NCBI GenBank assembly: GCA_965249555.1
Contig: OZ252243.1
Location: 992,001-1,056,000, forward strand
DNA length: 64,000 bases
Source of the DNA: Nitrosopumilus sp.
Lineage (GTDB): Archaea > Thermoproteota > Nitrososphaeria > Nitrososphaerales > Nitrosopumilaceae
Reading direction: 5' to 3'
Under the pieces are notes generated by a model. That model saw only the letters and a list, made by a program, of their open reading frames with translations. It was not told the origin of the DNA and ran no database searches. The translations under genes and the position numbers were made by a program. Of the stretch, positions 1 through 64,000 are shown piece by piece (positions within the stretch are counted from its first letter, which is position 1; each line of letters opens with the position of its first letter).

Positions 1-615
1 AAGTTCTTTGACTAGTAATCTATAACATCTTGCAATATCTTTTCTTTTGATATTACCAGCTTGTTCTACATCTTTTAGATTTCTTGGTGTTGAAGTATCA
101 CGACATGCAGCATAAAGTGCTGCAGCCATTAAAGCTGAAATGGAACGTCCTCTGACAAGTCCTTTTTCAAGTGCTTTTCTGTAAAGGTAAGCTGCTTTTT
201 CAATTACTGCGTCAGAAATAGCTAGTTTGTCTTTTAGTCTATTTAATTCACTAAATGCTTGTCTAAAGTTTCTATCAACTGGTTCATGAACTTGACTTCT
301 ACTATCCCAAGTTCTGAGTCTTTCAATTGTACTTTTCATTGATGCTGTAAGTGGTCTACCAGAAGCATCTTTGTTAACTGGATTGATAATTGTTGCAAGA
401 CCCATGTCATGCATTGTTAATGAAGTTGGTGCACCAGCTCGTGCTTTATCTCCATTTTGGTCTTGAGAGAATGACCTCCATTCCGGGCCAGATTCTTGTA
501 ATTTTTCAGTAATTACAAATCCACATTTGGAGCAGAACATCTCTCCAGATTCATTATCAGTAACTAATTTTCCCTGTGCACATCTTGGGCACGATTCATT
601 TGTTTTACTTACCAT
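1..615 (-). CDS. tfb: Transcription initiation factor IIB (runs off window start)
   Basis: Manual translation from ATG at 615: MVSKTNESCPRCAQGKLVTDNESGEMFCSKCG (Zn ribbon), GPEWRSF B-reader, LVRGRSISALMAAALYAACR cyclin repeat. Confidence 0.95.
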   Translation of the reverse strand, partial: MVSKTNESCPRCAQGKLVTDNESGEMFCSKCGFVITEKLQESGPEWRSFSQDQNGDKARAGAPTSLTMHDMGLATIINPVNKDASGRPLTASMKSTIERLRTWDSRSQVHEPVDRNFRQAFSELNRLKDKLAISDAVIEKAAYLYRKALEKGLVRGRSISALMAAALYAACRDTSTPRNLKDVEQAGNIKRKDIARCYRLLVKEL

Positions 616-715
616 TTATGATTCTAGAATTCTGCGTTGTTTGGTATTTATTAATCAACAACTTTTTTCTTTAGATTTTGAGCCCAATAATACAGAATAG
701 ATATTTTGGAGTGAT

Positions 716-1015
716 CTAAGATTCTAGTTTTTCTTTTATATTTTGGACATATTTTTTGTTGTACTCATTGAATAATTGAATTTTGTTTTGAGCCAAGGCC
801 ATAGCACCTGGTCTGGTATTCACATGTATTTGAGAAATTTTTTGTTGTTCCAAGATTTTCTCAAGATCCTCTTTTGATAGAGATTTTAATTCTTCAAGTA
901 AAATTGCAAGTTCTTTTTCAAGAATATTTTTGGTGTCAGGAGTTGCAGGTGGTTTAGCACCAATGATTTCCTTAGTTGTAATATTACCAAATACTTTTTT
1001 GTCTAATTCAAGCAA
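716..1015 (-). CDS. Hypothetical protein
   Basis: 99-aa ORF filling intergenic space, TTG start. Confidence 0.7.
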   Translation of the reverse strand: MLELDKKVFGNITTKEIIGAKPPATPDTKNILEKELAILLEELKSLSKEDLEKILEQQKISQIHVNTRPGAMALAQNKIQLFNEYNKKYVQNIKEKLES

Positions 1016-1134
1016 TACTAGTAAGTGAAATTATGATGCTATAAATTCAATTTTGTTTAAAGAATTTAGAAATGTAACTTATCTACGCCTAAGAAATGAA
1101 TTTCTATTTATAAGAAATCAATGCAAGTAAAATT

Positions 1135-1407
1135 ATGACAATTCCAGTTGAAGTTGAAGAAGTAGTTGAAGAGCACATCAAGTTAATGATTTCCCAAACT
1201 GAGACATATCTACCTTTTATCAGAGTTGTATTTCCTTACTCAAAAAATATAGCTGATGGTGTTTACAATCTAATTATTGGTAGTGCACTCTCTGTATTTG
1301 TCAATCAATTTGCAATTAAGATGATAAATCCAACTGTAGAAGATTTTACAGATTTTGGAAAAATTGCTTTAAAATATAGAGATCAAATTGACAAGTTTTT
1401 CAAATAG
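1135..1407 (+). CDS. Hypothetical protein
   Basis: 90-aa ORF with ATG start and TTTATAA TATA-like box about 25 nt upstream. Confidence 0.75.
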   Translation: MTIPVEVEEVVEEHIKLMISQTETYLPFIRVVFPYSKNIADGVYNLIIGSALSVFVNQFAIKMINPTVEDFTDFGKIALKYRDQIDKFFK

Positions 1408-1638
1408 TTATGCCAATTCACCCAGAAAATGAACAGTGTCATTAGTTACAATAACTGTTCTATTTTTAGGAACGCGATATAATTTTTTTGAGCCATTAAA
1501 AGATTGAACAATAAGTTTTGAAAATGGATCTTTGAGTGATTTGTAAAGTATTCCTTTATCACCTACTGATTGAGACCAGTGTGTTCCTTGTACAAAGGAA
1601 ATTGTTTGAAACTTTACAACTTGGTATGAATAGACCAT
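1408..1638 (-). CDS. Small hypothetical protein downstream of crcB
   Basis: 76-aa ORF starting 6 nt after crcB stop. Confidence 0.75.
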   Translation of the reverse strand: MVYSYQVVKFQTISFVQGTHWSQSVGDKGILYKSLKDPFSKLIVQSFNGSKKLYRVPKNRTVIVTNDTVHFLGELA

Positions 1639-1644
1639 TTCTAA

Positions 1645-2024
1645 TTAATTATTGATTATTGCACTCATTAAGGATTTTCCTCCAATTAGTGCTGCAATAG
1701 ATAGTCCAATATTTGCAGCAATATTGATTGCAAGTATTCCATAGTGATTGCTCTCAAGAAGATTACTTGAATCAAGTGCAAATGCAGACATTGTTGTAAG
1801 TGAACCGCAAAATCCTACTGCAGCAAAAAGAGAATATCGTCCATCGAGGTGCCATTGTTGTGACATTATGACAAATACCCCAAGGATAAATGCCCCAAGT
1901 ACATTGACTATCAAAACATTGACAGGTAATGTATTGAAAAGTAAAGGAGATTCAGTAACTTTGAATCTTAGATATGCCCAAGTACAGAACCTGCTGCAAG
2001 AAAAACAAATTCAAAACCTTTCAT
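1645..2024 (-). pseudogene. crcB: Fluoride channel CrcB/FluC, frameshifted (or sequencing error)
   Basis: GFCGSLTTMSAF Fluc signature. N-terminus MKGFEFVFLAAGSVLG from ATG 2024 is one base out of frame with YLRFKVTES.. at the G3 run (1977-1979). Confidence 0.85.
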
Positions 2025-2119
2025 CCATATCCTAACACAAACTGACATTATTAGTGCTATTTGAGAGAATATAGGCGCAATTCATGTCAATCTCATTATA
2101 AATCTAAAAATCATAGACT

Positions 2120-3561
2120 GTATGTATCAACCTTCACGCACAAATCAATATCATTACACAAAAAGATCTAAGATCAACTAAATCATCATACAAAACATGT
2201 CAGGTTGTGGTCATGAGAAAATCATCATACAGCTACAAAAAAAGACAAAACAACAAGACGAAGTGATAAAACAACTAAAATTAATCATAGAGAATCTCAT
2301 AGAATCAAACAAGGAACTGCAAAAAAAGCTGTCATATTATGAGAATGCACACTCTCCGCCATCAAAGAATTCCCTTGAATGGAGAAAGCAAAAAAGACAA
2401 CACAGACAGCCAGGCAAATCAAGACGTGGTGGAATAGCAGGACACGTTGGCAAGACACAGAAATTCAGACCAACTAGCACCAAACACCACAGATCAGATG
2501 CATGTCCTAAATGCGGTAGTGAAAATATTCATCAAACCAAAACCTGCAAAAGGATAATGGTTGAGATTCCTCCACCAACACCCTACGGTATAACTGAGCA
2601 TGTTTTGAATCAATACATCTGCATGGACTGTTCTGATAATTTTCAAACCACGGGAAACCTTCCATCACATGGATGTTTTGATGGTTCAGTGATACGTGAG
2701 GTCGTCTCACTGTTCTCAAAGAGATTGACATACGATGCTATCAGAACCACACTCTATGAAAGATATGGATTAGAAATCAGCAATACAACCGTACAATCCA
2801 TTCTTCGCAACGGTAGTGTGATGTTAGAGTCATTTTACAATACAATCCACAGCGAAATCGTGACTGAAAAGATTCTCGGAATCGATGAGACAGGATTTTC
2901 AATTGATGGAAATACTGGATGGATGTGGGTTGCAAGAAGCAAGACTAGTGCACAGTATGCCTTGGAGTACAGCAGAGGTGCCAATGTTCTAAAAAAGTAC
3001 TGGAAGAAATTCAAAGGAACCCTAGTGTCTGACGGATATGCTCCGTACAGGACAGTATTTTGTGATAACACAAAGCAGAGATGCACCGCACACCTGCAGC
3101 GCGATGCCAAATATCTGGCAATAAAATCACAGGACAAAAAGGCAAGGATTCTATATGGAAAATTCTCAGATATGCTAGGTCATGCCAGGGTTTGGAGTGT
3201 AGGTAATCGTCATACAAAACGGCGGGAAACGTACAGGGATGATTTACTAAAACAGCTGGACCGTATCATTGCACGATATTTGAAAGGTGATATGGAGATG
3301 GTTCAGTTTGGCAAGAAGCTAAAGACTGCAAGGAACAGCATGTTTACGTTTGTCATGGATGGCGATGTCCCGTCAACTAACAATGATGCAGAGAATTCCA
3401 TTCGAAAGTGCGTGATGCAGAGGAATGTTCGCGGGCAGATGAAGAGTGATCAGGGCATGAGGATGATCTCAGTCTTTCTCACATGCTTTGAGACATGGAG
3501 AATAAGGGAATTGAACATGTTCTCTGAGATGGCAAAATACATCTAAGTGCTTGATACATAC
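2120..3561 (+). mobile_element. IS66-family insertion sequence, single-ORF (ISBst12-like), 1442 bp
   Basis: Perfect 11-bp TIRs GTATGTATCAA (2120-2130) and TTGATACATAC (3551-3561). 8-bp TSD CATAGACT at 2112-2119 and 3562-3569. Visibly more GC-rich than flanks. Confidence 0.95.
2197..3546 (+). CDS. IS66-family DDE transposase (TnpC-like)
   Basis: N-terminal coiled coil + NAHSPPS, CPKCG..CMDC Zn finger, IDETG, VSDGY, QRCTAHLQRD, STNNDAENSIR. Confidence 0.93.
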   Translation: MSGCGHEKIIIQLQKKTKQQDEVIKQLKLIIENLIESNKELQKKLSYYENAHSPPSKNSLEWRKQKRQHRQPGKSRRGGIAGHVGKTQKFRPTSTKHHRSDACPKCGSENIHQTKTCKRIMVEIPPPTPYGITEHVLNQYICMDCSDNFQTTGNLPSHGCFDGSVIREVVSLFSKRLTYDAIRTTLYERYGLEISNTTVQSILRNGSVMLESFYNTIHSEIVTEKILGIDETGFSIDGNTGWMWVARSKTSAQYALEYSRGANVLKKYWKKFKGTLVSDGYAPYRTVFCDNTKQRCTAHLQRDAKYLAIKSQDKKARILYGKFSDMLGHARVWSVGNRHTKRRETYRDDLLKQLDRIIARYLKGDMEMVQFGKKLKTARNSMFTFVMDGDVPSTNNDAENSIRKCVMQRNVRGQMKSDQGMRMISVFLTCFETWRIRELNMFSEMAKYI

Positions 3562-3604
3562 CATAGACTTGATTTTTATAAGCTCAATATTGGTTTCAGA
3601 CAAG

Positions 3605-3796
3605 ATGAATCTTAAACTAAGATGTGAAGATTATGGTTTTGAATGTGAGTTTGTTCTTGACGAAGAAAAATCTTTAGTGGAACTCAAAAAATTTAGAGAC
3701 CATTTTGAAGAAGAACACGGAATTGATTATACAATAGAAGCAGTTACACAAATGATTACAAATCGTGGACATTCTTTAGATTCAATTAAGAAATAA
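3605..3796 (+). CDS. DUF1059-like small metal-binding protein
   Basis: LRCEDYGFECEF...HFEEEHG pattern. ATG at 3605 preferred because the longer ORF starts inside the IS TIR. Confidence 0.75.
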   Translation: MNLKLRCEDYGFECEFVLDEEKSLVELKKFRDHFEEEHGIDYTIEAVTQMITNRGHSLDSIKK

Positions 3797-3972
3797 ACTA
3801 TAAAAAAAATTATTTTATTATTTTAACATTTATTACAATGTATATTGTATAGCATACAAAGAGTTTATTTTTTGAAAAGTTTAGGAATTTTTTGTATGCA
3901 AAGCTTTGTTTTGATTACAAAATTACCTGAAACAAATTATTTTTATTTTAGAAACACCAATTATAGTTAGTA

Positions 3973-4893
3973 GTGACAGGAAATTATTTTAGTGATTATG
4001 ATGTAAAGTGTCAACTTGACACTTGCAAAACCTACCCCGTAATAACAGATTCTGAAAGAGGAGAAATTGTTTGTGGGGGATGCGGTCTTATTCTAGTGCA
4101 AAACATATCTGATACATCATATGAAAACAATGGTTACACTCTGGAAGGCTTTATGAAGCAAGCAAGAACAGGTCCTGCTACATCATTGATAATGTTTGAT
4201 AAGGGATTATCAACTGTAATTGGTACCAACAAAGATTTTTCTGGAAATGCATTACCAAGTAAAACAAAATATGAATTCAATAGACTACGAACATGGGATC
4301 AGAGAAGTAAATCAAGAAATACAGCTACCTTAAGCAAAGCGTTTACTTTGCTTCATGGAATGAAAACAAAGTTAGGAATTCCAGATAATGTTGTAGAAAA
4401 TGCTGCCTACATTTACAGAAAAATAGTTAGTGCAAAACTAACCAGAGGAAGAACTATGACATCATTGATTTCAGCCGCTTTGTATGCTGCATGTAGAGAA
4501 AATAACATTCCAAGAACGTTAAATGATATTGCAGAAGCTGGAAATATTGAAAGAAGAATACTTTCGCGTGATTTGAGGACCATAATCAAAAAACTTGGAT
4601 TAAATCTTAATCAGTATGATACTAATTCATTTATCACAAAAATTTCAAACAACATGAATCTAAAAGAAAAGATCAAACGAGATGCATTTGAGATTCTAAA
4701 GCGCTGTGAAAAAGAAGAGATTACTGCTGGAAAACATCCTGTGGCACAAGCTGCTGCTTCATTGTATATTTCATGTATAATGAATGGTGTAAAAATTAGC
4801 CAAAAGAAATTTTCAGAGGAATCTGGAGTAAGTGATGTTACAATTAGAAACAGATCTGTCTTAATTAAGAAAACATTAAAACTAGTAGAGTAA
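3973..4893 (+). CDS. tfb: Transcription initiation factor IIB paralog
   Basis: TDSERGEIVCGGCG, RLRTWDQRS, LTRGRTMTSLISAALYAACR, GVSDVTIRNR. Confidence 0.92.
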   Translation: MTGNYFSDYDVKCQLDTCKTYPVITDSERGEIVCGGCGLILVQNISDTSYENNGYTLEGFMKQARTGPATSLIMFDKGLSTVIGTNKDFSGNALPSKTKYEFNRLRTWDQRSKSRNTATLSKAFTLLHGMKTKLGIPDNVVENAAYIYRKIVSAKLTRGRTMTSLISAALYAACRENNIPRTLNDIAEAGNIERRILSRDLRTIIKKLGLNLNQYDTNSFITKISNNMNLKEKIKRDAFEILKRCEKEEITAGKHPVAQAAASLYISCIMNGVKISQKKFSEESGVSDVTIRNRSVLIKKTLKLVE

Positions 4894-4907
4894 ACTTTTA
4901 AAAAATT

Positions 4908-5345
4908 CTACAGGTTAATTATAGGAGAAAGTATTTTTTCAAATAACACATCTTTCAGTCTATTTACCAAATCCATTATTACTCGTATTTGTTCCATTGC
5001 TATTTCTTTAAGATTTTCAACGCTATCATTTAGCTCCAATATTTCAGCTTGTAATCTTGAATTTTCATTTTTTATAGTTGATATTTGTCCTTGAAGGTTA
5101 GTATTTTGTTGTTTTAGTTTGTCATTTTCTTCAGTTAATCGTTGTATTTTTTCTAAATCAGTATCTCCTGGAAATGGTTCTGGAACAGGATCAGGTTCGG
5201 GTAATTGAATTGGTGCTGGTTCTGGAGAAGGTTCTGGAATTCCTGGTGGTTTTGGCTCTTGTTCAGTTTCAAACGCTGATGTAAATTGCAAGGAACTAAC
5301 TAAAAGAAGTACAAAAGTTAAACCAAAAATAAGACTACTTTTCAT
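4908..5345 (-). CDS. Secreted or membrane-anchored protein with Pro-rich linker and coiled coil
   Basis: Signal-peptide-like N-terminus, EPxP repeats, heptad-rich C-terminus. Confidence 0.75.
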   Translation of the reverse strand: MKSSLIFGLTFVLLLVSSLQFTSAFETEQEPKPPGIPEPSPEPAPIQLPEPDPVPEPFPGDTDLEKIQRLTEENDKLKQQNTNLQGQISTIKNENSRLQAEILELNDSVENLKEIAMEQIRVIMDLVNRLKDVLFEKILSPIINL

Positions 5346-5410
5346 TTGATTGTTTCACTAACATACTAGAACAATTTTGTATATGAATATGATTATTAAT
5401 TTGAGAATAA

Positions 5411-5710
5411 GTGTTTGATGCAGCAGATAAATTCATCAAGGAAAAATGGGGATTGGATTCAGATGTGTACAGATGGTTTTGGGTTGGAGTAGAGTCTTGT
5501 GCCAGATTTAATGCTTTGTATAATATGAAAAACGAGTTTACCAAATTTGAAACAAAATCTGGAGGGATAGTATTTCTGATGTCAGTAATTGAAATAAAGA
5601 CAGACCATATCCGTGGAGGAAAATGGATCAAGTTCATTACAAGGAATGATACTCAGAAAAGCCTCAAATTAATCAAGAAGAGAAATTGTAATAGAATAAT
5701 TCCTTCGTAA
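5411..5710 (+). pseudogene. Possible degraded DDE (IS6-like) transposase fragment
   Basis: AADKFIK..YRWFWVGVES.ARF loosely resembles the DE.F.K...W.W..D..TRF segment of IS6-like transposases. Confidence 0.3.
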
Positions 5711-5940
5711 TTAGCTACAAAATTACACTTGTAACACATTAAACTGCCATACAAGGTACATTTGTTACAATTTGCAGAAAACTGTCTTTGTATTAATTTG
5801 TCAAGGATTGTAACAGATTCTCAAAGGGCATAGGCATGATATCGCGAAATTTTCACTATTGGACAGGCAATTAGACGGTAAATGTCTAAGAGTAGATGTG
5901 AATTTGGGGTAACCGCAAACTCTAAGAATAAAAAGTAGGA

Positions 5941-6159
5941 TTATTTGTAAAAATCAGGTTCTTGATCTTTTTTTTGCTTTGGAAGATCATCCATAACAGC
6001 TTGAACAACTTCGTTGTGATTATATGTTAAATGTCTGAGAAATTTTGCAGATTCGTCTGCTCTTTTCTTCTCATCTGCAAACAACATTTCAGGGCTACTC
6101 AGTTCTGCCATCATTGTATTACATTCTTGGCAGGGATTAAAATCAAGATAGAGTTTCAT
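5941..6159 (-). CDS. Small protein with CxxC..HxxxH, last gene of hsp20-cdc48 run
   Basis: 72-aa ORF; CQEC and HLTYNH. Confidence 0.75.
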   Translation of the reverse strand: MKLYLDFNPCQECNTMMAELSSPEMLFADEKKRADESAKFLRHLTYNHNEVVQAVMDDLPKQKKDQEPDFYK

Positions 6160-6189
6160 TGTTTTGCTTCACTTTCCTTAGTATTTAGA

Positions 6190-8337
6190 CTATTTTATTG
6201 ATTGAGATAGAGGAGCCTCTTTTTTTCTAGGCTTTACCTTATCTACGGCATCAATTAGATCTTGTTGGGTTATCCTGATTTCTTTGACGTTTTGAGACTT
6301 GCCACTGACATATCTCTTCAGAGCAGTTACTGCAGCTCTATTAGCAACAGCTGTAATTTCTGCACCACTAAAACTATCTGTCAACTCTACGAGTTTTGTA
6401 ATGTTAACATCACTTGCAAGTGGTTTCTTTTTGGTATGAATCTTAAAGATATGATGTCTTCCTTGGGCATCAGGATTAGAAACTTTAATGATTCTATCAA
6501 ATCTACCTGGTCTTAGCAATGCCTCATCCACAATATCTAATCTATTAGTTGCACCAATTATCAAAACATTATGTAGTTCTTCAAGTCCATCAATTTCAGT
6601 TAGAATTTGAGAGACTACATTTTCTGTAACATGTGATCCTGAATCACCACTACTTCTCCGTGGAACAAGTGCATCAACTTCATCTAAGAAGATGATACAT
6701 GGTGCTACCTGTCGTGCTTTTCTGAAAATTTCTCTGATTCCTTTTTCAGACTCACCAACCCACTTTGAGAGTAGCTCAGGACCCTTAATGCTAATAAAAT
6801 TAGACTCTGTCATTGTTGCAAGTGCTTTTGCAATCAGAGTTTTCCCAGTTCCAGGTGGGCCATGAAGTAAAATTCCCTTTGGGGATTCTATATTAACATA
6901 ATCAAATGCCTCTTTGTACTTGATAGGCCATTCAACTGCCTCACAAAGTTCTTCTTTTAATTGGTCTAGACCACCAACATCATCCCAACTAACATTAGGA
7001 ATTTGAACTTGGACTTCTCTTAGTGCGCTTGGTCTAACTTCTTTTAATGCATCTCTAAAGTCTTCACTAGTAATCTGAATCTTTTGAAGAATTTCTGAAG
7101 AAATTTTGTCTTCATCAAGATCAATTTCAGGAAGAATTCTACGAAGAGATCTCATTGCAGCTTCTTTTGATAATACTTCTAAATCAGCTCCTACAAATCC
7201 ATGTGTAGTCTTTGAGATTTGTTTAAGATCTACTTTTTTGTCGATTGGCATACCACGTGTATGAATTGAGAGAATATCGAATCTTCCCTCATCATCAGGA
7301 ATTCCAATTTCAATTTCTCTATCAAATCTTCCGGGTCTTCGAAGTGCAGGATCAATAGAGTCTGGTCTGTTAGTAGCTGCAATCACTACAACTTTTCCTC
7401 TAGACTTCATGCCATCCATTAGTGTTAAGAGTTGAGAAACTATTCTCTTCTCTACTTCACCTGTTACTTCATCTCTCTTTGGAGCAATAGAATCAATCTC
7501 ATCAATGAAAATAATGCTAGGTGAGTTTTCTTCAGCTTGTGCAAAGATCTCTCTTAATTTCCCTTCGCTTTCTCCGTAGTATTTGCCCATAATTTCAGGA
7601 CCACTAAGTGAGATAAAGTGTGCATTAGTCTCTCCGGCAACTGCTTTTGCAAGTAGAGTCTTTCCAGTACCTGGAGGTCCATATAGTAATACACCCTTTG
7701 GTGCCTCTACACCTATTTTGTCAAATAATTCTGGATGTCTCATGGGTAATTCTACCATCTCACGGATTTTTAGAACCTCATTTTTCAAGCCTCCAAGTTC
7801 ATCGTAAGTAATTCTTGGAACTGAGGCATCAACTGCTTTGGTCATTGTTCCAAGTTTGAAGATGGTATTATCATTAACAATAACTGGTTTTGATGGTTTT
7901 GTATTAGTTATAATAAATTGTATTTTTCCACCCATTTGTGTTGGTAGCTGGATTGAATCATGAATAGTAAAAACATGATTTTGGAAATTGGTAATCATAA
8001 CATCATGTAATTGTTCTTCATCAATACGTAATTTTTCAGTTGGAGATAAAGTAATTTGTTCAGCGTCAACTGCATCTACAGATTTTATAGAAATTTTATC
8101 TCCAATTCCAGCTCCAATATTTAGTCTTGTCATTCCATCAATTTTGATAATTCCTGCTCCATATTCTTCAGGTAAACCTTCCCAAAGTTTTACATGTGTT
8201 TTTTTGTTGTATGTTAATTCTAAAATTTGTCCTAATTCCCATTTCTGATCCTCAATAATCTTAGGATCAATGATGGCCATTCCTCTTCCAACGTGTTGTT
8301 GTGGAATTTCATCTATTTTTAAAATAATTTCACTCAT
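6190..8337 (-). CDS. cdc48: CDC48/VCP family AAA+ ATPase
   Basis: Two AAA modules [30 protein letters not shown]; GAGGTG SD upstream. Confidence 0.96.
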
Positions 8338-8365
8338 TTTATCACCTCAAAAATTTAGGGAGGGG

Positions 8366-8866
8366 TTATTCAACCTCCACCCTTTTGCCTTTTGGTTTTT
8401 CTTCTTCAACTAACTTGAAGACTATTTGTAAAATTCCATTTTTGTAAGAAGCCTTTACAGAATTCTCATCAACTTTATGTTTCACTGGAACTTTTACATG
8501 ATACTTTTTTTCGTCATGTTCTGCTGAAAGATCTACGATCTTATTTTCAACAACAACTCTGACATCAGTCTTTTCAACTCCTGGCATCTCAGCTATGAGT
8601 TTTACTACCTTTTCTTTTTCATCGACAATTATGTCGACAAGTGGTTCTCGTGTATCAGAAGTTGGAAGTTGGTCTGGTTTGACGTTCCCAAATTCTTTTA
8701 CAACAGGTTTTCCATCTGGACCAACAGTCATTGTATAACCGTAACAACACGAACCAGAGTCAGAACCATTTCCCTTGAATTCCTCACAAATGTCATCTAT
8801 GTTAAAAAAAGAGTTTGACATTTGTTTGAAGATTCTATTGAATTCGCTATCAAAGAACATTGTCAT
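8366..8866 (-). CDS. hsp20: Small heat-shock protein Hsp20
   Basis: AEMPGVEK, ASYKNGILQI alpha-crystallin motifs; archaeal YGYTMTVGPDGKP. Confidence 0.93.
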   Translation of the reverse strand: MTMFFDSEFNRIFKQMSNSFFNIDDICEEFKGNGSDSGSCCYGYTMTVGPDGKPVVKEFGNVKPDQLPTSDTREPLVDIIVDEKEKVVKLIAEMPGVEKTDVRVVVENKIVDLSAEHDEKKYHVKVPVKHKVDENSVKASYKNGILQIVFKLVEEEKPKGKRVEVE

Positions 8867-8970
8867 ATTTATCTATCTTATGTAATATTTATGACATTAT
8901 ATAAAGATTATTCTATTTTCTTTGATATCTTACATAATCCTATTATAACTGACATATTATAATAATCTTA

Positions 8971-9636
8971 ATGAGGGTTTCAAGTATGTCTGTGCCTGAG
9001 GTTGTAAGGGAGATTATTACCAGAAATCGTTCAATTTATGATTGCATGAAGATGGATCTGATAAACTACACAGCACTAGCAGTAAAGATTCAACCAGAGA
9101 TTGAAAGGATTCTAGGAAATTCTGTTAATGTCAATACAGTGGTAGTTGCAATCAAAAGATATTCAGATTCATTTGAAATTAAAGAAGAGATCAAAGAGGA
9201 ATCAGTTTTGAAAAATGCTAGATTGGCTTTAACTGATGGAATTATGGATATTAAATTTTCAATAAAGGATTCTAATGAAATAGATCCTATGTCAATTTTA
9301 GATAAATTTTCCAAGATAACTAACAATTATGAATTTTTTAGAGTATCTGATTCTTTTAGATTTCTTGCTGAAGATATGGAAGACATTAGGCAGATCTTCA
9401 GCAATGTCTCAAACAGAGAGGATATGTTCAGTACGGGTCTTGCAAAGATTAGAATCTCAATACCTACATCCCAAAATCAATCTGATGTAGTTTCTTATGT
9501 TGCTGAGGTATTGCATGCTAACGGGATTGAGCTAGTAAATGCATTTTTCAGCCAAGACAGTATTGTTATTATTTTAAATGAAAAGAATTCATCAAGGGCA
9601 TATGATATCTTACATTCAGATATTATGAGAACCTAA
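8971..9636 (+). CDS. ACT-domain-containing protein
   Basis: INYTALA N-terminal motif; C-terminal ACT-like VAEVLHANGIEL. Confidence 0.75.
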   Translation: MRVSSMSVPEVVREIITRNRSIYDCMKMDLINYTALAVKIQPEIERILGNSVNVNTVVVAIKRYSDSFEIKEEIKEESVLKNARLALTDGIMDIKFSIKDSNEIDPMSILDKFSKITNNYEFFRVSDSFRFLAEDMEDIRQIFSNVSNREDMFSTGLAKIRISIPTSQNQSDVVSYVAEVLHANGIELVNAFFSQDSIVIILNEKNSSRAYDILHSDIMRT

Positions 9637-9686
9637 TTGTGTGATTTTCCTGAAAATATTGCTCATAGCATATATTCACCCAATCT

Positions 9687-11060
9687 GTGAAAAGGGCACA
9701 ATTGGTTAGAAATAAGAAGAAAGTTGTGATTTTAGGTGGTGGTTTTGCAGGAGTAGAATGCACTAGACAACTAGAATCTGAATTTGGAAACGATCCTGAA
9801 ATAGAACTAGTAATGATAAGTGAAGATAATTTTATGTTATTTACACCAATGTTGCCACAAGTGGCATCAGGAATGATTGAAACCAGACACATAGTTTTTC
9901 CTATTAGAACAATCTGCAAGAAAACAAAGTTCTATGAAGGTAGAATTAAAAATATTGATCCCTATGGAAAACTAGTAACCCTATGGGGAACTGGAGATAA
10001 AAGAAGTATCTCAATTCATTATGATTTCCTGATAGTTGCACTCGGTAGTGAGACAAACTTTTTTGGAATGGCAGATGTGGAAAAAAATGCCTACACCATG
10101 AAGACACTCAATGACGCTGTGATGTTAAGAAATAGAGTTATTGATATGCTTGAACAAGCAGAAAATGAGACTAATCCAATTCTTCGAAAAAGCTTTTTGA
10201 ATTTTGTTGTTGTTGGTGGTGGTTTTGCAGGAATTGAAACTGCAGGTGAATTGATGGATCTACTTTTTGATGCACGAAAATACTACCCAACTACACATAA
10301 AGAAGATCTCAAAGTTATCGTGTTAGAGGCATTGCCATTGATCTTGCCAGGATTTGAACCAAAACTAGCAGAGTTTGCAAAAGAGAAGTTGATAGAGAGA
10401 GGAATTGACATTAGACTAAAAACAGCAGTAACTAGTTTTGATGGAAATGAGGTTACCACAAAATCATTAGATGAGAATCCAAAAGATCCACTAGACACAT
10501 CAGAGATTGATGCAATTAGAACAAAGACTATGATTTGGACTGCTGGGGTAACTCCAGTTAATACAATCAAGAGATCAATGTTCAAAACTGACAAGGGCAA
10601 AGTCATAGTTAATGACTATCTTGAAGTTCAAGACTTTCCGGGAGTTTTTGCAATAGGAGATTGTGCATTATTTTTAGATCCGAAAACAAAAAGGCCATAT
10701 CCTCCAACTGCACAAATTGCAGAAGCTCAAGCAAAAACTGCAGCTAAAAACTTAAAGGCATTAATTAAAAATTCGCAAAAAGAAAAATTTGAATATAATT
10801 CCAAGGGTCAAATGGCAATTATTGGAAAGAGATCAGGAATTGCCACATTTTTGGGAATGAATATCTCTGGATTTTGGGCATGGTTGATTTGGAGAAATGT
10901 CTATCTTTCAAAAATTCCAACTTTTGATAAAAAATTTAGAGTGTTCCTTGATTGGGCAATAGATTTGTTTTTTGACAGAGACATTTCTAGACTAAAACTA
11001 ATGAAACGTGAAACTGAGAAAGAATACAAGCTGCTTGATGAAGTAGATGATGTTTGGTAA
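9687..11060 (+). CDS. Type II NADH dehydrogenase-like FAD/NAD(P) oxidoreductase
   Basis: Two GGGFAG Rossmann motifs, FTPMLPQVASG, FAIGDCA, PPTAQIA. Confidence 0.9.
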   Translation: MKRAQLVRNKKKVVILGGGFAGVECTRQLESEFGNDPEIELVMISEDNFMLFTPMLPQVASGMIETRHIVFPIRTICKKTKFYEGRIKNIDPYGKLVTLWGTGDKRSISIHYDFLIVALGSETNFFGMADVEKNAYTMKTLNDAVMLRNRVIDMLEQAENETNPILRKSFLNFVVVGGGFAGIETAGELMDLLFDARKYYPTTHKEDLKVIVLEALPLILPGFEPKLAEFAKEKLIERGIDIRLKTAVTSFDGNEVTTKSLDENPKDPLDTSEIDAIRTKTMIWTAGVTPVNTIKRSMFKTDKGKVIVNDYLEVQDFPGVFAIGDCALFLDPKTKRPYPPTAQIAEAQAKTAAKNLKALIKNSQKEKFEYNSKGQMAIIGKRSGIATFLGMNISGFWAWLIWRNVYLSKIPTFDKKFRVFLDWAIDLFFDRDISRLKLMKRETEKEYKLLDEVDDVW

Positions 11061-11071
11061 TCTATACGGGA

Positions 11072-11251
11072 TTATTCTTCAATCTTAAGAGCAGCAGATG
11101 GACATTCCTTTACAACCTTTCTAATTTGGTCTTCAGGTGCACCATCTTGTATGATAACAAATTTTCCATCTTGTTTTGTAAATACTGAAGGAAGATTCTT
11201 GACACATTTTGCTGAATGAATGCAAATGTTTTCATCCCAAGTTACTTTCAT
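11072..11251 (-). CDS. Small divergent 4Fe-4S mono-cluster protein (YjdI/Fer4_19-like), not in ORF track
   Basis: Manual translation, 59 aa: MKVTWDENICIHSAKCVKNLPSVF...VVKECPSAALKIEE. Confidence 0.88.
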   Translation of the reverse strand: MKVTWDENICIHSAKCVKNLPSVFTKQDGKFVIIQDGAPEDQIRKVVKECPSAALKIEE

Positions 11252-11308
11252 TATTGTTTATTCTATATTCAGAGATTTATAGTATTCGAGAGATTTGTAT
11301 AATACAAA

Positions 11309-12847
11309 TTAGATATATTTTCTAATTCCAATAATCACACTAGCTGGAATCCCAATATACATTCCAAAATTAAGTATGATTAAAGATATTCCATATCCTA
11401 GCACTTTAGTTTCTGAATCCATATCTACATAATTTAAAATTGAAAGAGAACTAATCATTGGAGTAATTCCAAGCTTAACTATCTCTTTGAAAACTGGATT
11501 TTCACGCTCATAATCTGCTATGTATGGACTAAATGAATAATAGAAATCATTGAATGTATTCATGAATGAAACCCCTGATTTTGAGTTTAGTAGTTTGTTA
11601 TCTCTGAGTTCTCTTAATTGTTGTACTTGTGAAGAAAGTTCTGAACCATATGTTGCAGTTGCAATTAAACATCCTCCTCCCTCTTCATTGAGTTCATTCT
11701 TAGAGGAGTCTTTGGATAATATTTCAAAAGAATCAATTGTTTCATCAAATCTTGGAAGTTGAGAATCAAATTCATCTATACCATTAGCATATGCAAGTGT
11801 GTAGAATTTTTCAGTATCATAAATTAAAACTTCTTTAAATTTTATATCAATTTTTTCGTTATTGGATAAAAAGAATCCTTCTGCATTAGTTACATATGCT
11901 TGATAATTATTGATGGTTGTTTTTTCCTGTGAAATTATCTTCAAGTTTTCTGATTCTTTTCCTTCAATTAATTCCTCAGCCTTTTCAGAAATAAGATCAT
12001 CTAGAGTTCTTTGGTTAGTTTGTTGAACTGTTAACGAAATTACAGGATTCATTGCACCGATCTTTGGTCCTACTGCAATTACATCAGGAGAGTTTTGTTG
12101 TATTTTATCAGGTTTCTGCAAGAACCAACCTTCTGGTGCACTAAATGTAGTTTCGAGTTCAGTGCTTTCAAATTTTTGATTACCAGTTGGCGGAGTTACA
12201 GTAGATTGTGTACGTTCAGGATCTGGTAATTCAAGAAGGTTTGACACCTCAGAGCGAGGAACAGTTGTGACCTTTGTTATTTTGACTTGTTCTGTGTCTA
12301 TGGGTATATCACTAGATCCTATTTCAACTGCTGCAATTTTATCAAGTGTTTCAAAACTTTCATCAGTTACAATTCTACCAAATACTGTATACTTTTCATC
12401 AAGGAAGTTAGAATCTTTGTGAACTATGAAAAATTGAGAACCAGCACTATTTGGATCAGCTGATCTTGCCATTGAAACAATTCCACGATTGTGTTTGATT
12501 GTGTTAAATTCAGCATCTACTCTTTCTGTTGGACCTCCTTGTCCCCAAGTACTTGGATCACCGTCTATTGTATTTGGATCACCTCCCTGAATCATAAATC
12601 CTGGAATTATTCGATGAAAGACAGTTCCATCATAAAATCCAGATACAGATAATTTAATAAAATTTTCAACATGATTTGGTGCATCATTATTGAAAAATTC
12701 TATTGTAATATTTCCAAGGTTAGTCTCTAAAATGACTACAGGATCAAGTATTTGAGTTTGAGTGATCTCAACTGATTGTGCAAATGCTTGATTTCCAACA
12801 CTAACTAAAATTAATGAAATTGTCATTGCCAAAAATATTTTATTCAA
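11309..12847 (-). CDS. Secreted cyclophilin-type PPIase with CFI-box-CTERM domain
   Basis: FHRIIPGFMIQGGDP, SMARSADPNSAGSQFFI; C-terminal GGGCLIATATYGSEL..LRELRD + TM. Confidence 0.92.
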   Translation of the reverse strand: MNKIFLAMTISLILVSVGNQAFAQSVEITQTQILDPVVILETNLGNITIEFFNNDAPNHVENFIKLSVSGFYDGTVFHRIIPGFMIQGGDPNTIDGDPSTWGQGGPTERVDAEFNTIKHNRGIVSMARSADPNSAGSQFFIVHKDSNFLDEKYTVFGRIVTDESFETLDKIAAVEIGSSDIPIDTEQVKITKVTTVPRSEVSNLLELPDPERTQSTVTPPTGNQKFESTELETTFSAPEGWFLQKPDKIQQNSPDVIAVGPKIGAMNPVISLTVQQTNQRTLDDLISEKAEELIEGKESENLKIISQEKTTINNYQAYVTNAEGFFLSNNEKIDIKFKEVLIYDTEKFYTLAYANGIDEFDSQLPRFDETIDSFEILSKDSSKNELNEEGGGCLIATATYGSELSSQVQQLRELRDNKLLNSKSGVSFMNTFNDFYYSFSPYIADYERENPVFKEIVKLGITPMISSLSILNYVDMDSETKVLGYGISLIILNFGMYIGIPASVIIGIRKYI

Positions 12848-12920
12848 CTATTTTTCACAAAGTGCCATACTTAAAAGCCAATTGTATTAGTTTTTAACAA
12901 AGCCAAGTAGATCAATCGAC

Positions 12921-13412
12921 ATGCAATCTGATGAGAAGATTCAAGCACATCTAGTTTCAATATGGAGAGAATCCAAAAAGTTCTTTTCAATTGGTGGAAA
13001 AGAGGGCATGTTAGTATTGACTGACAAACATTTGATGTTTGTATACAAGACAGAAGCCAGAATGAAGTGGTGGAAGGCTATTACTCAAAGACAGGTAATT
13101 AATTTTATCAAATCAAAAAACACGATGATTTATCATGATGGTTATGGTGAAGAAGAATTAATGGATGATTTAGAAAATGAGAAAAATATAGAGTTAGCAT
13201 TTGATGATATTTCCAATATTAGTTTTGAAGAAAAGATTTGGGGAAGCGCATTACTATTAGAATATGAAAAAGATGGAAAACAAGAAAAATTTCAATATGC
13301 AATAGCACAAGATTGGGTAAAATATCCTGTAAAAGAGCCTACAAAATTCATGAAGGTAGACTGGGAGCCTTTTGTGCAATATATTAAAGACAGACAAAGA
13401 TTTACGAAGTAA
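12921..13412 (+). CDS. Hypothetical protein (PH-fold-like)
   Basis: 163-aa ORF; GMLVLTDKHLMF. Confidence 0.75.
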   Translation: MQSDEKIQAHLVSIWRESKKFFSIGGKEGMLVLTDKHLMFVYKTEARMKWWKAITQRQVINFIKSKNTMIYHDGYGEEELMDDLENEKNIELAFDDISNISFEEKIWGSALLLEYEKDGKQEKFQYAIAQDWVKYPVKEPTKFMKVDWEPFVQYIKDRQRFTK

Positions 13413-13414
13413 AA

Positions 13415-14131
13415 TTGGGAAAAGTTTATGCTGTTGGTGTCGGGCCAGGTTCATCAAAATATGTAACTGAGATTGTAAAAGAAATTCTTCAGAATTGTGA
13501 TATTGTAATTGGTTACAAATACACACTAAAGACAATAGAGAATCTAATTGAAGGAAAAGAGATCTATGAAGTTACTATGAAAGATCAGGAAGAGTCCTAT
13601 CAAAAAATTCTTCCCAAGCTTGGCAATAAAACATTAGTAATTCCATTTACAGGAGATGTGAATTTTTCTGAATCAGAAGTTGTGGATAGATTAATTGAAA
13701 TTTTTGGTGAAGTTGAAATTATTCCTGGTATTAGTTCAATTCAGGTTGCTGCATCAAGAGCCAAAGTTCCTCTTGATAAATCTAAAATAATTACAATGCA
13801 TGTTACAACTCCGATTGAAGATAAGAAATTAGAATTACAAAAGGCATTGATTGATGGTTTTAGTGTGATTTTAGTTCCAAGACCTTGGCCAAAACAACCA
13901 GACAAGCACTTTATGCCTTCAGAGATAGCAGTTTACCTTCGAGAGCATAATTTTGATACTGCTCAAATGAAGGTACATGTTTTTGAGGCAATAACTACTG
14001 AAAATGAAACCAATTTTGTAGGAACTGTAAAAGATTTGGAAGAAAAAGAGTTTTCTGATTTGTCTGTAATGGTGCTTAATCAGGCAAGTTTGGATTCATA
14101 TATGAATTACAGATGGCAATGGGAAAATTAG
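13415..14131 (+). CDS. cbiE: Precorrin-6Y C5-methyltransferase CbiE
   Basis: VGVGPGS, TGDVNFS, IIPGISSIQVAA, FSDLSVMV tetrapyrrole methylase motifs. Confidence 0.82.
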   Translation: MGKVYAVGVGPGSSKYVTEIVKEILQNCDIVIGYKYTLKTIENLIEGKEIYEVTMKDQEESYQKILPKLGNKTLVIPFTGDVNFSESEVVDRLIEIFGEVEIIPGISSIQVAASRAKVPLDKSKIITMHVTTPIEDKKLELQKALIDGFSVILVPRPWPKQPDKHFMPSEIAVYLREHNFDTAQMKVHVFEAITTENETNFVGTVKDLEEKEFSDLSVMVLNQASLDSYMNYRWQWEN

Positions 14132-14400
14132 TTACCTAAGTTTTCTCCGTCATCAAAAACCAAATTATCTGAACTTGGGAAGACATATGCTACAATTTTC
14201 ATCCATTCATAATCTGGATCATACAGTCTGTAAAATCCCATATCATCAAATGTTATGTTAACTGATTCTCCTGGTGCAATATCTCCAGTTGAAATTCTTC
14301 CATCAGGAGTAAATGGAATATAACGATCACGGTTTTCTTTTCCACTAATAATACTGTGAGATACTTTATCATCATTTACTATTGTAATGGTAATACCTGT
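14128..14400 (-). pseudogene. 5'-truncated cupredoxin-like protein
   Basis: ITIVNDDKVSHSIISG..TGDIAPGESVNITF..G.Y cupredoxin pattern; no N-terminus or signal peptide; 5' boundary approximate. Confidence 0.55.
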
Positions 14401-14429
14401 CGTGTATGATATGTCCCACGCTGGCATGG

Positions 14430-14872
14430 TTATGGTAGAACTACTTTATGGTGATATTTTGATAATAGTTTCTGGGTTTTTTCTTGCTATTGATGTTAAT
14501 CTTTACAAGTTTGTAAGCAACAAAATAAGCTCACATAGAATAATGCAGCTTTGTTCATTTTCAGGAGGAGCGCTTGCTTTAGGAGTTATTTTTGTATTGG
14601 ACATGCCAATAGAAGTTAACTGGGATCAAATGATTCCAATCATTCTTGTTAGCATTCTTGGAGTAGGATTACCTACAATGTTTTTTCTTATTGCAATAAG
14701 ATTAATCGGTCCAGTTAAAACAATTCTTGTTTATTCTACTACATCGGTTTTTGGTTTAGGATTCGCTGCTTTGATATTAGGTGAAGAGTTTTCACATATA
14801 CATGGTATTTCTACAGCAATAGTAATTATAGTAATTTTCTTGTTAAGAAAAAGATTGGCAGCAAGTGAATAG
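14430..14872 (+). pseudogene. 5'-truncated EamA/DMT transporter (C-terminal repeat only)
   Basis: GDILII..., AIRLIGPVKT, FAALILGEEF single EamA repeat; 5' boundary approximate. Confidence 0.6.
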
Positions 14873-14877
14873 AGAAA

Positions 14878-15414
14878 TTATAATCCAGGCATTTCAAGGC
14901 CTTCTTGTTGGGCCAATTCTATCATGAAAAATTCAAGATATCCTCCTGCCAAAAGGAGCGCCACAACAATTCCAATTTCAATGACTGTTGGTTTGAGAAA
15001 TGAAGTAAGGTTGATCTTTTTAATTACTGCCTGAATTAGTATGAAACTTCTAGAGATGCCTATCGAGTATGCAACAATTTCCATCAGTCCAAATGGTGAT
15101 AAGAAAAGAATTGAGAGTGGTGGAATTTCTCCTATTTCAGGAACGGTAGAAACAATTGCGGCAAAAGCAAATCCTGTGGACCAAGCAGCAAAAAGTCCCC
15201 ATGCAACTCCAAACCCAGGAATAAACATGGGTAGTGCAATAGTGGTATTATGTGTGAAAATTCCAAATGCATCAATATCTAAAACAAGTTCTTCAAATTC
15301 AGCCATGAAGGCATTTGCATCTTCTTCACTTACAGAACTCATTGAGCCGATCTGAAATACTGCAGCAAAAATTCCTAAAAATATGAAAAATGTAATTATT
15401 CTAATTTTATTCAT
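14878..15414 (-). CDS. SpoIIM-family membrane protein
   Basis: IFTHN, PFGLMEIVAY, LAGGYLE. Confidence 0.8.
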   Translation of the reverse strand: MNKIRIITFFIFLGIFAAVFQIGSMSSVSEEDANAFMAEFEELVLDIDAFGIFTHNTTIALPMFIPGFGVAWGLFAAWSTGFAFAAIVSTVPEIGEIPPLSILFLSPFGLMEIVAYSIGISRSFILIQAVIKKINLTSFLKPTVIEIGIVVALLLAGGYLEFFMIELAQQEGLEMPGL

Positions 15415-15478
15415 ATTACCTTCTCATTTTGTACAATATTTGAGGGTTAGGTGTTAGGCACAGATTTAATTAAACCAG

Positions 15479-16939
15479 ATGATATTTTTTGATATGAAAA
15501 AGGAGTTAACCTTTGCATTAAACTATGCATTAAACAAAGGATTCCAGATTCATCCAGATGCTTTTAAAATTTTAGAAAATTTTGATGTTAAAAAATTAGA
15601 GAAGATCATAAAAGAGATAGTTAAAGAAAAAACCAAACAAAAATTATTTCAGATCAACCAAGATGATTTAGAGATATATCTTGGAATTAAGGAGGACCTA
15701 ACTCTACAAAGTGAAATTAAAATATTATCTGATCCTACGAAAAAAATAACAACAGGTGAGGGAGTTAAAGGGTATAATGCATTATTTTCAAGTCGTTTTA
15801 ACAAGCTTAAAAGAATAATTTTAGATAGACCAGAATCAAAAAAACTCAAATCTATTGCATCTTTGAAAATCACAAAACAAGAAGGAGATACGTACGTCTG
15901 TGGTCTTATCACTTCAATAATTAGTGAGAGAAATATCTCAAAGTTGACTCTAGAGGACCCATCAGGCTTGTTTGAGGGTATTGTTTTTGATAATGAATTA
16001 CAAAAGACTGCAGGCACTCTTCTAACTGACCAATTTGTAATGGTAAGGATAGGTTTAGGAAAGAATTCTGGATTTATTATAAAGGATATAATTCTGCCAG
16101 ATATTCCAGATCAGGCTATCAACAAATCAGAATCTGAAGTGTATGCAGTCTTTCTTTCAGATCTTCATATTGGAAGTAAGTACTTCATGGAGGAGGAATT
16201 TATGAAATTTGTTTTGTGGTTATCAAGCCCAGATCCAGTTGCAAGAAAAATTCGTTTTGTCTTAATTGGAGGGGATGTAGTTGATGGAGTTGGAATATAT
16301 CCAAATCAGGATAAAGAGTTGGTTTGCCAGACCATTGAAGAGCAATTAAAAAAGACAGTTGGTTTGATTGAAAAGATTCCAAAAAATATCAAGGTCATTA
16401 TAATGCCTGGAAACCATGATCCTGGAAGAAGAGCCCTCCCACAGCCAGCCATACCAAAAAAATACAATTCAAGTTTATGGGAAATGGAAAATGTAGTAAT
16501 GGTTGGAAACCCAGCCGTAGTTTCATTGAACGGGGTAAAGATAATGATGTTTCACGGACAGAGTATTGATGATATTGTAAAGACCACACCTGGTCTAAGT
16601 TATGACAAACCAACAAATGTAATGAAACATCTTCTCAAGGCTAGACATCTAAGTCCAATTTATGGTAGTCAAACACCCATAGCCCCAGAGATGGAGGATC
16701 TTTTGGTAATTGAGGATATTCCAGATATCTTTCATGTAGGTCATGTTCATAGAGCAGAATTGGATATGTATAAGGGAATTTTATTGGTAAATTCGGGTTC
16801 ATGGCAAAAACAAACACCTTTCCAGGCTAGTGTTGGAATGACTCCGAACCCAGGAATTGCACTTATGGTAAATCTAAAAACTTTCCAAGTTCATTATGAA
16901 AATTATAATTTAGAGTTAGATAATATCCTTCAAAGTTAG
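15479..16939 (+). CDS. polD1: DNA polymerase D small subunit DP1
   Basis: SDLHIGS, GDVVDG, PGNHD, FHG, GHVH phosphoesterase motifs; OB fold. Confidence 0.95.
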   Translation: MIFFDMKKELTFALNYALNKGFQIHPDAFKILENFDVKKLEKIIKEIVKEKTKQKLFQINQDDLEIYLGIKEDLTLQSEIKILSDPTKKITTGEGVKGYNALFSSRFNKLKRIILDRPESKKLKSIASLKITKQEGDTYVCGLITSIISERNISKLTLEDPSGLFEGIVFDNELQKTAGTLLTDQFVMVRIGLGKNSGFIIKDIILPDIPDQAINKSESEVYAVFLSDLHIGSKYFMEEEFMKFVLWLSSPDPVARKIRFVLIGGDVVDGVGIYPNQDKELVCQTIEEQLKKTVGLIEKIPKNIKVIIMPGNHDPGRRALPQPAIPKKYNSSLWEMENVVMVGNPAVVSLNGVKIMMFHGQSIDDIVKTTPGLSYDKPTNVMKHLLKARHLSPIYGSQTPIAPEMEDLLVIEDIPDIFHVGHVHRAELDMYKGILLVNSGSWQKQTPFQASVGMTPNPGIALMVNLKTFQVHYENYNLELDNILQS

Positions 16940-18124
16940 ATCGTTTTTGAAGGTCTTTTTTATCATTTCAGATGAGATCGTAAGTTTGTATTTTTTTGTT
17001 CTACCATGAATTCCTTGGTGGACCAGTCTTCCAATAATGATTCCAGATAATTCAATTTCACTCAACATTTGTGTAGTTCTTCTTTGGGTTAGCTCATCCC
17101 GGCCAACTGTCTTGCAGAGATTTTTGTATGATGAGTAAATCTCTCCAGTTGAAGAGCCATTTGCCTTCATAATTGCAAGAATGACTAGTTTTTCATGAAG
17201 GGGATATGATTTTAGCGAGGTTTCCTCTTTGTTTTCTTCAATTTTTAGAGAAGCTTCTCTGACATGTTCAACTGTAACTTTGTTTGATTGTTGTCTTTCA
17301 GCAATCTCTCCTGCGACACGGATCAAATCAATTGCCCTACGAGCATCACCATGTTCTCCTCCTGCAAGTGCCGCACATAGATTTAGGGCAGGATCCTCAA
17401 CAGAATTCTCTACAAAGGCTTCGTTAATTCTCTCTTCAAGAATTGTTTTAATTTGTTCAACATTATAGTTGGTAAAGACAATCTCTTCCTCGCCAAGACT
17501 GCTAATTACTCTAGGATCTAGTCTTTCTTTGAATGTTAGATCATTTGAAATTCCCACCAAAGTTAGGGAACCTTGTTTTAATCGCTCATTTGCTCTTGTT
17601 AGTTGATATAAGATGTCTTTACCTGTTTTTGATACTAATTGGGCTAGATAGTCAATCTCATCAATTACAAAAATTGCGTTAAGTTTTCCTTCATCAATCT
17701 TATTGAGGAGTCTTTTGAAAACCTCACTTATTGCTAGGCCAGTTGTGGGTAATTCCTCCTTTCCTAGGTCTAATTGCCTGCCTAAACTAACTAATAATCC
17801 ATAGAGGGTTGTCTCTTCTTTAGAGTTGGAATAAACTAGTTTAATTGGGAAATTTGATTTTTCTACTCTTTCTTGAATTTTAGAAATTACTTTTTTTACA
17901 ACTAATGTTTTACCTATTCCAGGTTTTCCATAAACCAAAAGATTTGATGGTCTTGATTGTTTTAGTATTGGTAATAGTGATTGTGTAACTTGTTCTTGTT
18001 CAGAAGTTCTGTGTTGTATGGTATTTGGTATGTAGGTTGTTTGAAGAATATCTCTATTTTTTATTATAGATTCACCTGATTCTGCTGCATCAAGTAATCT
18101 ATCTATTGGATCAGACATACTCAC
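16916..18124 (-). CDS. cdc6: Orc1/Cdc6 replication initiator
   Basis: YGKPGIGKT, VIDEID, GDARRAIDL, C-terminal wH GIHGRT. Confidence 0.96.
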   Translation of the reverse strand: MSMSDPIDRLLDAAESGESIIKNRDILQTTYIPNTIQHRTSEQEQVTQSLLPILKQSRPSNLLVYGKPGIGKTLVVKKVISKIQERVEKSNFPIKLVYSNSKEETTLYGLLVSLGRQLDLGKEELPTTGLAISEVFKRLLNKIDEGKLNAIFVIDEIDYLAQLVSKTGKDILYQLTRANERLKQGSLTLVGISNDLTFKERLDPRVISSLGEEEIVFTNYNVEQIKTILEERINEAFVENSVEDPALNLCAALAGGEHGDARRAIDLIRVAGEIAERQQSNKVTVEHVREASLKIEENKEETSLKSYPLHEKLVILAIMKANGSSTGEIYSSYKNLCKTVGRDELTQRRTTQMLSEIELSGIIIGRLVHQGIHGRTKKYKLTISSEMIKKTFKNDLTLKDII

Positions 18125-18265
18125 ACACCTTTGTTTCCTATCAATAATATCATAACCATATCTAAATTAAGAGAGTAAAGAAGAGAACAATAACTCTAGC
18201 TTAGTTTGTAATTAATTATTTTTAGTTAGATTTTGATTTTCTTAAAAAAAAATTATAAAAAATAC

Positions 18266-18289
18266 AGAGTGGAAAGATTGGTGTGTGGG
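18266..18289 (+). promoter_or_regulatory. ORB-like box 1
   Basis: AGAGTGGAAAGATTGGTGTGTGGG. Confidence 0.6.
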
Positions 18290-18365
18290 TTGAATCTAAA
18301 TTTTACCTTAAAGTTAACATTTTGTTAATATCCTGCTATGGAATTATATAAAAAACCTATTTTGA

Positions 18366-18386
18366 CCCTTTAATTTCCATTCCAGG
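18366..18386 (-). promoter_or_regulatory. ORB-like box 2
   Basis: Minus strand CCTGGAATGGAAATTAAAGGG. Confidence 0.75.
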
Positions 18387-18427
18387 CGTTAAGATTGATG
18401 TTAACACTGTGAATATGCTTGAAACAA

Positions 18428-18447
18428 CCCCTTTATTTCCACTCCAA
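18428..18447 (-). promoter_or_regulatory. ORB-like box 3
   Basis: Minus strand TTGGAGTGGAAATAAAGGGG, close to archaeal ORB GTGGAAA-n-AAGGGG. Confidence 0.8.
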
Positions 18448-18608
18448 GCATAAATATTTCTTAATTAGAGGGGATTTTACATGAGATGTTGTTAATAATA
18501 AAAATATGACTAGGCGTGGCTTATGCAGTCAATGTTAACAAACAATCTAGTTAACAAACATTCTCGGATCAATTGAACTGTTAACATCTGATCCTTTAGA
18601 TCTCAAAG

Positions 18609-18995
18609 ATGGCTAAAAAACGTATTCGAATAGATATGGAGGACACAGATGGTGCACGATTTGACATCAAAATAGAAGGTAATGTCACCAGGGAAAAGGT
18701 TCTCAAAATATTTGAAATGATGGACTTGATGAATATTGAGGAAGAACACGAAACAACAAACATGGACTCAGTAGGCTCAAAAATTTGGCATATTGTGGAT
18801 AAATTCTTCCCAATGGGTAAATTTACCTCCACGACTATTCTTGAAAAATACGAAGATGAATTCAACGAACCAGTAAAACTTAGTGTAATATCGACCTATT
18901 TGTCACGTTTTTCATCAAAAGGTAGGATTGATAGGGTTAGAACAGGTCGTGAATGGACCTATCAAACCATTAAGATAAGCCAAAAACAACAATAA
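18609..18995 (+). CDS. Origin-adjacent protein with predicted C-terminal winged helix
   Basis: FTSTTILEKY..LSVISTYLSRFSSKGRIDRVRTGREWTY wHTH pattern. Confidence 0.8.
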   Translation: MAKKRIRIDMEDTDGARFDIKIEGNVTREKVLKIFEMMDLMNIEEEHETTNMDSVGSKIWHIVDKFFPMGKFTSTTILEKYEDEFNEPVKLSVISTYLSRFSSKGRIDRVRTGREWTYQTIKISQKQQ

Positions 18996-18999
18996 CCGA

Positions 19000-19161
19000 T
19001 TAAGAAATGGTTATTTTCCTAACAATTAACTGATCTTTTCCAAGAATCAACTTTACATATTCACCTTTTTGAATATCCATGTATTTTCTAAATTGTTTTG
19101 GAATAGAAATTGTCCCGGCTGAAGTGATTTTTACCAAAACTTCATTCTCTTGAACAGACAT
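19000..19161 (-). CDS. AbrB/MazE/SpoVT-family DNA-binding protein, not in ORF track
   Basis: Manual translation, 53 aa: MSVQENEVLVKITSAGTISIPKQFRKYMDIQKGEYVKLILGKDQLIVRKITIS. Confidence 0.88.
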   Translation of the reverse strand: MSVQENEVLVKITSAGTISIPKQFRKYMDIQKGEYVKLILGKDQLIVRKITIS

Positions 19162-19276
19162 ATTATTATTATAATTTTATAATATATATAATTTATAATT
19201 AATAATAAATTATTATGTTTCCATGAAAATTTGAATGAAAGGACAAAAATCTATTATGGTAAACTAAAAAAATTTC

Positions 19277-19879
19277 TTATGCAATAATTGGGTTAGTTTG
19301 AACGTCTTCAACCTTTGCTTTTCCCTTCTCAGTAATTGAATATGTGTATGGTTTAGTTTCTATATTTCTTTGAACATAACCACCATCAAATAATTTCTTC
19401 ATTAATCTTGAAGTATGTTCCCTACTTCTCTTTAATGTGATGTGTATGTCACGTGATGTCATAGTTTTGTTTGTGATTAATTGCAACACATAATCTGTTG
19501 GGTTTGTGTGATCTATACTAGAAATATTGGGTGTGGAAATTAGTTTTTCAGACCTTATTTTAGGTTGAATTACTTTTTCTACATTATTTTCTTCTGCTTT
19601 GTTATTTAACAACTTTTCTAAGAGTTGTTTTAATTCTAACTTAGAATCCTCTGTTTTAGGCTCAATTCCTTGAATTTCTAATGCATCTAGGCGTATTTTC
19701 ATATCAATTAACTGCCTTTCGTAGTACTCTAAACGCTCAGATTGTGGAACATCAGACATTTCACTTTTTGATTTAATGAATGGAAGTACTTTGTAAAACA
19801 CATACAATCCACCTAAACCAACTACAAATGCTAAAATCACACTCAAAATCACTTCAGGATCAGGAATTTCTACTAACAT
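19277..19879 (-). CDS. Membrane-anchored coiled-coil + winged-helix protein
   Basis: TM VILSVILAFVVGLGGLYVFY; coiled coil ERLEYYERQLIDMKIRLDALE; wHTH MTSRDIHITLKRSREHTSRLMKKLFDGGYV..Y.ITEKGK. ATG 19879 preferred. Confidence 0.85.
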   Translation of the reverse strand: MLVEIPDPEVILSVILAFVVGLGGLYVFYKVLPFIKSKSEMSDVPQSERLEYYERQLIDMKIRLDALEIQGIEPKTEDSKLELKQLLEKLLNNKAEENNVEKVIQPKIRSEKLISTPNISSIDHTNPTDYVLQLITNKTMTSRDIHITLKRSREHTSRLMKKLFDGGYVQRNIETKPYTYSITEKGKAKVEDVQTNPIIA

Positions 19880-20126
19880 CACAAATTTACGCCTATGTTG
19901 TGATTTATCGTGATTGAACAACATTATTTCACACTTTAGATTAACATACTGACACACATAATCACAAACACATCAACTACTTTTTGATATTTATCATCAC
20001 AAATATCACATATTACATGCCTTTCGAATAGTCATATCTATCACCCTAGTGATTTGTTCTTCTCTTTCTGGGAAGATATCACCATCATTCATCACACGAA
20101 TGTTCTCTGAAAGTTTGGATATCACA
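19436..20126. repeat. Dense ATCAC/GTGAT motif array (17 copies)
   Basis: Starts at 19437, 19453, 19473, 19508, 19836, 19848, 19878, 19900, 19910, 19961, 19996, 20005, 20040, 20049, 20078, 20091, 20121. Confidence 0.85.
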
Positions 20127-20368
20127 TCAATATCATCAGGTAAGAGTATGCCTAGACCGCGAAAAAGTATAATTGAATAGAATAATGCGATTAATTTCTC
20201 TCTAGATTGCCCAACTTGCCTATAATATGCTCCTCTTGTTATAGGAAATTTAGATTCTAGAAGATCCTTCTGATTTAAAATAATTTTAATTTGTCGCTCT
20301 GTAAATAGAGATTTTTTGATGATTTGGCGAATAATATTGTTAAAATTAGATTCTTTAGAGTCTGCCAT
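20006..20368 (-). CDS. Hypothetical protein with HTH-like N-terminus
   Basis: SLFTERQ..ITRGAYYRQVGQSREKL resembles a sigma-r4/LuxR-type HTH. Confidence 0.75.
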   Translation of the reverse strand: MADSKESNFNNIIRQIIKKSLFTERQIKIILNQKDLLESKFPITRGAYYRQVGQSREKLIALFYSIILFRGLGILLPDDIDVISKLSENIRVMNDGDIFPEREEQITRVIDMTIRKACNM

Positions 20369-20433
20369 AGCTATACAAATCTGTATACTGACATTCCAAT
20401 TAAACTTTAAAGAGTCATCTACAAACCTCCACT

Positions 20434-21186
20434 ATGACTGGAAACAAAGTTGAATCGTTCCTAAAATCAGAATTAAAAAAGAAAAACGCATTGTTATTTG
20501 TTTTAATTGATTCTGAAGTATCACAATTACAGGCATCAAGCAAGCTTGCCAAAGATGTTGAAAAGATTGGTGCATCTGCAATCTTGGTTGGAGGCTCCTC
20601 AGCCACTGATCAGATTGAGATGGCTCAAGTGGTTAAAGGCATCAAAAAAGGTATTAAAATTCCAATAATCTTGTTTCCTGGAAATGTCACAGGCGTTGTG
20701 CCTGATGCTGATGCAATCCTATTTAGCTCCCTAATGAACTCAGAAAATCCATACTTTATCACACAAGCACAAGCATTGGGAGCCCCAAGTGTTCTCAAAT
20801 TTGGTTTAGAACCACTTCCAACCGCTTATTTGGTGATTGGAGATGGAACCTCAGCTTGGTTTGTTGGTTCTGCACGAGGAATTCCTTTTGAAAAACCAAA
20901 AATTGCTGCTGCATATGCCCTTGCCGCTCAATTTCTTGGAATGAGATTTGTATATTTAGAAGCAGGTTCTGGTGCAAAAACTAGTGTTACTCCAGAGATG
21001 GTCAAAACAGTAAGGCGTGCTTTTAATGGATTCTTGATAGTAGGAGGAGGAATCAAAGATGTAAAAACTGCCCAAAACTTGGTCAAAGCAGGAGCCGATG
21101 CTTTGGTAATTGGTACATTCCTTGAAAAAGGAGGAAGCATCAAAAAACTCCAAGAAATAGCAAAAGTAATTCAAAGAAGCAAGTAG
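20434..21186 (+). CDS. Geranylgeranylglyceryl phosphate synthase
   Basis: ILVGGS, ILFPG, YLEAGSGA, IVGGGI, VIGT. Confidence 0.93.
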   Translation: MTGNKVESFLKSELKKKNALLFVLIDSEVSQLQASSKLAKDVEKIGASAILVGGSSATDQIEMAQVVKGIKKGIKIPIILFPGNVTGVVPDADAILFSSLMNSENPYFITQAQALGAPSVLKFGLEPLPTAYLVIGDGTSAWFVGSARGIPFEKPKIAAAYALAAQFLGMRFVYLEAGSGAKTSVTPEMVKTVRRAFNGFLIVGGGIKDVKTAQNLVKAGADALVIGTFLEKGGSIKKLQEIAKVIQRSK

Positions 21187-21198
21187 TAGAATTGTATC

Positions 21199-24100
21199 AT
21201 GTCAGATAACGATGCAATTTCTCGTATTAGTGATATTAAGATGCCAGATTATTATCATGATTACTACTCAAATCTTTCAAGTGAAACAGTTTCCATCTTT
21301 GAGAAAGCAGCAGTTGCAAAATCAAGTTTGGTAGACTCTTCAGGTATAATTGAACCTAAAATCGCATTTGATTTGGCAGATCGTGTTTCCAAAATGCACG
21401 AAATTGATATTGCTGAACCTCTTAGAGAACTACTAAAAACAAACGGGAAGGAACTCTCTGCACTTATTTTATCAAAAGAAATTGCTCTTGGTGAATACTC
21501 TCTTTCTGATGCTACCTTAGAAGACAAACTAGATCTTGCAGTTCGTGTAGGGTTAGCCATTGTTACAGAAGGAGTAACCATCGCGCCTTTACAGGGAATT
21601 AGTGAAGTAAAAATCAAGAAAAACAAAGATGGCACTGAGTATCTTTCAGTTTCTATTGCAGGACCTATGCGTTCAGCAGGAGGAACAGAATCTGCTGTAA
21701 CAATGTTAATTGCAGACCATGTTAGAAAAGCAGTTGGTTTAACAAAATACCAAGCAAATTCATTTGATGATGAAACTGGTAGATTTGTAGAGGAATTACG
21801 AATCTATGAAAGAGAGGCCAGTAGTTTTCAATTTCATATTTTAGATGAAGATATCGAACATGTCATTTCTCACCTTCCAGTCGAATTAGATGGAGTAGAT
21901 ACGGATCCATTTGAGGTTGTAAATCACAAATCAATGATTCGCATCAAAACTGATAGGGTTAGAGGTGGCGCTTTACGTGTCTTAAATGATGGATTGATTG
22001 GAAGATCCAAAAAACTTCTCAAAAGGATTGAACTATACAATCTAGATGGTTGGGAGTGGCTTAATGATCTTAAAGGTGTAGTTCAAACAGGTGAAAATCA
22101 GGAAGACGCAGCTGCTAAAAGAATGCGTGAAGTAATTACAGGAAGATCAGTCTTATCTATGCCTAAAAAGTTAGGTGGATTCCGATTAAGATATGGAAGA
22201 GCATGTAATACAGGCTTTGCAGCAGTTGGAATTCATCCCGTAGTAGGTGAAATTTTAGATCATACCATAGTTGTAGGAACACAAATCAAAATTGACATTC
22301 CAGGAAAAGGAGCAACTATTGCTTTTGTTGATTCTATTGATACTCCAATAGTTCGCCTAAAAAATGGCAATGTTGTAAAGATTAGAGACATTAAACATGG
22401 ATTAGAAATTAAAAATGAAATTGAAAAAATCCTACACTTGGGAGATATACTAATTTCATTTGGAGACTTTCTTGAAAATAATGCTCAACTTATTCCTTCA
22501 GGGTATGTTGAAGAATTTTGGATAGAGGAACTAAAACAAAAAATCCAAAAATATGAACCTGATGATCAGTATCTAAAACAATTTCTGACTAGAGTACCCA
22601 CAATAGATGAGGCACTGAAAATTTCCCTTGACTTTCAAATTCCACTTTATCCACATTATCTATATTTCTGGGATAAAATCTCATCAAAAGAACTTGGTCA
22701 ACTTTTAGAACCAAAACAAGTTACTGAAACATCAATTGAATACTTTGTGGAAATAAAAAAAATCCTTGAAAAATTGGGCACTCCTCATAAAGTTGAAAAT
22801 GAAACTATAGTCCTAGAAAATCTAGAGGCAAAAATTTTCTTTAATTTATTGTTTAGAGAAAAACCAACAATTAGTGATTTGTCAGTTCCAAAAATTTTAA
22901 CAAAATCATCAGGAATTCAAATTAAAAATAAATTTTCAACATCTATTGGGGTTCGAATTGGAAGACCTGAAAAAGCAGCTGCTAGACAAATGAAACCTCC
23001 TACACACATATTATTTCCAATTAGTGACAAAGGAGGACCTACCAGAGATCTTCTAAAGGCATCAAGAAATGAACACTTCTTTACTAACATATTCAATAGA
23101 CATTGTGACCAATGTAATGAACCCTCTATAGGCATCAAGTGCTCTAGATGTGGCACTAAAACAACAATTTACTACAAATGTTCTAACTGTAGAGACACTC
23201 TTACTGAACCATATTGTGAAAAATGTAAACGCAAAGTACAAACTCACTCACACAAAGAATTTCCACTAAAAACAAAATTACTATCAGCTCAGGAAAAAAT
23301 GGGATTACGTGTCAAAGAACCATTCAAAGGCGTCAAAGAGCTAATTAATCAAGATAGAATTGCTGAACCTCTAGAAAAAGGAATTACACGTCAAAACTTT
23401 GGGCTTACAGTCTTCAAAGATGGAACTGTTAGGTTTGATGCAACAAATTCTCCCTTAACCCAATTCAAACCATCATGGATTGGAACATCGATAGAGAAAC
23501 TAAAGGGGCTTGGATATTTTCACGACATAGATGGGAAACCACTTACAAACTTAGAACAGATTGTTGAACTTCGTATGCAAGATGTGATAATTCCGTATGA
23601 TAGTGGAAATTATTTGGTTTCTACTTGTAAATACATTGATACTCTTTTAGTGAAATTCTATGGAAAATCTTCATTTTACAATGTAAAGAATACTGAAGAG
23701 CTTATCGGCCATCTAGTAATTGGCTTAGCTCCACATACTTCTGTTGGAATAGTAGGACGAATCATTGGATATACTGAAACACATGTTTGTTTTGGAACTC
23801 CAAACTGGCACTCTGCAAAAAGAAGAGATGCTGATGGTGATGCTGATTCTATTATGCTTCTTATGGATAGCTTACTTAATTTCTCAAGACAATTTCTTTC
23901 TGATAGAATAGGTGGGCTAATGGATGCTCCATTACTTGTGCAACCTCTAGTTTTACCACATGAATCTCAACCACAAGCACACAATCTTGAAGTCACAAAG
24001 TATCTTCCTTTAGAATTCTTCGAGTCCACATTTCAACAGAACAAAGCATCAGATATAACATCTGTAGAAATTATCAAGTCACGTCTTGAAACTGAAAGGC

Positions 24101-24576
24101 AATTTTATGATTATTTCTTTACACATTCAACTTCATCACTAACCACTTCAAAATCTCGTAGTGCCTACTCTACACTTGGCTCAATGCTTGACAAATTTGA
24201 TATGCAAATTAGAAATGCTGAATTAATTGATGTGGTAAATCCTTCAGAAATTGTTTCAAATGTCATTTCAACACATCTGGTTCCAGATATTATGGGAAAT
24301 CTTAGAGCATACGCTAGACAAAACTTTAGGTGCACAGGTTGTGGAAAATCATTCCGTCGGATGCCTCTAATTCAAACATGTGTATGTGGTCATAAACTAA
24401 TTCCTACAATTACCAGAGGCTCTGTTGAAAAATATCTAAAACTTGCAAAAAGACTTGTTGAGAAATATGATGTTGGTGAATATCAAAGAGGAAGAATTCA
24501 TGCTCTATCAGACGAAATTGAATTAGTATTTGGTAAGAGTAAAGGAGACCAATCACTTCTTACTGATTACGCCTAG
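21199..24576 (+). CDS. polD2: DNA polymerase D large subunit DP2
   Basis: AGPMRSAGGT, GGFRLRYGR, FKDGTVRFD, AKRRDADGDAD, C-terminal Zn finger; no intein seen. Confidence 0.97.
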   Translation: MSDNDAISRISDIKMPDYYHDYYSNLSSETVSIFEKAAVAKSSLVDSSGIIEPKIAFDLADRVSKMHEIDIAEPLRELLKTNGKELSALILSKEIALGEYSLSDATLEDKLDLAVRVGLAIVTEGVTIAPLQGISEVKIKKNKDGTEYLSVSIAGPMRSAGGTESAVTMLIADHVRKAVGLTKYQANSFDDETGRFVEELRIYEREASSFQFHILDEDIEHVISHLPVELDGVDTDPFEVVNHKSMIRIKTDRVRGGALRVLNDGLIGRSKKLLKRIELYNLDGWEWLNDLKGVVQTGENQEDAAAKRMREVITGRSVLSMPKKLGGFRLRYGRACNTGFAAVGIHPVVGEILDHTIVVGTQIKIDIPGKGATIAFVDSIDTPIVRLKNGNVVKIRDIKHGLEIKNEIEKILHLGDILISFGDFLENNAQLIPSGYVEEFWIEELKQKIQKYEPDDQYLKQFLTRVPTIDEALKISLDFQIPLYPHYLYFWDKISSKELGQLLEPKQVTETSIEYFVEIKKILEKLGTPHKVENETIVLENLEAKIFFNLLFREKPTISDLSVPKILTKSSGIQIKNKFSTSIGVRIGRPEKAAARQMKPPTHILFPISDKGGPTRDLLKASRNEHFFTNIFNRHCDQCNEPSIGIKCSRCGTKTTIYYKCSNCRDTLTEPYCEKCKRKVQTHSHKEFPLKTKLLSAQEKMGLRVKEPFKGVKELINQDRIAEPLEKGITRQNFGLTVFKDGTVRFDATNSPLTQFKPSWIGTSIEKLKGLGYFHDIDGKPLTNLEQIVELRMQDVIIPYDSGNYLVSTCKYIDTLLVKFYGKSSFYNVKNTEELIGHLVIGLAPHTSVGIVGRIIGYTETHVCFGTPNWHSAKRRDADGDADSIMLLMDSLLNFSRQFLSDRIGGLMDAPLLVQPLVLPHESQPQAHNLEVTKYLPLEFFESTFQQNKASDITSVEIIKSRLETERQFYDYFFTHSTSSLTTSKSRSAYSTLGSMLDKFDMQIRNAELIDVVNPSEIVSNVISTHLVPDIMGNLRAYARQNFRCTGCGKSFRRMPLIQTCVCGHKLIPTITRGSVEKYLKLAKRLVEKYDVGEYQRGRIHALSDEIELVFGKSKGDQSLLTDYA

Positions 24577-24578
24577 AA

Positions 24579-25901
24579 CTATCTCAGTTTGACGTACTCG
24601 TAAGCACCTAATTTGTTATCAAAACAGAATTTGACTTTTTGATAGTTTTTTCTTAATGCCTTAACTTTTGGAAGTATCTTTTTTGGATCCTTTTTCTCAA
24701 TAACTACTTGTTTAATGAAAGATGCAATTTCTTGCATCTCATTCTTTTTCATTCCAAGTCGTGTTATTTCAGAAACTCCTAATCTAATTCCACTAGGATG
24801 AAAATAATTTCTTCCTGCCTTAATATCACCTGGAATGAGTTGTCTGTTAACTATGATGTTAGCTTTTTCTAAATCTGCTTCTACTTTTCCACCATCAGAA
24901 TAATCTAAAACATTAACTGCAATCTGATGTGATTCTGTAAATCCTCTACTTTCTCCTAATACCTTGAATCCCATATCATGCAAAGTCTCTGCAAACAACT
25001 TTGCATTTTTTATGACCTGAGTTGCATAGTCTTTTCCAAACTCTAAAGCCTCTGCAAAAGCAACTGCTTTTCCAGCCATATGATGAATGTGGTGGCTACT
25101 TGTAAGGCCCGGAAACGTTGCTTTTTTGATAACCTCTTCATGTTCTTTAGATCCGAGAACAAGTCCTCCTTGAGGTCCAAACAAAGTCTTATGAGTACTC
25201 ATAGTCATAGTATCTGCGCCTTCACGTAGAGGGTCTTGGAATTTTCCACCAGCAATTAATCCAGCAACATGAGCTGCATCATAATTGATGTGCATATCAT
25301 AACTCTTTAGAAAATCTGATAATTCTTTGACAGGATGTGGAAATAAGAATAATGAACCACCAAACATTGCCATCTTTGGAAGACGACCATCTTTTTTTAG
25401 AGTCTTTATTTTTTGTTTTGTCTTATCTACATCAATTGTCATTTCTTCAGCATTAAATGGATAGAACTCTATCTCTAATCCATGAACTAGACCAGCAGTT
25501 CCAAAATGCTCCTTTTTACCATGTGATATGTGACCACCTGCAGGAATAGAAGGTGCTAGCATTACATCACCTGGATTGGTAAAAGAAGAATACACTATAA
25601 GATTTGCAACAACTCCTGAAGTTGGTCTTACATCAGCAAATTTTGCTTTGTACAATTTTTTAGCCAACTTCATACATTCAAATTCTACATCATCAATGTA
25701 GATACATCCAGCATACACTCTCTCCCCAGGCCATCCTTCAGCATACCTATTTCCAAAATCTGAGATTATAGCTTCTCGAACAGCAGGACTTGGAATATTC
25801 TCACTTGCAATTAATGGAATTGAATTTTCAAACCATTTGTGATGTTCCTTTAATTTAGCGAAAATCTTATTGTAAGATTCTTTATTTTGTGACTTGGCCA
25901 T
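24579..25901 (-). CDS. glyA: Serine hydroxymethyltransferase
   Basis: LIASEN, YAEGWPGERVYAG, STHKTLFGPQGG. Confidence 0.96.
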   Translation of the reverse strand: MAKSQNKESYNKIFAKLKEHHKWFENSIPLIASENIPSPAVREAIISDFGNRYAEGWPGERVYAGCIYIDDVEFECMKLAKKLYKAKFADVRPTSGVVANLIVYSSFTNPGDVMLAPSIPAGGHISHGKKEHFGTAGLVHGLEIEFYPFNAEEMTIDVDKTKQKIKTLKKDGRLPKMAMFGGSLFLFPHPVKELSDFLKSYDMHINYDAAHVAGLIAGGKFQDPLREGADTMTMSTHKTLFGPQGGLVLGSKEHEEVIKKATFPGLTSSHHIHHMAGKAVAFAEALEFGKDYATQVIKNAKLFAETLHDMGFKVLGESRGFTESHQIAVNVLDYSDGGKVEADLEKANIIVNRQLIPGDIKAGRNYFHPSGIRLGVSEITRLGMKKNEMQEIASFIKQVVIEKKDPKKILPKVKALRKNYQKVKFCFDNKLGAYEYVKLR

Positions 25902-26004
25902 ATTTTGAAATTTGATTTTCCCAATTTAAAAACACCGATGCTGCCTCAAATTTTCATATTCTGATCTGCAAGGTATAAAAGGGGAATCTGGAGTTTCAGC
26001 ATTT

Positions 26005-27699
26005 ATGGGTATGCAAGCCACTTCCAAAGGAAATATGCCAGTTGTATTGCTAAAGGAAGGCGGTTCAGAAACCAAAGGCAGAGATGCACAAAAGAATAAC
26101 ATTGCTGCATGCAAAATTGTTGCCGAAATTGTTCAAACCAGCCTAGGTCCACGAGGCATGGATAAAATGCTAGTTGACTCCTTGGGAGATGTTACTATTA
26201 CCAATGATGGTGCAACTATCCTAAAAGAAATTGATGTTCAACATCCAGCTGCAAAAATGCTAGTTGAAATTTCTAAAACTACAGATAATGAAGTTGGAGA
26301 TGGCACAACTTCAGTTGTTGTATTGGCAGGTGCTTTACTTGATAACGCTGAATTATTAATTGATCAAGATGTTCATCCAACAATTATTGTTGATGGTTAT
26401 AGAAAATCTGCAAAAAAGGCAAAACAGTTTCTTGAAAGTATTGCTGACCAAGTATCTGCAAATGATAAAAACATTCTAACTAAAATCGCAAAAACCTCAA
26501 TGCAAACTAAACTTGTTAGAAAGGACTCTGATCAACTCGCAGATATTGTTGTAAAATCTATTCTTGCTGTTTCAGAAAAAGATGGTGAAACTTACAGTGT
26601 TGATATTGATGATATTAAAGTAGAAAAGAAGGCTGGAGGCTCTATCAAAGACACGACGATTATTCAGGGAATTGTTCTTGATAAAGAAATTGTTAATGGA
26701 GGAATGCCTACAAAAATCACTGAAGCTAAAATTGCATTAATTAATACCGCATTAGAAATTAGCAAAACTGAAACTGATGCAAAAATTAACATTTCTAATC
26801 CTCAACAACTAAAATCATTTCTAGATGAAGAAAACAGAATGTTAAAGACAATGGTTGACAAAGTCATTGGCTCTGGGGCAAATGTAGTTTTATGTCAAAA
26901 AGGTATTGATGATATGGCTCAACATTATCTAGCAAAAGCTGGAATTATTGCAGTTAGAAGAATTAAAGAAAGTGATCTTGAAAAACTTGCAAGAGCAACA
27001 GGTGCAAGAATAGTTACAAACCTTGATGATCTTTTTGAAAAAGATCTAGGTAGTGCAGATCTTGTTGAAGAAAGAAAAATTGAAGAAGACAAATGGGTAT
27101 TTGTTGAAGGCTGCAAACATCCAAAATCAGTTACCTTGCTTCTTCGTGGAGGCTCACAAAGAGTAGTTGATGAAGTTGAACGCTCTGTTCATGATGCACT
27201 AATGGTTGTAAAAGATGTAATGGAAAATCCTTCAATTGTTGCAGGCGGCGGTGCCCCTGAGACATATGCTGCAACTAAACTAAGAAGTTGGGCAAAATCT
27301 CTAGAAGGAAGAGAACAATTAGCTGCTGAAAAATTTGCTGATGCTTTAGAATCAATTCCATTAACACTTTCTGAAAATGCTGGAATGGATCCAATTGATA
27401 CAATGACATATCTTCGCTCAAGACAACAGAAAGGAGAGAAATGGACTGGAATTGATGTTATGAAAGGAAAGATCTCTAATATGAAATTAAGTGATATTAT
27501 TGAACCACTTACAGTTAAACTTCAAATTGTATCTGCAGCTTCTGAAGCTGCATGTATGATTCTTAGAATTGATGATGTAATTGCTACCCAAAAATCTGCT
27601 GGTGGTCCACCTGGCGGAGGAGAAGGAGGTATGCCACCTGGTATGGGTGGAATGCCACCTGGTATGGGTGGAATGCCTGATATGGGCGGAATGATGTAA
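26005..27699 (+). CDS. ths: Thermosome (group II chaperonin) subunit
   Basis: [20 protein letters not shown]-rich tail. Confidence 0.96.
27631..27677 (+). repeat. 21-bp tandem repeat x2 in chaperonin GGM tail
   Basis: ATGCCACCTGGTATGGGTGGA twice plus ATGCC. Confidence 0.9.
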
Positions 27700-27755
27700 A
27701 TCATTTTGAAAAATTTCTTTAAAAGTTTATTTGATAATTACATTCACGAACAACA

Positions 27756-28034
27756 TTGAATAAAACATCATCCAAAATACTTACTAGTTTCAAGTACGTT
27801 TACCTAGTTGCATTTTTTACATTACTTGCTGGATTCTTTTATCCACTAATTACTAACACAAGTTTTGATGGTGTAATCATTGGCGTTTTGATATTATTTA
27901 TGGGTCTTGCTGGTGGAGTCTTATTGTATAGAGCTGCTACATCTGAAAAGTGGAGAGGAATATATCTAGGAGGGGGATTTGCTCTGATGGCGGTTTCATT
28001 ATTTTGTATCTTTCAGCTTACTGGAAGAGCCTAA
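27756..28034 (+). CDS. Small 3-TM membrane protein
   Basis: 92-aa hydrophobic ORF. Confidence 0.75.
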   Translation: MNKTSSKILTSFKYVYLVAFFTLLAGFFYPLITNTSFDGVIIGVLILFMGLAGGVLLYRAATSEKWRGIYLGGGFALMAVSLFCIFQLTGRA

Positions 28035-29491
28035 ACATCAAAGTATAGATAAAATTCATGCGGATGTGGCCTAATGGCAATTTCACGCTGATCTCTTCTT
28101 TCTAATTCTATTACCTTATCAATTACATCATTAGTGTAAATTGGATTAAGGAATTTTCTATCACTCTCTAACTCATCTAATGCTTCACCAAGACTTTTTG
28201 GAAGAACACCAATACCTCTTTTAGCTCTGTCTGATCTAGTCATCTTGAAGATATCTTCACGTATTTGTTCTCCAGGATCCATCTTCTTTTTGATTCCATC
28301 CAATCCAGCTGCTACTACTGCAGCAAATACAAGATATGGATTAGATGAAGGATCAGGAGCTCTAAACTCTAATCTCTTTAGGTGGGCATATTCTTTTCCT
28401 TTGAGATGTTTTGGAACTCTAACTATGGCAGAACGATTTCCTGAACTCCATGCAATGTATACTGGAGCTTCATATCCAGGTACGAGTCTATGGTATGAAT
28501 TAGTAGTAGGATTACAAATTGCTGATAGTGCTTTGGCATGATTAATGATTCCACCGCAAAAGTATCTTCCAGTTTGGCTTAATTCAATCTCATCATCTGG
28601 GTCAAAAAATATATTTTCATTTCCATTCCATAAACTAACATTAACATGCATTCCAGAACCTGAGTCCATTGCAATTGGTTTTGGCATCATTGTTGCAACC
28701 TTTCCATATTTCTGTGCAATATTTCTAATAACATACTTGTAGGATTGTGCAGCATCTGCAGCATTTGTCAAGCGGTCGTATCTGATATCAATTTCACATT
28801 GTCCTGCAGTTGCAACTTCATGGTGATGATTATCACATAATATTCCAAAATTTTTATTCAGAATGTTTACACATTCATTTCTGTATGGTGTAAGAGTGTC
28901 TGATGGTGTACTAGGATAATATCCTTCTTGTAATCCCATTGGATATCCATCTCCTTCTTGGCTCCATGGAGCTTCTTTTGATTCAATTGAATAAGACTGT
29001 CCTTTGTATGGCGTTAAAACATCCCAATGTACCTTATCAAAAACAAAAAATTCCACCTCTGGGCCCCATGTACTATAATCAAATCCCTGAGTTTTGATAT
29101 ATTCTTCAGCTTTTTGCGCAATTCCTCTAGGATCTCTTGATAATCTTCCTCTATCTTCTCCCCAAAAAACATCACAAAGAAGTCTAGCTGTTTTGTTTTC
29201 AGTCATCCAAGGAATTATTGCAAATGTATTTGGGTCTGGCTTGAGAAGTAGATCTGAATCATCAATACTAGTAAAGCCAACAATTGATGAACCATCCAAT
29301 TTTGGTAATCCATCTCTCATTTGTTCAGGGGTAAACAAGTTAGCTGAAATTGTGGTATGATGAAAATGGCCTGTAAGACCTGTGAATTGTAAATCAATAA
29401 ACTGAATGTTTTCGTGTTGAATCCTAGCAAAAACTTCATCAGGTGAATATGTTATTGGGATTGCTTTACCATGACTAACTTTATAGGGCAA
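28031..29491 (-). CDS. glnA: Glutamine synthetase type I
   Basis: DGSSIVGF, HHEVATAGQCEI, GSGMH, RLVPGYEAP, RLEFRAPDP; TTG at 29491 is the likely start. Confidence 0.96.
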   Translation of the reverse strand: MPYKVSHGKAIPITYSPDEVFARIQHENIQFIDLQFTGLTGHFHHTTISANLFTPEQMRDGLPKLDGSSIVGFTSIDDSDLLLKPDPNTFAIIPWMTENKTARLLCDVFWGEDRGRLSRDPRGIAQKAEEYIKTQGFDYSTWGPEVEFFVFDKVHWDVLTPYKGQSYSIESKEAPWSQEGDGYPMGLQEGYYPSTPSDTLTPYRNECVNILNKNFGILCDNHHHEVATAGQCEIDIRYDRLTNAADAAQSYKYVIRNIAQKYGKVATMMPKPIAMDSGSGMHVNVSLWNGNENIFFDPDDEIELSQTGRYFCGGIINHAKALSAICNPTTNSYHRLVPGYEAPVYIAWSSGNRSAIVRVPKHLKGKEYAHLKRLEFRAPDPSSNPYLVFAAVVAAGLDGIKKKMDPGEQIREDIFKMTRSDRAKRGIGVLPKSLGEALDELESDRKFLNPIYTNDVIDKVIELERRDQREIAIRPHPHEFYLYFDV

Positions 29492-29546
29492 TTTTTTTAC
29501 TTCAATCAAACACAAATACACCCAGCATTTAAGGATTAGGTAAGAA

Positions 29547-30104
29547 ATGTCTGAATCAAATCAAATCGATATCAACTCTTTACATCAAACAGTTTTACTA
29601 GAAACTGAAAATGATTCTATATTAGAAATTGATCAAAACTTTTACAGAAATCTCTCTGACTTTATAGGAAATTTAAGAAAACAAGAATTTGATGGAGTAG
29701 AGAGTAAAATCAAGGATGCTTTGATAGAAATGGCAACTGAATTGACGTCATTACTGATATACATTAGACTAGAAAAAATTTCTAAATCAAAAGATATCCA
29801 ATTTGGAAATCTTTTAGATGAAGAAAAATTCATTTTAGATTCACAAGAGGAACAAAGAGAAAGAATTGAAATGATTCTTTCTGCTACAATTAATGGAAAA
29901 TCAAAATTCCTTGAATCATTAGCTCAAAATCATAAAACAAAGAAAATTGTCATTAGATTTCTCAAAGAAGTAGAAGAAATTGTGGGTGCTGACCTTGAAA
30001 AATATGGTCCTTTCAAAACTGAAGATATTGCTACCATTCCATATGAAAACGCTCAGGCCTTAATTGCCAAAAATGCTGCAACTAAAATTCGCTGGGATGA
30101 TTAG
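29547..30104 (+). CDS. GINS complex family protein
   Basis: IVGADLEKYGPFKTEDIATIPYENAQALI B-domain. Confidence 0.85.
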   Translation: MSESNQIDINSLHQTVLLETENDSILEIDQNFYRNLSDFIGNLRKQEFDGVESKIKDALIEMATELTSLLIYIRLEKISKSKDIQFGNLLDEEKFILDSQEEQRERIEMILSATINGKSKFLESLAQNHKTKKIVIRFLKEVEEIVGADLEKYGPFKTEDIATIPYENAQALIAKNAATKIRWDD

Positions 30105-30137
30105 GTAAAAATTATACCTGTTTTATTTTCATATTAA

Positions 30138-30422
30138 ATGTCTCATACAGGTGTAGAAGTATTTGATTTTTTATTATTTTCAATTTATCCAGTAATTGGA
30201 ATCTTTGCTATTGAAGTTATAAGCCGATTAATCAAAGCCCCAAAATGGATTAAACTGTGGGTACAAGCAGCTGTATCAATTGGTTTTGGAGTTTATTATT
30301 GGTTTATTTTGCCTGCACCACAAAATTTCCCGTTAACTGCAATGGTAATGTTTGCACTTGCTATTGCATTAATTTATCAAGGCAGACGTGCAAAAATTTC
30401 TCCTGAAAAAAGTCCATACTAA
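30138..30422 (+). CDS. Small membrane protein
   Basis: 94-aa, three hydrophobic segments. Confidence 0.75.
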   Translation: MSHTGVEVFDFLLFSIYPVIGIFAIEVISRLIKAPKWIKLWVQAAVSIGFGVYYWFILPAPQNFPLTAMVMFALAIALIYQGRRAKISPEKSPY

Positions 30423-30646
30423 TCTTTGAATCTACTGAATATTCTTTTGAAAATATTTGGTTTGTCTCTACCCCCATCTCGTATCACTTTTTTCTCACCA
30501 AATCTTTTTGCTCTAATTTGTGTTAGCTTTACACATCTATGTTCCTCAGGTAATCTATGTTCAGCACAAAATGGATCCTTGCAATAATTACAATGAAATG
30601 GCATATCTGTTAAATCACCACAATAAGCACATTTCTCAGACTCCAT
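30419..30646 (-). CDS. AN1-type zinc finger protein
   Basis: CAYC..MPFHCNYCKDPFCAEHRLPEEHRC. Confidence 0.88.
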   Translation of the reverse strand: MESEKCAYCGDLTDMPFHCNYCKDPFCAEHRLPEEHRCVKLTQIRAKRFGEKKVIRDGGRDKPNIFKRIFSRFKD

Positions 30647-30748
30647 AGCTTAGTTAGTCATTTTTCATTTAATAAAGGTGATAGTACTTTTTTTCCTAAA
30701 GTGATTTAGTCTAAACGTTTTTACGATGATGGAATTGGTTCAAATTAA

Positions 30749-31489
30749 ATGATTAAAGATAAAGTTGCAATAATTACAGGAGCAAGCAGTGGTATTGGAT
30801 TTGCAACTGCTTTGACATTATCAAAAGCAGGAGCTAAAGTTGCTATTGGCGCAAGACGAGTCGACAAATTAGAAGCACTTGCAAAACAAATTACTGATAA
30901 TGGTGGAGAGGTATTTTATCAAAAATTAGATGTCACCCAAAGAGAAGAGTGTGATAATTTTGCAAAAGCAGTTTTAGAAAAATGGGGATCCATCGATATT
31001 CTTGTAAATAATGCAGGTTTGATGCCTCTAAGTTTCTTCAAAACCCTGAAAGTAGATGAATGGGATAGAATGATTGATGTGAATATCAAAGGTGTATTGT
31101 ATTCTACAGCCTCAGTAATTTTACATATGAAAGAAAAAAAATCTGGTCACATTGTAAATCTATCATCTGTTGCTGGAAGAATTGTTTTTCCAGCTGGTAG
31201 TGTTTATTGTGCAACAAAACATGCAATTGCAGCATTTAGTGAAGGATTAAGACAAGAATTCAGTGTACGTTCTAACATTAGAGTAACTTCTATTGAACCT
31301 GGAGTTGTAGCAACAGAACTTAATGATACTATTACTGATGAATCTTTGCAGGGATTTGTTGAAAATACAAAAAAGATGGAAGCATTACAAGCAGAAGATA
31401 TTGCAAATGCAATTTTGTATGCAGTTGAATCCCCGTCACATGTTAATGTTAATGAAATTTTGATAAGACCTACTACACAAGAACGTTAA
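30749..31489 (+). CDS. SDR-family oxidoreductase
   Basis: TGASSGIG, NNAG, YCATK. Confidence 0.93.
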   Translation: MIKDKVAIITGASSGIGFATALTLSKAGAKVAIGARRVDKLEALAKQITDNGGEVFYQKLDVTQREECDNFAKAVLEKWGSIDILVNNAGLMPLSFFKTLKVDEWDRMIDVNIKGVLYSTASVILHMKEKKSGHIVNLSSVAGRIVFPAGSVYCATKHAIAAFSEGLRQEFSVRSNIRVTSIEPGVVATELNDTITDESLQGFVENTKKMEALQAEDIANAILYAVESPSHVNVNEILIRPTTQER

Positions 31490-31508
31490 GTTAACAAATT
31501 TAAAATGA

Positions 31509-31718
31509 TTATATTTCTTCTTCTTTCTCTTTTGAAAGATGTTCAAGGATAGCTCTTACTTTAACACCAAGCTCTTGTTTATCCATTGACAGATTTAGTT
31601 TTTCAGGAATTTTATTTTTAAAATCTTTATTTTCCATTTCGATGCTTCTTTTTTGAACACAATCTAAATGATCTTGATCAGTAGCTGAAATCTTGTGGCA
31701 AATGTTACAAATCTTCAT
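31509..31718 (-). CDS. Small hypothetical protein
   Basis: 69 aa; CNIC..H..C N-terminus. Confidence 0.65.
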   Translation of the reverse strand: MKICNICHKISATDQDHLDCVQKRSIEMENKDFKNKIPEKLNLSMDKQELGVKVRAILEHLSKEKEEEI

Positions 31719-31774
31719 TATTATTATTAATCAATACGACGATTTAATAATTTCTTTTTGTGCCTTTGTGACAA

Positions 31775-31848
31775 GGGATCGTAGTCTAGCTTGGTATGAT
31801 ACTAGTCTGGGGGACTAGTGATCGCAGGTTCAAATCCTGCCGGTCCCA
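31775..31848 (+). tRNA. tRNA-Pro(GGG), intronless, CCA not encoded
   Basis: Acceptor GGGATCG/CGGTCCC-A; anticodon arm CTAGT-CTGGGGG-ACTAG; T-arm GCAGG-TTCAAAT-CCTGC. Confidence 0.95.
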
Positions 31849-31858
31849 TTACACTTTA

Positions 31859-32020
31859 GTGACTCAAATAATACCATCGTCTAATACTGACGTGATAAAG
31901 CTAGAAGACATTGGAGAAAATGTCTACGATAACTTTCTAGAATCTATGCGTATCTTAGAAACAAAAAGGATGTATGTTAGAAACCTAAGAAAATTTTTGA
32001 ATCTAATACCAAATAATTGA
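31859..32020 (+). pseudogene. Probable N-terminal fragment of a tyrosine integrase
   Basis: VYDNFLESMRILETKRMYVRNLRKFL core-binding-like helix, directly after attL, truncated at 53 aa. Confidence 0.55.
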
Positions 32021-32150
32021 ATTTTTGAGATATTTTCACTACTCTAGGCATGGCAAACAGCTCAAGTTCTGAGCTTTTGACTTGATGAACTTCTTAAAGA
32101 ATTAACTAGTATAATACAAGATATTTCTTATAATTAGAAGGTGATTTGTA

Positions 32151-33485
32151 ATACCTAATAATAAAAAAGTCAAAGAGTTTAGAGATCCATTACATGGATT
32201 TATTGATGTAAATTCTTTCGAATTAAAAATTATAGATACTCCTGTTTTTCAAAGGCTTAGAAACATTAAGCAACTAAGTTTAGGACATCTAGTCTATCAC
32301 GGAGCTGAACATTCAAGATTTGGTCACATGCTTGGTGCGATGTATCTAGCTGGAAGGGCATTTGATTCATTGGAAACTAATACAAACAATCTAGGAGAAA
32401 AATTTGATGCTGATGAAACTGATCGGCAAACCATTAGAATTGCTGCGTTATTGCATGATGTTGGTCATGCACCATTTTCACATTCTTTAGAAACTTTATT
32501 GAATGCAAGCCATGAAGATTATTCAAATGCATTAATTGATAATTATTTTACACCATTTATTGAAGAAGCAAAAGTAGACATTCAAACTGTAAAAAACTTG
32601 ATATCTGGAGATCCTTATCCCAAAAAACCATATCTTAGTCATATTGTTAATGGACAGCTAGACGTTGATAGACTAGATTATCTATTAAGAGATTCTCACT
32701 ATACTGGAGTTTGGTATGGAGAATTTGATCTAGACAGAATTATTGAACAACTCTGTGTGGTTGATAAAAGATTTGTTGTTAAACAAGGAGGATTTGAATC
32801 AGTAGAACAGCTTATTGTAGCAAGACATCACATGTATCAAGGTGTTTACTTTCATAAAACAAAACGTGCTTTTGAATTAATGTTATGGAAATGTTCAGAG
32901 ATTTTAAGGAATAAAGGAATTATATCATATCCTAAAATTGAAGAATTGAACACCAAAGAAGTTTGCGATAAATTTGTAAAATATGATGATAATTGGTTTT
33001 TAAATCTATTATATCAAGAAGATAATCCAGAGGAAGTACAAACAATTGCAAAAATGATAAGAAATCGAATACCTTATCTTGAAACCTATTCCCCATTGAC
33101 GTATAGGAAAGAATCAGACTCTATTTTACAAATGCCTGATGATTCAATCAAACAATTAGAACCAATACAAACACATCTTCTAAAGAAAAGTGAATCACTT
33201 GGAATAAAAGAACATGAATTACTCACAGATGATCTATCTCGAGCTCCATACAATTTAATGCCTAATTATCCAATCTCTAATGAAGCAGAGCCAGAAGGAA
33301 ACACCATTCAAATCTATTATAAAAACAACAAATTGATTGAACCAATTGAAAAGCGCTCAAAATTAATACATACGCTAGGTGGAAATAGACCTCTTATGAT
33401 TAGAGGATTTGTAATACCTGAAAAATACAATATAATAAGAGAGTTCCTAAAAAGCAACTACGATTATTCTTTACCTGATCGTTAA
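32151..33485 (+). CDS. SAMHD1/YwfO-like HD-domain phosphohydrolase (putative dNTPase)
   Basis: Frame open upstream of the ORF-track start: FRDPLHGFI..TPVFQRLRNIKQL..YHGAEHSRFGH, then LLHDVGHAPFSH, DVDRLDYLLRD, ARHHMYQGVYFHK. Apparent ATA start. Confidence 0.88.
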   Translation: MPNNKKVKEFRDPLHGFIDVNSFELKIIDTPVFQRLRNIKQLSLGHLVYHGAEHSRFGHMLGAMYLAGRAFDSLETNTNNLGEKFDADETDRQTIRIAALLHDVGHAPFSHSLETLLNASHEDYSNALIDNYFTPFIEEAKVDIQTVKNLISGDPYPKKPYLSHIVNGQLDVDRLDYLLRDSHYTGVWYGEFDLDRIIEQLCVVDKRFVVKQGGFESVEQLIVARHHMYQGVYFHKTKRAFELMLWKCSEILRNKGIISYPKIEELNTKEVCDKFVKYDDNWFLNLLYQEDNPEEVQTIAKMIRNRIPYLETYSPLTYRKESDSILQMPDDSIKQLEPIQTHLLKKSESLGIKEHELLTDDLSRAPYNLMPNYPISNEAEPEGNTIQIYYKNNKLIEPIEKRSKLIHTLGGNRPLMIRGFVIPEKYNIIREFLKSNYDYSLPDR

Positions 33486-33546
33486 TGAAAAATAATTGTA
33501 AATATTTAAGATCAAGTATATCTATCTATATTCATGGTGGAGATGG

Positions 33547-34113
33547 ATGGATTTGCAATTAGTTTCAAAAAATAATATTGCATTATTATTAATTAAAAAA
33601 GCCTCAGAAATTGAAGGGTTAACACCTGGAATAAAAGGGAAGAAAGCCTTCCAAAAAAGTCTATATTTTTTAAATCAACACCACAATATTTTTAAATTTG
33701 GATGGGGAGATTATGGCCCATTATGCGCCGAAATTCAACAAATTGCTGAAGATCTAAAAGCAAACGGAAAAATCATCGTAAAAGAAATTACTACAAGAAA
33801 AGAAGGGGCAATAATTCTAAACATGACTTTTTCTCAAGAAAACAATACTCATTTTTCAGAAATAGAATTTCCATCGGATTTAGAAAAATTAATTGCAAAA
33901 GTAACTAAATTTCTAAGTAGCTACGAACCACGAGATCTTGAGTTGTTAGCTTCAGTACATTATTGGGCAAAGAAAGAACAGTTTTTCACAGATAAATATA
34001 CTGTTGAATACATTTACAAAAAGCTTTTTGAGTTAAAACCAGATGCAGTATTTACTGAAAAAGATGTTAAAGAAGCTCTAACCACTTTAGAATCTCAAGA
34101 GTATCTACATTAG
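33547..34113 (+). CDS. YwgA/Panacea(DUF4065)-like protein
   Basis: GKKAFQKSLYFL...F.WGDYGPLCAEI and DLELLASVHY. Confidence 0.65.
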   Translation: MDLQLVSKNNIALLLIKKASEIEGLTPGIKGKKAFQKSLYFLNQHHNIFKFGWGDYGPLCAEIQQIAEDLKANGKIIVKEITTRKEGAIILNMTFSQENNTHFSEIEFPSDLEKLIAKVTKFLSSYEPRDLELLASVHYWAKKEQFFTDKYTVEYIYKKLFELKPDAVFTEKDVKEALTTLESQEYLH

Positions 34114-34222
34114 TTATTTAATGAGTTTTGTAAATCAGGAATTAATTATATTTTCATATCTACTGATATCAAAACAATCACCAAAAACCTTCAAATCCTG
34201 CCGGTACAATCCTAAATGATCT

Positions 34223-35004
34223 TCATAACACTTTATGATGTTTGTATAATGCATAAATGATTAGCATGAATGATATCATCCACAGTGTTTTGATTGGAGA
34301 ATTATGAGTATATGCCTCAATTGTTTCTAAATAATAATACGCAGAATCAGCTACCACCCAAAATAAGATTCCAATTAACAACAATAACCATGTAGATTTG
34401 AGAACCGAAGTTCGAAAAACACTTGCCCCAACAACTACAAGTGCTAACATTACTGATGCCCCAATAACAAACAGATTGCTATAGACTATGTCAAAAACAA
34501 GTCCATCATATTCTCCCCAAGAGTCATAAGCAGTAATTGTAAAAATAAAAACTGCAATAATTGGAATTACAACAATTGGAGCTTTCATTGAGTTGGACCA
34601 TTTTGGTTTAAAGTATTTTGTGTTAAGACCTAGATGTAAGATTGCAAAAACATAGTTTGCAAGAAAACCTACATCAAATGGAGATGGCCAAGGATCAATT
34701 TCTAATACAAGTTCATTATAATAATATCCAACATCTGCTATAAACCACGCAAAAAATCCCAATCCCAAAAACAGATATGCTTTTTCAAGCATTGCAGAAC
34801 CATGATATTTTTTGGCAACTAAAATGGAGTATATTCCACAACCTGCAATTCCTGCTAAATAGATCCCATCTTTAATATCAAAGTATGAGCCATCAAAAAA
34901 ATACAAATTATATACAATATCGACTACAGACAGAGATGCAATTATGGCAATGACCTTGTAGTTATTCTTGTTGGAAGTTTAGTAATGGCATCTGTACTAG
35001 TCAT
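34223..35004 (-). pseudogene. Multi-pass membrane protein, apparent frameshift near 34972
   Basis: 227-aa hydrophobic ORF extends upstream in frame (NKNNYKVIAIIASL) to a stop at 34979-34981; ATG 35004 (MTSTDAITKLP) is in another frame. Confidence 0.55.
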
Positions 35005-35057
35005 TTTAGGATCATGTGAATATATCCTATAAAAATATAGTAAATCCTATTGATCCT

Positions 35058-35819
35058 TTACAATTTTAGAATTTTTAATAGTTTTTCAAAATTTACTCGT
35101 GTCTTTTCTTGTTTGTATTGTTTTAAGATCTTGATAATTTTCTCTTTAGGTGGATTTTTGTAGATTTTTTGAGTTTTTTTTGCAATCCCTGATCCAATAA
35201 AAATTGCTTGAGTAACTGATGTAACATTTGATGATCTTCTTTTAGTGCTAGAACTTTCAAAATCAATTAAGGTGGATTTTGTTTTTCCTACAATGACATG
35301 TTTTGAAACATTGCTTAATTCACCATGATCCAAACTTATCTGATCCAGTCTATAACAGTCTTCTAAAACATTTCTGATTGTAGATTTTAATTTCTTTGCA
35401 CTACCTATTCCTTTTAACGCATTTACCCATTGTCTAATATCAATCCCTTCAAGATATTCCATAACTAAGAAATTTTTACTTACAACATACATTTTTGGTC
35501 CAACATTTACTGAATTTGCTAATTTTAGTAATATTGCTTCATTTTGCATTTCATTTCTTTGCGAATCTGTTCGTCTAATTTTTAATGCAACCTGCTTGCT
35601 TCCTTTTTTTGCTAGAACTACAACTCCAACGTATCCTTTTCCTAAAATTGCTAAATTTCCAAGTGTAGTAGAACCTGTAAATGAAACTGACTTTATTTTT
35701 AATTTCTCTAATTCATTAATTCTTGATCTAATTTGTCTACTGGTAGCTTTTGGATATCCAAGAATATTTGAGTATGGCTCATCCGCAAATTTCTTAATTG
35801 AAATGAAGGAGTGTGCCAT
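35058..35819 (-). CDS. RIO/Bud32-like Ser/Thr kinase
   Basis: LGKGYVGVV, VALK, LVMEY, DHGEL, IDFE. Confidence 0.85.
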   Translation of the reverse strand: MAHSFISIKKFADEPYSNILGYPKATSRQIRSRINELEKLKIKSVSFTGSTTLGNLAILGKGYVGVVVLAKKGSKQVALKIRRTDSQRNEMQNEAILLKLANSVNVGPKMYVVSKNFLVMEYLEGIDIRQWVNALKGIGSAKKLKSTIRNVLEDCYRLDQISLDHGELSNVSKHVIVGKTKSTLIDFESSSTKRRSSNVTSVTQAIFIGSGIAKKTQKIYKNPPKEKIIKILKQYKQEKTRVNFEKLLKILKL

Positions 35820-37125
35820 CTGTTGAAATCAACTCACTTGCAGCCTCTTTAATTGATTTGCTTAAATTTTTGTTTCCTACTGAAACCTTGAAACCTCGTT
35901 TGAAATCACTTTGAAGACCTTTTGGTATGTCTGTTCTAAGATTATTTTTCAAAAATTCTATCATGAATCTGACTGCTTCAGTATGTTTTCTTTTTTCTAA
36001 TGAAATTATTTTTTTATTCTTTCCAATCCACATTAATTCCGTATTTACAATATTTTTAGAAATAAAACTCTTGGAACTATTTTCTCTAAAATATTCTGGT
36101 CCATTTTTTTGATACATTTTTGAAATTTTTGTAGATTCTAGCAAGAAAAAGAGATAGACTTCTTTTTGTTGGTCTGTATGGGGCTTACTTCTTAGTACGT
36201 CAAATCCACCTAATTCTAATTGAGTAGACAATGATGAAGTGGCTCTTTTAATTTGCCCCCATATTATATCTGGGCTTCTAATTTTAAAGTCAAATTTTAT
36301 TACCAACAAATTTTCCCAATGTTTCCTTGAAACTGTTGATTTTTTGTACTTGAAGAATCCTATTGTAGGTTTTTCTTTAAAAGCTCTAGAAACAAGAATA
36401 AATTTTCCAAGATTTTCATCAGAAATTGCAGCAGCTAAATTTCTATTACTATCAATTGGATCTATAATCACTATTGATGTTCCAAATTTCTTTGAAGTCT
36501 TTCCAATAATTTGATTTTCTTTAATTCCTGATATTGATTTAATTACATTTTCAAAACTTCCAAAATTTAAGATTAAAACTTCTGAAACATAACTACTAAA
36601 TCCTTGTTTTGCAATTTCAGATCCGTAAATTTTATTTGATTTGAAAAATGTTTTTAGAATTCTAACATCGTTTCTCATTTTAGATGTTAGTGATTTTTCC
36701 ATGAGTTTTGTATGAAATGGAGATCTATCAGCAGCACTCTTCCACTCTCCAATTTTTACATCATAAAATGGTACAACATTGATCTTTGTGTTCTTAATTT
36801 TAGCCTCAACATATGGATGCTCAGAATATCTAACATATGGAGAATATTTTTTCAATGATTCAAAACCAATTTTTTTTGAGATCTTTTCAAATTTTTCTTC
36901 TGATGTAGATTTCTTGAATCTGATAAAAATATCTACATCTGCATCTTTTGATAACCAAGTACCTTTTGCAAATGAACCACCAAATTCTAATCCTATAATT
37001 TCTGTAAATTTTTCAATTTCTTTTTTAACTAAGCTAAATGCTAGTTCAGCAATTTGTTTTTTTGAGTTTTCTATTGTTTTTGATGGAATGACAGACTTGG
37101 AAATTTTAGAAATAATTTGTTTCAT
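35794..37125 (-). CDS. cca: Archaeal CCA-adding enzyme
   Basis: GGSFAKGTWL..DVDIF, YSEHPY, SAADRSPFH, DPIDSNRN. Confidence 0.94.
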   Translation of the reverse strand: MKQIISKISKSVIPSKTIENSKKQIAELAFSLVKKEIEKFTEIIGLEFGGSFAKGTWLSKDADVDIFIRFKKSTSEEKFEKISKKIGFESLKKYSPYVRYSEHPYVEAKIKNTKINVVPFYDVKIGEWKSAADRSPFHTKLMEKSLTSKMRNDVRILKTFFKSNKIYGSEIAKQGFSSYVSEVLILNFGSFENVIKSISGIKENQIIGKTSKKFGTSIVIIDPIDSNRNLAAAISDENLGKFILVSRAFKEKPTIGFFKYKKSTVSRKHWENLLVIKFDFKIRSPDIIWGQIKRATSSLSTQLELGGFDVLRSKPHTDQQKEVYLFFLLESTKISKMYQKNGPEYFRENSSKSFISKNIVNTELMWIGKNKKIISLEKRKHTEAVRFMIEFLKNNLRTDIPKGLQSDFKRGFKVSVGNKNLSKSIKEAASELISTDGTLLHFN

Positions 37126-37664
37126 TTTACTGCATTAATCTCCTCTAAATCAGAATAGATTGGTCCATTTGATGTAAGTTCACTTTTTTTCAATTTGATA
37201 CTAGTTACTTTTTGTATTCCAAAATCTATCATTTTTTGACTATCCAATTCTTCTGTTATATCTCCTACCTTCTTTTTAATTCTAAATACTGTGATATGAG
37301 GTTTGAATGGCTTATCTGAAAAAAATCCTAATGGTTCTAACACTTTTTCAACTTTTTTTGATAACTGAATTAACATGTTTCCTCCATTGTCGTCTGTTCC
37401 AATCCAAATCACTCTTGGAAATTTAGGTTTGGGAAATGCACCTGTTCCTTTCAAGTTTACACTAAAACTTGAAAATTCAATCTTACGAAGGGCTTGGATA
37501 ACTTTTTGTAAGATCTCCTCTGAAATTTCACCTAAAAATTGTAATGTAAAATGAAAATTTTTTGATTCTACGGGTTTAGCATCAATGTTAATTTTAGTTT
37601 GAAATTTTTTTATGGAATTGATAATATCCTCATTTGAGATTTCAATTGCTACAAAAGTTCGCAT
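37122..37664 (-). CDS. thpR: RNA 2',3'-cyclic phosphodiesterase (2H family)
   Basis: HFTL and HITV motifs. Confidence 0.92.
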   Translation of the reverse strand: MRTFVAIEISNEDIINSIKKFQTKINIDAKPVESKNFHFTLQFLGEISEEILQKVIQALRKIEFSSFSVNLKGTGAFPKPKFPRVIWIGTDDNGGNMLIQLSKKVEKVLEPLGFFSDKPFKPHITVFRIKKKVGDITEELDSQKMIDFGIQKVTSIKLKKSELTSNGPIYSDLEEINAVK

Positions 37665-37736
37665 TATATCATTTTTTGAAGTATCTTTATAATAATTTCC
37701 GGTAGCTTCATAGACGAGACTCTTTTTTGATATGTA

Positions 37737-38285
37737 TTGACAAAACTAATTGTATGTCTAACAGGCATGCCTGGTGCTGGCAAATCTACTATTGCTGAAG
37801 GATTGAAACCAAAAGGATATGACATTATCAATATGGGGAATGCTGTTAGAGAAGAAGCAAAAAAAAGAAACTTAGAATCAACCAGAAAAAATCTTGGAAA
37901 ACTAATGCTTGAGCTTAGAAAAAAAAATGGTCCTGGTGCAATAGCAGAATTAGTAAAACCCAAAATAGAATCCTCTACTACTAATGTGATACTAATTGAT
38001 GGAATTAGGTCTACTGATGAAATACAAGTCCTTAGAAAACTTGGTAGTGTAAAACTATTAGCAATTCATGCATCAACTGATACTAGATTTGATTTTTTAC
38101 AAAAAAGAGGAAGATCAGATGATCCTCAAACAAAAGACCACTTTGAAGAACGAGATAATCGCGAATTAGAAGTTGGAATTAGTAGTCCAATTGCACTATC
38201 TGATTATGCCATATCAAATATTGGTTTGACAAAAGACAAGTTAATAGAAACTGCCTTCAAAATTATTCAAAGTTGGATAGAATGA
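37737..38285 (+). CDS. Dephospho-CoA-kinase-like P-loop kinase
   Basis: GMPGAGKST, IDGIRS, RGRSDD. Confidence 0.85.
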   Translation: MTKLIVCLTGMPGAGKSTIAEGLKPKGYDIINMGNAVREEAKKRNLESTRKNLGKLMLELRKKNGPGAIAELVKPKIESSTTNVILIDGIRSTDEIQVLRKLGSVKLLAIHASTDTRFDFLQKRGRSDDPQTKDHFEERDNRELEVGISSPIALSDYAISNIGLTKDKLIETAFKIIQSWIE

Positions 38286-38689
38286 GAATTCCAAATATCA
38301 GTTGCAAAATAGAGATGTTTTGTTCAGTAAATCCTTCTGAGGATCCTAAAAAAATTAAAAAAGCAATTTCAAATATTTTTACATACTCAAATATAAAAAC
38401 CGAAATTTTTTCAGTTAGTGCTCAATCCAAAGATCTCAAGTCTTTAGAAAAGATTTACGAAACAGTTCACACTAAACAATCTCAAAAAATCTATCGACGT
38501 AATCTTGAAAAAAATTTAGAAAATTATACTACCTGGTTTTATCTAAATAAACAAGCAGCTTTTGTTGAAAAAATAGCAATTTGTGAAGAAGCAAACGAAT
38601 CTCCTTTAGGACCCATTAAAGTAATTCTCACTTCATCATATATTGATAGAATTATTGATTGGATTGTTTCTAGGGATGATGAAATTTAG
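38282..38689 (+). CDS. DUF54-family putative RNA-binding protein
   Basis: VNPSEDPKKI, LNKQAA, SPLGPI; ATGA overlap with upstream gene. Confidence 0.8.
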   Translation: MRIPNISCKIEMFCSVNPSEDPKKIKKAISNIFTYSNIKTEIFSVSAQSKDLKSLEKIYETVHTKQSQKIYRRNLEKNLENYTTWFYLNKQAAFVEKIAICEEANESPLGPIKVILTSSYIDRIIDWIVSRDDEI

Positions 38690-38762
38690 CTAAGAAAATT
38701 TAATCATTGTTGAATATTTTTTTAGTTTGAATCTAAAATCCTTTTTTTTGAATTAATATTAA

Positions 38763-39464
38763 ATGTTCATAAAATTAGGCATAATAGCTGGAATTGTAAT
38801 CTTGGGAGGTATGATATTCTCCACAGAAATTGGTAATATTTTTCCAACTACTTCTGCCACCATATTTGATTCTTTAATGGATGATGTAACAAACTTTGGT
38901 TCAAAAGCTTCAGATTCTGCAGACCAAAGAATTGATGAATCAATTGATCAAATAATGTATGAAACAAGTAATTCTATAACTAATGGAATTAGTAACGCTG
39001 GAGATACAATTACTAATGAAATATCTGAAGTAAAAGAATCATTTCAAAAAACCATTAGTGAAGAGATTTTAAATTTTAATCCTATTGAAGCTATTACAGA
39101 TATTTTCACAGGTGGTTCAAGTTCATCAACTACAAGTTAATCAACTACAAGTTCATCAATAGTATATGATACACTATCTTTGTCTACTAAACAACAACTA
39201 GATAACAATATTCTTCTTCAATATTCTGATTCAAGTGGGAAAACACAAAGTGTTACTGTTGTAATTAGAACTGAACAAAAAGAAATTTTTTCAGGCACAT
39301 TTTTTACTTCAATGTTTGAAACTACTGTAAATGATGCCACTGGAATTCCTTACTATGTAGATATGATTGTTGAACATGAAGATCATGGTACAATTACCTC
39401 ATCAGTATTTAATCCTGGGGATGATTCTGATACAAAAATTAATACCATATTTTCACAATCATAA
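38763..39464 (+). pseudogene. Membrane-anchored protein split by in-frame TAA at 39138-39140
   Basis: ORFs 38763-39140 and 39180-39464 share a frame; the stop lies in a 15-bp repeat where other copies read TCA. Confidence 0.75.
39120..39158 (+). repeat. 15-bp tandem repeat (about 2.6 copies) encoding SSSTT
   Basis: AGTTCATCAACTACA AGTTAATCAACTACA AGTTCATCA. Confidence 0.85.
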
Positions 39465-39465
39465 T

Positions 39466-40194
39466 TTAATTTTCTTTAAACATTGATACAAATTTAGGTA
39501 GTGTAACTGCACTTGTATCTCTTATAGCTAAATCCATCTCTGATGACATCTCAGTATTTTCTGGATTGACTTCTATCAATATTGCTTTATTTTGTTTTGC
39601 ATAGATTGGTAGTGTATTTGCAGGTGACACAACAAGAGATGTACCAGCAATTACCATCAAATCACATTCACTTGCAAAAATCATAGCTTTTTGCCATATT
39701 TCTTGTGGCAGAGATTCTCCAAACCAGACAACATCGGGTCTGAGTATATTCCCACATTTGCATAAGGGTGGAGTTTCAGAAAATTCAGTTATTATTTCAT
39801 CTTTATAATCACAGACTGTACACTTGATTTTTACAATACTTCCATGTAATTCCAACACTTCTGAGCTACCAGCCTTTTGATGAAGTCCATCAATATTTTG
39901 TGTTAATATCACAACTTGCACATATTTTTCAAGTTCAGCAATTGCTTTGTGACCAAGATTTGCTTGTGCAGCAAAGATATTTCTTCTTCTTTCATTATAC
40001 CACTCCCAAACCAATTTTGGATTATCATAAAACGCATCAATTGTTGCTAATTTCATTGCATCATAGTTTCTCCATAATCCATCTTTTCCTCTAAATGTGG
40101 GAATTCCACTTTCTTGTGATATTCCGGCACCTGTTACAAATACAATTTTTTTAATATCTTTAATGTGATCTTTGACTAGCTCAAACATTTTCAT
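39466..40194 (-). CDS. cobB: Sir2-family NAD-dependent deacylase
   Basis: [35 protein letters not shown]. Confidence 0.94.
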
Positions 40195-41090
40195 TTAATC
40201 TCTATTTCTAAAAGATCTCTTGCAGTTGTAACAGAATTATGAATTTCTTGTGCTTCTTTCAAATGTCCAACTTCATCTTTGTATCTAGCTGAAAAATGTG
40301 TTAGAACTAAATTTTTCACTTTTGCGTTTTTTCCTAAAATTGCGGCTTGTTTTGCAGTAGAATGACACGTATCTTCTGCTCTTTGTTTTTCTTCATCAAG
40401 AAATGTAGAATCAAATACCAGATAATCACATTCCTCAAAAAATTTTTCTAATTCTTTAGTTGGCATTGTATCACCTGAAATTCCTATTTTTTTACCTGGA
40501 CGTTTTTCTCCTAATACCTGATCTGGTCTTATTGTTTTTTCATTAATAATAATTTCATTTCCGTTTTGTAATTTATTCCACAATTCTCCTTCAGGTATAC
40601 CTAATTCCTTTGCTTTTTCAATATTGAATCTTCCAGGCTTATCTTTTTCTTCAAATAGATATGAAAATGCAGTAACTGAGTGATTTGCCTTGCATGCATA
40701 CATTGAAAATTTTTCATTCTCAAAAATTTCTCCTTCTTTGACAACAGTAATTAAAACAGGAAATGATAATCCAAAATTTAATATTTTTATGTTTGCTGCA
40801 ATGAATTCATCAATTCCACTTGGACCAAAAATCTCCAAAGCCTCAGTTCTGTTTTGCATAGACATTGTTTGTAATAATCCTAGAATCCCTATACAATGAT
40901 CTCCATGTAGATGTGTAACAAATATTTTCATTTTTTTATTCCATCCCAAACCTGATTTCATATAGGAAATTTGTGCAGCTTCTCCTGCATCAAACATTAA
41001 GATCTCTCCTTCTCTTTCTAAACAAATACAAGACAGTCCTCTGTTTTCAGTGGGTTGAGATGCTGATGTTCCTAAAAATACAAGTTTCAT
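40191..41090 (-). CDS. rnz: Ribonuclease Z
   Basis: [22 protein letters not shown]. Confidence 0.94.
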
Positions 41091-42034
41091 TTAATCAAAA
41101 TTGTCCTTGTCAAGCTTTTATGCCTATAGATTTCATATTTTTTTAATCCATTTAACTTCAAATTTCTATCTAATTCTTTTTTGTACATAATTGCCATTCT
41201 CTTACGTCTGGGCATAATTGAGAAAAACTTCTTTAGGATCTCTTCGGGTTTTTCTGATGTTTTTGATGCTCTTCCATATGGTAAGTCAGTAACAATTCCA
41301 TCAAACTTTCCAGAAAGTTTTGACAATTCTTGAAAGTCTGACTTGAAAACCTTTGATTTATACCCATTTACCTTGAGGTTTTCCTTTGAAATCTCATACA
41401 TTTTTTCGTCAAAATCTAATCCAATTGCATGGATGCCCATAGATTCAGCCTCTAAAAGTGTTGTACCAGTACCGCAAAATGGATCACAAACAGTTTCTCC
41501 TTCTTTTAACCCAATCAAGTTTATCATAACTCTTGTCAGCTTCCAATCCAATTCATGAGGATATTTTTTGATTTTTTTTGGTCTAGTTTTTTCTTTAATT
41601 CGCTTTGAGAATCCAAAAAAATTCTCATTATCTGTAAAAATTAAATATATTGTAATATCCGGATCTTCCAATTCTACTTTTACATGAGAGAATTTTGATA
41701 TCATATCGCCCATAGAGCTTTCTAATTCTGGAATATTGAATTGTTTTGATGATAAATTGATTATTCTGCAAACAAAGGTTTTTGCATTTTTTAGCACTTC
41801 TAAATTATCTTCATTTAAAAATAATCCTGACATCTTTCGTAATATCTGTCCAGAAACTTTAACAAATGAAGCACGTTTTGCAATTTCATTCCAACTTGTT
41901 TTTGATTGAATAATTACCAAATTAGAAATCACTTTAACTTTAGAAAATCTATCGTACATTTTTGATAATGCAATTATTTCATCACTTGCAAGTTCTAGAT
42001 AATCTTTAGATAAAATAAAAAAACTTTCTGGCAT
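41087..42034 (-). CDS. Trm11-like tRNA m2G10 methyltransferase
   Basis: [15 protein letters not shown]-terminal THUMP-like region. Confidence 0.82.
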
Positions 42035-42915
42035 TATATTATTGCCTTTGCAATTGTATTGGAAACATCAACAACTGATGTTTTTCCTGGAATTGTATTT
42101 GTACTAACAATACTTGTAACTCCTGCTTTTCTTATCTTCTTTTCTGCACCATTCATTAAAAGAGCATGTGTACATGCAACATACATTTTTTTACATTTTT
42201 GTTTTTTAAGAAATTGTGTAGCCTTGATGATACTTCCTCCGGTGCTTATCATATCATCAACTAAAATGAGATCTCTGTTAGTAACTTTGTCCGAATTTTT
42301 TGTTTTAATTTTCACTTTGCCTGTTTTTTTGTCTCTTTTTTTCTCTAGAGCAATATATTCTGATTCAAATTCTTTTGCAAATTCCTTCGCTCTATTTTTT
42401 CCTCCTTGATCAGGAGAGACAACTAAAGGATTTTTTAGGCTCAATTTCTTGAAATATTTCACCAGATCTGGAATTGCAGTAACGTTCTTTGATTTTATAG
42501 TAAAATGCTTGAGACCCATTACACTGTGAATATCAACAGCAATTATTTTCGATGCACCAACTCCTTTAAACAATTTTGCAAGAACTTTCATCGTAATAAT
42601 TTCACCTGGCAAAAATTCTCTGTCTTGTCTTGCATATCCCATATATGGAATTACAGCAATTACTTCTGATGATATTTCTTTAGCTTTTGAAATTAATGAT
42701 AATGCTTGAACTAGATTTGTATCAACAGGGGGGTAAATTGACTGTACAACAACAGATTTTCTTTTAGATAAATTTCCTCTAAGAATAATTTTACTTTCTC
42801 CATCAGGAAAAACCCTAACTTCTGATTTTACAAGATTTGCTTTTAGTTTTTTTGATAATCTTTTGGCTAGATCTTCTGAAGATTTTCCTGAAATTATTGA
42901 TATCTTACTCAACAA
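42034..42915 (-). CDS. prs: Ribose-phosphate pyrophosphokinase
   Basis: FPDGE, YMGYARQD, VDDMISTGGS. Confidence 0.95.
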   Translation of the reverse strand: MLSKISIISGKSSEDLAKRLSKKLKANLVKSEVRVFPDGESKIILRGNLSKRKSVVVQSIYPPVDTNLVQALSLISKAKEISSEVIAVIPYMGYARQDREFLPGEIITMKVLAKLFKGVGASKIIAVDIHSVMGLKHFTIKSKNVTAIPDLVKYFKKLSLKNPLVVSPDQGGKNRAKEFAKEFESEYIALEKKRDKKTGKVKIKTKNSDKVTNRDLILVDDMISTGGSIIKATQFLKKQKCKKMYVACTHALLMNGAEKKIRKAGVTSIVSTNTIPGKTSVVDVSNTIAKAII

Positions 42916-42954
42916 GAAAATGTGATTTAATGGGATTCTTAAGTTTTGAGAAGA

Positions 42955-44679
42955 TCATTCTTCTTCTGCAGAACCCTCGGTATCTTTAGTACTATACTCC
43001 TTAACCACTTGGTCACGAATTTTATCGAATTTCCCAATCTCTTCTGCTTCTCTTTTCTCATCTCCTTGGTATACTGTTCTGATAGGCCATGGAATTCTAA
43101 TATCGTAATCTTTGAATTCTTGGTACATGATTGTTCTCATTTCACTTTTCATCTTAAACTGAGAACCATAATCTCGTACAAACACTCTAAGTGCAAAATC
43201 AAGTGATGAGTCATTAAAATTGTTAAACCTTACAACAGGATCACCTACTTCTACGTGTATTTCTTTATCACATCCACAACTTGGTTTGTGTTCATCAAGG
43301 TATGGACATCTTTTCTGTCTAGCAAGATGATTACCTTGTTCATCCTTAACTTCTTTCATGGCCTGTTTACCTATCTTCATTAGAATTGCTTCTACTTGCA
43401 CAGGATCGTTTAGATATGAAACTCCAACCTCAATAACTGCTGGAACAAGCTTGAATTCCTTAGTAAAGTTGATTATTTCTTCTGAGACGATTTGTTTTGT
43501 AGGAATTATTGCCAAAGATTCGTTGAGACCATGTCTGACATAGGTTACTCTAGGTGTAATTTTGAATACTAGACCTGTATATCCACTTGGCAACGTAACC
43601 CTATCACCCTCTTTGATAACTTTGTCTTTCTTGATCATGATATATGCAAAGTAATTTTCCATTGTTTCTTTTAGTGCGAGTCCTATACCAAGTGCAAGTC
43701 CTCCAGTTGCAGTTGCCAAAACTACCAAATCTACTCCCCACCATGTAACTACACCAAGTACTGTGGCAACAAAAATTCCTACTGGAAGAACTTGTTTTGC
43801 AGATTTTGGAACTCCTGCTTTTTGTTTTCTTGCATATCCTGGTGGTCTTGAACTTGGAATTAATGGTTCATAGTTATTTTGTCTCTTTTGCTCTCGCCAT
43901 ACATCTATAGGATAAATTTCGTCTGGTGTAGTACCAGGTTTTAGCTTTTGCCCTGTCTGGTTTGTTCCATCTATACAATTTTCATAATATTTTTCATATT
44001 TTACTCTCTCTGATTTTTTCCACTCTTCAAATGGATCATCTACTAGTTTATCATAACTACCAATAGGTAAACCTCTAGAAGTACGATATTTTTCAAGAAA
44101 TTTTAGACCATCTTCGGCTTGAATATGTTTTTGAAATTCATCATCTTTCATGTCGTAAGGAGTTGTCTTGGGTGGAATCCATTTGAAGCATTTGTAGAAT
44201 AAATTATCATCATCTGTAAATCCTCGCATGTCATTCCACTGTTCATAATCTTCTCTTTCCAGAATTGATTTGTCACGTTTTGCTAAAGCAATTGGAATTA
44301 GGTGTGATATTGTCCAGCCAATTACTAGTATGTTGATTGAATTAAGAATTTTTGCAAATTTTTCAGCACCGCCTAATCCATCTTCAATCTCTACCTCGAA
44401 TAGTTCAGCGGTTTGTATGTATACATTAATGGATGACACTAAAGCTATTGCAAAAAATGGCAGTACTGCCTTGCGAACAAATCGAGAAGAATGTGGTCGT
44501 GTATAATTAAATTTTTGAGAAGAAACCCAATGTGAAAATTTATGGTAAACTATTCCAATAATTACTAAACCAATGATTAAAAGAACAAAGGCCACTTGAA
44601 GAGACTCTGAAGAAGCTAGAATCTGAGGTATTGTTTCAAATTCTCCTACAGAAATTCCTGTACCTTCGTGCTCAGTCAT
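42955..44679 (-). CDS. MscS-family mechanosensitive channel
   Basis: TM3 GGLALGIGLALKETMEN, GDRV, FNDSSLDF, IRIPWP. Confidence 0.88.
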   Translation of the reverse strand: MTEHEGTGISVGEFETIPQILASSESLQVAFVLLIIGLVIIGIVYHKFSHWVSSQKFNYTRPHSSRFVRKAVLPFFAIALVSSINVYIQTAELFEVEIEDGLGGAEKFAKILNSINILVIGWTISHLIPIALAKRDKSILEREDYEQWNDMRGFTDDDNLFYKCFKWIPPKTTPYDMKDDEFQKHIQAEDGLKFLEKYRTSRGLPIGSYDKLVDDPFEEWKKSERVKYEKYYENCIDGTNQTGQKLKPGTTPDEIYPIDVWREQKRQNNYEPLIPSSRPPGYARKQKAGVPKSAKQVLPVGIFVATVLGVVTWWGVDLVVLATATGGLALGIGLALKETMENYFAYIMIKKDKVIKEGDRVTLPSGYTGLVFKITPRVTYVRHGLNESLAIIPTKQIVSEEIINFTKEFKLVPAVIEVGVSYLNDPVQVEAILMKIGKQAMKEVKDEQGNHLARQKRCPYLDEHKPSCGCDKEIHVEVGDPVVRFNNFNDSSLDFALRVFVRDYGSQFKMKSEMRTIMYQEFKDYDIRIPWPIRTVYQGDEKREAEEIGKFDKIRDQVVKEYSTKDTEGSAEEE

Positions 44680-44834
44680 ATCTACTCAATTAAATCACAG
44701 TTTAATATAGAATACAAAGTTAACTTCTCTTATCACTTTTGATTGAAATTTTTATCAAACTTTTGCTAAATTCAAAAATTTTTGTGCGTAAAAAACCTGT
44801 AACTTTTATCAAGGGTTAATGTACTATTTACTGA

Positions 44835-46181
44835 ATGACCTATCAGAAATCAATTTGGAATGATTCACCATCACTAAAATCATACACATTATCAAATTTT
44901 CGTGAACTTCCACACATTCAGAATCTTTCTGAAGAAACTCAATTTGAGATGGAAGTTGTAGGAAATGTTTTACCCTTCAAAGCAAACAACTACGTTGTTG
45001 AACAATTAATTGATTGGGACAATATACCAAATGATCCAATGTATGTTTTGACTTTTCCTCAAAAAGGAATGTTAAAACCAGAACACTATGAAAAAATGGC
45101 AACTGCTTTAAAAAATAATTCTGATAAAAAAGAAATTACATCACTTGCAAATGAAATTCGTTTACAACTAAATCCACATCCAGCAGGACAAATGGAACTT
45201 AATGTTCCAACACTAAAAGATGGTACCAAGTTATATGGCATGCAACACAAATACAAGGAAACCTGTCTCTTCTTCCCAAGTCAAAGTCAGACTTGTCATG
45301 CATATTGCAGCTTTTGTTTTAGATGGCCACAATTTGTTGGAATGGATGAAATGAAATTTGCAATGCGAGAAGGTGAACAACTAGTTCAATATCTTATAGA
45401 ACATCCAGAAATTAGCGATGTACTCTTTACAGGTGGTGATCCAATGATTATGAATGCAAAAATGTTTTCTAAATACATTGATACTTTAATTGATGCAAAA
45501 CTTCCCAATCTTAAAACAATTAGAATTGGAACAAAAGCTCTATCTTACTGGCCTTACAAATTTTTAACAGATTCTGACTCACAAGAAATGTTAGGCATTT
45601 TTAGAAAGATTACTGATAACGGATTGCATCTTGCATTTATGGCTCACTTTAATCATCTGAATGAATTATCAACAGATTCTGTAAAAAGTGCAATTGAACA
45701 AGTGAGAGCAACAGGTGCACAAATTAGAACACAATCTCCACTTTTAGCACACATCAATGACGATGCAGAAATGTGGGCAAAAATGTGGACAAAACAAGTT
45801 CAACTAGGATGTATTCCATATTACATGTTTGTAGTTAGAGATACTGGGGCGCAACACTACTTCGGGATTTCTCTCATTAAGGCGCATGATATTTTCAAAA
45901 AGGCCTATTCCACAGTAAGCGGATTAGCAAGAACTGTTCGTGGGCCTAGCATGTCTGCAACTCCAGGAAAAGTACACGTAATTGGAACCGCAACTGTAAA
46001 TGATCAGAAGGTAATTGTTTTGAGATTTTTACAGGGTAGAAATCCTAATTGGGTAGAAACTCCATTCTTTGCAAAATATGATGAAAATGCAATTTGGTTA
46101 GATGATTTAAAACCCGCATTTACTGAAAAATTCTTCTTTGAAGATGAATTAAATAATATCAAAACATCAAAAATGAATTAG
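44835..46181 (+). CDS. KamA-family radical SAM enzyme (aminomutase-like)
   Basis: HKY, CHAYCSFCFR, DVLFTGGDP, IRIGTK, IPYY, PGKV. Confidence 0.88.
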   Translation: MTYQKSIWNDSPSLKSYTLSNFRELPHIQNLSEETQFEMEVVGNVLPFKANNYVVEQLIDWDNIPNDPMYVLTFPQKGMLKPEHYEKMATALKNNSDKKEITSLANEIRLQLNPHPAGQMELNVPTLKDGTKLYGMQHKYKETCLFFPSQSQTCHAYCSFCFRWPQFVGMDEMKFAMREGEQLVQYLIEHPEISDVLFTGGDPMIMNAKMFSKYIDTLIDAKLPNLKTIRIGTKALSYWPYKFLTDSDSQEMLGIFRKITDNGLHLAFMAHFNHLNELSTDSVKSAIEQVRATGAQIRTQSPLLAHINDDAEMWAKMWTKQVQLGCIPYYMFVVRDTGAQHYFGISLIKAHDIFKKAYSTVSGLARTVRGPSMSATPGKVHVIGTATVNDQKVIVLRFLQGRNPNWVETPFFAKYDENAIWLDDLKPAFTEKFFFEDELNNIKTSKMN

Positions 46182-46249
46182 AATTTATCAATTGTGTAAT
46201 AACCTACAAGTATAGGAATCATGAAAAATTAACCTAGTTGGTGTAAGAT

Positions 46250-47401
46250 ATGGTAGAAAGTAATTATGATATTCTAGGAATTGTGGAAGGTTCAACTGAG
46301 AAAGAAATTCGGGGTGCATTTAGACGATTGGCTCTTCAATATCATTCAGATCGTGGTGGAGAAAATGAACAATTCATCAAAATTAAACAAGCATACGATG
46401 ATCTCAAAATTGGTAAAAAGTATCCCGATACAGACATTGAAAAATTAAGAAACTCAAGAGTATTTTCTGGTGATACTGAAGCTGATGTTAGAAGAAAGAA
46501 TCAGATTCTAGGTCAACAACTATCCAAAGAAATGAAAACTGCTGAAGAATGGGCAGCAGCCCTGAATAGATCAAACTCAACTGCAACAAGACTATTTGGA
46601 TCAAAAACCCTTGGCGAAATTGAACTAGAAAGAAAAGCAACAGGTGCATTATCAATCAAAGGAAATTTCATGGCAGGAAGTCTAACATATGATGGTCCAA
46701 TAGTTATGCAGGGAAGTATAACTAGTCCATCATGGACACAAGAATTTAAAACAGATATACATCTCACCAAAGGAGATTTCAAATTTATCAATCCTTTAGA
46801 AACCAAATACAAAATTGAGAATGGTGCCAGACTTATTGCAGATAATGGAAATATTATAGTAGGAAATATCTTCGGCAGAAAATACAAGGTTGCAGACAAG
46901 ATAAAAGTTGGCGTGTTTCAAATTCAAGAACACAGAACACACATTTCAGCCCTAAATGGAAAAATTATTGCTGAAAATGTCGTAAATACAGTTTTACTTG
47001 ATGCTGATACAATTATTGTTCTTAATGTAGAAGATGATGTTATACTATCTGGACGTGAAATTTTATTTTATGGAGGAAAATTCACCCATGATTCTGTAAT
47101 TGAATTAAAACAGAATGGTTTAATACGATTTTTTGAAAGCTTTTCAATTCAAGGACTAAGTGGAGATGCAATAATCAAACTTGAAAATGGCAAAAAAATC
47201 CGATTGTTTGATCTGAAAACCAAAAAAATCAAAGATTTAGCTGATGAGTTTGTACCTAACAAAGAGAACTATGGAAAAGATGCTACTATGGTTGGATATG
47301 GATTTACAATTACATATGATATGTTAGATAATCTTTCAAAGAAATCAACTAAAAACCAAAAAAGTAGTTGGGCATCAAAATTTGGCTTCTCTAAAAATTA
47401 A
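46250..47401 (+). CDS. J-domain protein (HSD variant) with beta-rich C-terminus
   Basis: YDILGI..EIRGAFRRLALQYHSDRGG..FIKIKQAY. Confidence 0.85.
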   Translation: MVESNYDILGIVEGSTEKEIRGAFRRLALQYHSDRGGENEQFIKIKQAYDDLKIGKKYPDTDIEKLRNSRVFSGDTEADVRRKNQILGQQLSKEMKTAEEWAAALNRSNSTATRLFGSKTLGEIELERKATGALSIKGNFMAGSLTYDGPIVMQGSITSPSWTQEFKTDIHLTKGDFKFINPLETKYKIENGARLIADNGNIIVGNIFGRKYKVADKIKVGVFQIQEHRTHISALNGKIIAENVVNTVLLDADTIIVLNVEDDVILSGREILFYGGKFTHDSVIELKQNGLIRFFESFSIQGLSGDAIIKLENGKKIRLFDLKTKKIKDLADEFVPNKENYGKDATMVGYGFTITYDMLDNLSKKSTKNQKSSWASKFGFSKN

Positions 47402-47439
47402 TCAATCTTCATGATTTTTTTAATTTTATTTTCAATACT

Positions 47440-47943
47440 AGTTATTTTGGCATCAACGTCTAGGGTGCAGATGATGAAAAAATAACTGATGAAAAAGTTG
47501 TAGCCTATTCCAAGTTCAAAGGCGAGAAAACCTATTCCTATGTTAGAAGAATCTGTCATATTGAAATTCATGAAAACAAAACACATACTGATTTTCACAA
47601 ATACATTTTGGATCCTGAATTTGTAGAACTGTTAGAAAAATTTTACAACAATAGAGTATCTCAAAGAAAAAAATATCTATTTTGGGAAAATAACAACACT
47701 AAATTTGAATTTAAAACATATGACAGCATAGTAAAAAGTCAAGTTGGCAGAGATAACAAGTTTTTCAAGAAGATTCTATCTTTGATGGGTTTTAAAAAAT
47801 CAGACTTTGGAGTTTACTTTAGGGCCAATTACGGATTTAGGCATTTTGGAATTCAGATGTGGCTTATTGCAACTGATTACAACTATGACTTGGTTTCTGA
47901 AATGTCTCATGAAGATACTGCAACTTTGAAAAAAATGGCATGA
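47440..47943 (+). pseudogene. Degraded tyrosine integrase (catalytic C-terminus)
   Basis: YGFRHFGIQMWLIATDYNYDLVSEMSHEDTATL box-II-like segment; upstream LGCR followed by stops. Confidence 0.55.
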
Positions 47944-47966
47944 CATAGAAAATAGTTGAATAAATT

Positions 47967-48227
47967 ATGTTGTTTAGGAAACAATCATTTACAATTATAA
48001 TAAGAAATTTTGAACCACTAATTGCATCAAAGGATCCAGTTGATAGAAAAAATAAGCTTAAAGAAGAAATTGCAAAACAAATAAAAAATCTAGATGAAAT
48101 CCGAGAATTTTGCCAAGGTAAAAAATTATCCATAATTGTACAATTTCTTCTATATGATGGAAGTAAAGATGGAAATCAACAACCAGAAGGCAGAATAAAA
48201 AAAGATCATAGATATAGTGATATCTGA
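47967..48227 (+). pseudogene. Possible truncated RusA-like resolvase
   Basis: KLSIIVQFLL...GRIKKD, ending just where a DxDN motif would be expected. Confidence 0.3.
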
Positions 48228-48401
48228 ATGGATTAAATCAGACAACTAAATTTTATAATCCTAGAAGGTTTTGCTAAATTATACATGGACACAAATGTCT
48301 ACTGTGTTAACAACTCTATATTTTTTCAAGAATTTACTAAATACCTGGTTGTTTCATAAAATAATTTTCAAACCACATATCATATCATTCTGAAATTAGT
48401 A

Positions 48402-49247
48402 TTAATTTTTTCTAAATTGGTACAACTTTAGAATTCCAAATGCAGGAATTCCGGCATACATTCCAATATTTAGTAGAATTAGGGATATTCCATATCCTAA
48501 CATCTCTTGTTCTGAATCAATGTCAACATAATTCAGTAAAGACAATGATGATAACATTGGAGTTAGTGTTATTTTCACAACTTCTTTGAAAATTGGTTGC
48601 TCTCTTTCCAAATCAGCAATCATTGGTGAAAATGAATAATAGAATTGATTAAATTCAGCCATAAATGCAGTTCCAGATTCTGTTGATAAAATAGTATTAT
48701 CTCTAAGTTCTCTTAATTGTTGTACTTGTGGTGCCATCTCTGAACCAAATGTTGCAGTTGCAATAAGACAACCACCACCTTCCTCATCCATCATAACTTC
48801 CTCATCCATCATAACTTCCTCATCCATCATAACTTCCTCATCCATCATAACTTCCTCAGCTACTGCTTCTTGTACTATGATCAAACCTTGCATCCAAGGA
48901 TGAATCATACAGAAATAATCAAACTCACCTGCAGTGTCTGCAGTGTATTCATAAGAAGCATCTACTGCTAATAAACCAGAATCAAATACATCGCTTGGAC
49001 CATCATTTGGATTTCCTGCTGTAAATGTGTGTGCTGCACTATCTGTGTTTGAGAATATTATAACTTCTCCAACATTAACTGTTGCAGTATTTGGAATCCA
49101 ACATCCATCCACTTCTTCACATCCTAGTACAGCAGAACCTGGTGCTGGTACAATTGTGACTTCTGCAAAAGCAGCTGGGGTTGTTGCACCTATTCCAGCT
49201 ACAATAGCAAATAGTACGAAGAAAGAGCAAATTGCTGTAGTCTTCAT
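48402..49247 (-). CDS. Secreted plastocyanin-type cupredoxin with CFI-box-CTERM domain
   Basis: NTDSAAHT, YFCMIHPWM type-1 Cu ligands; GGGCLIATATFGSE + TM. Confidence 0.92.
   Translation of the reverse strand: MKTTAICSFFVLFAIVAGIGATTPAAFAEVTIVPAPGSAVLGCEEVDGCWIPNTATVNVGEVIIFSNTDSAAHTFTAGNPNDGPSDVFDSGLLAVDASYEYTADTAGEFDYFCMIHPWMQGLIIVQEAVAEEVMMDEEVMMDEEVMMDEEVMMDEEGGGCLIATATFGSEMAPQVQQLRELRDNTILSTESGTAFMAEFNQFYYSFSPMIADLEREQPIFKEVVKITLTPMLSSLSLLNYVDIDSEQEMLGYGISLILLNIGMYAGIPAFGILKLYQFRKN
48780..48858 (-). repeat. 18-bp perfect tandem repeat x4.4 encoding EEVMMD
   Basis: TTCCTCATCCATCATAAC at 48780, 48798, 48816, 48834, plus 7 nt. Confidence 0.95.
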
Positions 49248-49323
49248 TGTACAAATTACTTGTATTGATACATAAAAACCTCACTAGAACTCTGAAAATG
49301 TTGAAAATAAAATACAAAGATCA

Positions 49324-49530
49324 GTGAATTTTACTACTGTAGTTTATGATAATCCCGAAAAAACTGGTCATGACGTAGATTACTCACAATCAGCTCAAAG
49401 ACTTGAAATTTATTACGAGTTGATGGTATTCATCATTCTCATTTCAGCTGTTTTATTTATTGCCGCATTACTTTGGTTGAAGAAAAAACCAAATCTTCCA
49501 CAAAATAAGCTTGGTGCTGTTAAAATCTAA
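49324..49530 (+). CDS. Small single-TM protein or gene remnant
   Basis: 68-aa ORF with C-terminal TM and basic tail. Confidence 0.45.
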   Translation: MNFTTVVYDNPEKTGHDVDYSQSAQRLEIYYELMVFIILISAVLFIAALLWLKKKPNLPQNKLGAVKI

Positions 49531-49560
49531 AATAATAAAAAGAAATTAAATTGAACTAAT

Positions 49561-49860
49561 CTAATCGATTAATTCAGTCCAACCTTTGACGAAGACTGAG
49601 TTCTTGTAGAGTGGAACTGGTTGTCCAACAGTAAAGTCCATTGGTCTCATCCAAAAGATTGCTTTTGTTGGGCATACACCGATGCATGCACCATCAGAAA
49701 TACATCTTTCTGGATAAAATACAAATGCTTTACCTCTCTTCCAGCCTTCAACTGGTTTTACTCTAAGGACATCTGGACCAAGAGTTGTACAGATTTCTAC
49801 ACATAGTGCGCATCCGATACACATCTGTTCGCTGATGTCTGGAATAATTCCTACTGGCAT
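49561..49860 (-). CDS. 4Fe-4S dicluster ferredoxin
   Basis: CIGCALCVEIC and CISDGACIGVCP. Confidence 0.92.
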   Translation of the reverse strand: MPVGIIPDISEQMCIGCALCVEICTTLGPDVLRVKPVEGWKRGKAFVFYPERCISDGACIGVCPTKAIFWMRPMDFTVGQPVPLYKNSVFVKGWTELID

Positions 49861-49953
49861 AACGAAATTATTTCTTAATTTGGTCTTTATATAATTTGCC
49901 TAAAAATATCGAGTTATAACGGTGTTTCAAATTTGATCGCACAAAAATCCAAA

Positions 49954-50571
49954 TCAACCATTTTCTTGTTCGATTTTGAATATCTTTGAATTTGTATCTT
50001 CAAAAGTGCTGATTACTAAATTACTTTCAATTTTTTTTAAGAAAAAAACTCCTGTTTTTCCTGATTTTATGATCTGTTTCCCTCCTGGTGATAATACCCA
50101 TTCATTGTTCTCTTTCTTTCTTGCCATTGCAATTATAACAACAGATGAACTTGTTTGTTTTCCAACAGATGAGAGTAACATGATACATGAATTGATGAAT
50201 CTAGCAGATTCAAGATCATCAAACATATTGTAAACTCCGTTAAATGAGTCAATTACAACTAGGAGTTTCTCTTTTGATACTTTAGTTATGATTTCTAATA
50301 ATTCCTTTTTCCAACTTACTTTATCAGGATGAAAAATTGTTACATTCTTTTTTTCCTGAATCATTCCAGATTCAACATATCCTGTGTAAAGCAAATCCAT
50401 ATCTACAAAAATAATTGGATTTTCGACAGAATTGATTAGTCTGTTAAGAAACTCTGCTTTATGGAAAGGTTCTGAACATAACACTATACTCGGTATGTTT
50501 TGTCTAAATTCATTTTGAATATGTGTTAAATTATTATCTAAAACACTCTTAGGATTTTTATCCAACAACAC
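49954..50571 (-). CDS. Hypothetical protein, degenerate RecA/KaiC-like fold
   Basis: IIFVDMD, LVVIDS; no intact Walker A. Confidence 0.65.
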   Translation of the reverse strand: MLLDKNPKSVLDNNLTHIQNEFRQNIPSIVLCSEPFHKAEFLNRLINSVENPIIFVDMDLLYTGYVESGMIQEKKNVTIFHPDKVSWKKELLEIITKVSKEKLLVVIDSFNGVYNMFDDLESARFINSCIMLLSSVGKQTSSSVVIIAMARKKENNEWVLSPGGKQIIKSGKTGVFFLKKIESNLVISTFEDTNSKIFKIEQENG

Positions 50572-50594
50572 TTTAGCATTTTACAGATATAATA

Positions 50595-51746
50595 ATGAAT
50601 TTAGCATCAAAAGATATTTCAGATGATTTTCCTAATTCAGATAAAATCTATCTAAACAATGCATCAGTATCTTTGATGCCTTCTCAAAGTATTGAAGCCA
50701 TGAACGAGTTTCTAATATCATACAATTCAATTGGTCCTGATTCTAAGGATTCAGAATCATTTGTTACTGAAAAACTACAAAATGTAAGAAAAATAATCGC
50801 AAAAATTATTTCCTGTCAACCTGATGAAGTTGTTCTTACTCAAAGTACAACTGATGGAATCAATATCGTAGCAAATGGACTCCCTTTTGATTCTAGATCA
50901 AATATAATAATTCGTGGAATGGCACATGAACATCATGCAAACTTTTATCCTTGGATTAAATTAAAAGAAAAAATTTCAATAAAAAATCTCCCTATAGATA
51001 AAAATGGTTTTTTCAAATTAGATGATCTAAAATCTTACGTTGATGTTAACACAAAACTAGTAACTCTAAGTCATGCTTTGTATAATACTGGTTCAATATT
51101 ACCTGTAGAAGAAATTGGAAATATTCTTCAAAATAGAGTTCCATTCTTTATTGATAGTGCACAAACTATAGGATGTATAGGTGACATTGATGTATCGAAA
51201 ATTAAATGTGATTTCATGTCATTTAACGGCTCCAAATGGCTTTGCGGTCCAATGGGTACTGGCTTGTTTTACTGTAATAGAAAATCAAGTGAATTATTAG
51301 AACCAATGACAATTGGTGGTGAATCTGCAATTATTTATGATGATACAGATCTTGCTTTCAAAGAACTACCTGACAAATTTCAAACTGGTTTTAGAAATTA
51401 TGTTGGAATAGTTGGATTAGAATCATCTGTAAGATATCTGCTAAATTTTGGTATGGGCAATATTCGTGAGAAAAATCAGTACTTGTCAAATCTTTTCAGA
51501 GAAGAATTATCAAAAATAAAAAATGTTATTTTGTATGGACCCGAAGATCCAAATGAGAGAACCAGTATTGTATCTTTTAATATTGATGGTTTTGATTCAC
51601 AAGAAATAGTAGATAAACTTGAAAAACAAGGTATTGTTTTAGCAGTAAGAGAAATTATGGAAAAAAAGATTGTACGAGTATCTCCTCACTTTTTTAACAC
51701 TGAATCTGAAATGCTTCAAGTAATTGATGCAATAAAGAAACTATAG
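50595..51746 (+). CDS. Class V PLP aminotransferase (cysteine desulfurase-like)
   Basis: YLNNAS, EHHAN, DSAQ, NGSKWLCGPMG. Confidence 0.88.
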   Translation: MNLASKDISDDFPNSDKIYLNNASVSLMPSQSIEAMNEFLISYNSIGPDSKDSESFVTEKLQNVRKIIAKIISCQPDEVVLTQSTTDGINIVANGLPFDSRSNIIIRGMAHEHHANFYPWIKLKEKISIKNLPIDKNGFFKLDDLKSYVDVNTKLVTLSHALYNTGSILPVEEIGNILQNRVPFFIDSAQTIGCIGDIDVSKIKCDFMSFNGSKWLCGPMGTGLFYCNRKSSELLEPMTIGGESAIIYDDTDLAFKELPDKFQTGFRNYVGIVGLESSVRYLLNFGMGNIREKNQYLSNLFREELSKIKNVILYGPEDPNERTSIVSFNIDGFDSQEIVDKLEKQGIVLAVREIMEKKIVRVSPHFFNTESEMLQVIDAIKKL

Positions 51747-51998
51747 ACCTTCTTGCTCTTCTATTACCATCATAGTTAACGTTGATTGAACTTTGCTAAT
51801 TTTTCTGATTTTGTTAGTGATAATTGCACGTAATTTTTCAGCATCATCAGATGATAACTTTAAGACAATGTCATATACTCCATAAACTCCTTGAACCTCA
51901 GATGTAACATCTTCTTCAGCAAGAATCTGTTTTACTTCATTAATGATTGACTCATCTGATCCTAAATCTGAATTTAATAGAACATATGCAGTAGGCAC
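51741..51998 (-). CDS. Stand-alone Lrp/AsnC ligand-binding domain
   Basis: AYVLLN, VYGVYDIV, VQSTLT. Confidence 0.88.
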   Translation of the reverse strand: MPTAYVLLNSDLGSDESIINEVKQILAEEDVTSEVQGVYGVYDIVLKLSSDDAEKLRAIITNKIRKISKVQSTLTMMVIEEQEGL

Positions 51999-52073
51999 AC
52001 GAAATTTTTCATCAAACAGTATTTAACCTTTCATAATTCAAAAACTGATTAATCACCATCAAGATTTGTTGGT

Positions 52074-52715
52074 GTGAAACCAATAGATCTAACACTTGCA
52101 ATATCAGAATCCATTCCAAGCTTTCCTGGTTCTCCAAAACCGCAATTCATTTCTTGGTCTGATCTAAAGAATGATGGATATAACCTTGAACTATTATTCT
52201 TAAGCTCTCACACTGGAACTCATATTGATGCACCATATCATTTTGTTAAAAATGGTCTCAAAATCGATCAAATTCCACTTGATAGACTCATTGGAAACGC
52301 TACAATAATCAAACTCCAAAAGACTAGGAATACTTCCATTACCAAATTAGACATTACTTTATTTGAAAAAAAGAATGGAAAGATTTCCAACCACTCATCT
52401 GTCTTCTTTTTTACTGGATGGCAAAAAAATTTGAAAAAAGATAATTATTTCACAGAAAATCCAGGATTGGACATATCTGCTGCTAAATATCTTGTATCAA
52501 AAAAGATCAATCTAATTGGAATAGACTCTCCAAGCATAGATCTTGGAAAAGATGAATCATTTAGTGTTCATCATATTTTATTAAAAAATAATGTTTTGAT
52601 TGTAGAAAACTTGGCAAACTTGAATAAAATTCCATCAAAGGAATTTAATTTTACAATTCTTCCACTAAAGCTTAAAGATGCTACAGGTTCACCCGTAAGA
52701 GCAGTAGCATCATAA
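52074..52715 (+). CDS. Cyclase-family (kynurenine formamidase-like) hydrolase
   Basis: HTGTHIDAPYH, GIDSPSID, IVENL, GSPVRA. Confidence 0.9.
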   Translation: MKPIDLTLAISESIPSFPGSPKPQFISWSDLKNDGYNLELLFLSSHTGTHIDAPYHFVKNGLKIDQIPLDRLIGNATIIKLQKTRNTSITKLDITLFEKKNGKISNHSSVFFFTGWQKNLKKDNYFTENPGLDISAAKYLVSKKINLIGIDSPSIDLGKDESFSVHHILLKNNVLIVENLANLNKIPSKEFNFTILPLKLKDATGSPVRAVAS

Positions 52716-52770
52716 TTTACTCACACAAAATTCCGTAATGCTAAAAATATAGAAAATATCACCATCTTAC

Positions 52771-53265
52771 ATGAGCAAGCCCGGCAATATCTGGAGAAAG
52801 GTTCATGGTAAAGTTACAAAAAAACCAACTAACTTTTCTTGGTTAATTGAAGAAAAATTAGCTGGTTCTGGAATGCCAACAAGTTTTGATGAATTTGGTT
52901 GGCTTCTAAATCAAGGAGTAAAATCAATTGTAACTATGACTGAGAATGCTTTACCTGATAACTGGATAAAAAATGTTAATTATCTTCATGTGCCAACTCC
53001 TGATCTTACTGCACCTGATATGGATAAAATAGATTCAGCAGTAGATTTTATCCATGAACAAATCAAAAATGATCAAGCAGTAATGGTTCATTGTGCTGCT
53101 GGAATGGGAAGAGCAGGAACAATTCTTGCATGCTACTTTATAAAATACAAAGAATTTTCAACAGATGAAGCAATTAAAAAAATTCGAGATGAGAGACCTG
53201 GTTCTATTCAATCTGAAGTACAAGAGTTGGCTATCGGTTTTTATGAAAAACATATAAAAAATTAG
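52771..53265 (+). CDS. Dual-specificity protein phosphatase
   Basis: VHCAAGMGRAG. Confidence 0.92.
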   Translation: MSKPGNIWRKVHGKVTKKPTNFSWLIEEKLAGSGMPTSFDEFGWLLNQGVKSIVTMTENALPDNWIKNVNYLHVPTPDLTAPDMDKIDSAVDFIHEQIKNDQAVMVHCAAGMGRAGTILACYFIKYKEFSTDEAIKKIRDERPGSIQSEVQELAIGFYEKHIKN

Positions 53266-53266
53266 T

Positions 53267-53413
53267 TTAGACGAATTCTGAAACTAGTTTTCCATCAACA
53301 ATTTTAATCTTCAAGGTTTTGTTATCTTCAAAGATCAAAGTTAATCCGCCTTCTGAATCAGGATCTTCAACCTTTACAAGTTCTACCATTTTGATTGAAT
53401 CATATTTTTTCAT
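53267..53413 (-). CDS. 48-aa protein, paralog of adjacent gene, not in ORF track
   Basis: MKKYDSIKMVELVKVEDPDSEGGLTLIFEDNKTLKIKIVDGKLVSEFV; GGTGA SD upstream. Confidence 0.8.
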   Translation of the reverse strand: MKKYDSIKMVELVKVEDPDSEGGLTLIFEDNKTLKIKIVDGKLVSEFV

Positions 53414-53423
53414 TCATGTTCAC

Positions 53424-53576
53424 CTACTCTGGAATCGATATGGTATCGATTTTCCCATCAACTACTTTTATGAACAAAAATCTATTGTCTTTAATAATAA
53501 AGGTAATTCCACCTTCCTTATCAGGTTCTTCTACTTCAAGTATTGGTTGTCCTAGTAGTCCATCGTATTTTGCCAT
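53424..53576 (-). CDS. 50-aa protein, paralog of adjacent gene, not in ORF track
   Basis: MAKYDGLLGQPILEVEEPDKEGGITFIIKDNRFLFIKVVDGKIDTISIPE. Confidence 0.8.
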   Translation of the reverse strand: MAKYDGLLGQPILEVEEPDKEGGITFIIKDNRFLFIKVVDGKIDTISIPE

Positions 53577-53606
53577 GTTGATTCAAACAAAAAGTTCCTT
53601 ATATCC

Positions 53607-54143
53607 CTAATTGATTGTGATCTCAATTTCGTTGGAATTGTTTTTGACACTTCCTGGCTCTGTATAGTCATGCTTTTGCCACGAAGCAAATGCTTCAGAC
53701 CTAATCTTATGTTTACCTTTTCCCAAATCTGATGCTTTGAATACAAATTTTTCATTAAAGTCAAATAATTCCTGTCTTACCTCTTCTCCTGAAAGTCTGA
53801 TAAATGGCTCAAAGTTTTTGGCTACCTGAACCCAAATTCTTTTGTCTTTGTTTGGATTTACCAGTTTTGGATTTCTAGTCCAAAAGATTGATGCCTTTCT
53901 ATAGGTGTCAACAGTACTGCCTAATTCCTTCTTTCTAATTCCACCTGACGTCAATTTCACACCATATTTCAATTTGAATCCAACATCATTGTTGTTGTAT
54001 GCTTTTGTCCAATTTTCCTCGTTAAACGCATCTCTAATGCCTCCTTCAACTAAAAACTGGACATTAATCTCAATATTATCATCTGATGAGTACTCATCAT
54101 TGGATTTTACTAGATGAATCTCTGAAATCTTGCTTTCTCCCAT
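53607..54143 (-). CDS. Hypothetical protein
   Basis: 178-aa ORF upstream of the paralog pair. Confidence 0.75.
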   Translation of the reverse strand: MGESKISEIHLVKSNDEYSSDDNIEINVQFLVEGGIRDAFNEENWTKAYNNNDVGFKLKYGVKLTSGGIRKKELGSTVDTYRKASIFWTRNPKLVNPNKDKRIWVQVAKNFEPFIRLSGEEVRQELFDFNEKFVFKASDLGKGKHKIRSEAFASWQKHDYTEPGSVKNNSNEIEITIN

Positions 54144-54194
54144 GCTAATCGCTCATAATGATTTATATCCACAATAAGTTCTTTTTCCGATTAC

Positions 54195-54473
54195 ATGGAT
54201 GCTCAAGTACTTACTTTAGAACCAAAAAAACTTAGTATTTCAATAAAAGAGGCTGATATAGGAATTTTATATATTATTCAACATGAGCTTCTAAAGGAAT
54301 CCAAAGTCGATTTTGCAGGAGTTATTGTAAAACATCCCCTTACAGATGAAATATGGATGAGAATCAATACTAGCACAAAACCACTAGGAGAGATCAAAAA
54401 AGCTACAGATTCTACAATAAAAACATCAGAAGAATACAAAAAATTATTTAATTCTAAAATTAAGGTAAATTAG
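54195..54473 (+). CDS. rpo11: RNA polymerase subunit Rpo11 (L)
   Basis: VDFAGVIVKHPL; directly upstream of tfs. Confidence 0.85.
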   Translation: MDAQVLTLEPKKLSISIKEADIGILYIIQHELLKESKVDFAGVIVKHPLTDEIWMRINTSTKPLGEIKKATDSTIKTSEEYKKLFNSKIKVN

Positions 54474-54474
54474 A

Positions 54475-54792
54475 TTGAAATTTTGCCCCAAATGTGAGGT
54501 CAAATTAAAAAAGAGTATTTCTGGCCTTCAATGTTCAAAATGTGGTTATACTGAAGGACAAAAAGTAAAGGAAACAAAAAAAATCACTAACGAAGAAGAA
54601 CCAGATTTTTCACTTCTTGCTTTTGAAGGAAATGAAGGAGAAGAATCATATTCAACAATCAAAATGGACTGTGAAAAATGTGGACATAATGAAGCAGTTT
54701 GGTGGATGTTTCAAACTAGAAGTGCAGATGAACCTACAACTCGATTTTATCGTTGTTCAAAATGCAAACACACTTGGCGTGATTACACATAA
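54475..54792 (+). CDS. tfs: Transcription elongation factor TFS
   Basis: MKFCPKC, QTRSADEPTTRFYRC. Confidence 0.92.
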   Translation: MKFCPKCEVKLKKSISGLQCSKCGYTEGQKVKETKKITNEEEPDFSLLAFEGNEGEESYSTIKMDCEKCGHNEAVWWMFQTRSADEPTTRFYRCSKCKHTWRDYT

Positions 54793-54826
54793 CGTTTAAC
54801 TTGAACGTAAAGTCAACAAAGTTGAT

Positions 54827-55573
54827 TTGACTTTTGGAGCAAAAACAAGTGGTTCAGACGATCTAAAGGCAATAATCTCTGCAATATCAACACTTGTTGA
54901 AGAAGCTACTTTTGTTGCAACAGCAGAAGGAATTACTTTTAGAGGAATGGATCCATCACATGTTGCACTTATTGATATATCATGGCCTAATTCTGCATTT
55001 GAAAAATATGAATGCGATAGTGATATAAAATTTGGAGTACGAATAGATGAATTTTCAAAACTTATCAAAAGAGCAGACAAAAAAGATAGTATAGAGATTA
55101 GTATCTCTGAGCAAAATATGTTACTTGTAACAGTTGGAAAAAATAAAAAATATAAAATGCGTTTAATTGAAAGTTCAGCAACTGATACCCCATTACCAAA
55201 AATTCCTTATGATTCAAAAATTACTTTGTCTTCTTCAAAATTTGATAAAGTTCTTGGTGATGTACAAGTTGTATCTGATTATTTAACAATTCAGACATCT
55301 GATTCAAAAGCAGATTTTTCAGGCAAAGGTGACTCTGGTGAAGTCGTAATTGATCTTGACAAAGATGATGAAGATATTGAAGAAATTTTTTCAAAAGCAG
55401 ATAGTATTGGTACTTACAGTCTTGAATATCTTAATCCAGTGATAAAAGCCGTAGGAAGTACTGCAGGCTTGATTACATGTGAGTTTTCGAGCGCAAAGCC
55501 TCTTAGAATTGAATTCAAAGTCGCAAATATTGGTAGAATTCACTTTTACTTGGCTCCACGCGTGGAAAGTTAA
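54827..55573 (+). CDS. pcn: PCNA sliding clamp
   Basis: GMDPSHVAL, YSLEYL, FYLAPR. Confidence 0.95.
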   Translation: MTFGAKTSGSDDLKAIISAISTLVEEATFVATAEGITFRGMDPSHVALIDISWPNSAFEKYECDSDIKFGVRIDEFSKLIKRADKKDSIEISISEQNMLLVTVGKNKKYKMRLIESSATDTPLPKIPYDSKITLSSSKFDKVLGDVQVVSDYLTIQTSDSKADFSGKGDSGEVVIDLDKDDEDIEEIFSKADSIGTYSLEYLNPVIKAVGSTAGLITCEFSSAKPLRIEFKVANIGRIHFYLAPRVES

Positions 55574-55608
55574 AGCATTTAAAGATTAACTAATTCAAGT
55601 ATTTTGAA

Positions 55609-57012
55609 ATGAGACTTGTAATAAAATATGGTGGAACATCAATTTCTACTACTAAAGACATTCAAGATGTAGCTAAACACATTAACTCATTATCAAAAAA
55701 ACATCAAATTCTAGTTGTTTGTTCTGCAATAAGTGGAACTACTGATGATCTTATAGAAATATCTGAGTCAATAAAAAAAGAAAATAAATCAAAAGCTGAA
55801 CAACTTGCGGTAAAAATTATCAATAGACATAAACAATTAGCAAAACAAACAATCAAAAAGTCTGATACACGAAAAAAATTGCTAACAGAACTAGATCTAG
55901 ACTTTACAGAACTTCTTGCATTAATTGATGGAATGGTATTACTGGGTGAAGTTACACCCAGATCAATGGACTATCTAATTTCATTTGGTGAAAGATTATC
56001 AATACAATTAGTTTCCTCAGCAATTAATGATTCAGGTAAAAAATCAATTTCTCTTACTGGCAAAGAAGTAGGAATTGTAACTGATTCTAACTTTGGTGAA
56101 TCCAGACCACTTTTTGATACAACAAGACTGAGAGTATCAAAGACAGTAGATACATTGTTCTCAAAGAAAACAATTCCTGTTGTAGGAGGATTTGCAGGTG
56201 CAGATCAACATGGACATGTAACTACATTTGGTAGAGGAGGTTCTGATTATACTGCAACAACTATTGGTTCTTGTATTAAAGCAGACGAGATTTGGTTGAT
56301 GAGTGATGTAGATGGACTCATGACAGCAGATCCAAAAATTGTTAAAAATGCAAAATTACTCAAAGAAGTATCATACATAGAAGCAATTGAAATGGCTATG
56401 TTTGGTGCAAAGCAGATACACCCACGAACGTTTGAGCCTCTATTAACAAAGAAAATCCCAATGAAGATTAGAAATTCTTTCAATGTAAAAAATGAAGGAA
56501 CTCTAGTAACTGTATCTACTTCTTCATCTGCTAAAAATACCGTAAAATGTGTAAGTAATGTTCGAAATAATGGGTTAATCGATATTCAGGGTGGTAGTAT
56601 GGTTGGAACACCAGGAACTGCAGCCAAGATATTTACAACATTGGCAAAATCCGGAATAAATGTAATGATGATCTCACAAAATCCTTCAGAATCAAGCATT
56701 ACAATTGTAGTAAAGAATACAGATCTTGACAAAGCAGTTAGTGCATTAGAAATAGAATTATTAGGAAAAATTATCAAAAAACTAGAAGTCACTACAAATG
56801 TAGCTATTATTGCATTAATTGGTTCAGGTATGCGAGGAACTGTTGGAGTAGCCTCAAAAGTTTTTGGAGCAATTGAGAAAAACAAAGTTAACGTATCAAT
56901 GATTACTCAAGGTTCATCTGAGCTTAATCTTGCATTTGTTGTAAAAAATTCTGATGCAAATGCAGCAGTAAAAGCTCTACATAATGAATTTACACTTGAT
57001 AAAATTAACTAA
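55609..57012 (+). CDS. lysC: Aspartate kinase
   Basis: KYGGTS, GRGGSDYTA, DVDGLMTADP, two ACT domains. Confidence 0.94.
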   Translation: MRLVIKYGGTSISTTKDIQDVAKHINSLSKKHQILVVCSAISGTTDDLIEISESIKKENKSKAEQLAVKIINRHKQLAKQTIKKSDTRKKLLTELDLDFTELLALIDGMVLLGEVTPRSMDYLISFGERLSIQLVSSAINDSGKKSISLTGKEVGIVTDSNFGESRPLFDTTRLRVSKTVDTLFSKKTIPVVGGFAGADQHGHVTTFGRGGSDYTATTIGSCIKADEIWLMSDVDGLMTADPKIVKNAKLLKEVSYIEAIEMAMFGAKQIHPRTFEPLLTKKIPMKIRNSFNVKNEGTLVTVSTSSSAKNTVKCVSNVRNNGLIDIQGGSMVGTPGTAAKIFTTLAKSGINVMMISQNPSESSITIVVKNTDLDKAVSALEIELLGKIIKKLEVTTNVAIIALIGSGMRGTVGVASKVFGAIEKNKVNVSMITQGSSELNLAFVVKNSDANAAVKALHNEFTLDKIN

Positions 57013-57050
57013 GACAAAATCATTTAAGGGAATAAATTCAATCAGATTTA

Positions 57051-58514
57051 TTGAACAAACAAATTACTATTTTAGTTATTGTAATTTTTGTAGCTAGTAT
57101 TATTTCTATTTCTTCAATATCTGATCAATTTGTAGATGCAGGTTCTAGGAAAAAAATCCACTTTACTCAAACTGTTACCTCTTCTCAAGATCCAGGACAA
57201 GGACATCAAAATCACCAATTGGCACTTATCCTATCGCCGAACGAAGGAACCCTTTATGATGGTTCAATGACCTTTACCTCAAGTAAACCTGTTCAGATAA
57301 TGGTTTTACACGAAATTAACTCTCAAGAGGCAAAAGGCCAACCTACTTGGACTGTTGATGGAAATACCGTTTATGGCTTATCCCTCATTGATTTGGAGGA
57401 AAATTCAGGTTCTTTTGAGTTTACAGGAGCTGCACTTGCATTGCATTCATCTAATTCAAAAGAATTCACTGTAACTGTTAGTGTTGATGGTTGGATACGA
57501 GGACAACCTACTGAAGTTATAATGCAAAAAATTGAATTAGAAAAAGAAGATCCTTCATTGTTACTTTCAAAAACAAATGTTCCAGCTACAATCCCAATGC
57601 ATAAAGGAATTCATGGAGGAAATCAAATTCTTTACATTATAACTGATAGTAGTGATGAAGATTATGCAAAAACACTCTCTGAAAAACAAGGATGGAATGT
57701 TGAACTTGCTCCAGCCATTACAAATGTACCCGAAGATGCTCTTCAAAAATTATTTATTTTTAAAAATGGAATTAAAGGTGATGGAATTTATGGATTCCAA
57801 GATGAAGTATTTTCTAGTACCCCATCACAAGAATCACAATACAGTGCATTGAGTTCTGTAATTGAAGTTACATGGAAAATAGGTCAAAAAGAAATAATGT
57901 TTGAATCTGCAGCTGATGTAATTGCCGCTGAAGAAGGTGGCAGAATTGAATTTAATGAAACAGGAATTGTTCTTAACACTCCTCAAATTGTTTGGCCTGA
58001 TGGACAGATGATGGTACGTTCTGATAAAGAAATTACAGATGAAATGTCATACGGTGGTGGTCAGATAATTGAAATCAATAAGGAAGAATTGACTGTAACT
58101 TTTGTGGCTCATAGAGGCTGGGGACCTGACGGAAGAACAATCTACTATATTGTTACTGATGCCACTCCCTCAAAACCTGCAGAAACAATGGGAGTTGTTT
58201 CATCTCCTGCTTCTGCAAATCTAATAGCTCATTCTGGAGCAGTTGATCTTTTCCAATTTAAAAATGGAATTAAAGGCTCTGGTCCACTAGGATTCCAACC
58301 AGGAATTGCTGGTGCTGCTCTTGGTGATACAAATTACAGCCCAATGTGGAGAATTTATCTAGTTGAATGGAATGATGCAAAATCCGCAAAAATTCTAGAG
58401 ACAAAATCAGATATTGATTCATTTCGTGCAGATGATTTGATATCTGTAAGCATTGCACGACCAACTAATAGTGATCATATAGTTAATTGCCCATTCATAG
58501 ATCCATTCCAATAG
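57051..58514 (+). CDS. Secreted protein with duplicated C-terminal domain
   Basis: Signal peptide; repeated YI(I/V)TD..FKNGIKG.G..GFQ..YS. Confidence 0.8.
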   Translation: MNKQITILVIVIFVASIISISSISDQFVDAGSRKKIHFTQTVTSSQDPGQGHQNHQLALILSPNEGTLYDGSMTFTSSKPVQIMVLHEINSQEAKGQPTWTVDGNTVYGLSLIDLEENSGSFEFTGAALALHSSNSKEFTVTVSVDGWIRGQPTEVIMQKIELEKEDPSLLLSKTNVPATIPMHKGIHGGNQILYIITDSSDEDYAKTLSEKQGWNVELAPAITNVPEDALQKLFIFKNGIKGDGIYGFQDEVFSSTPSQESQYSALSSVIEVTWKIGQKEIMFESAADVIAAEEGGRIEFNETGIVLNTPQIVWPDGQMMVRSDKEITDEMSYGGGQIIEINKEELTVTFVAHRGWGPDGRTIYYIVTDATPSKPAETMGVVSSPASANLIAHSGAVDLFQFKNGIKGSGPLGFQPGIAGAALGDTNYSPMWRIYLVEWNDAKSAKILETKSDIDSFRADDLISVSIARPTNSDHIVNCPFIDPFQ

Positions 58515-58562
58515 AAATTTCACTAAACGGATAAATTACTTGACAAATAATTTGTTTTAAAA

Positions 58563-59357
58563 TTGACTGGTAAACTCTACATTGTTGGTGTTGGTCCTGG
58601 TGACCATAACCATATGACATTTCGTGCAAAAGAAGTAATTATTGAAAGTGATACAATTGTTGGGTATGAAACTTATGTAAATTTAGTTCAAGACCTGATT
58701 GAAGGTAAAACAGTTTACCGTTATGCAATGACACAAGAAGTTGAAAGAGCTCATCAATGCATTGATCTTGCAAAATCAGGAAAAATTGTTTCACTTGTAT
58801 CAAGTGGAGATCCTGGAATTTATGGAATGGCTGGATTAATTTATGAAACACTTGCTGAAAGTGGTTGGAATCCTAAAGATGATCTACAAGTTGAGATCAT
58901 TCCAGGTGTATCTGCACTAAATTCCTGTGCATCAATAGTTGGTTCACCCTTGATGACTGATTTTGCAGTTGTTAGTATGAGTGACTTGTTAGTCCCATGG
59001 GAAATTATTCAAAAAAGGGTTGAAGCTGCAGCACAAGGTGATTTTGTAATTGTTATTTACAATCCAGCTAGTAAGAAAAGAATTCATCAATTACAAGACA
59101 CTAGAAAAATTCTTCTAAAATATAGAAAACCTACAACCCCTGTTGCAATTATCAAAGGAGCGTTCAGAGAATCTGAAACAATTGTTATGACTGATCTGGA
59201 AAATTTACCTAATCATTCTGATAAATTAGGCATGATTAGTACTGTAATTATTGGAAATTCATCCACATACAATTACAAAGATTTGATGATAAATCCACGA
59301 GGATACAAATCAAAATATAATTTAGAAGAACAAACCAATCCAGATCTAAAAGTCTAG
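58563..59357 (+). CDS. cbiH: Precorrin-3B C17-methyltransferase
   Basis: VGVGPG, SSGDPGIYGMA, SMSDLLVPW, YNP, NPRGY. Confidence 0.92.
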   Translation: MTGKLYIVGVGPGDHNHMTFRAKEVIIESDTIVGYETYVNLVQDLIEGKTVYRYAMTQEVERAHQCIDLAKSGKIVSLVSSGDPGIYGMAGLIYETLAESGWNPKDDLQVEIIPGVSALNSCASIVGSPLMTDFAVVSMSDLLVPWEIIQKRVEAAAQGDFVIVIYNPASKKRIHQLQDTRKILLKYRKPTTPVAIIKGAFRESETIVMTDLENLPNHSDKLGMISTVIIGNSSTYNYKDLMINPRGYKSKYNLEEQTNPDLKV

Positions 59358-60400
59358 TGGTTTTTCTTTATTGTCTCGTATAGTTCTTCACTTAGATTTA
59401 GCTTTTCTCTAATTGGAGAAGTTATTTTTACCAAATAACTTCCAACAGTTTGTTTCAAATCCCCTGGATGCAATTTCTTTTCAGCAAAGCCTGTTTCTAA
59501 TTGATTATAATTTGTATATGATACATTCCCGCCAAATTTTTCAGGTCTCTCAACATTCATTTCATTAAACTCATGAAAGATTATTGTTCTTGCAATCTCT
59601 AATAGTGGATTGTTCTGAATATTTGCTTCTTCACACCACGCTTTGCTAATCTTTTTCTTTATTTCATCATCTGTATTATGGATAAAGACACCTGAATTTG
59701 GGTCCGACTTGCTCATCTTTCCTAATATTTGAGAATCACTGGTGTCTGCAGGTTTTGAAAGTCCAGGTAATAGTCTGTGATGAACAGCAACAGGTACTTT
59801 CCATTTCATTTTAGGAAAAATCTCTCTTACTAACATGTGGATCTTTCTCTGATCCATTCCTGAATGAACAATATCTAAATCAAGTGAATGAATATCAACT
59901 GCTTGCATAGGAGGATAAAGTAATTTTGCAAGATCAATCTTTGTTTCATCTTCAGTTCTTCCCATAATAGTTAGAGTACGCATTGTGCGTTTCAGGGACA
60001 TATGTTTAGTGAATTCAATAAACTCCCTCCAGTACTCTTTTTTTGAATCATAAAGCTCAGAACCAAGAACAATATTTACTCCTGGACATACAAGTTTGAA
60101 AGCCTCAGCATAATATTTTGAGACTTTTGTAATAACATCCCAATCACCACCAAGTTTATCATTAATTAGAGTGTGCCAATCTGCAAGAAATACAGTACAC
60201 TTTACTCCAGCTTTCATAAAATCATTAATTTTGAAACCGGTGCTAATCAAACTACCAAGATGTAAGAAACCAGAAATTTCTAAACCAATGTAATGTTTTG
60301 GTGAAGAATTTGTCTTGAATAATTCAATTAATTCATTATGTGTTACTACTTCTTCAGTTGGCGGTCTCTCAATCAAATCTACTTTTTCTAAAATATCCAA
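59354..60400 (-). CDS. tyrS: Tyrosine--tRNA ligase
   Basis: HLGS, YPPMQAVD, GMDQRK, KMSKS. Confidence 0.93.
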   Translation of the reverse strand: MDILEKVDLIERPPTEEVVTHNELIELFKTNSSPKHYIGLEISGFLHLGSLISTGFKINDFMKAGVKCTVFLADWHTLINDKLGGDWDVITKVSKYYAEAFKLVCPGVNIVLGSELYDSKKEYWREFIEFTKHMSLKRTMRTLTIMGRTEDETKIDLAKLLYPPMQAVDIHSLDLDIVHSGMDQRKIHMLVREIFPKMKWKVPVAVHHRLLPGLSKPADTSDSQILGKMSKSDPNSGVFIHNTDDEIKKKISKAWCEEANIQNNPLLEIARTIIFHEFNEMNVERPEKFGGNVSYTNYNQLETGFAEKKLHPGDLKQTVGSYLVKITSPIREKLNLSEELYETIKKNH

Positions 60401-60447
60401 ATCAAAACAACTTTTGAGATCTAAGCCTATAAAGTTATTCTAAATTT

Positions 60448-60636
60448 TTACTTACATTTTTTCTTATGTTTTCTTAAATTATCTTCACTCATAAATTCAG
60501 TCCCACAATTTTGACATTTTACTTTTTTCTTGCCATGTGCTTTTTCCTGATGTCTCTTTAATCTTTCAGGATCAGTAAGGATTGTCCCACATTTTTTGCA
60601 TTTTAATTCATTTTTACTGGATCCAAATAATCCCAT
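60448..60636 (-). CDS. Small tandem C2H2-type zinc finger protein
   Basis: CKKC..LKRHQEKAH; CQNC..F..LRKHKKKC. Confidence 0.82.
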   Translation of the reverse strand: MGLFGSSKNELKCKKCGTILTDPERLKRHQEKAHGKKKVKCQNCGTEFMSEDNLRKHKKKCK

Positions 60637-60704
60637 GTCAAAAGTATTTCTACGTACTAGAAAAAATAGTTTTTACGAATATTAACATAAAATACCTGAT
60701 CAAT

Positions 60705-61313
60705 TTATATTTCTGGTTCATCTAAGCTTTTTCTAGGTTTTATGCTAAGATAAAATGCATGAGTACTAATGATAAAACCCGCAAGAAATATTTTTGTTGC
60801 AAAAACTAAATTCCATGGTCTATCTGGATCTGGATAAGCAACTGATAATCTATCGATATCTGGAACTTGTCCATCAATAATTCCTGCAGTAATTTCTGCA
60901 TTTAACACTGTAAAATTGTATAATACTTCATAGAGTGCAATAATTGAAAATCCTAGTAACATTAACTGAAGTAATGCCATCCTTGTACCAACTATTTTGT
61001 TTCCAGCAGTTCTTCTCCAACCAATTCTAGTGACGCAATACCATCCAATTATTGTAGAAAAAAATATCCAAGTTGTCACTCTTGCAAAATTTTCAAAAGG
61101 AATAGTTGTATTGTGAATTGCTTCTCCCATTACATAAGTTCCATTTTCAATCCATTCGATCGTTGTTACATACACACCAAAAACTAGAGATGATACCATG
61201 ATAAATCCACAAACATAAAAAATGTACAGATAAACCTTGTAACCTGCATCAGTTTTTTCAAGATGGCGTGGCTTCATAATGCGATTTCCAAATTTTGAAA
61301 TATAAAAATTCAT
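60705..61313 (-). CDS. Hypothetical 4-TM membrane protein
   Basis: Hydrophobic 202-aa ORF; true start may be MKPRH. Confidence 0.75.
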   Translation of the reverse strand: MNFYISKFGNRIMKPRHLEKTDAGYKVYLYIFYVCGFIMVSSLVFGVYVTTIEWIENGTYVMGEAIHNTTIPFENFARVTTWIFFSTIIGWYCVTRIGWRRTAGNKIVGTRMALLQLMLLGFSIIALYEVLYNFTVLNAEITAGIIDGQVPDIDRLSVAYPDPDRPWNLVFATKIFLAGFIISTHAFYLSIKPRKSLDEPEI

Positions 61314-61358
61314 GCATACACGACGAGATTTATAGACTAGTTATTTACAGAATTACTA

Positions 61359-62441
61359 TTGAAAATTGCAATTAACATTCCTATAGTGGGCAAAGAAGAG
61401 ATTTCTGCAGTAACTTCTATACTTCGAAATGGTGCCTTAACCTCAGCTGCTAATCAAGGAGGCAAACATGTTCAAGCTTTTGAAAATTCAGTAGCCTCTT
61501 TTGTAAAATCCAAATATGCAATTGCTGTCAATTCTGGCACTGCTGCCTTACAGGCAGCTCTTTATGCATTGGATATTAAAAAAGGTGATGAAGTTCTAGT
61601 TCCATCATTTACTTTTGTTGCTACAGCAAATGCCATTGTATCAACAGGAGCAAAACCTGTTTTTGTTGATATTCTAAAAGAAAACTATACTATAGATTCA
61701 GATGATCTACAAAAAAAGATAACAAAAAAAACCCGTGCTATAATACCTGTTCATCTTTATGGAAATGTAGCAAATATAGAAAGACTCTCTGAAATCACTA
61801 AAAAATATAATCTTCCTATCATTGAAGATTCTGCACAGTCTTTAGGTTCTACCTACAAAGGAAAACATACTGGCACTTTCTTTGAAATGGGATGTTATAG
61901 TATGTATCCTGCAAAGGTAATGACTTCTGGAGAAGGTGGTTTTATTGTAACCAACAACAAAAAACTTAGAGACAAATTATTGATGATTAGAAATCATGGA
62001 ATGATTCATGGATATGATACAAGAGTATTTGGCTTAAACTTGCGATTGCCTGAAATCAATGCTGCAATTGCAACTATTCAAATGAAAAAACTTCCAAACT
62101 TTCTAAAGTCTAGGAAAAATAATGCAACACTTTTATCAAAATTAATTTCTGATCTTAAAATTAAGCTTCCTCACCAACAAAAAAATGAAAGTGTTAATTG
62201 GTATCTCTATACTATTGCAACTGAAAAACGTGATAAACTTTTGAAAAAACTTAACGAAAAAGGAATTGGTGCTGCATCTTACTATCCTACACCAGTTCAT
62301 AAGACTCCATATTACAAATTAAATACAAAACTTCCTGTTACTGATTGGGCTGCATCACATGTAATTTCTTTACCAATTCATCCAAAAGTAACTCAAAAAA
62401 ATATTGAATTCATTGCAAAGACTATGCGTGATATACTGTGA
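61359..62441 (+). CDS. DegT/DnrJ/EryC1/StrS aminotransferase
   Basis: NSGTAAL, IEDSAQ, SMYPAKVMTSGEGG. Confidence 0.92.
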   Translation: MKIAINIPIVGKEEISAVTSILRNGALTSAANQGGKHVQAFENSVASFVKSKYAIAVNSGTAALQAALYALDIKKGDEVLVPSFTFVATANAIVSTGAKPVFVDILKENYTIDSDDLQKKITKKTRAIIPVHLYGNVANIERLSEITKKYNLPIIEDSAQSLGSTYKGKHTGTFFEMGCYSMYPAKVMTSGEGGFIVTNNKKLRDKLLMIRNHGMIHGYDTRVFGLNLRLPEINAAIATIQMKKLPNFLKSRKNNATLLSKLISDLKIKLPHQQKNESVNWYLYTIATEKRDKLLKKLNEKGIGAASYYPTPVHKTPYYKLNTKLPVTDWAASHVISLPIHPKVTQKNIEFIAKTMRDIL

Positions 62442-62914
62442 ATATTCTAGGCGAGAAAATTGGAGAATTATGTAAGATTATTTTACCTATTCCTGAGGAG
62501 TCTTATCAAGGAAATCTTAATTCATCAATTGCAGTTTGTACGCTTTCAAGCATAGATTTACTCAAAAAGTTTGCAAATTCTGAACTTCTAAATCACATAT
62601 CAATAGTAGGAAGACTACTTTCTGAAAATAAAGGCATTGATTCGATTATCAAACATGTAAATAAAAATAAAAAAATTACCACTATCATAGTTTGTGGAAA
62701 AGAAGTTTGGGGTCATAAAGCTGGTCATTCATTATTTAAATTATACAAAAATGGAGTTGATAAAAATAATAGAATAATTAATTCAACTAGTCCAGATCCA
62801 TATCTTACAGTTTCTAAATCTCAGATACAATATTTTCAAAATAATATAACTCTTGTAAATTTAATCAATGAAACTGATTTTGAAACAATTTTTGATAAAA
62901 TTAGAATTTCCTAG
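62438..62914 (+). CDS. Stand-alone MtrA-like (corrinoid-binding fold) protein
   Basis: IAVCTLSS, SENKGID, VCGKEVWGHKAGHSL..L..NG. Confidence 0.8.
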   Translation: MNILGEKIGELCKIILPIPEESYQGNLNSSIAVCTLSSIDLLKKFANSELLNHISIVGRLLSENKGIDSIIKHVNKNKKITTIIVCGKEVWGHKAGHSLFKLYKNGVDKNNRIINSTSPDPYLTVSKSQIQYFQNNITLVNLINETDFETIFDKIRIS

Positions 62915-63261
62915 TATCCGTTTCTCTGTCTTTTTCGATTAATTTCATTTTTCTTTTTGTATTCATTTACAATATCATCTGGCGTAAGATTTAGCTCAAG
63001 TGATGCCTGAACAACAAAATGCCATATGTCAATTAATTCTTCTCTGGCTTCGCCTTCATCAAATTTAGTTGGTGTTTTCCACCATTTCCAATTTGTTGTC
63101 CTTTGTAGCTCTACTGCCTCATGCATTATTGCAGTACATAATGCAGAAACTCTTCCTTCAGAATCTTTTGGGTATCTATCCAGATTCATCATTTCTGATA
63201 GACCTTTTTGAAGTTTGAATATTGTATCTAGTCTATCGTTTTCAGATATTTCTTGTGTCAA
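62911..63261 (-). CDS. All-alpha dimeric dUTPase-like protein
   Basis: HEAVEL..WKWWK..EELIDIWHF..KNEIN..RQ..GY. Confidence 0.87.
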   Translation of the reverse strand: MTQEISENDRLDTIFKLQKGLSEMMNLDRYPKDSEGRVSALCTAIMHEAVELQRTTNWKWWKTPTKFDEGEAREELIDIWHFVVQASLELNLTPDDIVNEYKKKNEINRKRQRNGY

Positions 63262-63300
63262 TGATAAATAAATTTGAGAAATTATTTAACTTAAGTCTTT

Positions 63301-64000
63301 TTAGAATTGGATCATTTTTTCATACATCTTTATTCGTTTTGAAATATCTCCTTTTTTGATCTTTAGTAATCCATCTAATCCATATCTTTCAACTGCAAAG
63401 GATCCTAAGATATTTCCATAAACTACTGCTTTTTTGATCTCAGATATTTTAGTTGATTTTTTACTTGCAAGATATCCTATCATTGCTCCTGCAAAAGAGT
63501 CACCTGCACCTGTAGGATCCACAATATTTTCTAACGAAAAACCTGCTGTTGGGAAAATTACATCATCATAAAACATCAAGGAACCATGCTCCCCTTTCTT
63601 GATAATTACATATTTTGCACCCCACTGCATCATTTTTTTTGCACATTTTATCAAATTGAATTCTTTTGTAAGGAGTTTAGCTTCTTCATCATTTATTACA
63701 ACTGCATCTACAGCTTTTATCATCTTAATCACTGCTTCTCGTTTAGTAGAAATCCAAAAATCTATAGTGTCACACATAGAAAATTTTATCTTATCAAATT
63801 CTTTGATTAATGAAGTATTCTGTTCAGGATCATTGTTTGCAAGATATACAAATTGAGATTTTCTGTAAGCTTCAGGAACTGTTGGTTTAAAATCTGCTAT
63901 TACATTTAATTCAGTTTTCAAAGTAGATCTTATACTTAATGTATTGTCATAACTTCCATCATAACGAAATGTTTTACCATTTTTTACAGTCAATCCTTGT
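63301..64000 (-). CDS. PfkB-family carbohydrate kinase (5' end outside window)
   Basis: INDEEA, KKGEHG, VDPTGAGDSFAG. Confidence 0.92.
   Translation of the reverse strand, partial: QGLTVKNGKTFRYDGSYDNTLSIRSTLKTELNVIADFKPTVPEAYRKSQFVYLANNDPEQNTSLIKEFDKIKFSMCDTIDFWISTKREAVIKMIKAVDAVVINDEEAKLLTKEFNLIKCAKKMMQWGAKYVIIKKGEHGSLMFYDDVIFPTAGFSLENIVDPTGAGDSFAGAMIGYLASKKSTKISEIKKAVVYGNILGSFAVERYGLDGLLKIKKGDISKRIKMYEKMIQF

Follow-up and report, generated by a model that had tools for sequence, protein, structure and literature searches.

What do four small genes and two arrays of short repeats contribute to the replication origin that they adjoin? The question is raised by a 64,000-nucleotide stretch of a Nitrosopumilus sp. 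genome (contig OZ252243.1, positions 992,001 to 1,056,000; called the window here and numbered from its first letter), in which the genes, termed O1 to O4, follow directly on oriC. An earlier note on the window had proposed a cassette for origin tethering or segregation. The analysis reported here leads to a different preferred reading, to which we assign a probability of roughly 0.5: O1, O3 and O4 form an ancient trio beside oriC, and both arrays would be binding sites of the locally encoded proteins, an assignment that rests on analogy.

Origin architecture and gene neighbourhood

The features of the locus are as follows.

16916–18124, minus strand: orc1/cdc6 initiator gene, divergent from O1 (Pfam Cdc6_lid 1.8e-24, Cdc6_C 2.3e-19)
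18119–18291: oriC core, with ORB1 (18119–18139, plus strand) and ORB2 (18266–18291, inverted) bracketing an AT-rich stretch
18313–18586: motif 1 array, TGT[G/T]AA / GTTAAC(A), with sites at 18313, 18323, 18399, 18408 (TGTGAA), 18490, 18533, 18550 and 18579
18366–18388 and 18427–18449, plus strand: ORB3 and ORB4, of the CCCCTTTATTTCCACTCCAGG type, read from the sequence and kept in the genus alignment
18609–18995, plus strand: O1, wHTH protein
19000–19161, minus strand: O2, AbrB protein
19277–19879, minus strand: O3, transmembrane (TM) helix and wHTH
19436–20126: motif 2 array, TGTGAT/ATCACA, 11 copies, with a dense core of 8 copies at 19836–20126
20006–20368, minus strand: O4, helical and weakly HTH-like
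20434–21186, plus strand: GGGP synthase (GGGPS), divergent from O4 (PcrB 1.2e-51)

Open reading frames were found at all four gene positions given in the earlier note; the start of O3 is the ATG at 19879 and not 19957. ORFs and Pfam matches also bear out its placement of the block between DP1 and cdc6 on one flank and GGGPS and DP2 on the other. Its description of all four genes as DNA-binding is borne out by the domains or folds of O1, O2 and O3; for O4 there is a weak HTH likeness only.

The AT-rich stretch at about 18140–18265, between ORB1 and ORB2, is likely to be the unwinding element. The two ORBs form an inverted repeat of 20 nt with 80% complementarity, the GC fraction of the segment 18000–18399 is 0.278, and the core block is kept in 9/9 aligned genus sequences; the cumulative GC skew has a turning point at a distance of about 15 kb. 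Across 53 loci, ORB-like matches occur at 4.23 per kb in the 1 kb upstream of O1, compared with 0.14 per kb elsewhere. The N. maritimus origin has reportedly been mapped (by Pelve et al. in 2013). Literature searches returned no account of O1–O4 or of either motif in Thaumarchaeota, and that 2013 study may already describe repeats in this origin.

Matches to O1 came from 193 of the 201 genomes searched in the class and from 167 of 251 in the phylum, nearly always one per genome. The initiator gene cdc6 adjoins it in 40 of 52 loci (16/20 in the order, 12/12 in other orders of the class and 12/20 in other classes). Linkage to cdc6 and oriC, whose absence in relatives would have spoken against the earlier proposal, was thus found across the class and into Bathyarchaeia. 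Among the eight other-class loci without adjacent cdc6, O1 still lies beside ORBs in four (L076, L077, L083, L095); neither cdc6 nor an ORB-like match was seen beside O1 in L078, L079 and L085, and in L082, where cdc6 is likewise not adjacent, the only ORB-like matches near O1 looked spurious. The block is ancient and recurs in distantly related archaea. GGGPS, DP2 and SHMT are conserved in it as well, so that linkage to oriC may reflect inherited gene order; given these metabolic neighbours (GGGPS, SHMT), synteny alone does not prove an origin function.

O1 and the repeats at the origin

O1 is a 128-residue protein comprising an N-terminal β-hairpin and helix followed by a C-terminal winged helix of BlaI/CopY type. 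Its best sequence family is BlaI/MecI/CopY, with scores below the family cut-offs (Penicillinase_R, PF03965: E 0.004, 17.9 bits against 22.6; TIGR02698: 17.7 bits against 121.95). In the AF2 model the C-terminal winged helix has a pLDDT of about 90, and structure comparison with VIA gives the Fur DNA-binding domain as top match (Z 11.2). Foldseek searches of the PDB returned generic winged-helix repressors only, at E values of at least 3e-3. These structure comparisons support a winged-helix fold for O1. A kinship with WhiP/Cdt1 had neither a Pfam CDT1 match nor, in a literature search, any backing. When longer O1 proteins with fused domains were sought among 8000 scored candidates, one partial match (34% of the query) was the outcome.

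Proteins of the BlaI/MecI/CopY family are winged-helix repressors of TGT/ACA-containing operators over their own promoters, and the operator of Penicillinase_R/CopY is TACAnnTGTA (PMC7253601). In contrast to these proteins, O1 carries its wHTH at the C-terminus, behind a distinct β-hairpin domain, and lacks a protease or metal-sensing partner.

The earlier note named no motif sequences; both motifs were identified by a k-mer scan. The first is GTTAAC, of whose 20 copies in the window five lie within 18313–18585 (273 bp), against 0.07 expected from the 327 copies in the genome. This is the largest GTTAAC cluster in the 2.23 Mb genome, the next best holding three copies. It occupies the intergenic region between oriC and O1, where it is interleaved with the ORBs and runs over the O1 promoter, the last site (18579) falling at −30 to −23 from the O1 ATG. 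Of the claim that two motifs are strongly clustered over the genes, the clustering therefore stands for both, each array being the top cluster genome-wide, whereas motif 1 is intergenic rather than over genes.

Motif 1 generalises to TGT[G/T]AA, for which the 400 bp upstream of O1 contain 11 matches in this genome against 0.7 expected. At P<0.01, the same region shows enrichment in 40 loci out of 53 (12/12 in the genus, 7/9 in other families of the order, 10/12 in other orders of the class and 11/20 in other classes), whereas 13/53 lack it. Since related genomes are not independent, these per-locus P values overstate the support. In a recurring layout, about 55 nt separate an ORB from a pair of TGTGAA sites, and another site precedes the start of O1 by 25–50 nt. 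In other families and classes, non-palindromic GTTCACA/TGTGAA stands at the positions held here by GTTAAC. The genus alignment shows that sites between the ORBs, 200–300 bp from the O1 start, are conserved too, and in nine aligned genus sequences both arrays appear as phylogenetic footprints amid variable flanks. Both motifs are thus conserved across loci, where a lack of conservation would have counted against the earlier proposal.

Fourteen further GTTAAC pairs or triplets occur in the genome, beside unrelated ORFs and with no common theme visible.

By analogy with the BlaI/MecI/CopY repressors, O1 may bind the TGT[G/T]AA repeats, which take the form GTTAACA in this genus. Since the repeats lie beside ORB2, ORB3 and ORB4 and over the O1 core promoter, O1 would repress itself and also occupy oriC, where, beside Orc1/Cdc6, it could serve as an origin accessory factor.

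O3, O4 and the TGTGAT array

O3 comprises 200 residues, in which one TM helix at the N-terminus is followed by a helical linker and, at the C-terminus, a wHTH of MarR type. The latter scores above the cut-off for HTH_27 (PF13463: 26.4 bits against 22.2), and a Bathyarchaeia-type orthologue does so for MarR (PF01047: 29.6 bits against 24.6). The hydrophobic N-terminal segment is conserved in 16/16 aligned orthologues, which agrees with the description of O3 as a membrane-anchored wHTH protein in the earlier note. The approximately nine residues ahead of the TM helix are acidic and those behind it basic, so that the positive-inside rule predicts an N-out/C-in orientation.

The recognition helix of O3 reads R-E-H-x-x-R-x-x-K, with R154, E155, H156, R159 and K162 invariant in 16/16 sequences. 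HMMER aligns it to the helix CSREMVGRVLKSL of the CRP-family protein Vfr, at a non-significant E of 0.12. The direct base contacts of E. coli CRP are made by its triad Arg180/Glu181/Arg185 (PMC2677863), and the R-E-x3-R pattern of O3 resembles, at sequence level, this triad, which reads TGTGA. O3 thus shares with CRP/FNR proteins a helix pattern and an associated motif of TGTGAT type; unlike them, it has no cNMP_binding domain in Pfam, and its DNA-binding domain is assigned to MarR/HTH_27.

Motif 2 (TGTGAT/ATCACA) occurs 11 times in 19436–20126, where about 1.5 copies are expected, and its dense core, with eight copies in 300 bp, is the top cluster of the genome (next best, four). From the 3′ end of O4 the core runs across the O4–O3 intergenic region and a TATA-like GATAAAT (−30 to −24 of O3) and takes in the start codon of O3 as well (TGTGATG). 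Of 41 loci, 27, among them loci of Bathyarchaeia type, show enrichment of TGTGAT around the start of O3 and 14 do not; the palindromes TGTGAT(N0-2)ATCACA are present in two loci (L026, L028). Within O3 and O4, Val-Ile and Val-Met pairs are coded T|GTG|AT in 3–4 of 5–8 cases per genus locus, compared with 7.3% genome-wide, a bias which suggests that the coding-sequence copies are kept by selection. Where O4–O3 sit about 3 kb further from O1, with HerA/NurA genes inserted, the array follows O4–O3 and not the ORBs, which fits plain autoregulation. In other lineages motifs 1 and 2 share a TGTGA core, so that a single protein may recognise both arrays, or the recognition may fall to O4.

O4, a protein of 120 residues, is encoded upstream of O3 on the same strand. 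Neither O4 nor any of 10 orthologues has a Pfam match. The AF2 model (pLDDT 80) contains five helices with a C-terminal helical hairpin, and residues ~19–70 possibly form a LuxR/sigma-r4-like HTH in this model. VIA ranks the EsrB DNA-binding domain first (Z 6.0, rmsd 3.6, 59 residues), tied with unrelated helical matches. Foldseek against the PDB returned nothing at E<=0.001 and a profile sequence search of the PDB 0 matches at E<=10, while the one lead from an Atlas search was a cluster with Sigma70_r4 in 14% of its members (score 0.82). Complex prediction for O3 residues 38–201 with O4, both supplied as alignments, scored 0.00, a value that bears neither way on binding.

O2 is a 53-residue protein of AbrB/SpoVT fold, scoring above the cut-offs of PF04014 (35.1 bits against 24.7, 1.3e-08) and TIGR01439 (36.9 bits against 28.3, 2.1e-09). 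By tblastn it was found in 9 of 20 order loci, all within the genus, and is a genus-restricted addition to the block.

In the preferred reading, the cytoplasmic wHTH of single-pass O3 would bind the TGTGAT array, which covers the gene's own BRE/TATA and start codon and reaches into neighbouring coding sequence. Sites overlapping the promoter would confer autoregulation, and bound O3 would hold DNA 1.6–1.9 kb from the unwinding element at the membrane, perhaps assisted by O4. The genes, their folds, the arrays and the conservation and linkage of these are observed; we infer, by analogy and from sub-threshold matches (E 0.08–0.13; O1 Pfam score under its cut-off), which protein reads which motif, and likewise every functional output of O1–O4.

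Autoregulation, tethering and origin function

Some sites of both arrays coincide with the places expected for the core promoters of O1 and O3 (BRE/TATA and transcription start), and this is an ordinary autoregulatory operator layout. O1–O4 might then be ordinary small transcription factors that regulate themselves locally and have targets outside replication, their position at oriC being inherited gene order. The equal conservation of GGGPS and SHMT in the block would fit, as would the GTGAAC/GTGAAT pair found upstream of O1 in L078 and L079, with neither ORB nor cdc6 nearby, and the annotation of O1–O4 homologues as hypothetical proteins only. We nevertheless regard this as somewhat unlikely, given the conserved motif 1 sites between the ORBs, well upstream of the O1 start, the four loci in which O1 accompanies ORBs while cdc6 lies elsewhere, and the near-universal occurrence of O1 at about one match per genome, which is unusual for an accessory regulator.

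A further reading takes the membrane anchor as the point of the locus. O3, bound to an array 1–2 kb from oriC, would anchor new origins to the membrane for segregation or positioning, with O1, O2 and O4 as auxiliary binders of centromere type. The conserved TM helix joined to a cytoplasmic wHTH argues for this idea, as does an array that has no other strong counterpart in the genome and lies so close to the unwinding element; the coding-sequence copies, apparently maintained by codon choice, go beyond what a simple operator needs. The top PDB match of the O3 profile is a ParB HTH (4umk, E 0.083), followed by 6s6h at E 0.51, neither being significant. The module is tied to oriC across the phylum, and a 2024 review, in its available text, gives no segregation system for this lineage (PMC7617429).

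Like ParB/parS, SegAB and RacA/ram, the locus combines an origin-proximal site array with a locally encoded DNA-binding protein. As the earlier note had observed, no ParA-type ATPase is visible: PF13614 and PF01656 have no match inside the window, and the nearest (PF01656) is at genome position 935204, approximately 57 kb before the window start. No ParBc domain was matched by Pfam in O1–O4 at E<=1. The locus therefore differs from ParB/parS in having neither ParBc nor a ParA encoded alongside, and from SegAB in having no adjacent SegA (ParA-like) gene. RacA, too, joins a DNA-binding domain to a coiled coil and a membrane-proximal anchor; in contrast to RacA/ram, the sites here form one compact cluster rather than being dispersed, and O3 is anchored directly by its TM helix. 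This sole compact cluster overlaps the O3 promoter and start codon, as autoregulation predicts, and moves with O3–O4 when HerA/NurA genes intervene. Among the 12 loci from other orders of the class, four also have no O3 next to O1, and in a fifth the two are about 6 kb apart. Overall, the earlier proposal is partly supported: none of the three results that it named as refuting was obtained, and cdc6/oriC linkage, motif conservation and the resemblance of the O3 helix to one that reads TGTGA, the core of the array around its gene, stand. With no ATPase nearby and an array that fits autoregulation, nothing shows tethering or segregation itself, which we consider unlikely.

Membrane anchoring of a regulator has precedents. 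ToxR and CadC in bacteria and ArnR in Sulfolobus are membrane-bound one-component regulators whose TM-tethered DNA-binding domains, like that of O3, necessarily draw target DNA to the membrane. O3 differs from these in having its TM helix at the N-terminus and in the clustering of its predicted sites at the O3 gene, next to oriC; with only about nine residues outside the membrane, it has no obvious sensor domain. This last feature also tells against the proposal that O4 and membrane-anchored O3 sense membrane status and control the divergent GGGPS gene of archaeal lipid synthesis, in the manner of a membrane-bound lipid regulator. O4 and GGGPS are neighbours only 65 bp apart, and they lie within about 0.5 kb of each other in 15 of the 16 order loci with a tblastn O4 match and in several loci outside the order; the 65-bp region holds no TGTGAT/ATCACA, however, and O3 and O4 occur without a nearby GGGPS in L076, L077, L082, L088 and L095, which makes such control improbable. 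That GTTAAC, an HpaI-type palindrome clustered in this way only at oriC, marks methylation sites sequestering the origin, like GATC/SeqA in E. coli, is highly improbable given the non-palindromic forms at the same positions in other families and classes and the lack of depletion in the window (20 observed, 12.5 expected from dinucleotide-preserving shuffles).

The preferred reading, local binding sites for an ancient trio, can be extended to a more specific and doubtful form, in which O1 is a UBP-like origin accessory factor of Nitrososphaeria and Bathyarchaeia that sits beside each ORB and gates Orc1/Cdc6 or MCM, while O3 and O4 hold the TGTGAT array at the membrane. The comparison is with the Sulfolobus oriC1, at which the accessory DNA-binding protein UBP is required (Dhanaraju et al. 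2025, PMC12141716, as stated in its available text). Both UBP and O1 are small proteins other than Orc1/Cdc6 with origin sites, those of O1 being predicted; the likeness is one of role and not of fold. By its description in that text, UBP is a β-rich saddle that contacts DNA via β-hairpins, whereas the O1 model is a winged helix (PMC12141716). The UBP site, ucm, lies inside the unwinding element, as described there; sites of O1 type are instead found flanking the ORBs and the promoter of O1. More than 300 sites in the genome are given for UBP, whose gene the available text does not describe as origin-linked (PMC12141716), whereas the O1 gene is. The same text restricts UBP to Sulfolobales and Desulfurococcales, and its authors ask about analogues in other lineages (PMC12141716).

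Archaeal cell-cycle control is called "still not well understood" in the available part of the 2024 review, which describes SegAB-type segregation machinery for Sulfolobus only (PMC7617429). How origin firing is controlled and chromosomes are segregated outside the Sulfolobales is an open question, for which this locus gives named candidates. The first is O1, a small winged-helix protein of near-universal occurrence; in lineages ranging from marine ammonia oxidisers to Bathyarchaeia, its gene and its predicted sites are located within oriC or next to it. The second is its membrane-anchored partner O3, whose gene has a site array of its own. Binding experiments could directly test both motifs as predicted here, TGT[G/T]AA and TGTGAT, and the residues with which O3 is predicted to make contact. 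If the extended form of the reading is true, archaea without an origin ParABS/SegAB-type system would have a physical link between the envelope and both replication initiation and the positioning of origins.

Layout of the locus and its conservation

The ORF list and a Pfam scan of the window bear out the placement of the four small ORFs (O1-O4) between cdc6/DP1 and GGGP synthase/DP2, as proposed in the earlier note. Motif 1 below is GTTAAC(A).

Features of the locus (window positions, strand, identity)
15479-16939, +, DP1 (ORF list, Pfam)
16916-18124, -, orc1/cdc6 (ORF list, Pfam)
484 bp between orc1/cdc6 and O1, intergenic region
18119-18139, ORB1, on one side of an AT-rich stretch
18266-18291, ORB2, inverted, on the other side of the stretch
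18313 and 18323, motif-1 sites after ORB2
18366-18388 (ORB3) and 18427-18449 (ORB4), two more ORBs of type CCCCTTTATTTCCACTCCAGG, downstream of ORB2
18399, motif-1 site, then TGTGAA at 18408, abutting ORB3
18490, motif-1 site after ORB4
18533 and 18550, motif-1 pair, 16 bp apart
18609-18995, +, O1
19000-19161, -, O2
19277-19879, -, O3
20006-20368, -, O4
20434-21186, +, GGGP synthase
21199-24576, +, DP2
beyond DP2, -, SHMT

Judged by its sequence, the cdc6-O1 intergenic region is built like an archaeal origin. ORB1 and ORB2 form a 20-nt inverted repeat (80% complementary), and GC content is 0.278 in the composition window 18000-18399. According to reviews, Nitrosopumilus maritimus has a single mapped origin, and a genome paper places ORB repeats adjoining its cdc gene. 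Cumulative GC skew of the source genome has its turning point at 1,025,036, some 15 kb away. This turning point is a maximum, not a minimum (window position ~33036), with the lowest values at the ends of the record; should replication start at the cdc6 locus, the leading strand would be rich in C, the reverse of the usual bacterial convention.

The earlier note had proposed following synteny and motifs across Nitrososphaeria and Bathyarchaeia, and the pairing of cdc6 with O1 extends well beyond the genus. Within the order, 20/20 fetched loci have O1 next to O3. In 16 of them cdc6 is the divergent neighbor of O1; the remaining four stretches stop at the record end 0.34-2.4 kb past O1. By tblastn, O4 is present in 16 of these 20 loci and O2 in nine, all within the genus; O3 matches were obtained in 38 of 41 relatives. 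Adjacency to cdc6 holds for 12/12 loci from other orders of the class (one across a circular-record junction), and O3 and O4 adjoin O1 in seven. The corresponding cdc6 count for other classes is 12/20, and one O1 from these is identical to a protein source-named Candidatus Bathyarchaeota archaeon. The O1 profile matches 193 of 201 class genomes, a tally that takes in one unpublished genome (G147), and 176 of the 178 of high quality, nearly always once each. Across the phylum 167/251 genomes match, and matches are absent from whole families (e.g. 0/19, 0/11, and 0/9).

O1 also keeps company with ORBs. Over 53 loci, the 1 kb upstream of O1 carries 4.23 ORB-like matches per kb versus 0.14 per kb elsewhere, both figures being inflated by overlapping regex matches. 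Four of the eight other-class loci without adjacent cdc6 (L076, L077, L083, L095) carry clear ORBs beside O1 and no cdc6 within 6 kb; O1 still adjoins O3 in L076, L077, and L095, and O4 in L082.

A search for cdc6 paralogues in five other-class genomes where O1 is not beside cdc6 (G248/L078, G234/L079, G311/L082, G241/L085, G381/L083) gave two to three Orc1/Cdc6 paralogues each, and these genomes probably have several origins; in G381, O1 sits beside an ORB pair without adjacent cdc6. In a Bathyarchaeia-type locus (L081:6486-9060; L084 and L094 likewise by spacing), O1 and O3 are parted by two inserted genes, one NurA-like (E 9.4e-4, below cut-off) and the other HerA-like (DUF87, 9.8e-13). The SHMT homolog is split into two tblastn pieces at about residue 55 in three different lineages (L069:2137-3476, L073:12880-14198, L087:11828-12365), the cause of which could be a change of frame, a small insertion, or an artefact of the alignment.

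Two motif clusters beside the origin

An unbiased scan of k-mers, with the whole genome as background, recovered both clustered motifs of the earlier note, which had placed them over the four genes; the first instead occupies the origin and the DNA upstream of O1. GTTAAC occurs five times in 18313-18585 (0.07 expected), out of 327 copies in the genome and at most three per 300-bp stretch elsewhere. The relaxed form TGT[G/T]AA matches 11 times within 400 bp upstream of O1 (0.7 expected). Motif 2, ATCACA/TGTGAT, has 11 copies in 19436-20126 (about 1.5 expected), its core reaching eight copies per 300 bp versus four at the next best place in the genome. The only two other places in the genome with three GTTAAC copies within 300 bp lie outside the window (genome positions 1148204-1148438 and 1476150-1476295), beside ORFs with no obvious replication link.

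GTTAAC recurs three to five times in the homologous spacer of 11/11 other genus loci, and in a nine-sequence genus alignment the sites are conserved islands amid variable flanks. Other families and classes have GTTCACA/TGTGAA, one base different, at these positions. Such sites are often paired (e.g. TGTGAAgtcTGTGAAg) and lie ~55 nt beyond an ORB, and another site precedes the O1 start by 25-50 nt. TGT[G/T]AA is enriched upstream of O1 (400 bp, P<0.01) in 40/53 loci: 12/12 in the genus, 7/9 in other families of the order, 10/12 in other orders of the class, and 11/20 in other classes. Motif 2 is enriched over O3-O4 in 11/11 other genus loci and, at P<0.003, in 5/9 other-family loci, the four weaker ones being those without a tblastn O4. 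Over 600 bp around the O3 start, motif 2 is enriched (P<0.01) in 27/41 loci, including Bathyarchaeia-type ones with HerA/NurA genes between O3-O4 and O1.

The last motif-1 site spans -30 to -23 from the O1 ATG, the place expected of a TATA box if the mRNA is leaderless. Three GATC elements (GGATCA, TGATCC, AGATCT; 18566-18604) bracket this GTTAAC just before the O1 start, and are largely conserved in the nine-sequence alignment. In the reading direction of O4 and O3, motif 2 occurs as direct TGTGAT repeats, both in the final third of O4 and in the spacer between O4 and O3. A TATA-like GATAAAT (-30 to -24 of O3) has ATCAC elements on either side, and the O3 start codon is embedded in TGTGATG. 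The equivalent place in other families holds palindromes (TGTGATATCACA in L028, TGTGATatATCACA in L026). Within O3 and O4, three to four of the five to eight Val-Ile/Val-Met pairs per genus locus are spelled T|GTG|AT, a spelling used at 7.3% (218/2973) genome-wide; the distant locus L024 shows the same bias (4/6). This codon bias argues that the in-gene copies are kept by selection on the DNA, although the related genomes are not independent. Separately, an AT-only near-palindrome (19163-19208; 27-nt arms, 74% complementary) lies in the spacer between O3 and O2, downstream of the former and upstream of the latter, and could serve O2 as an operator or O3 as a terminator.

The four proteins and their predicted sites

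The AF2 model of O1 (128 aa, 18-sequence alignment, mean pLDDT 74.7) has two parts, a β-hairpin plus helix at the N-terminus (pLDDT about 60-65) and a winged helix at the C-terminus (about 90). Foldseek returned generic winged-helix DNA-binding domains only (E>=3e-3), and VIA a Fur DNA-binding domain (Z 11.2, rmsd 1.9, 70 residues). Its closest sequence families are Penicillinase_R and CopY, both under cut-offs; O1 homologs carry only the source name "hypothetical protein". O2 is an AbrB/SpoVT domain, scoring above cut-off. O3 has a conserved N-terminal hydrophobic helix, preceded by acidic residues and followed by lysines, so that the positive-inside rule predicts an N-out, C-in topology; next come a helical linker and, scoring above cut-off, a MarR-type wHTH. 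O4 is modeled as five helices (pLDDT 80) with no Pfam family and no Foldseek match. Its residues 19-77 weakly resemble LuxR-type HTH domains, at a VIA Z of 6.0 that unrelated helical matches equal, and an Atlas search gave Sigma70_r4 as a lead only.

O3 is the predicted reader of motif 2, because an invariant CRP-like helix coincides with the TGTGA core of the array around its gene. R154, E155, H156, R159, and K162 are invariant in 16/16 family sequences, and HMMER aligns the helix (ksREHtsRlmKkL), non-significantly (E 0.12), with the Vfr recognition helix (CSREMVGRVLKSL); Vfr belongs to the CRP family. In E. coli CRP, the triad Arg180/Glu181/Arg185 is reported to make direct base contacts and set specificity (PMC2677863). 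O1 is likewise the predicted reader of motif 1, given its nearness to BlaI/CopY, a family with the reported operator TACAnnTGTA (PMC7253601), and its being the sole protein that always accompanies the motif; this includes L078 and L079, where O1 has a GTGAAC/GTGAAT pair ahead of it and no ORB or O3 anywhere near. Both predictions go by analogy, and no site is assigned to O4. Since both motifs share TGTGA outside the genus, cross-binding between the arrays is possible.

Possible functions

For the proximal sites, autoregulation would be the most parsimonious role, as they overlie the expected core promoters. The extra motif-1 sites between the ORBs, and the persistence of O1 with ORBs, suggest that O1 occupies the origin as well. 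There is a precedent in kind in Sulfolobus, where UBP, unrelated to O1, is reported to bind ucm in oriC1 and to be needed for origin activity; its discoverers raise the question of analogues in other lineages (PMC12141716).

Inherited gene order is a serious rival explanation of the linkage, since the block conserves GGGPS, DP2, and SHMT as well. O3 bound to its array would by construction hold DNA 1.6-1.9 kb from the unwinding element at the membrane; this hold might serve tethering or segregation, as the earlier note supposed. The motif-2 array is a single compact cluster over O3's own promoter that stays with the O3-O4 genes, and no ParA/SegA-type gene lies near the locus, in keeping with that note's finding no ParA-type ATPase in the window.

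No description of the O1-O4 proteins or motifs was found in the portions of the literature and of the 2024 archaeal cell cycle review (PMC7617429) searched, the N. maritimus origin's primary paper and supplements lying outside that search; repeats in this origin may already be noted there. The O1-O4 system is read here as a set of putative accessory DNA-binding proteins of the origin, combined with a regulator bound to the membrane.

Follow-up and report, generated by a model that had tools for sequence, protein, structure and literature searches.

Winged-helix autoregulators of the MarR, TrmB and Lrs14 types in bacteria and archaea have binding sites over the TATA/start region of their own genes. 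MarR dimers usually read palindromes, and MarR-type operators consist of one or two of them. ToxR and CadC join a DNA-binding domain and a transmembrane helix in one chain, with an extracytoplasmic sensor and an N-terminal OmpR-type winged helix, and ArnR of Sulfolobus is a membrane-bound one-component regulator. In the AspA-ParB-ParA system of Sulfolobus pNOB8, the archaeal winged-helix protein AspA is a site-specific binder that nucleates on one palindrome, spreads and organises a larger nucleoprotein structure; SegAB is an archaeal segregation system. To our knowledge, UBP in Sulfolobales is the only archaeal origin accessory factor described beyond Orc1/Cdc6. Ammonia-oxidising and related archaea have a single-origin chromosome; we know of no account of its organisation, positioning and segregation, and of no segregation machinery described for the Cdv-dividing archaea of this group. 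The origin-mapping paper of Pelve et al. 2013 reportedly may describe repeats in the origin region. Our search of the literature on Nitrosopumilus origins, Thaumarchaeota membrane-bound winged-helix regulators and AOA regulon motifs (main texts) found no description of the array or of the two proteins reported below.

Two described DNA elements are closest to the ATCAC array of the present locus. In plasmid pSM19035, parS consists of 5'-WATCACW-3' arrays, direct and inverted, which overlap the promoters of their own system and act as operator and centromere at once (PMC9499535). The ATCAC array has the same core letters, both orientations and the overlap with a promoter, here a putative one, in common with parS and its ribbon-helix-helix (RHH) ParB, omega. 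The omega repeats are 7-10 contiguous heptads, whereas the ATCAC sites are spaced 9-51 bp apart, with no two sites 7 bp apart. Omega is a ribbon-helix-helix protein with a ParA partner, neither of which was found among the neighbours scanned here, and omega belongs to a bacterial plasmid, whereas the array lies on an archaeal chromosome. A pSM19035-type heptad centromere was therefore set aside on the gapped spacings and the lack of an RHH protein and of ParA among 16 neighbours, and the common letters are most likely a coincidence. The second element is ucm of Sulfolobales origins, one 11-bp element inside the unwinding region, with UBP binding >300 genomic sites (PMC12141716). Both ucm and ATCAC are short non-ORB words associated with an archaeal origin, and each has a small dedicated reader protein, UBP for ucm and a candidate only for ATCAC; unlike ucm, the ATCAC array lies 1.4 kb outside the ORB region and is unique in the genome. 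Dhanaraju et al. 2025 ask explicitly whether lineages beyond Sulfolobales have UBP/ucm analogues (PMC12141716).

The locus lies in a 64,000-nt stretch of Nitrosopumilus sp. DNA, referred to here as the window. Its features, in window coordinates, are as follows.

16916..18124, minus strand: orc1/cdc6 initiator gene (Pfam Cdc6_lid 1.8e-24, Cdc6_C 2.3e-19, AAA)
18125..18608, no strand: origin-type intergenic region from orc1/cdc6 to the 128-aa gene, with ORB-like elements and a GTTAACA array
18609..18995, plus strand: gene of a 128-aa protein with a weak winged-helix signal (Penicillinase_R at 0.004), conserved beside cdc6
19277..19879, minus strand: winged-helix (wHTH) gene encoding a 200-aa protein, the best candidate ATCAC reader (Pfam, AF2, Foldseek)
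19437..19512, all on minus: distal ATCAC cluster of 4 sites, in the wHTH-coding part of the 19277..19879 gene (site list)
19836..20125, 10 on plus and 3 on minus: proximal ATCAC(A) array of 13 sites (site list)
19900..19914, minus strand: putative core promoter of the wHTH gene (sequence reading)
20006..20368, minus strand: gene of a 120-aa all-helical protein, the conserved partner of the wHTH gene (AF2, HMM)
20372..20387, no strand: palindrome TATACA-N4-TGTATA directly upstream of the 120-aa gene, conserved in the genus

The proximal sites are at 19836, 19848, 19878, 19900(-), 19910(-), 19961, 19996, 20005, 20040, 20049(-), 20078, 20091 and 20121, with centre-to-centre spacings of 12, 30, 22, 10, 51, 35, 9, 35, 9, 29, 13 and 30 bp. 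The array takes in the final 120 bp of the 120-aa gene, crosses the intergenic promoter region of 126 bp and ends 45 bp into the wHTH gene. The distal sites are at 19437(-), 19453(-), 19473(-) and 19508(-). An initial annotation had reported 13 copies plus 4 more in both orientations, many of them extending to ATCACA; these are present at 19836-20125 and 19437-19512, and the extension occurs in 11/17 sites. The sequences it named as inverted pairs, ATCACCCTAGTGAT at 20040 and TCACGTGA at 19449, are both there, as are the copy on a start codon (the 19878 site overlaps the ATG at 19877-19879) and the copy on a stop codon (the 20005 site overlaps the TGA at 20006-20008 of the upstream gene). Its estimate of less than one chance copy per 290 bp agrees with the genome-wide rate of 2.62 ATCAC/GTGAT per kb, or 0.79 per 300 bp, in the 2.23-Mb genome.

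The window as a whole is not enriched in the word (156 sites versus 146.9 +/- 13.7 in shuffles). The sliding count that the annotation had set as a test found no comparable density elsewhere in the genome except in a tandem repeat: the 300-bp count exceeds 7 at two places, the array (13) and genome position 2058057 (14), where it reflects a 21-bp tandem coding repeat. Between 19830 and 20130, ATCAC ranks top of all 5-mers (13 versus 0.79 expected, Poisson P 3.5e-12) and ATCACA ranks top of all 6-mers (8 versus 0.26). The clusters have opposite strand bias (distal 17/24 on minus, proximal 32/43 on plus; Fisher P 6e-4). Most sites are direct, and this genome has one inverted ATCAC pair (20040/20049), while GTGAT-N0-3-ATCAC palindromes are present in other genera; both orientations together with these palindromes fit a DNA-binding dimer, not an RNA signal. 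Helical phasing at 10.6 bp (R 0.74, P 0.0016-0.009) places the 13 proximal sites on one helix face. This phasing did not recur in 13 more distant loci (combined P 0.31) and is a genus-level observation, not a general property.

Three lines of evidence indicate that the word is maintained at the DNA level, as the initial annotation had proposed: the sites exceed a codon-resampling null, they are retained in relatives, synonymous positions included, and the word is enriched at the corresponding gene junction in 20 deep-branching lineages. Codon resampling of the same proteins at genomic codon usage gave 2.69 sites in coding sequence versus 11 observed (P about 5e-5). The motif uses codons that had been called disfavoured, and they are: GTG makes up 11% of Val, ATC 18% of Ile and CAC 27% of His codons. 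Fifteen of the 17 sites are retained in the genus (24 genomes). Among the proximal sites, 12/13 are retained in >=0.74 of 23 relatives, the exception at 20049 reading ATCAC on the plus strand in most of them; 3/4 distal sites are retained in 0.73-1.0 of relatives, and 19508 in 0.04. Retention of motif 5-mers is 0.74-0.89 versus 0.28-0.43 for background 5-mers across coding and intergenic sequence, and is highest in the non-coding part (0.89 versus 0.28). Synonymous turnover, named as a check, is not free, since conservation at third codon positions is higher within motifs (0.85 and 0.95) than elsewhere (0.69 and 0.78). These data support selection on the DNA word, probably as a protein-binding array laid over coding sequence. 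The alternative that the array has no function and arose as a by-product, whether of the encoded amino acids, of codon bias or of local duplication, is already disfavoured and hardly credible. Part of the excess is lost when the 120-aa gene's own codons are shuffled (5 sites versus 3.36, P 0.13), so that the overall codon choice of this gene is shifted, and not just codon placement. Against a by-product stand the resampling null, the peak of retention in non-coding sequence, the varied residue pairs and frames that encode the motif (V-I, V-M, G-D, I-T, T-S-R), and its recurrent enrichment in lineages with 25-59% GC and unalignable linkers.

The 200-aa product of the wHTH gene has a transmembrane helix at its N-terminus, followed by a coiled-coil helix; a disordered linker connects these to the MarR-like winged helix at the C-terminus. 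AF2 predicts a helix at 8-38, helices at 46-70 and 79-95, disorder at 96-125 and the winged helix at 127-195 (pLDDT about 90). Pfam matches are HTH_27 (8.5e-6, above its cut-off) and TrmB (4e-4); Foldseek returned MarR, ArsR, PadR and AspA at E 8e-5 to 3e-3, and a PDB profile search returned MarR at E 0.025 only. A MarR-type winged-helix domain is thus found by Pfam, AF2 and Foldseek, and AF2 and hydropathy place it in a single chain with the transmembrane helix. The Kyte-Doolittle maximum is 2.59 at residue 10, and a hydrophobic N-terminus occurs in >=17/21 homologues. Most relatives begin at 19879, which is therefore taken as the real start and is predicted to be leaderless. The recognition helix S/T-R-E-H is invariant in 21/21 sequences. 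Two ATCAC sites enclose a TATA-like element, ATAAA(T), about 28 nt ahead of the ATG, and a third site falls on the ATG; we read 19900..19914 as the putative promoter, and the block tgtgatttatcgtgat is almost invariant across 24 genomes.

The comparison with the known regulators is close in the DNA-binding domain and departs from them elsewhere. Residues 127-195 match MarR-family structures, including DNA complexes (ZitR, MepR, MarR), and the gene likewise has candidate sites around its own start and putative TATA-like element. The protein differs from MarR by its added N-terminal anchor and coiled coil and by the lack of the MarR dimerisation helices and ligand pocket, so that any dimer would have to form through the coiled coil. 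Where MarR-type operators have one or two palindromes, this locus has 17 short putative half-sites over 690 bp, mostly direct and many in coding sequence, and unlike MarR-type autoregulators it keeps its place beside the replication origin throughout the class. As in ToxR and CadC, DNA-binding domain and transmembrane helix share one chain; here, in contrast, the anchor is N-terminal, the winged helix is C-terminal and MarR-like, and only about 7 residues, ahead of the membrane helix, lie outside the membrane, leaving no sensor domain. AspA structures (5k5q, 4rs8) are among the fold matches at E about 1e-3, a match that is generic for winged-helix proteins. The organisation proposed here resembles AspA in having an archaeal winged-helix site-specific binder; it differs in its many discrete sites, beside which no ParA/SegA ATPase or ParB-like adaptor was found.

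The array recurs with the gene pair in other lineages. Across the class, in a set of 20 deep-branching loci, ATCAC ranks top among all strand-symmetric 5-mers when the cassette is compared with its flanks (140 versus 48.1 expected, P 4e-27) and is denser in 19/20; enrichment is seen at 25-59% GC. In 10 loci from other classes of the phylum with the wHTH gene family, ATCAC is the top 5-mer at the gene start in 3/10, second in 1/10 and outside the top two in 6/10. Distant loci have the same layout of sites around the wHTH start/promoter region. The second cluster, 250-470 bp into the wHTH gene, is also present in four other genera, where the protein encoded by this stretch is a linker of low conservation. 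In the loci with a divergent 120-aa gene (L074, L078, L082, L086), the sites remain at the start/promoter of the wHTH gene, and in family f21 the cassette retains only 1-4 sites, including an ATCACA immediately ahead of the start. In family f22, two loci carry cdc6 together with the 128-aa gene but lack both the wHTH/120-aa pair and a cluster (best 300-bp count 3), and the wHTH family was not found in 6/6 f22 genomes searched; these loci are a natural negative control for the co-occurrence of array and gene pair. Since the 128-aa protein lies beside cdc6 in these two loci as well, it is not likely to be the ATCAC reader. Viral contigs scanned with the wHTH alignment gave 1 marginal locus among 60 pattern matches, and a mobile-element origin was set aside because the family is essentially missing from viral/mobile contigs.

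We propose, at about an even chance, that the array is a multi-site autoregulatory operator bound by the membrane-anchored wHTH protein. The ATCAC(A) words would be half-sites of a sequence-specific DNA-binding protein, most probably the coiled-coil, MarR-like protein of 19277-19879. Several dimers may sit on the sites that bracket the TATA-like element of its gene and on the start codon, with occupied sites extending about 250 bp upstream, where they enter the end of the neighbour gene, and 45 bp downstream, and with the second, oppositely oriented cluster about 400 bp inside the gene. A large nucleoprotein complex would result, through which the protein represses or tunes transcription from its own gene; by way of the protein's membrane anchor, the complex would also hold origin-proximal DNA at the cell membrane. 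The wHTH protein is the best candidate reader, its S/T-R-E-H helix being as invariant as the DNA word, whereas the putative recognition helix of the 120-aa protein differs widely between lineages. Even in loci with another gene order, the sites are centred on the wHTH promoter/start, which makes an autoregulatory operator the more economical reading. Against it, 17 sites over 690 bp far exceed what a simple MarR-type operator needs, this genome has one inverted pair and mostly direct sites where MarR dimers usually read palindromes, and the word fails to reach the top two 5-mers in the six other-class loci noted above.

Instead of the wHTH protein, the 120-aa HTH-like protein may read ATCAC, alone or with its partner, the array then controlling read-through into the wHTH gene; we regard this as quite improbable. 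The final 120 bp of its gene contain five sites, and one is on the stop codon, the 120-aa HMM match adjoins the wHTH gene in 20/20 deep loci, a synteny as strong as that of the wHTH gene, which would allow a reader or co-binder, and the model suggests an HTH with a dimerising hairpin. Set against this, its putative recognition helix varies widely between lineages that share the ATCAC word, the sites stay with the wHTH gene in the divergent loci, and a different conserved palindrome, TATACA-N4-5-TGTATA, precedes its own start. A role of the array as a replication-origin accessory element, bound by Orc1/Cdc6 or a UBP/ucm-like factor and modulating initiation, would fit the neighbourhood. The genome has a single cdc6, and ORB-like GTGGAAA elements lie inverted in the intergenic region beside it (18264-18290 on plus; 18377-18398 and 18428-18450 on minus), agreeing with what we take to be the ORB-type consensus, a GTGGAAA-like core in inverted copies flanking an AT-rich region beside orc1/cdc6. 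The cumulative GC-skew maximum is 13 kb away, and the array is flanked by genes for the PolD small subunit (15479-16939), the PolD large subunit (21199-24576) and Gins51 (29547-30104). Dhanaraju et al. 2025 show that an archaeal origin can depend on an essential motif other than ORB (PMC12141716). We nevertheless consider this role very unlikely. ATCAC is unlike the GTGGAAA elements, which sit 1.4 kb off in the expected intergenic region; the array is in and between genes and not in the AT-rich unwinding region, its sites 1.0-2.0 kb from the ORB-like elements and without a common core; the repeated non-ORB word of the origin region is TGTTAAC, not ATCAC, GTTAACA forming a separate array there (8 versus 0.06 expected); and cdc6 with its intergenic region persists in the two f22 loci that have no array. 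The sites were likewise rejected as ORB or mini-ORB elements, having no GTGGAAA core and lying away from that region.

The same binder may have a primary function other than transcription, the array serving as a centromere-like element or origin tether that positions newly replicated origins at the membrane. The initial annotation had inferred a centromere-like or nucleoprotein-spreading array; its DNA-level selection is supported, while the label stays hypothetical, as no ParA-type partner was found among the 16 neighbouring proteins scanned and the sites centre on the wHTH promoter/start. Given the membrane anchor and the fixed place beside the origin, a tethering or centromere-like role is conceivable, and we judge it unlikely. 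The N-terminal membrane helix is conserved (>=17/21 sequences; AF2 helix 8-38), and the position of the cassette beside the origin, about 1.3-2 kb from orc1/cdc6 and the ORB-type region, is kept across the class and beyond: cdc6 lies inside 18/20 deep loci (about 10 kb each) and beside the cassette in other genera and other classes. The number and spread of sites and their two oppositely oriented clusters resemble iteron-type centromeres overlapping their own promoters, the 13 proximal sites are on one helix face, the fold matches the archaeal centromere binder AspA (E about 9e-4, though generic), and the letters WATCACW also occur in pSM19035 parS (PMC9499535). However, Pfam scans of 16 neighbouring proteins (11309-30104) found no ParA/SegA/MinD-type ATPase and no RHH protein, helical phasing is not repeated in the distant loci, some lineages keep the wHTH gene with only 1-4 sites, and viral/mobile contigs, which commonly carry partition cassettes, have essentially no member of the family. 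Nearby, the only small DNA binder of beta type is an AbrB/SpoVT-like 53-aa protein, not seen in the cassettes of other genera. ParB/parS partition, which combines a ParB with an N-terminal CTPase domain and an HTH, a palindromic parS of 16 bp and a ParA partner, was rejected, the likeness to H. pylori Spo0J (E 0.027) being confined to the HTH, with no ParBc Pfam match and no ParA nearby.

What emerges is a pair that can be tested and that very deep divergence has left within about 2 kb of the origin: a precisely defined cis-element, (A/T)ATCAC(A), whose roughly 17 sites form two clusters of opposite orientation, and a candidate reader, the membrane-anchored winged-helix protein, whose recognition helix is invariant. 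If this protein is an autoregulator only, the locus is still an unusually clear binding-site array maintained at synonymous positions inside coding sequence, and an entry point to a conserved, wholly uncharacterised regulator pair. In a tentative and rather doubtful extension, the membrane-anchored wHTH protein beside orc1/cdc6 in Nitrososphaeria and some other classes would bind the one-sided, bipartite array as a chromosomal handle, tethering the origin region and doubling as its own regulator. Such a handle would be an origin-anchoring or segregation device for Cdv-dividing archaea; we know of no DNA-to-membrane tethering device described in archaea so far, and it would be the first.

The 120-aa partner has 2583 homologues, all named only 'hypothetical', and no significant match in Pfam or NCBIfam. 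AF2 predicts five helices (pLDDT 83). Foldseek against the PDB gave nothing at E <= 0.001, and a wide VIA fold search gave Z <= 6.2, mostly generic helical hairpins, with a weak match of residues 19-77 to the LuxR-type DNA-binding domain of 7vim (Z 5.8); an atlas lead pointed to Sigma70_r4 at 0.82. The model points to a possible HTH of the LuxR/sigma-r4 kind and, C-terminal to it, a helical hairpin; we treat the HTH as a lead and claim no new fold. A protein-protein prediction for wHTH residues 40-200 with the 120-aa protein scored 0.00, which weighs neither way. The TATACA palindrome lies in the 65-bp divergent region common to the 120-aa and GGGPS genes. ATCAC does not occur in this interval, the palindrome being there instead, and ATCAC control of the lipid gene GGGPS was rejected. 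Its strict pattern occurs in 8/28 loci from different lineages, with near-variants by eye in about 10 more, and TATACA-N4-5-TGTATA changes in lineages where the helix of the 120-aa protein changes. We regard 20372..20387 as a separate element and a candidate operator for the 120-aa protein.

The only strong site cluster of the genome is that at the wHTH protein's own gene. A genome search for further targets did not find a second array and returned scattered pairs and palindromes only. A double ATCACTAGTGAT palindrome is located at genome position 761538, upstream of another small ORF.

The archaeal genome carrying the array is a single contig of 2.23 Mb with 34% G+C, and the window corresponds to its positions 992001–1056000. 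Listing of ATCAC and its complement GTGAT on both strands gave 13 sites in 19836–20125 and 4 in 19437–19512, in agreement with the initial annotation. The details reported there were also borne out: 11 of the 17 sites extend to ATCACA, an inverted pair is present at 20040/20049, TCACGTGA is found at position 19449, a start codon and a stop codon are each overlapped by one site, and the sites are built with the rare codons GTG, ATC, and CAC. There is no window-wide excess of the word (156 sites against 146.9 ± 13.7 in shuffles); its local density, not the window total, is extreme. The genomic rate is 2.62 sites per kb (0.79 per 300 bp), and the proposed genome-wide sliding 300-bp count exceeded 7 sites at two places only, namely the array (13) and genome position 2058057 (14). 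The latter was rejected as a second array because it is a 21-bp tandem coding repeat that contains the word by chance. Its fourteen perfect 21-bp units with ATCAC (genome position 2058075–2058350, outside the window) lie within an ORF and encode a 7-residue tandem protein repeat, the genome's sole other comparable ATCAC count. An unbiased comparison of every strand-symmetric k-mer by enrichment in 19830–20130 ranked ATCAC first among 5-mers (P = 3.5e-12) and ATCACA first among 6-mers (8 against 0.26 expected). An A follows the core at 11/17 sites here and at 31/50 sites from four other genera, compared with 34% over the whole genome, and a G immediately 5' of the core is disfavoured; the flanks contribute little beyond it.

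The array lies in and around a pair of genes (the cassette) encoding a 200-aa winged-helix (wHTH) protein and a 120-aa protein, within the following neighbourhood.

Features around the array (window coordinates, strand, description)
15479–16939, +, PolD small subunit
16916–18124, -, orc1/cdc6
18125–18608, no strand, intergenic region of 484 bp with inverted ORB-like GTGGAAA elements
18609–18995, +, 128-aa weak winged-helix protein
19000–19161, -, 53-aa AbrB/SpoVT-like protein
19277–19879, -, 200-aa wHTH protein
20006–20368, -, 120-aa protein
20434–21186, +, GGGP synthase
21199–24576, +, PolD large subunit
29547–30104, +, Gins51

We take 18125–18608 as the probable origin because it has elements resembling the archaeal origin recognition box (ORB), cdc6 is present once in the genome, the cumulative GC skew peaks at genome position 1,025,036 (window about 33000), 13 kb from the cdc6/ORB locus, and is lowest at the opposite pole (near genome position 1947), and the cdc gene of N. 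maritimus is preceded by ORB repeats (PMC5797428). The array would therefore be outside the origin, 1.3–2 kb away. With an origin at cdc6, the leading strand would be C-rich, contrary to what holds in bacteria. Both PolD subunits, orc1/cdc6, and Gins51 form a replication-gene island around it, and the convergent PolD small-subunit and orc1/cdc6 ORFs overlap by 24 bp at their ends. The origin-type region also holds a second, distinct array (GTTAACA at 18320–18600, 8 against 0.06 expected, P = 6e-15), which adjoins the ORB-like GTGGAAA elements and may be recognised by the 128-aa protein encoded next to it or by a further origin factor. In 10 of 20 relatives' loci analysed, the cdc6-to-128-aa intergenic region has TGTTAA or GTTAAC as its leading 6-mer; in loci L070 and L079–L081 the leading 6-mer is ATTCAC, followed by TGTGAA or AGTGAA. 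A stretch of about 55 bp (19162–19215), located past the end of the wHTH gene and next to the AbrB-like gene, is nearly pure A+T with overlapping palindromes; it would be either the AbrB-like gene promoter or an element prone to unwinding. None of the cassettes examined in other genera showed the AbrB-like gene.

DNA-level selection on the array, as the initial annotation had proposed, is strongly supported by codon choice and by conservation. With both protein sequences fixed and synonymous codons redrawn from genome usage, the 11 coding sites compare with a mean of 2.69 (P = 5e-5). Each of the two genes gave P of about 0.002–0.003 separately, and the cdc6 and 128-aa genes showed no ATCAC excess under this null. 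Shuffling each gene's own codons gave P = 0.008 for the wHTH gene and only 0.13 for the 120-aa gene, in which codon choice is shifted as a whole. In an alignment of 24 genomes of the genus (120-aa protein identity 58–96%), 15 of the 17 sites have a retention of 0.73 or more among relatives. The two below this cut are 19508 and 20049, and at 20049 most relatives have ATCAC on the other strand. Mean 5-mer retention for motif against background was 0.74 and 0.29 in the wHTH gene, 0.77 and 0.43 in the 120-aa gene, and 0.89 and 0.28 in the intergenic sequence. Third codon positions were likewise more conserved inside motifs (0.85 and 0.95) than outside (0.69 and 0.78; P = 0.007 and 0.002); the genomes being kin, these P values overstate the significance, and the direction is clear.

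Four other genera have the same gene order and ATCAC clusters at the same junction, at 28–36% identity of the 120-aa protein and 25–44% G+C, and their clusters contain palindromes such as GTGAT-AT-ATCAC. Across the class Nitrososphaeria, 111 of the 121 sampled genomes have the wHTH family, a tally that includes the unpublished genome G141 (counted here only); none was found in any of the six f22 family genomes searched. Among twenty deep-branching loci chosen without regard to the motif, the 120-aa HMM matches the ORF adjoining the wHTH gene in all 20, cdc6 lies inside the ~10-kb locus in 18, and in 19 ATCAC is denser within the cassette than elsewhere in the locus. When pooled, these loci have ATCAC as the top 5-mer (140 against 48.1 expected, P = 4e-27), followed by TATCA, TCACA, and ATATC, which suggests an extended site of roughly ATATCACA. 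As a negative control, two f22 loci with cdc6 and the 128-aa gene have neither the pair nor a cluster (best 300-bp count 3). In other classes of the phylum, the wHTH family occurs in 30 of 52 genomes (E ≤ 1e-5). Twelve such loci were fetched and 10 had an ORF match; around the gene start, ATCAC is the top 5-mer in three (L097, L098, and L102), second in one (L095), and not enriched in the other six. The array is ancient and tied to an uncharacterised, predicted membrane-anchored winged-helix protein beside the origin.

The start codon of the wHTH gene is the ATG at 19879, a start shared with most relatives. Its predicted structure has about 7 residues before a hydrophobic helix (8–38), lysines after it, further helices (46–70 and 79–95), disorder (96–125), and a confident winged helix (127–195) that matches Pfam HTH_27 and TrmB and the structures of MarR, ArsR, PadR, and AspA. 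The 120-aa protein is predicted to be all-helical (pLDDT 83). It matched no Pfam or NCBIfam family, its 2583 homologues are all unnamed, and fold searches gave weak leads only, a LuxR/sigma-r4-like HTH followed by a helical hairpin. We infer that the wHTH protein rather than the 120-aa protein is the candidate reader of ATCAC. The recognition helix of the wHTH domain (S/T-R-E-H) is identical in 21/21 sequences compared, and its putative counterpart in the 120-aa protein is highly variable among lineages with the same DNA word. In four loci with a divergent 120-aa gene, sites remain on the wHTH gene start and upstream region, and family f21 has 1–4 sites in the cassette, with one ATCACA kept just upstream of the wHTH start. 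The sites thus seem to follow the wHTH gene, and a 120-aa reader, despite the sites in that gene, is unlikely.

A nearly invariant ATAAA element about 28 nt 5' of the wHTH ATG has an ATCAC site on either side, and a third site overlaps the ATG itself. From archaeal promoters in general, this geometry would be expected if the transcript were leaderless and the wHTH protein, by binding the bracketing sites, occluded its own putative promoter. The array extends well beyond a simple operator, with five sites in the end of the upstream 120-aa gene, two within the wHTH gene at 30–45 bp from its start, and another cluster about 400 bp inside. Across five genera, 17 of 24 distal sites are on one strand and 32 of 43 proximal sites on the other (Fisher P = 6e-4). 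Site orientation is mixed, so an RNA-level signal is disfavoured. The 13 proximal sites are phased at 10.6 bp (R = 0.74; P = 0.0016 for periods 10–11 and 0.009 for 8–14), a pattern shared only by the genus's divergent members and not seen in other lineages.

We give an even chance to a multi-site autoregulatory array read by the membrane-anchored wHTH protein. It most resembles the autoregulatory operator of MarR-type regulators, but expanded to an iteron-like array. Of the initial annotation's inference, the selection stands and the centromere-like label is one reading among several; such a role, or membrane tethering, is a minor possibility. The array word coincides in its letters with the WATCACW heptads of pSM19035 parS/omega, which serve as operator and centromere at once (PMC9499535), but the sites here are not contiguous, and neither a ribbon-helix-helix binder nor a ParA partner was found among the 16 neighbouring proteins scanned. 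An origin accessory element would fit the neighbourhood but is very unlikely, the array lying 1.3–2 kb from the origin and not within it. A functionless array is scarcely credible given the codon and retention results. Identity with ORB was ruled out by comparison with the ORB-like elements, and the array differs in place and number from UBP/ucm of Sulfolobus (PMC12141716). The wHTH protein shares the logic of an anchor plus DNA binding with membrane-bound one-component regulators but lacks their sensor domains. A literature search, whose coverage did not extend to the N. maritimus origin-mapping paper, found no paper on the array or the two proteins.

The 65 bp that separate the 120-aa gene from the divergent GGGP synthase gene contain, immediately 5' of the 120-aa gene, a different palindrome, TATACAAATCTGTATA (TATACA-N4-5-TGTATA type, 20372–20387). 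Among 28 loci of different lineages, 8 match the strict pattern and about 10 more show near-variants as judged by eye; the palindrome changes where the presumed recognition helix in the 120-aa protein changes. This palindrome is a possible operator for the 120-aa protein and could link that protein to a lipid-synthesis gene (GGGP synthase). Outside the window, a doubled palindrome, ATCACTAGTGAT-ATCACTAGTGAT (genome position 761538–761561), overlaps the ATG of a 169-aa ORF by 2 bp and is likely the operator of another regulator with the same half-site letters.
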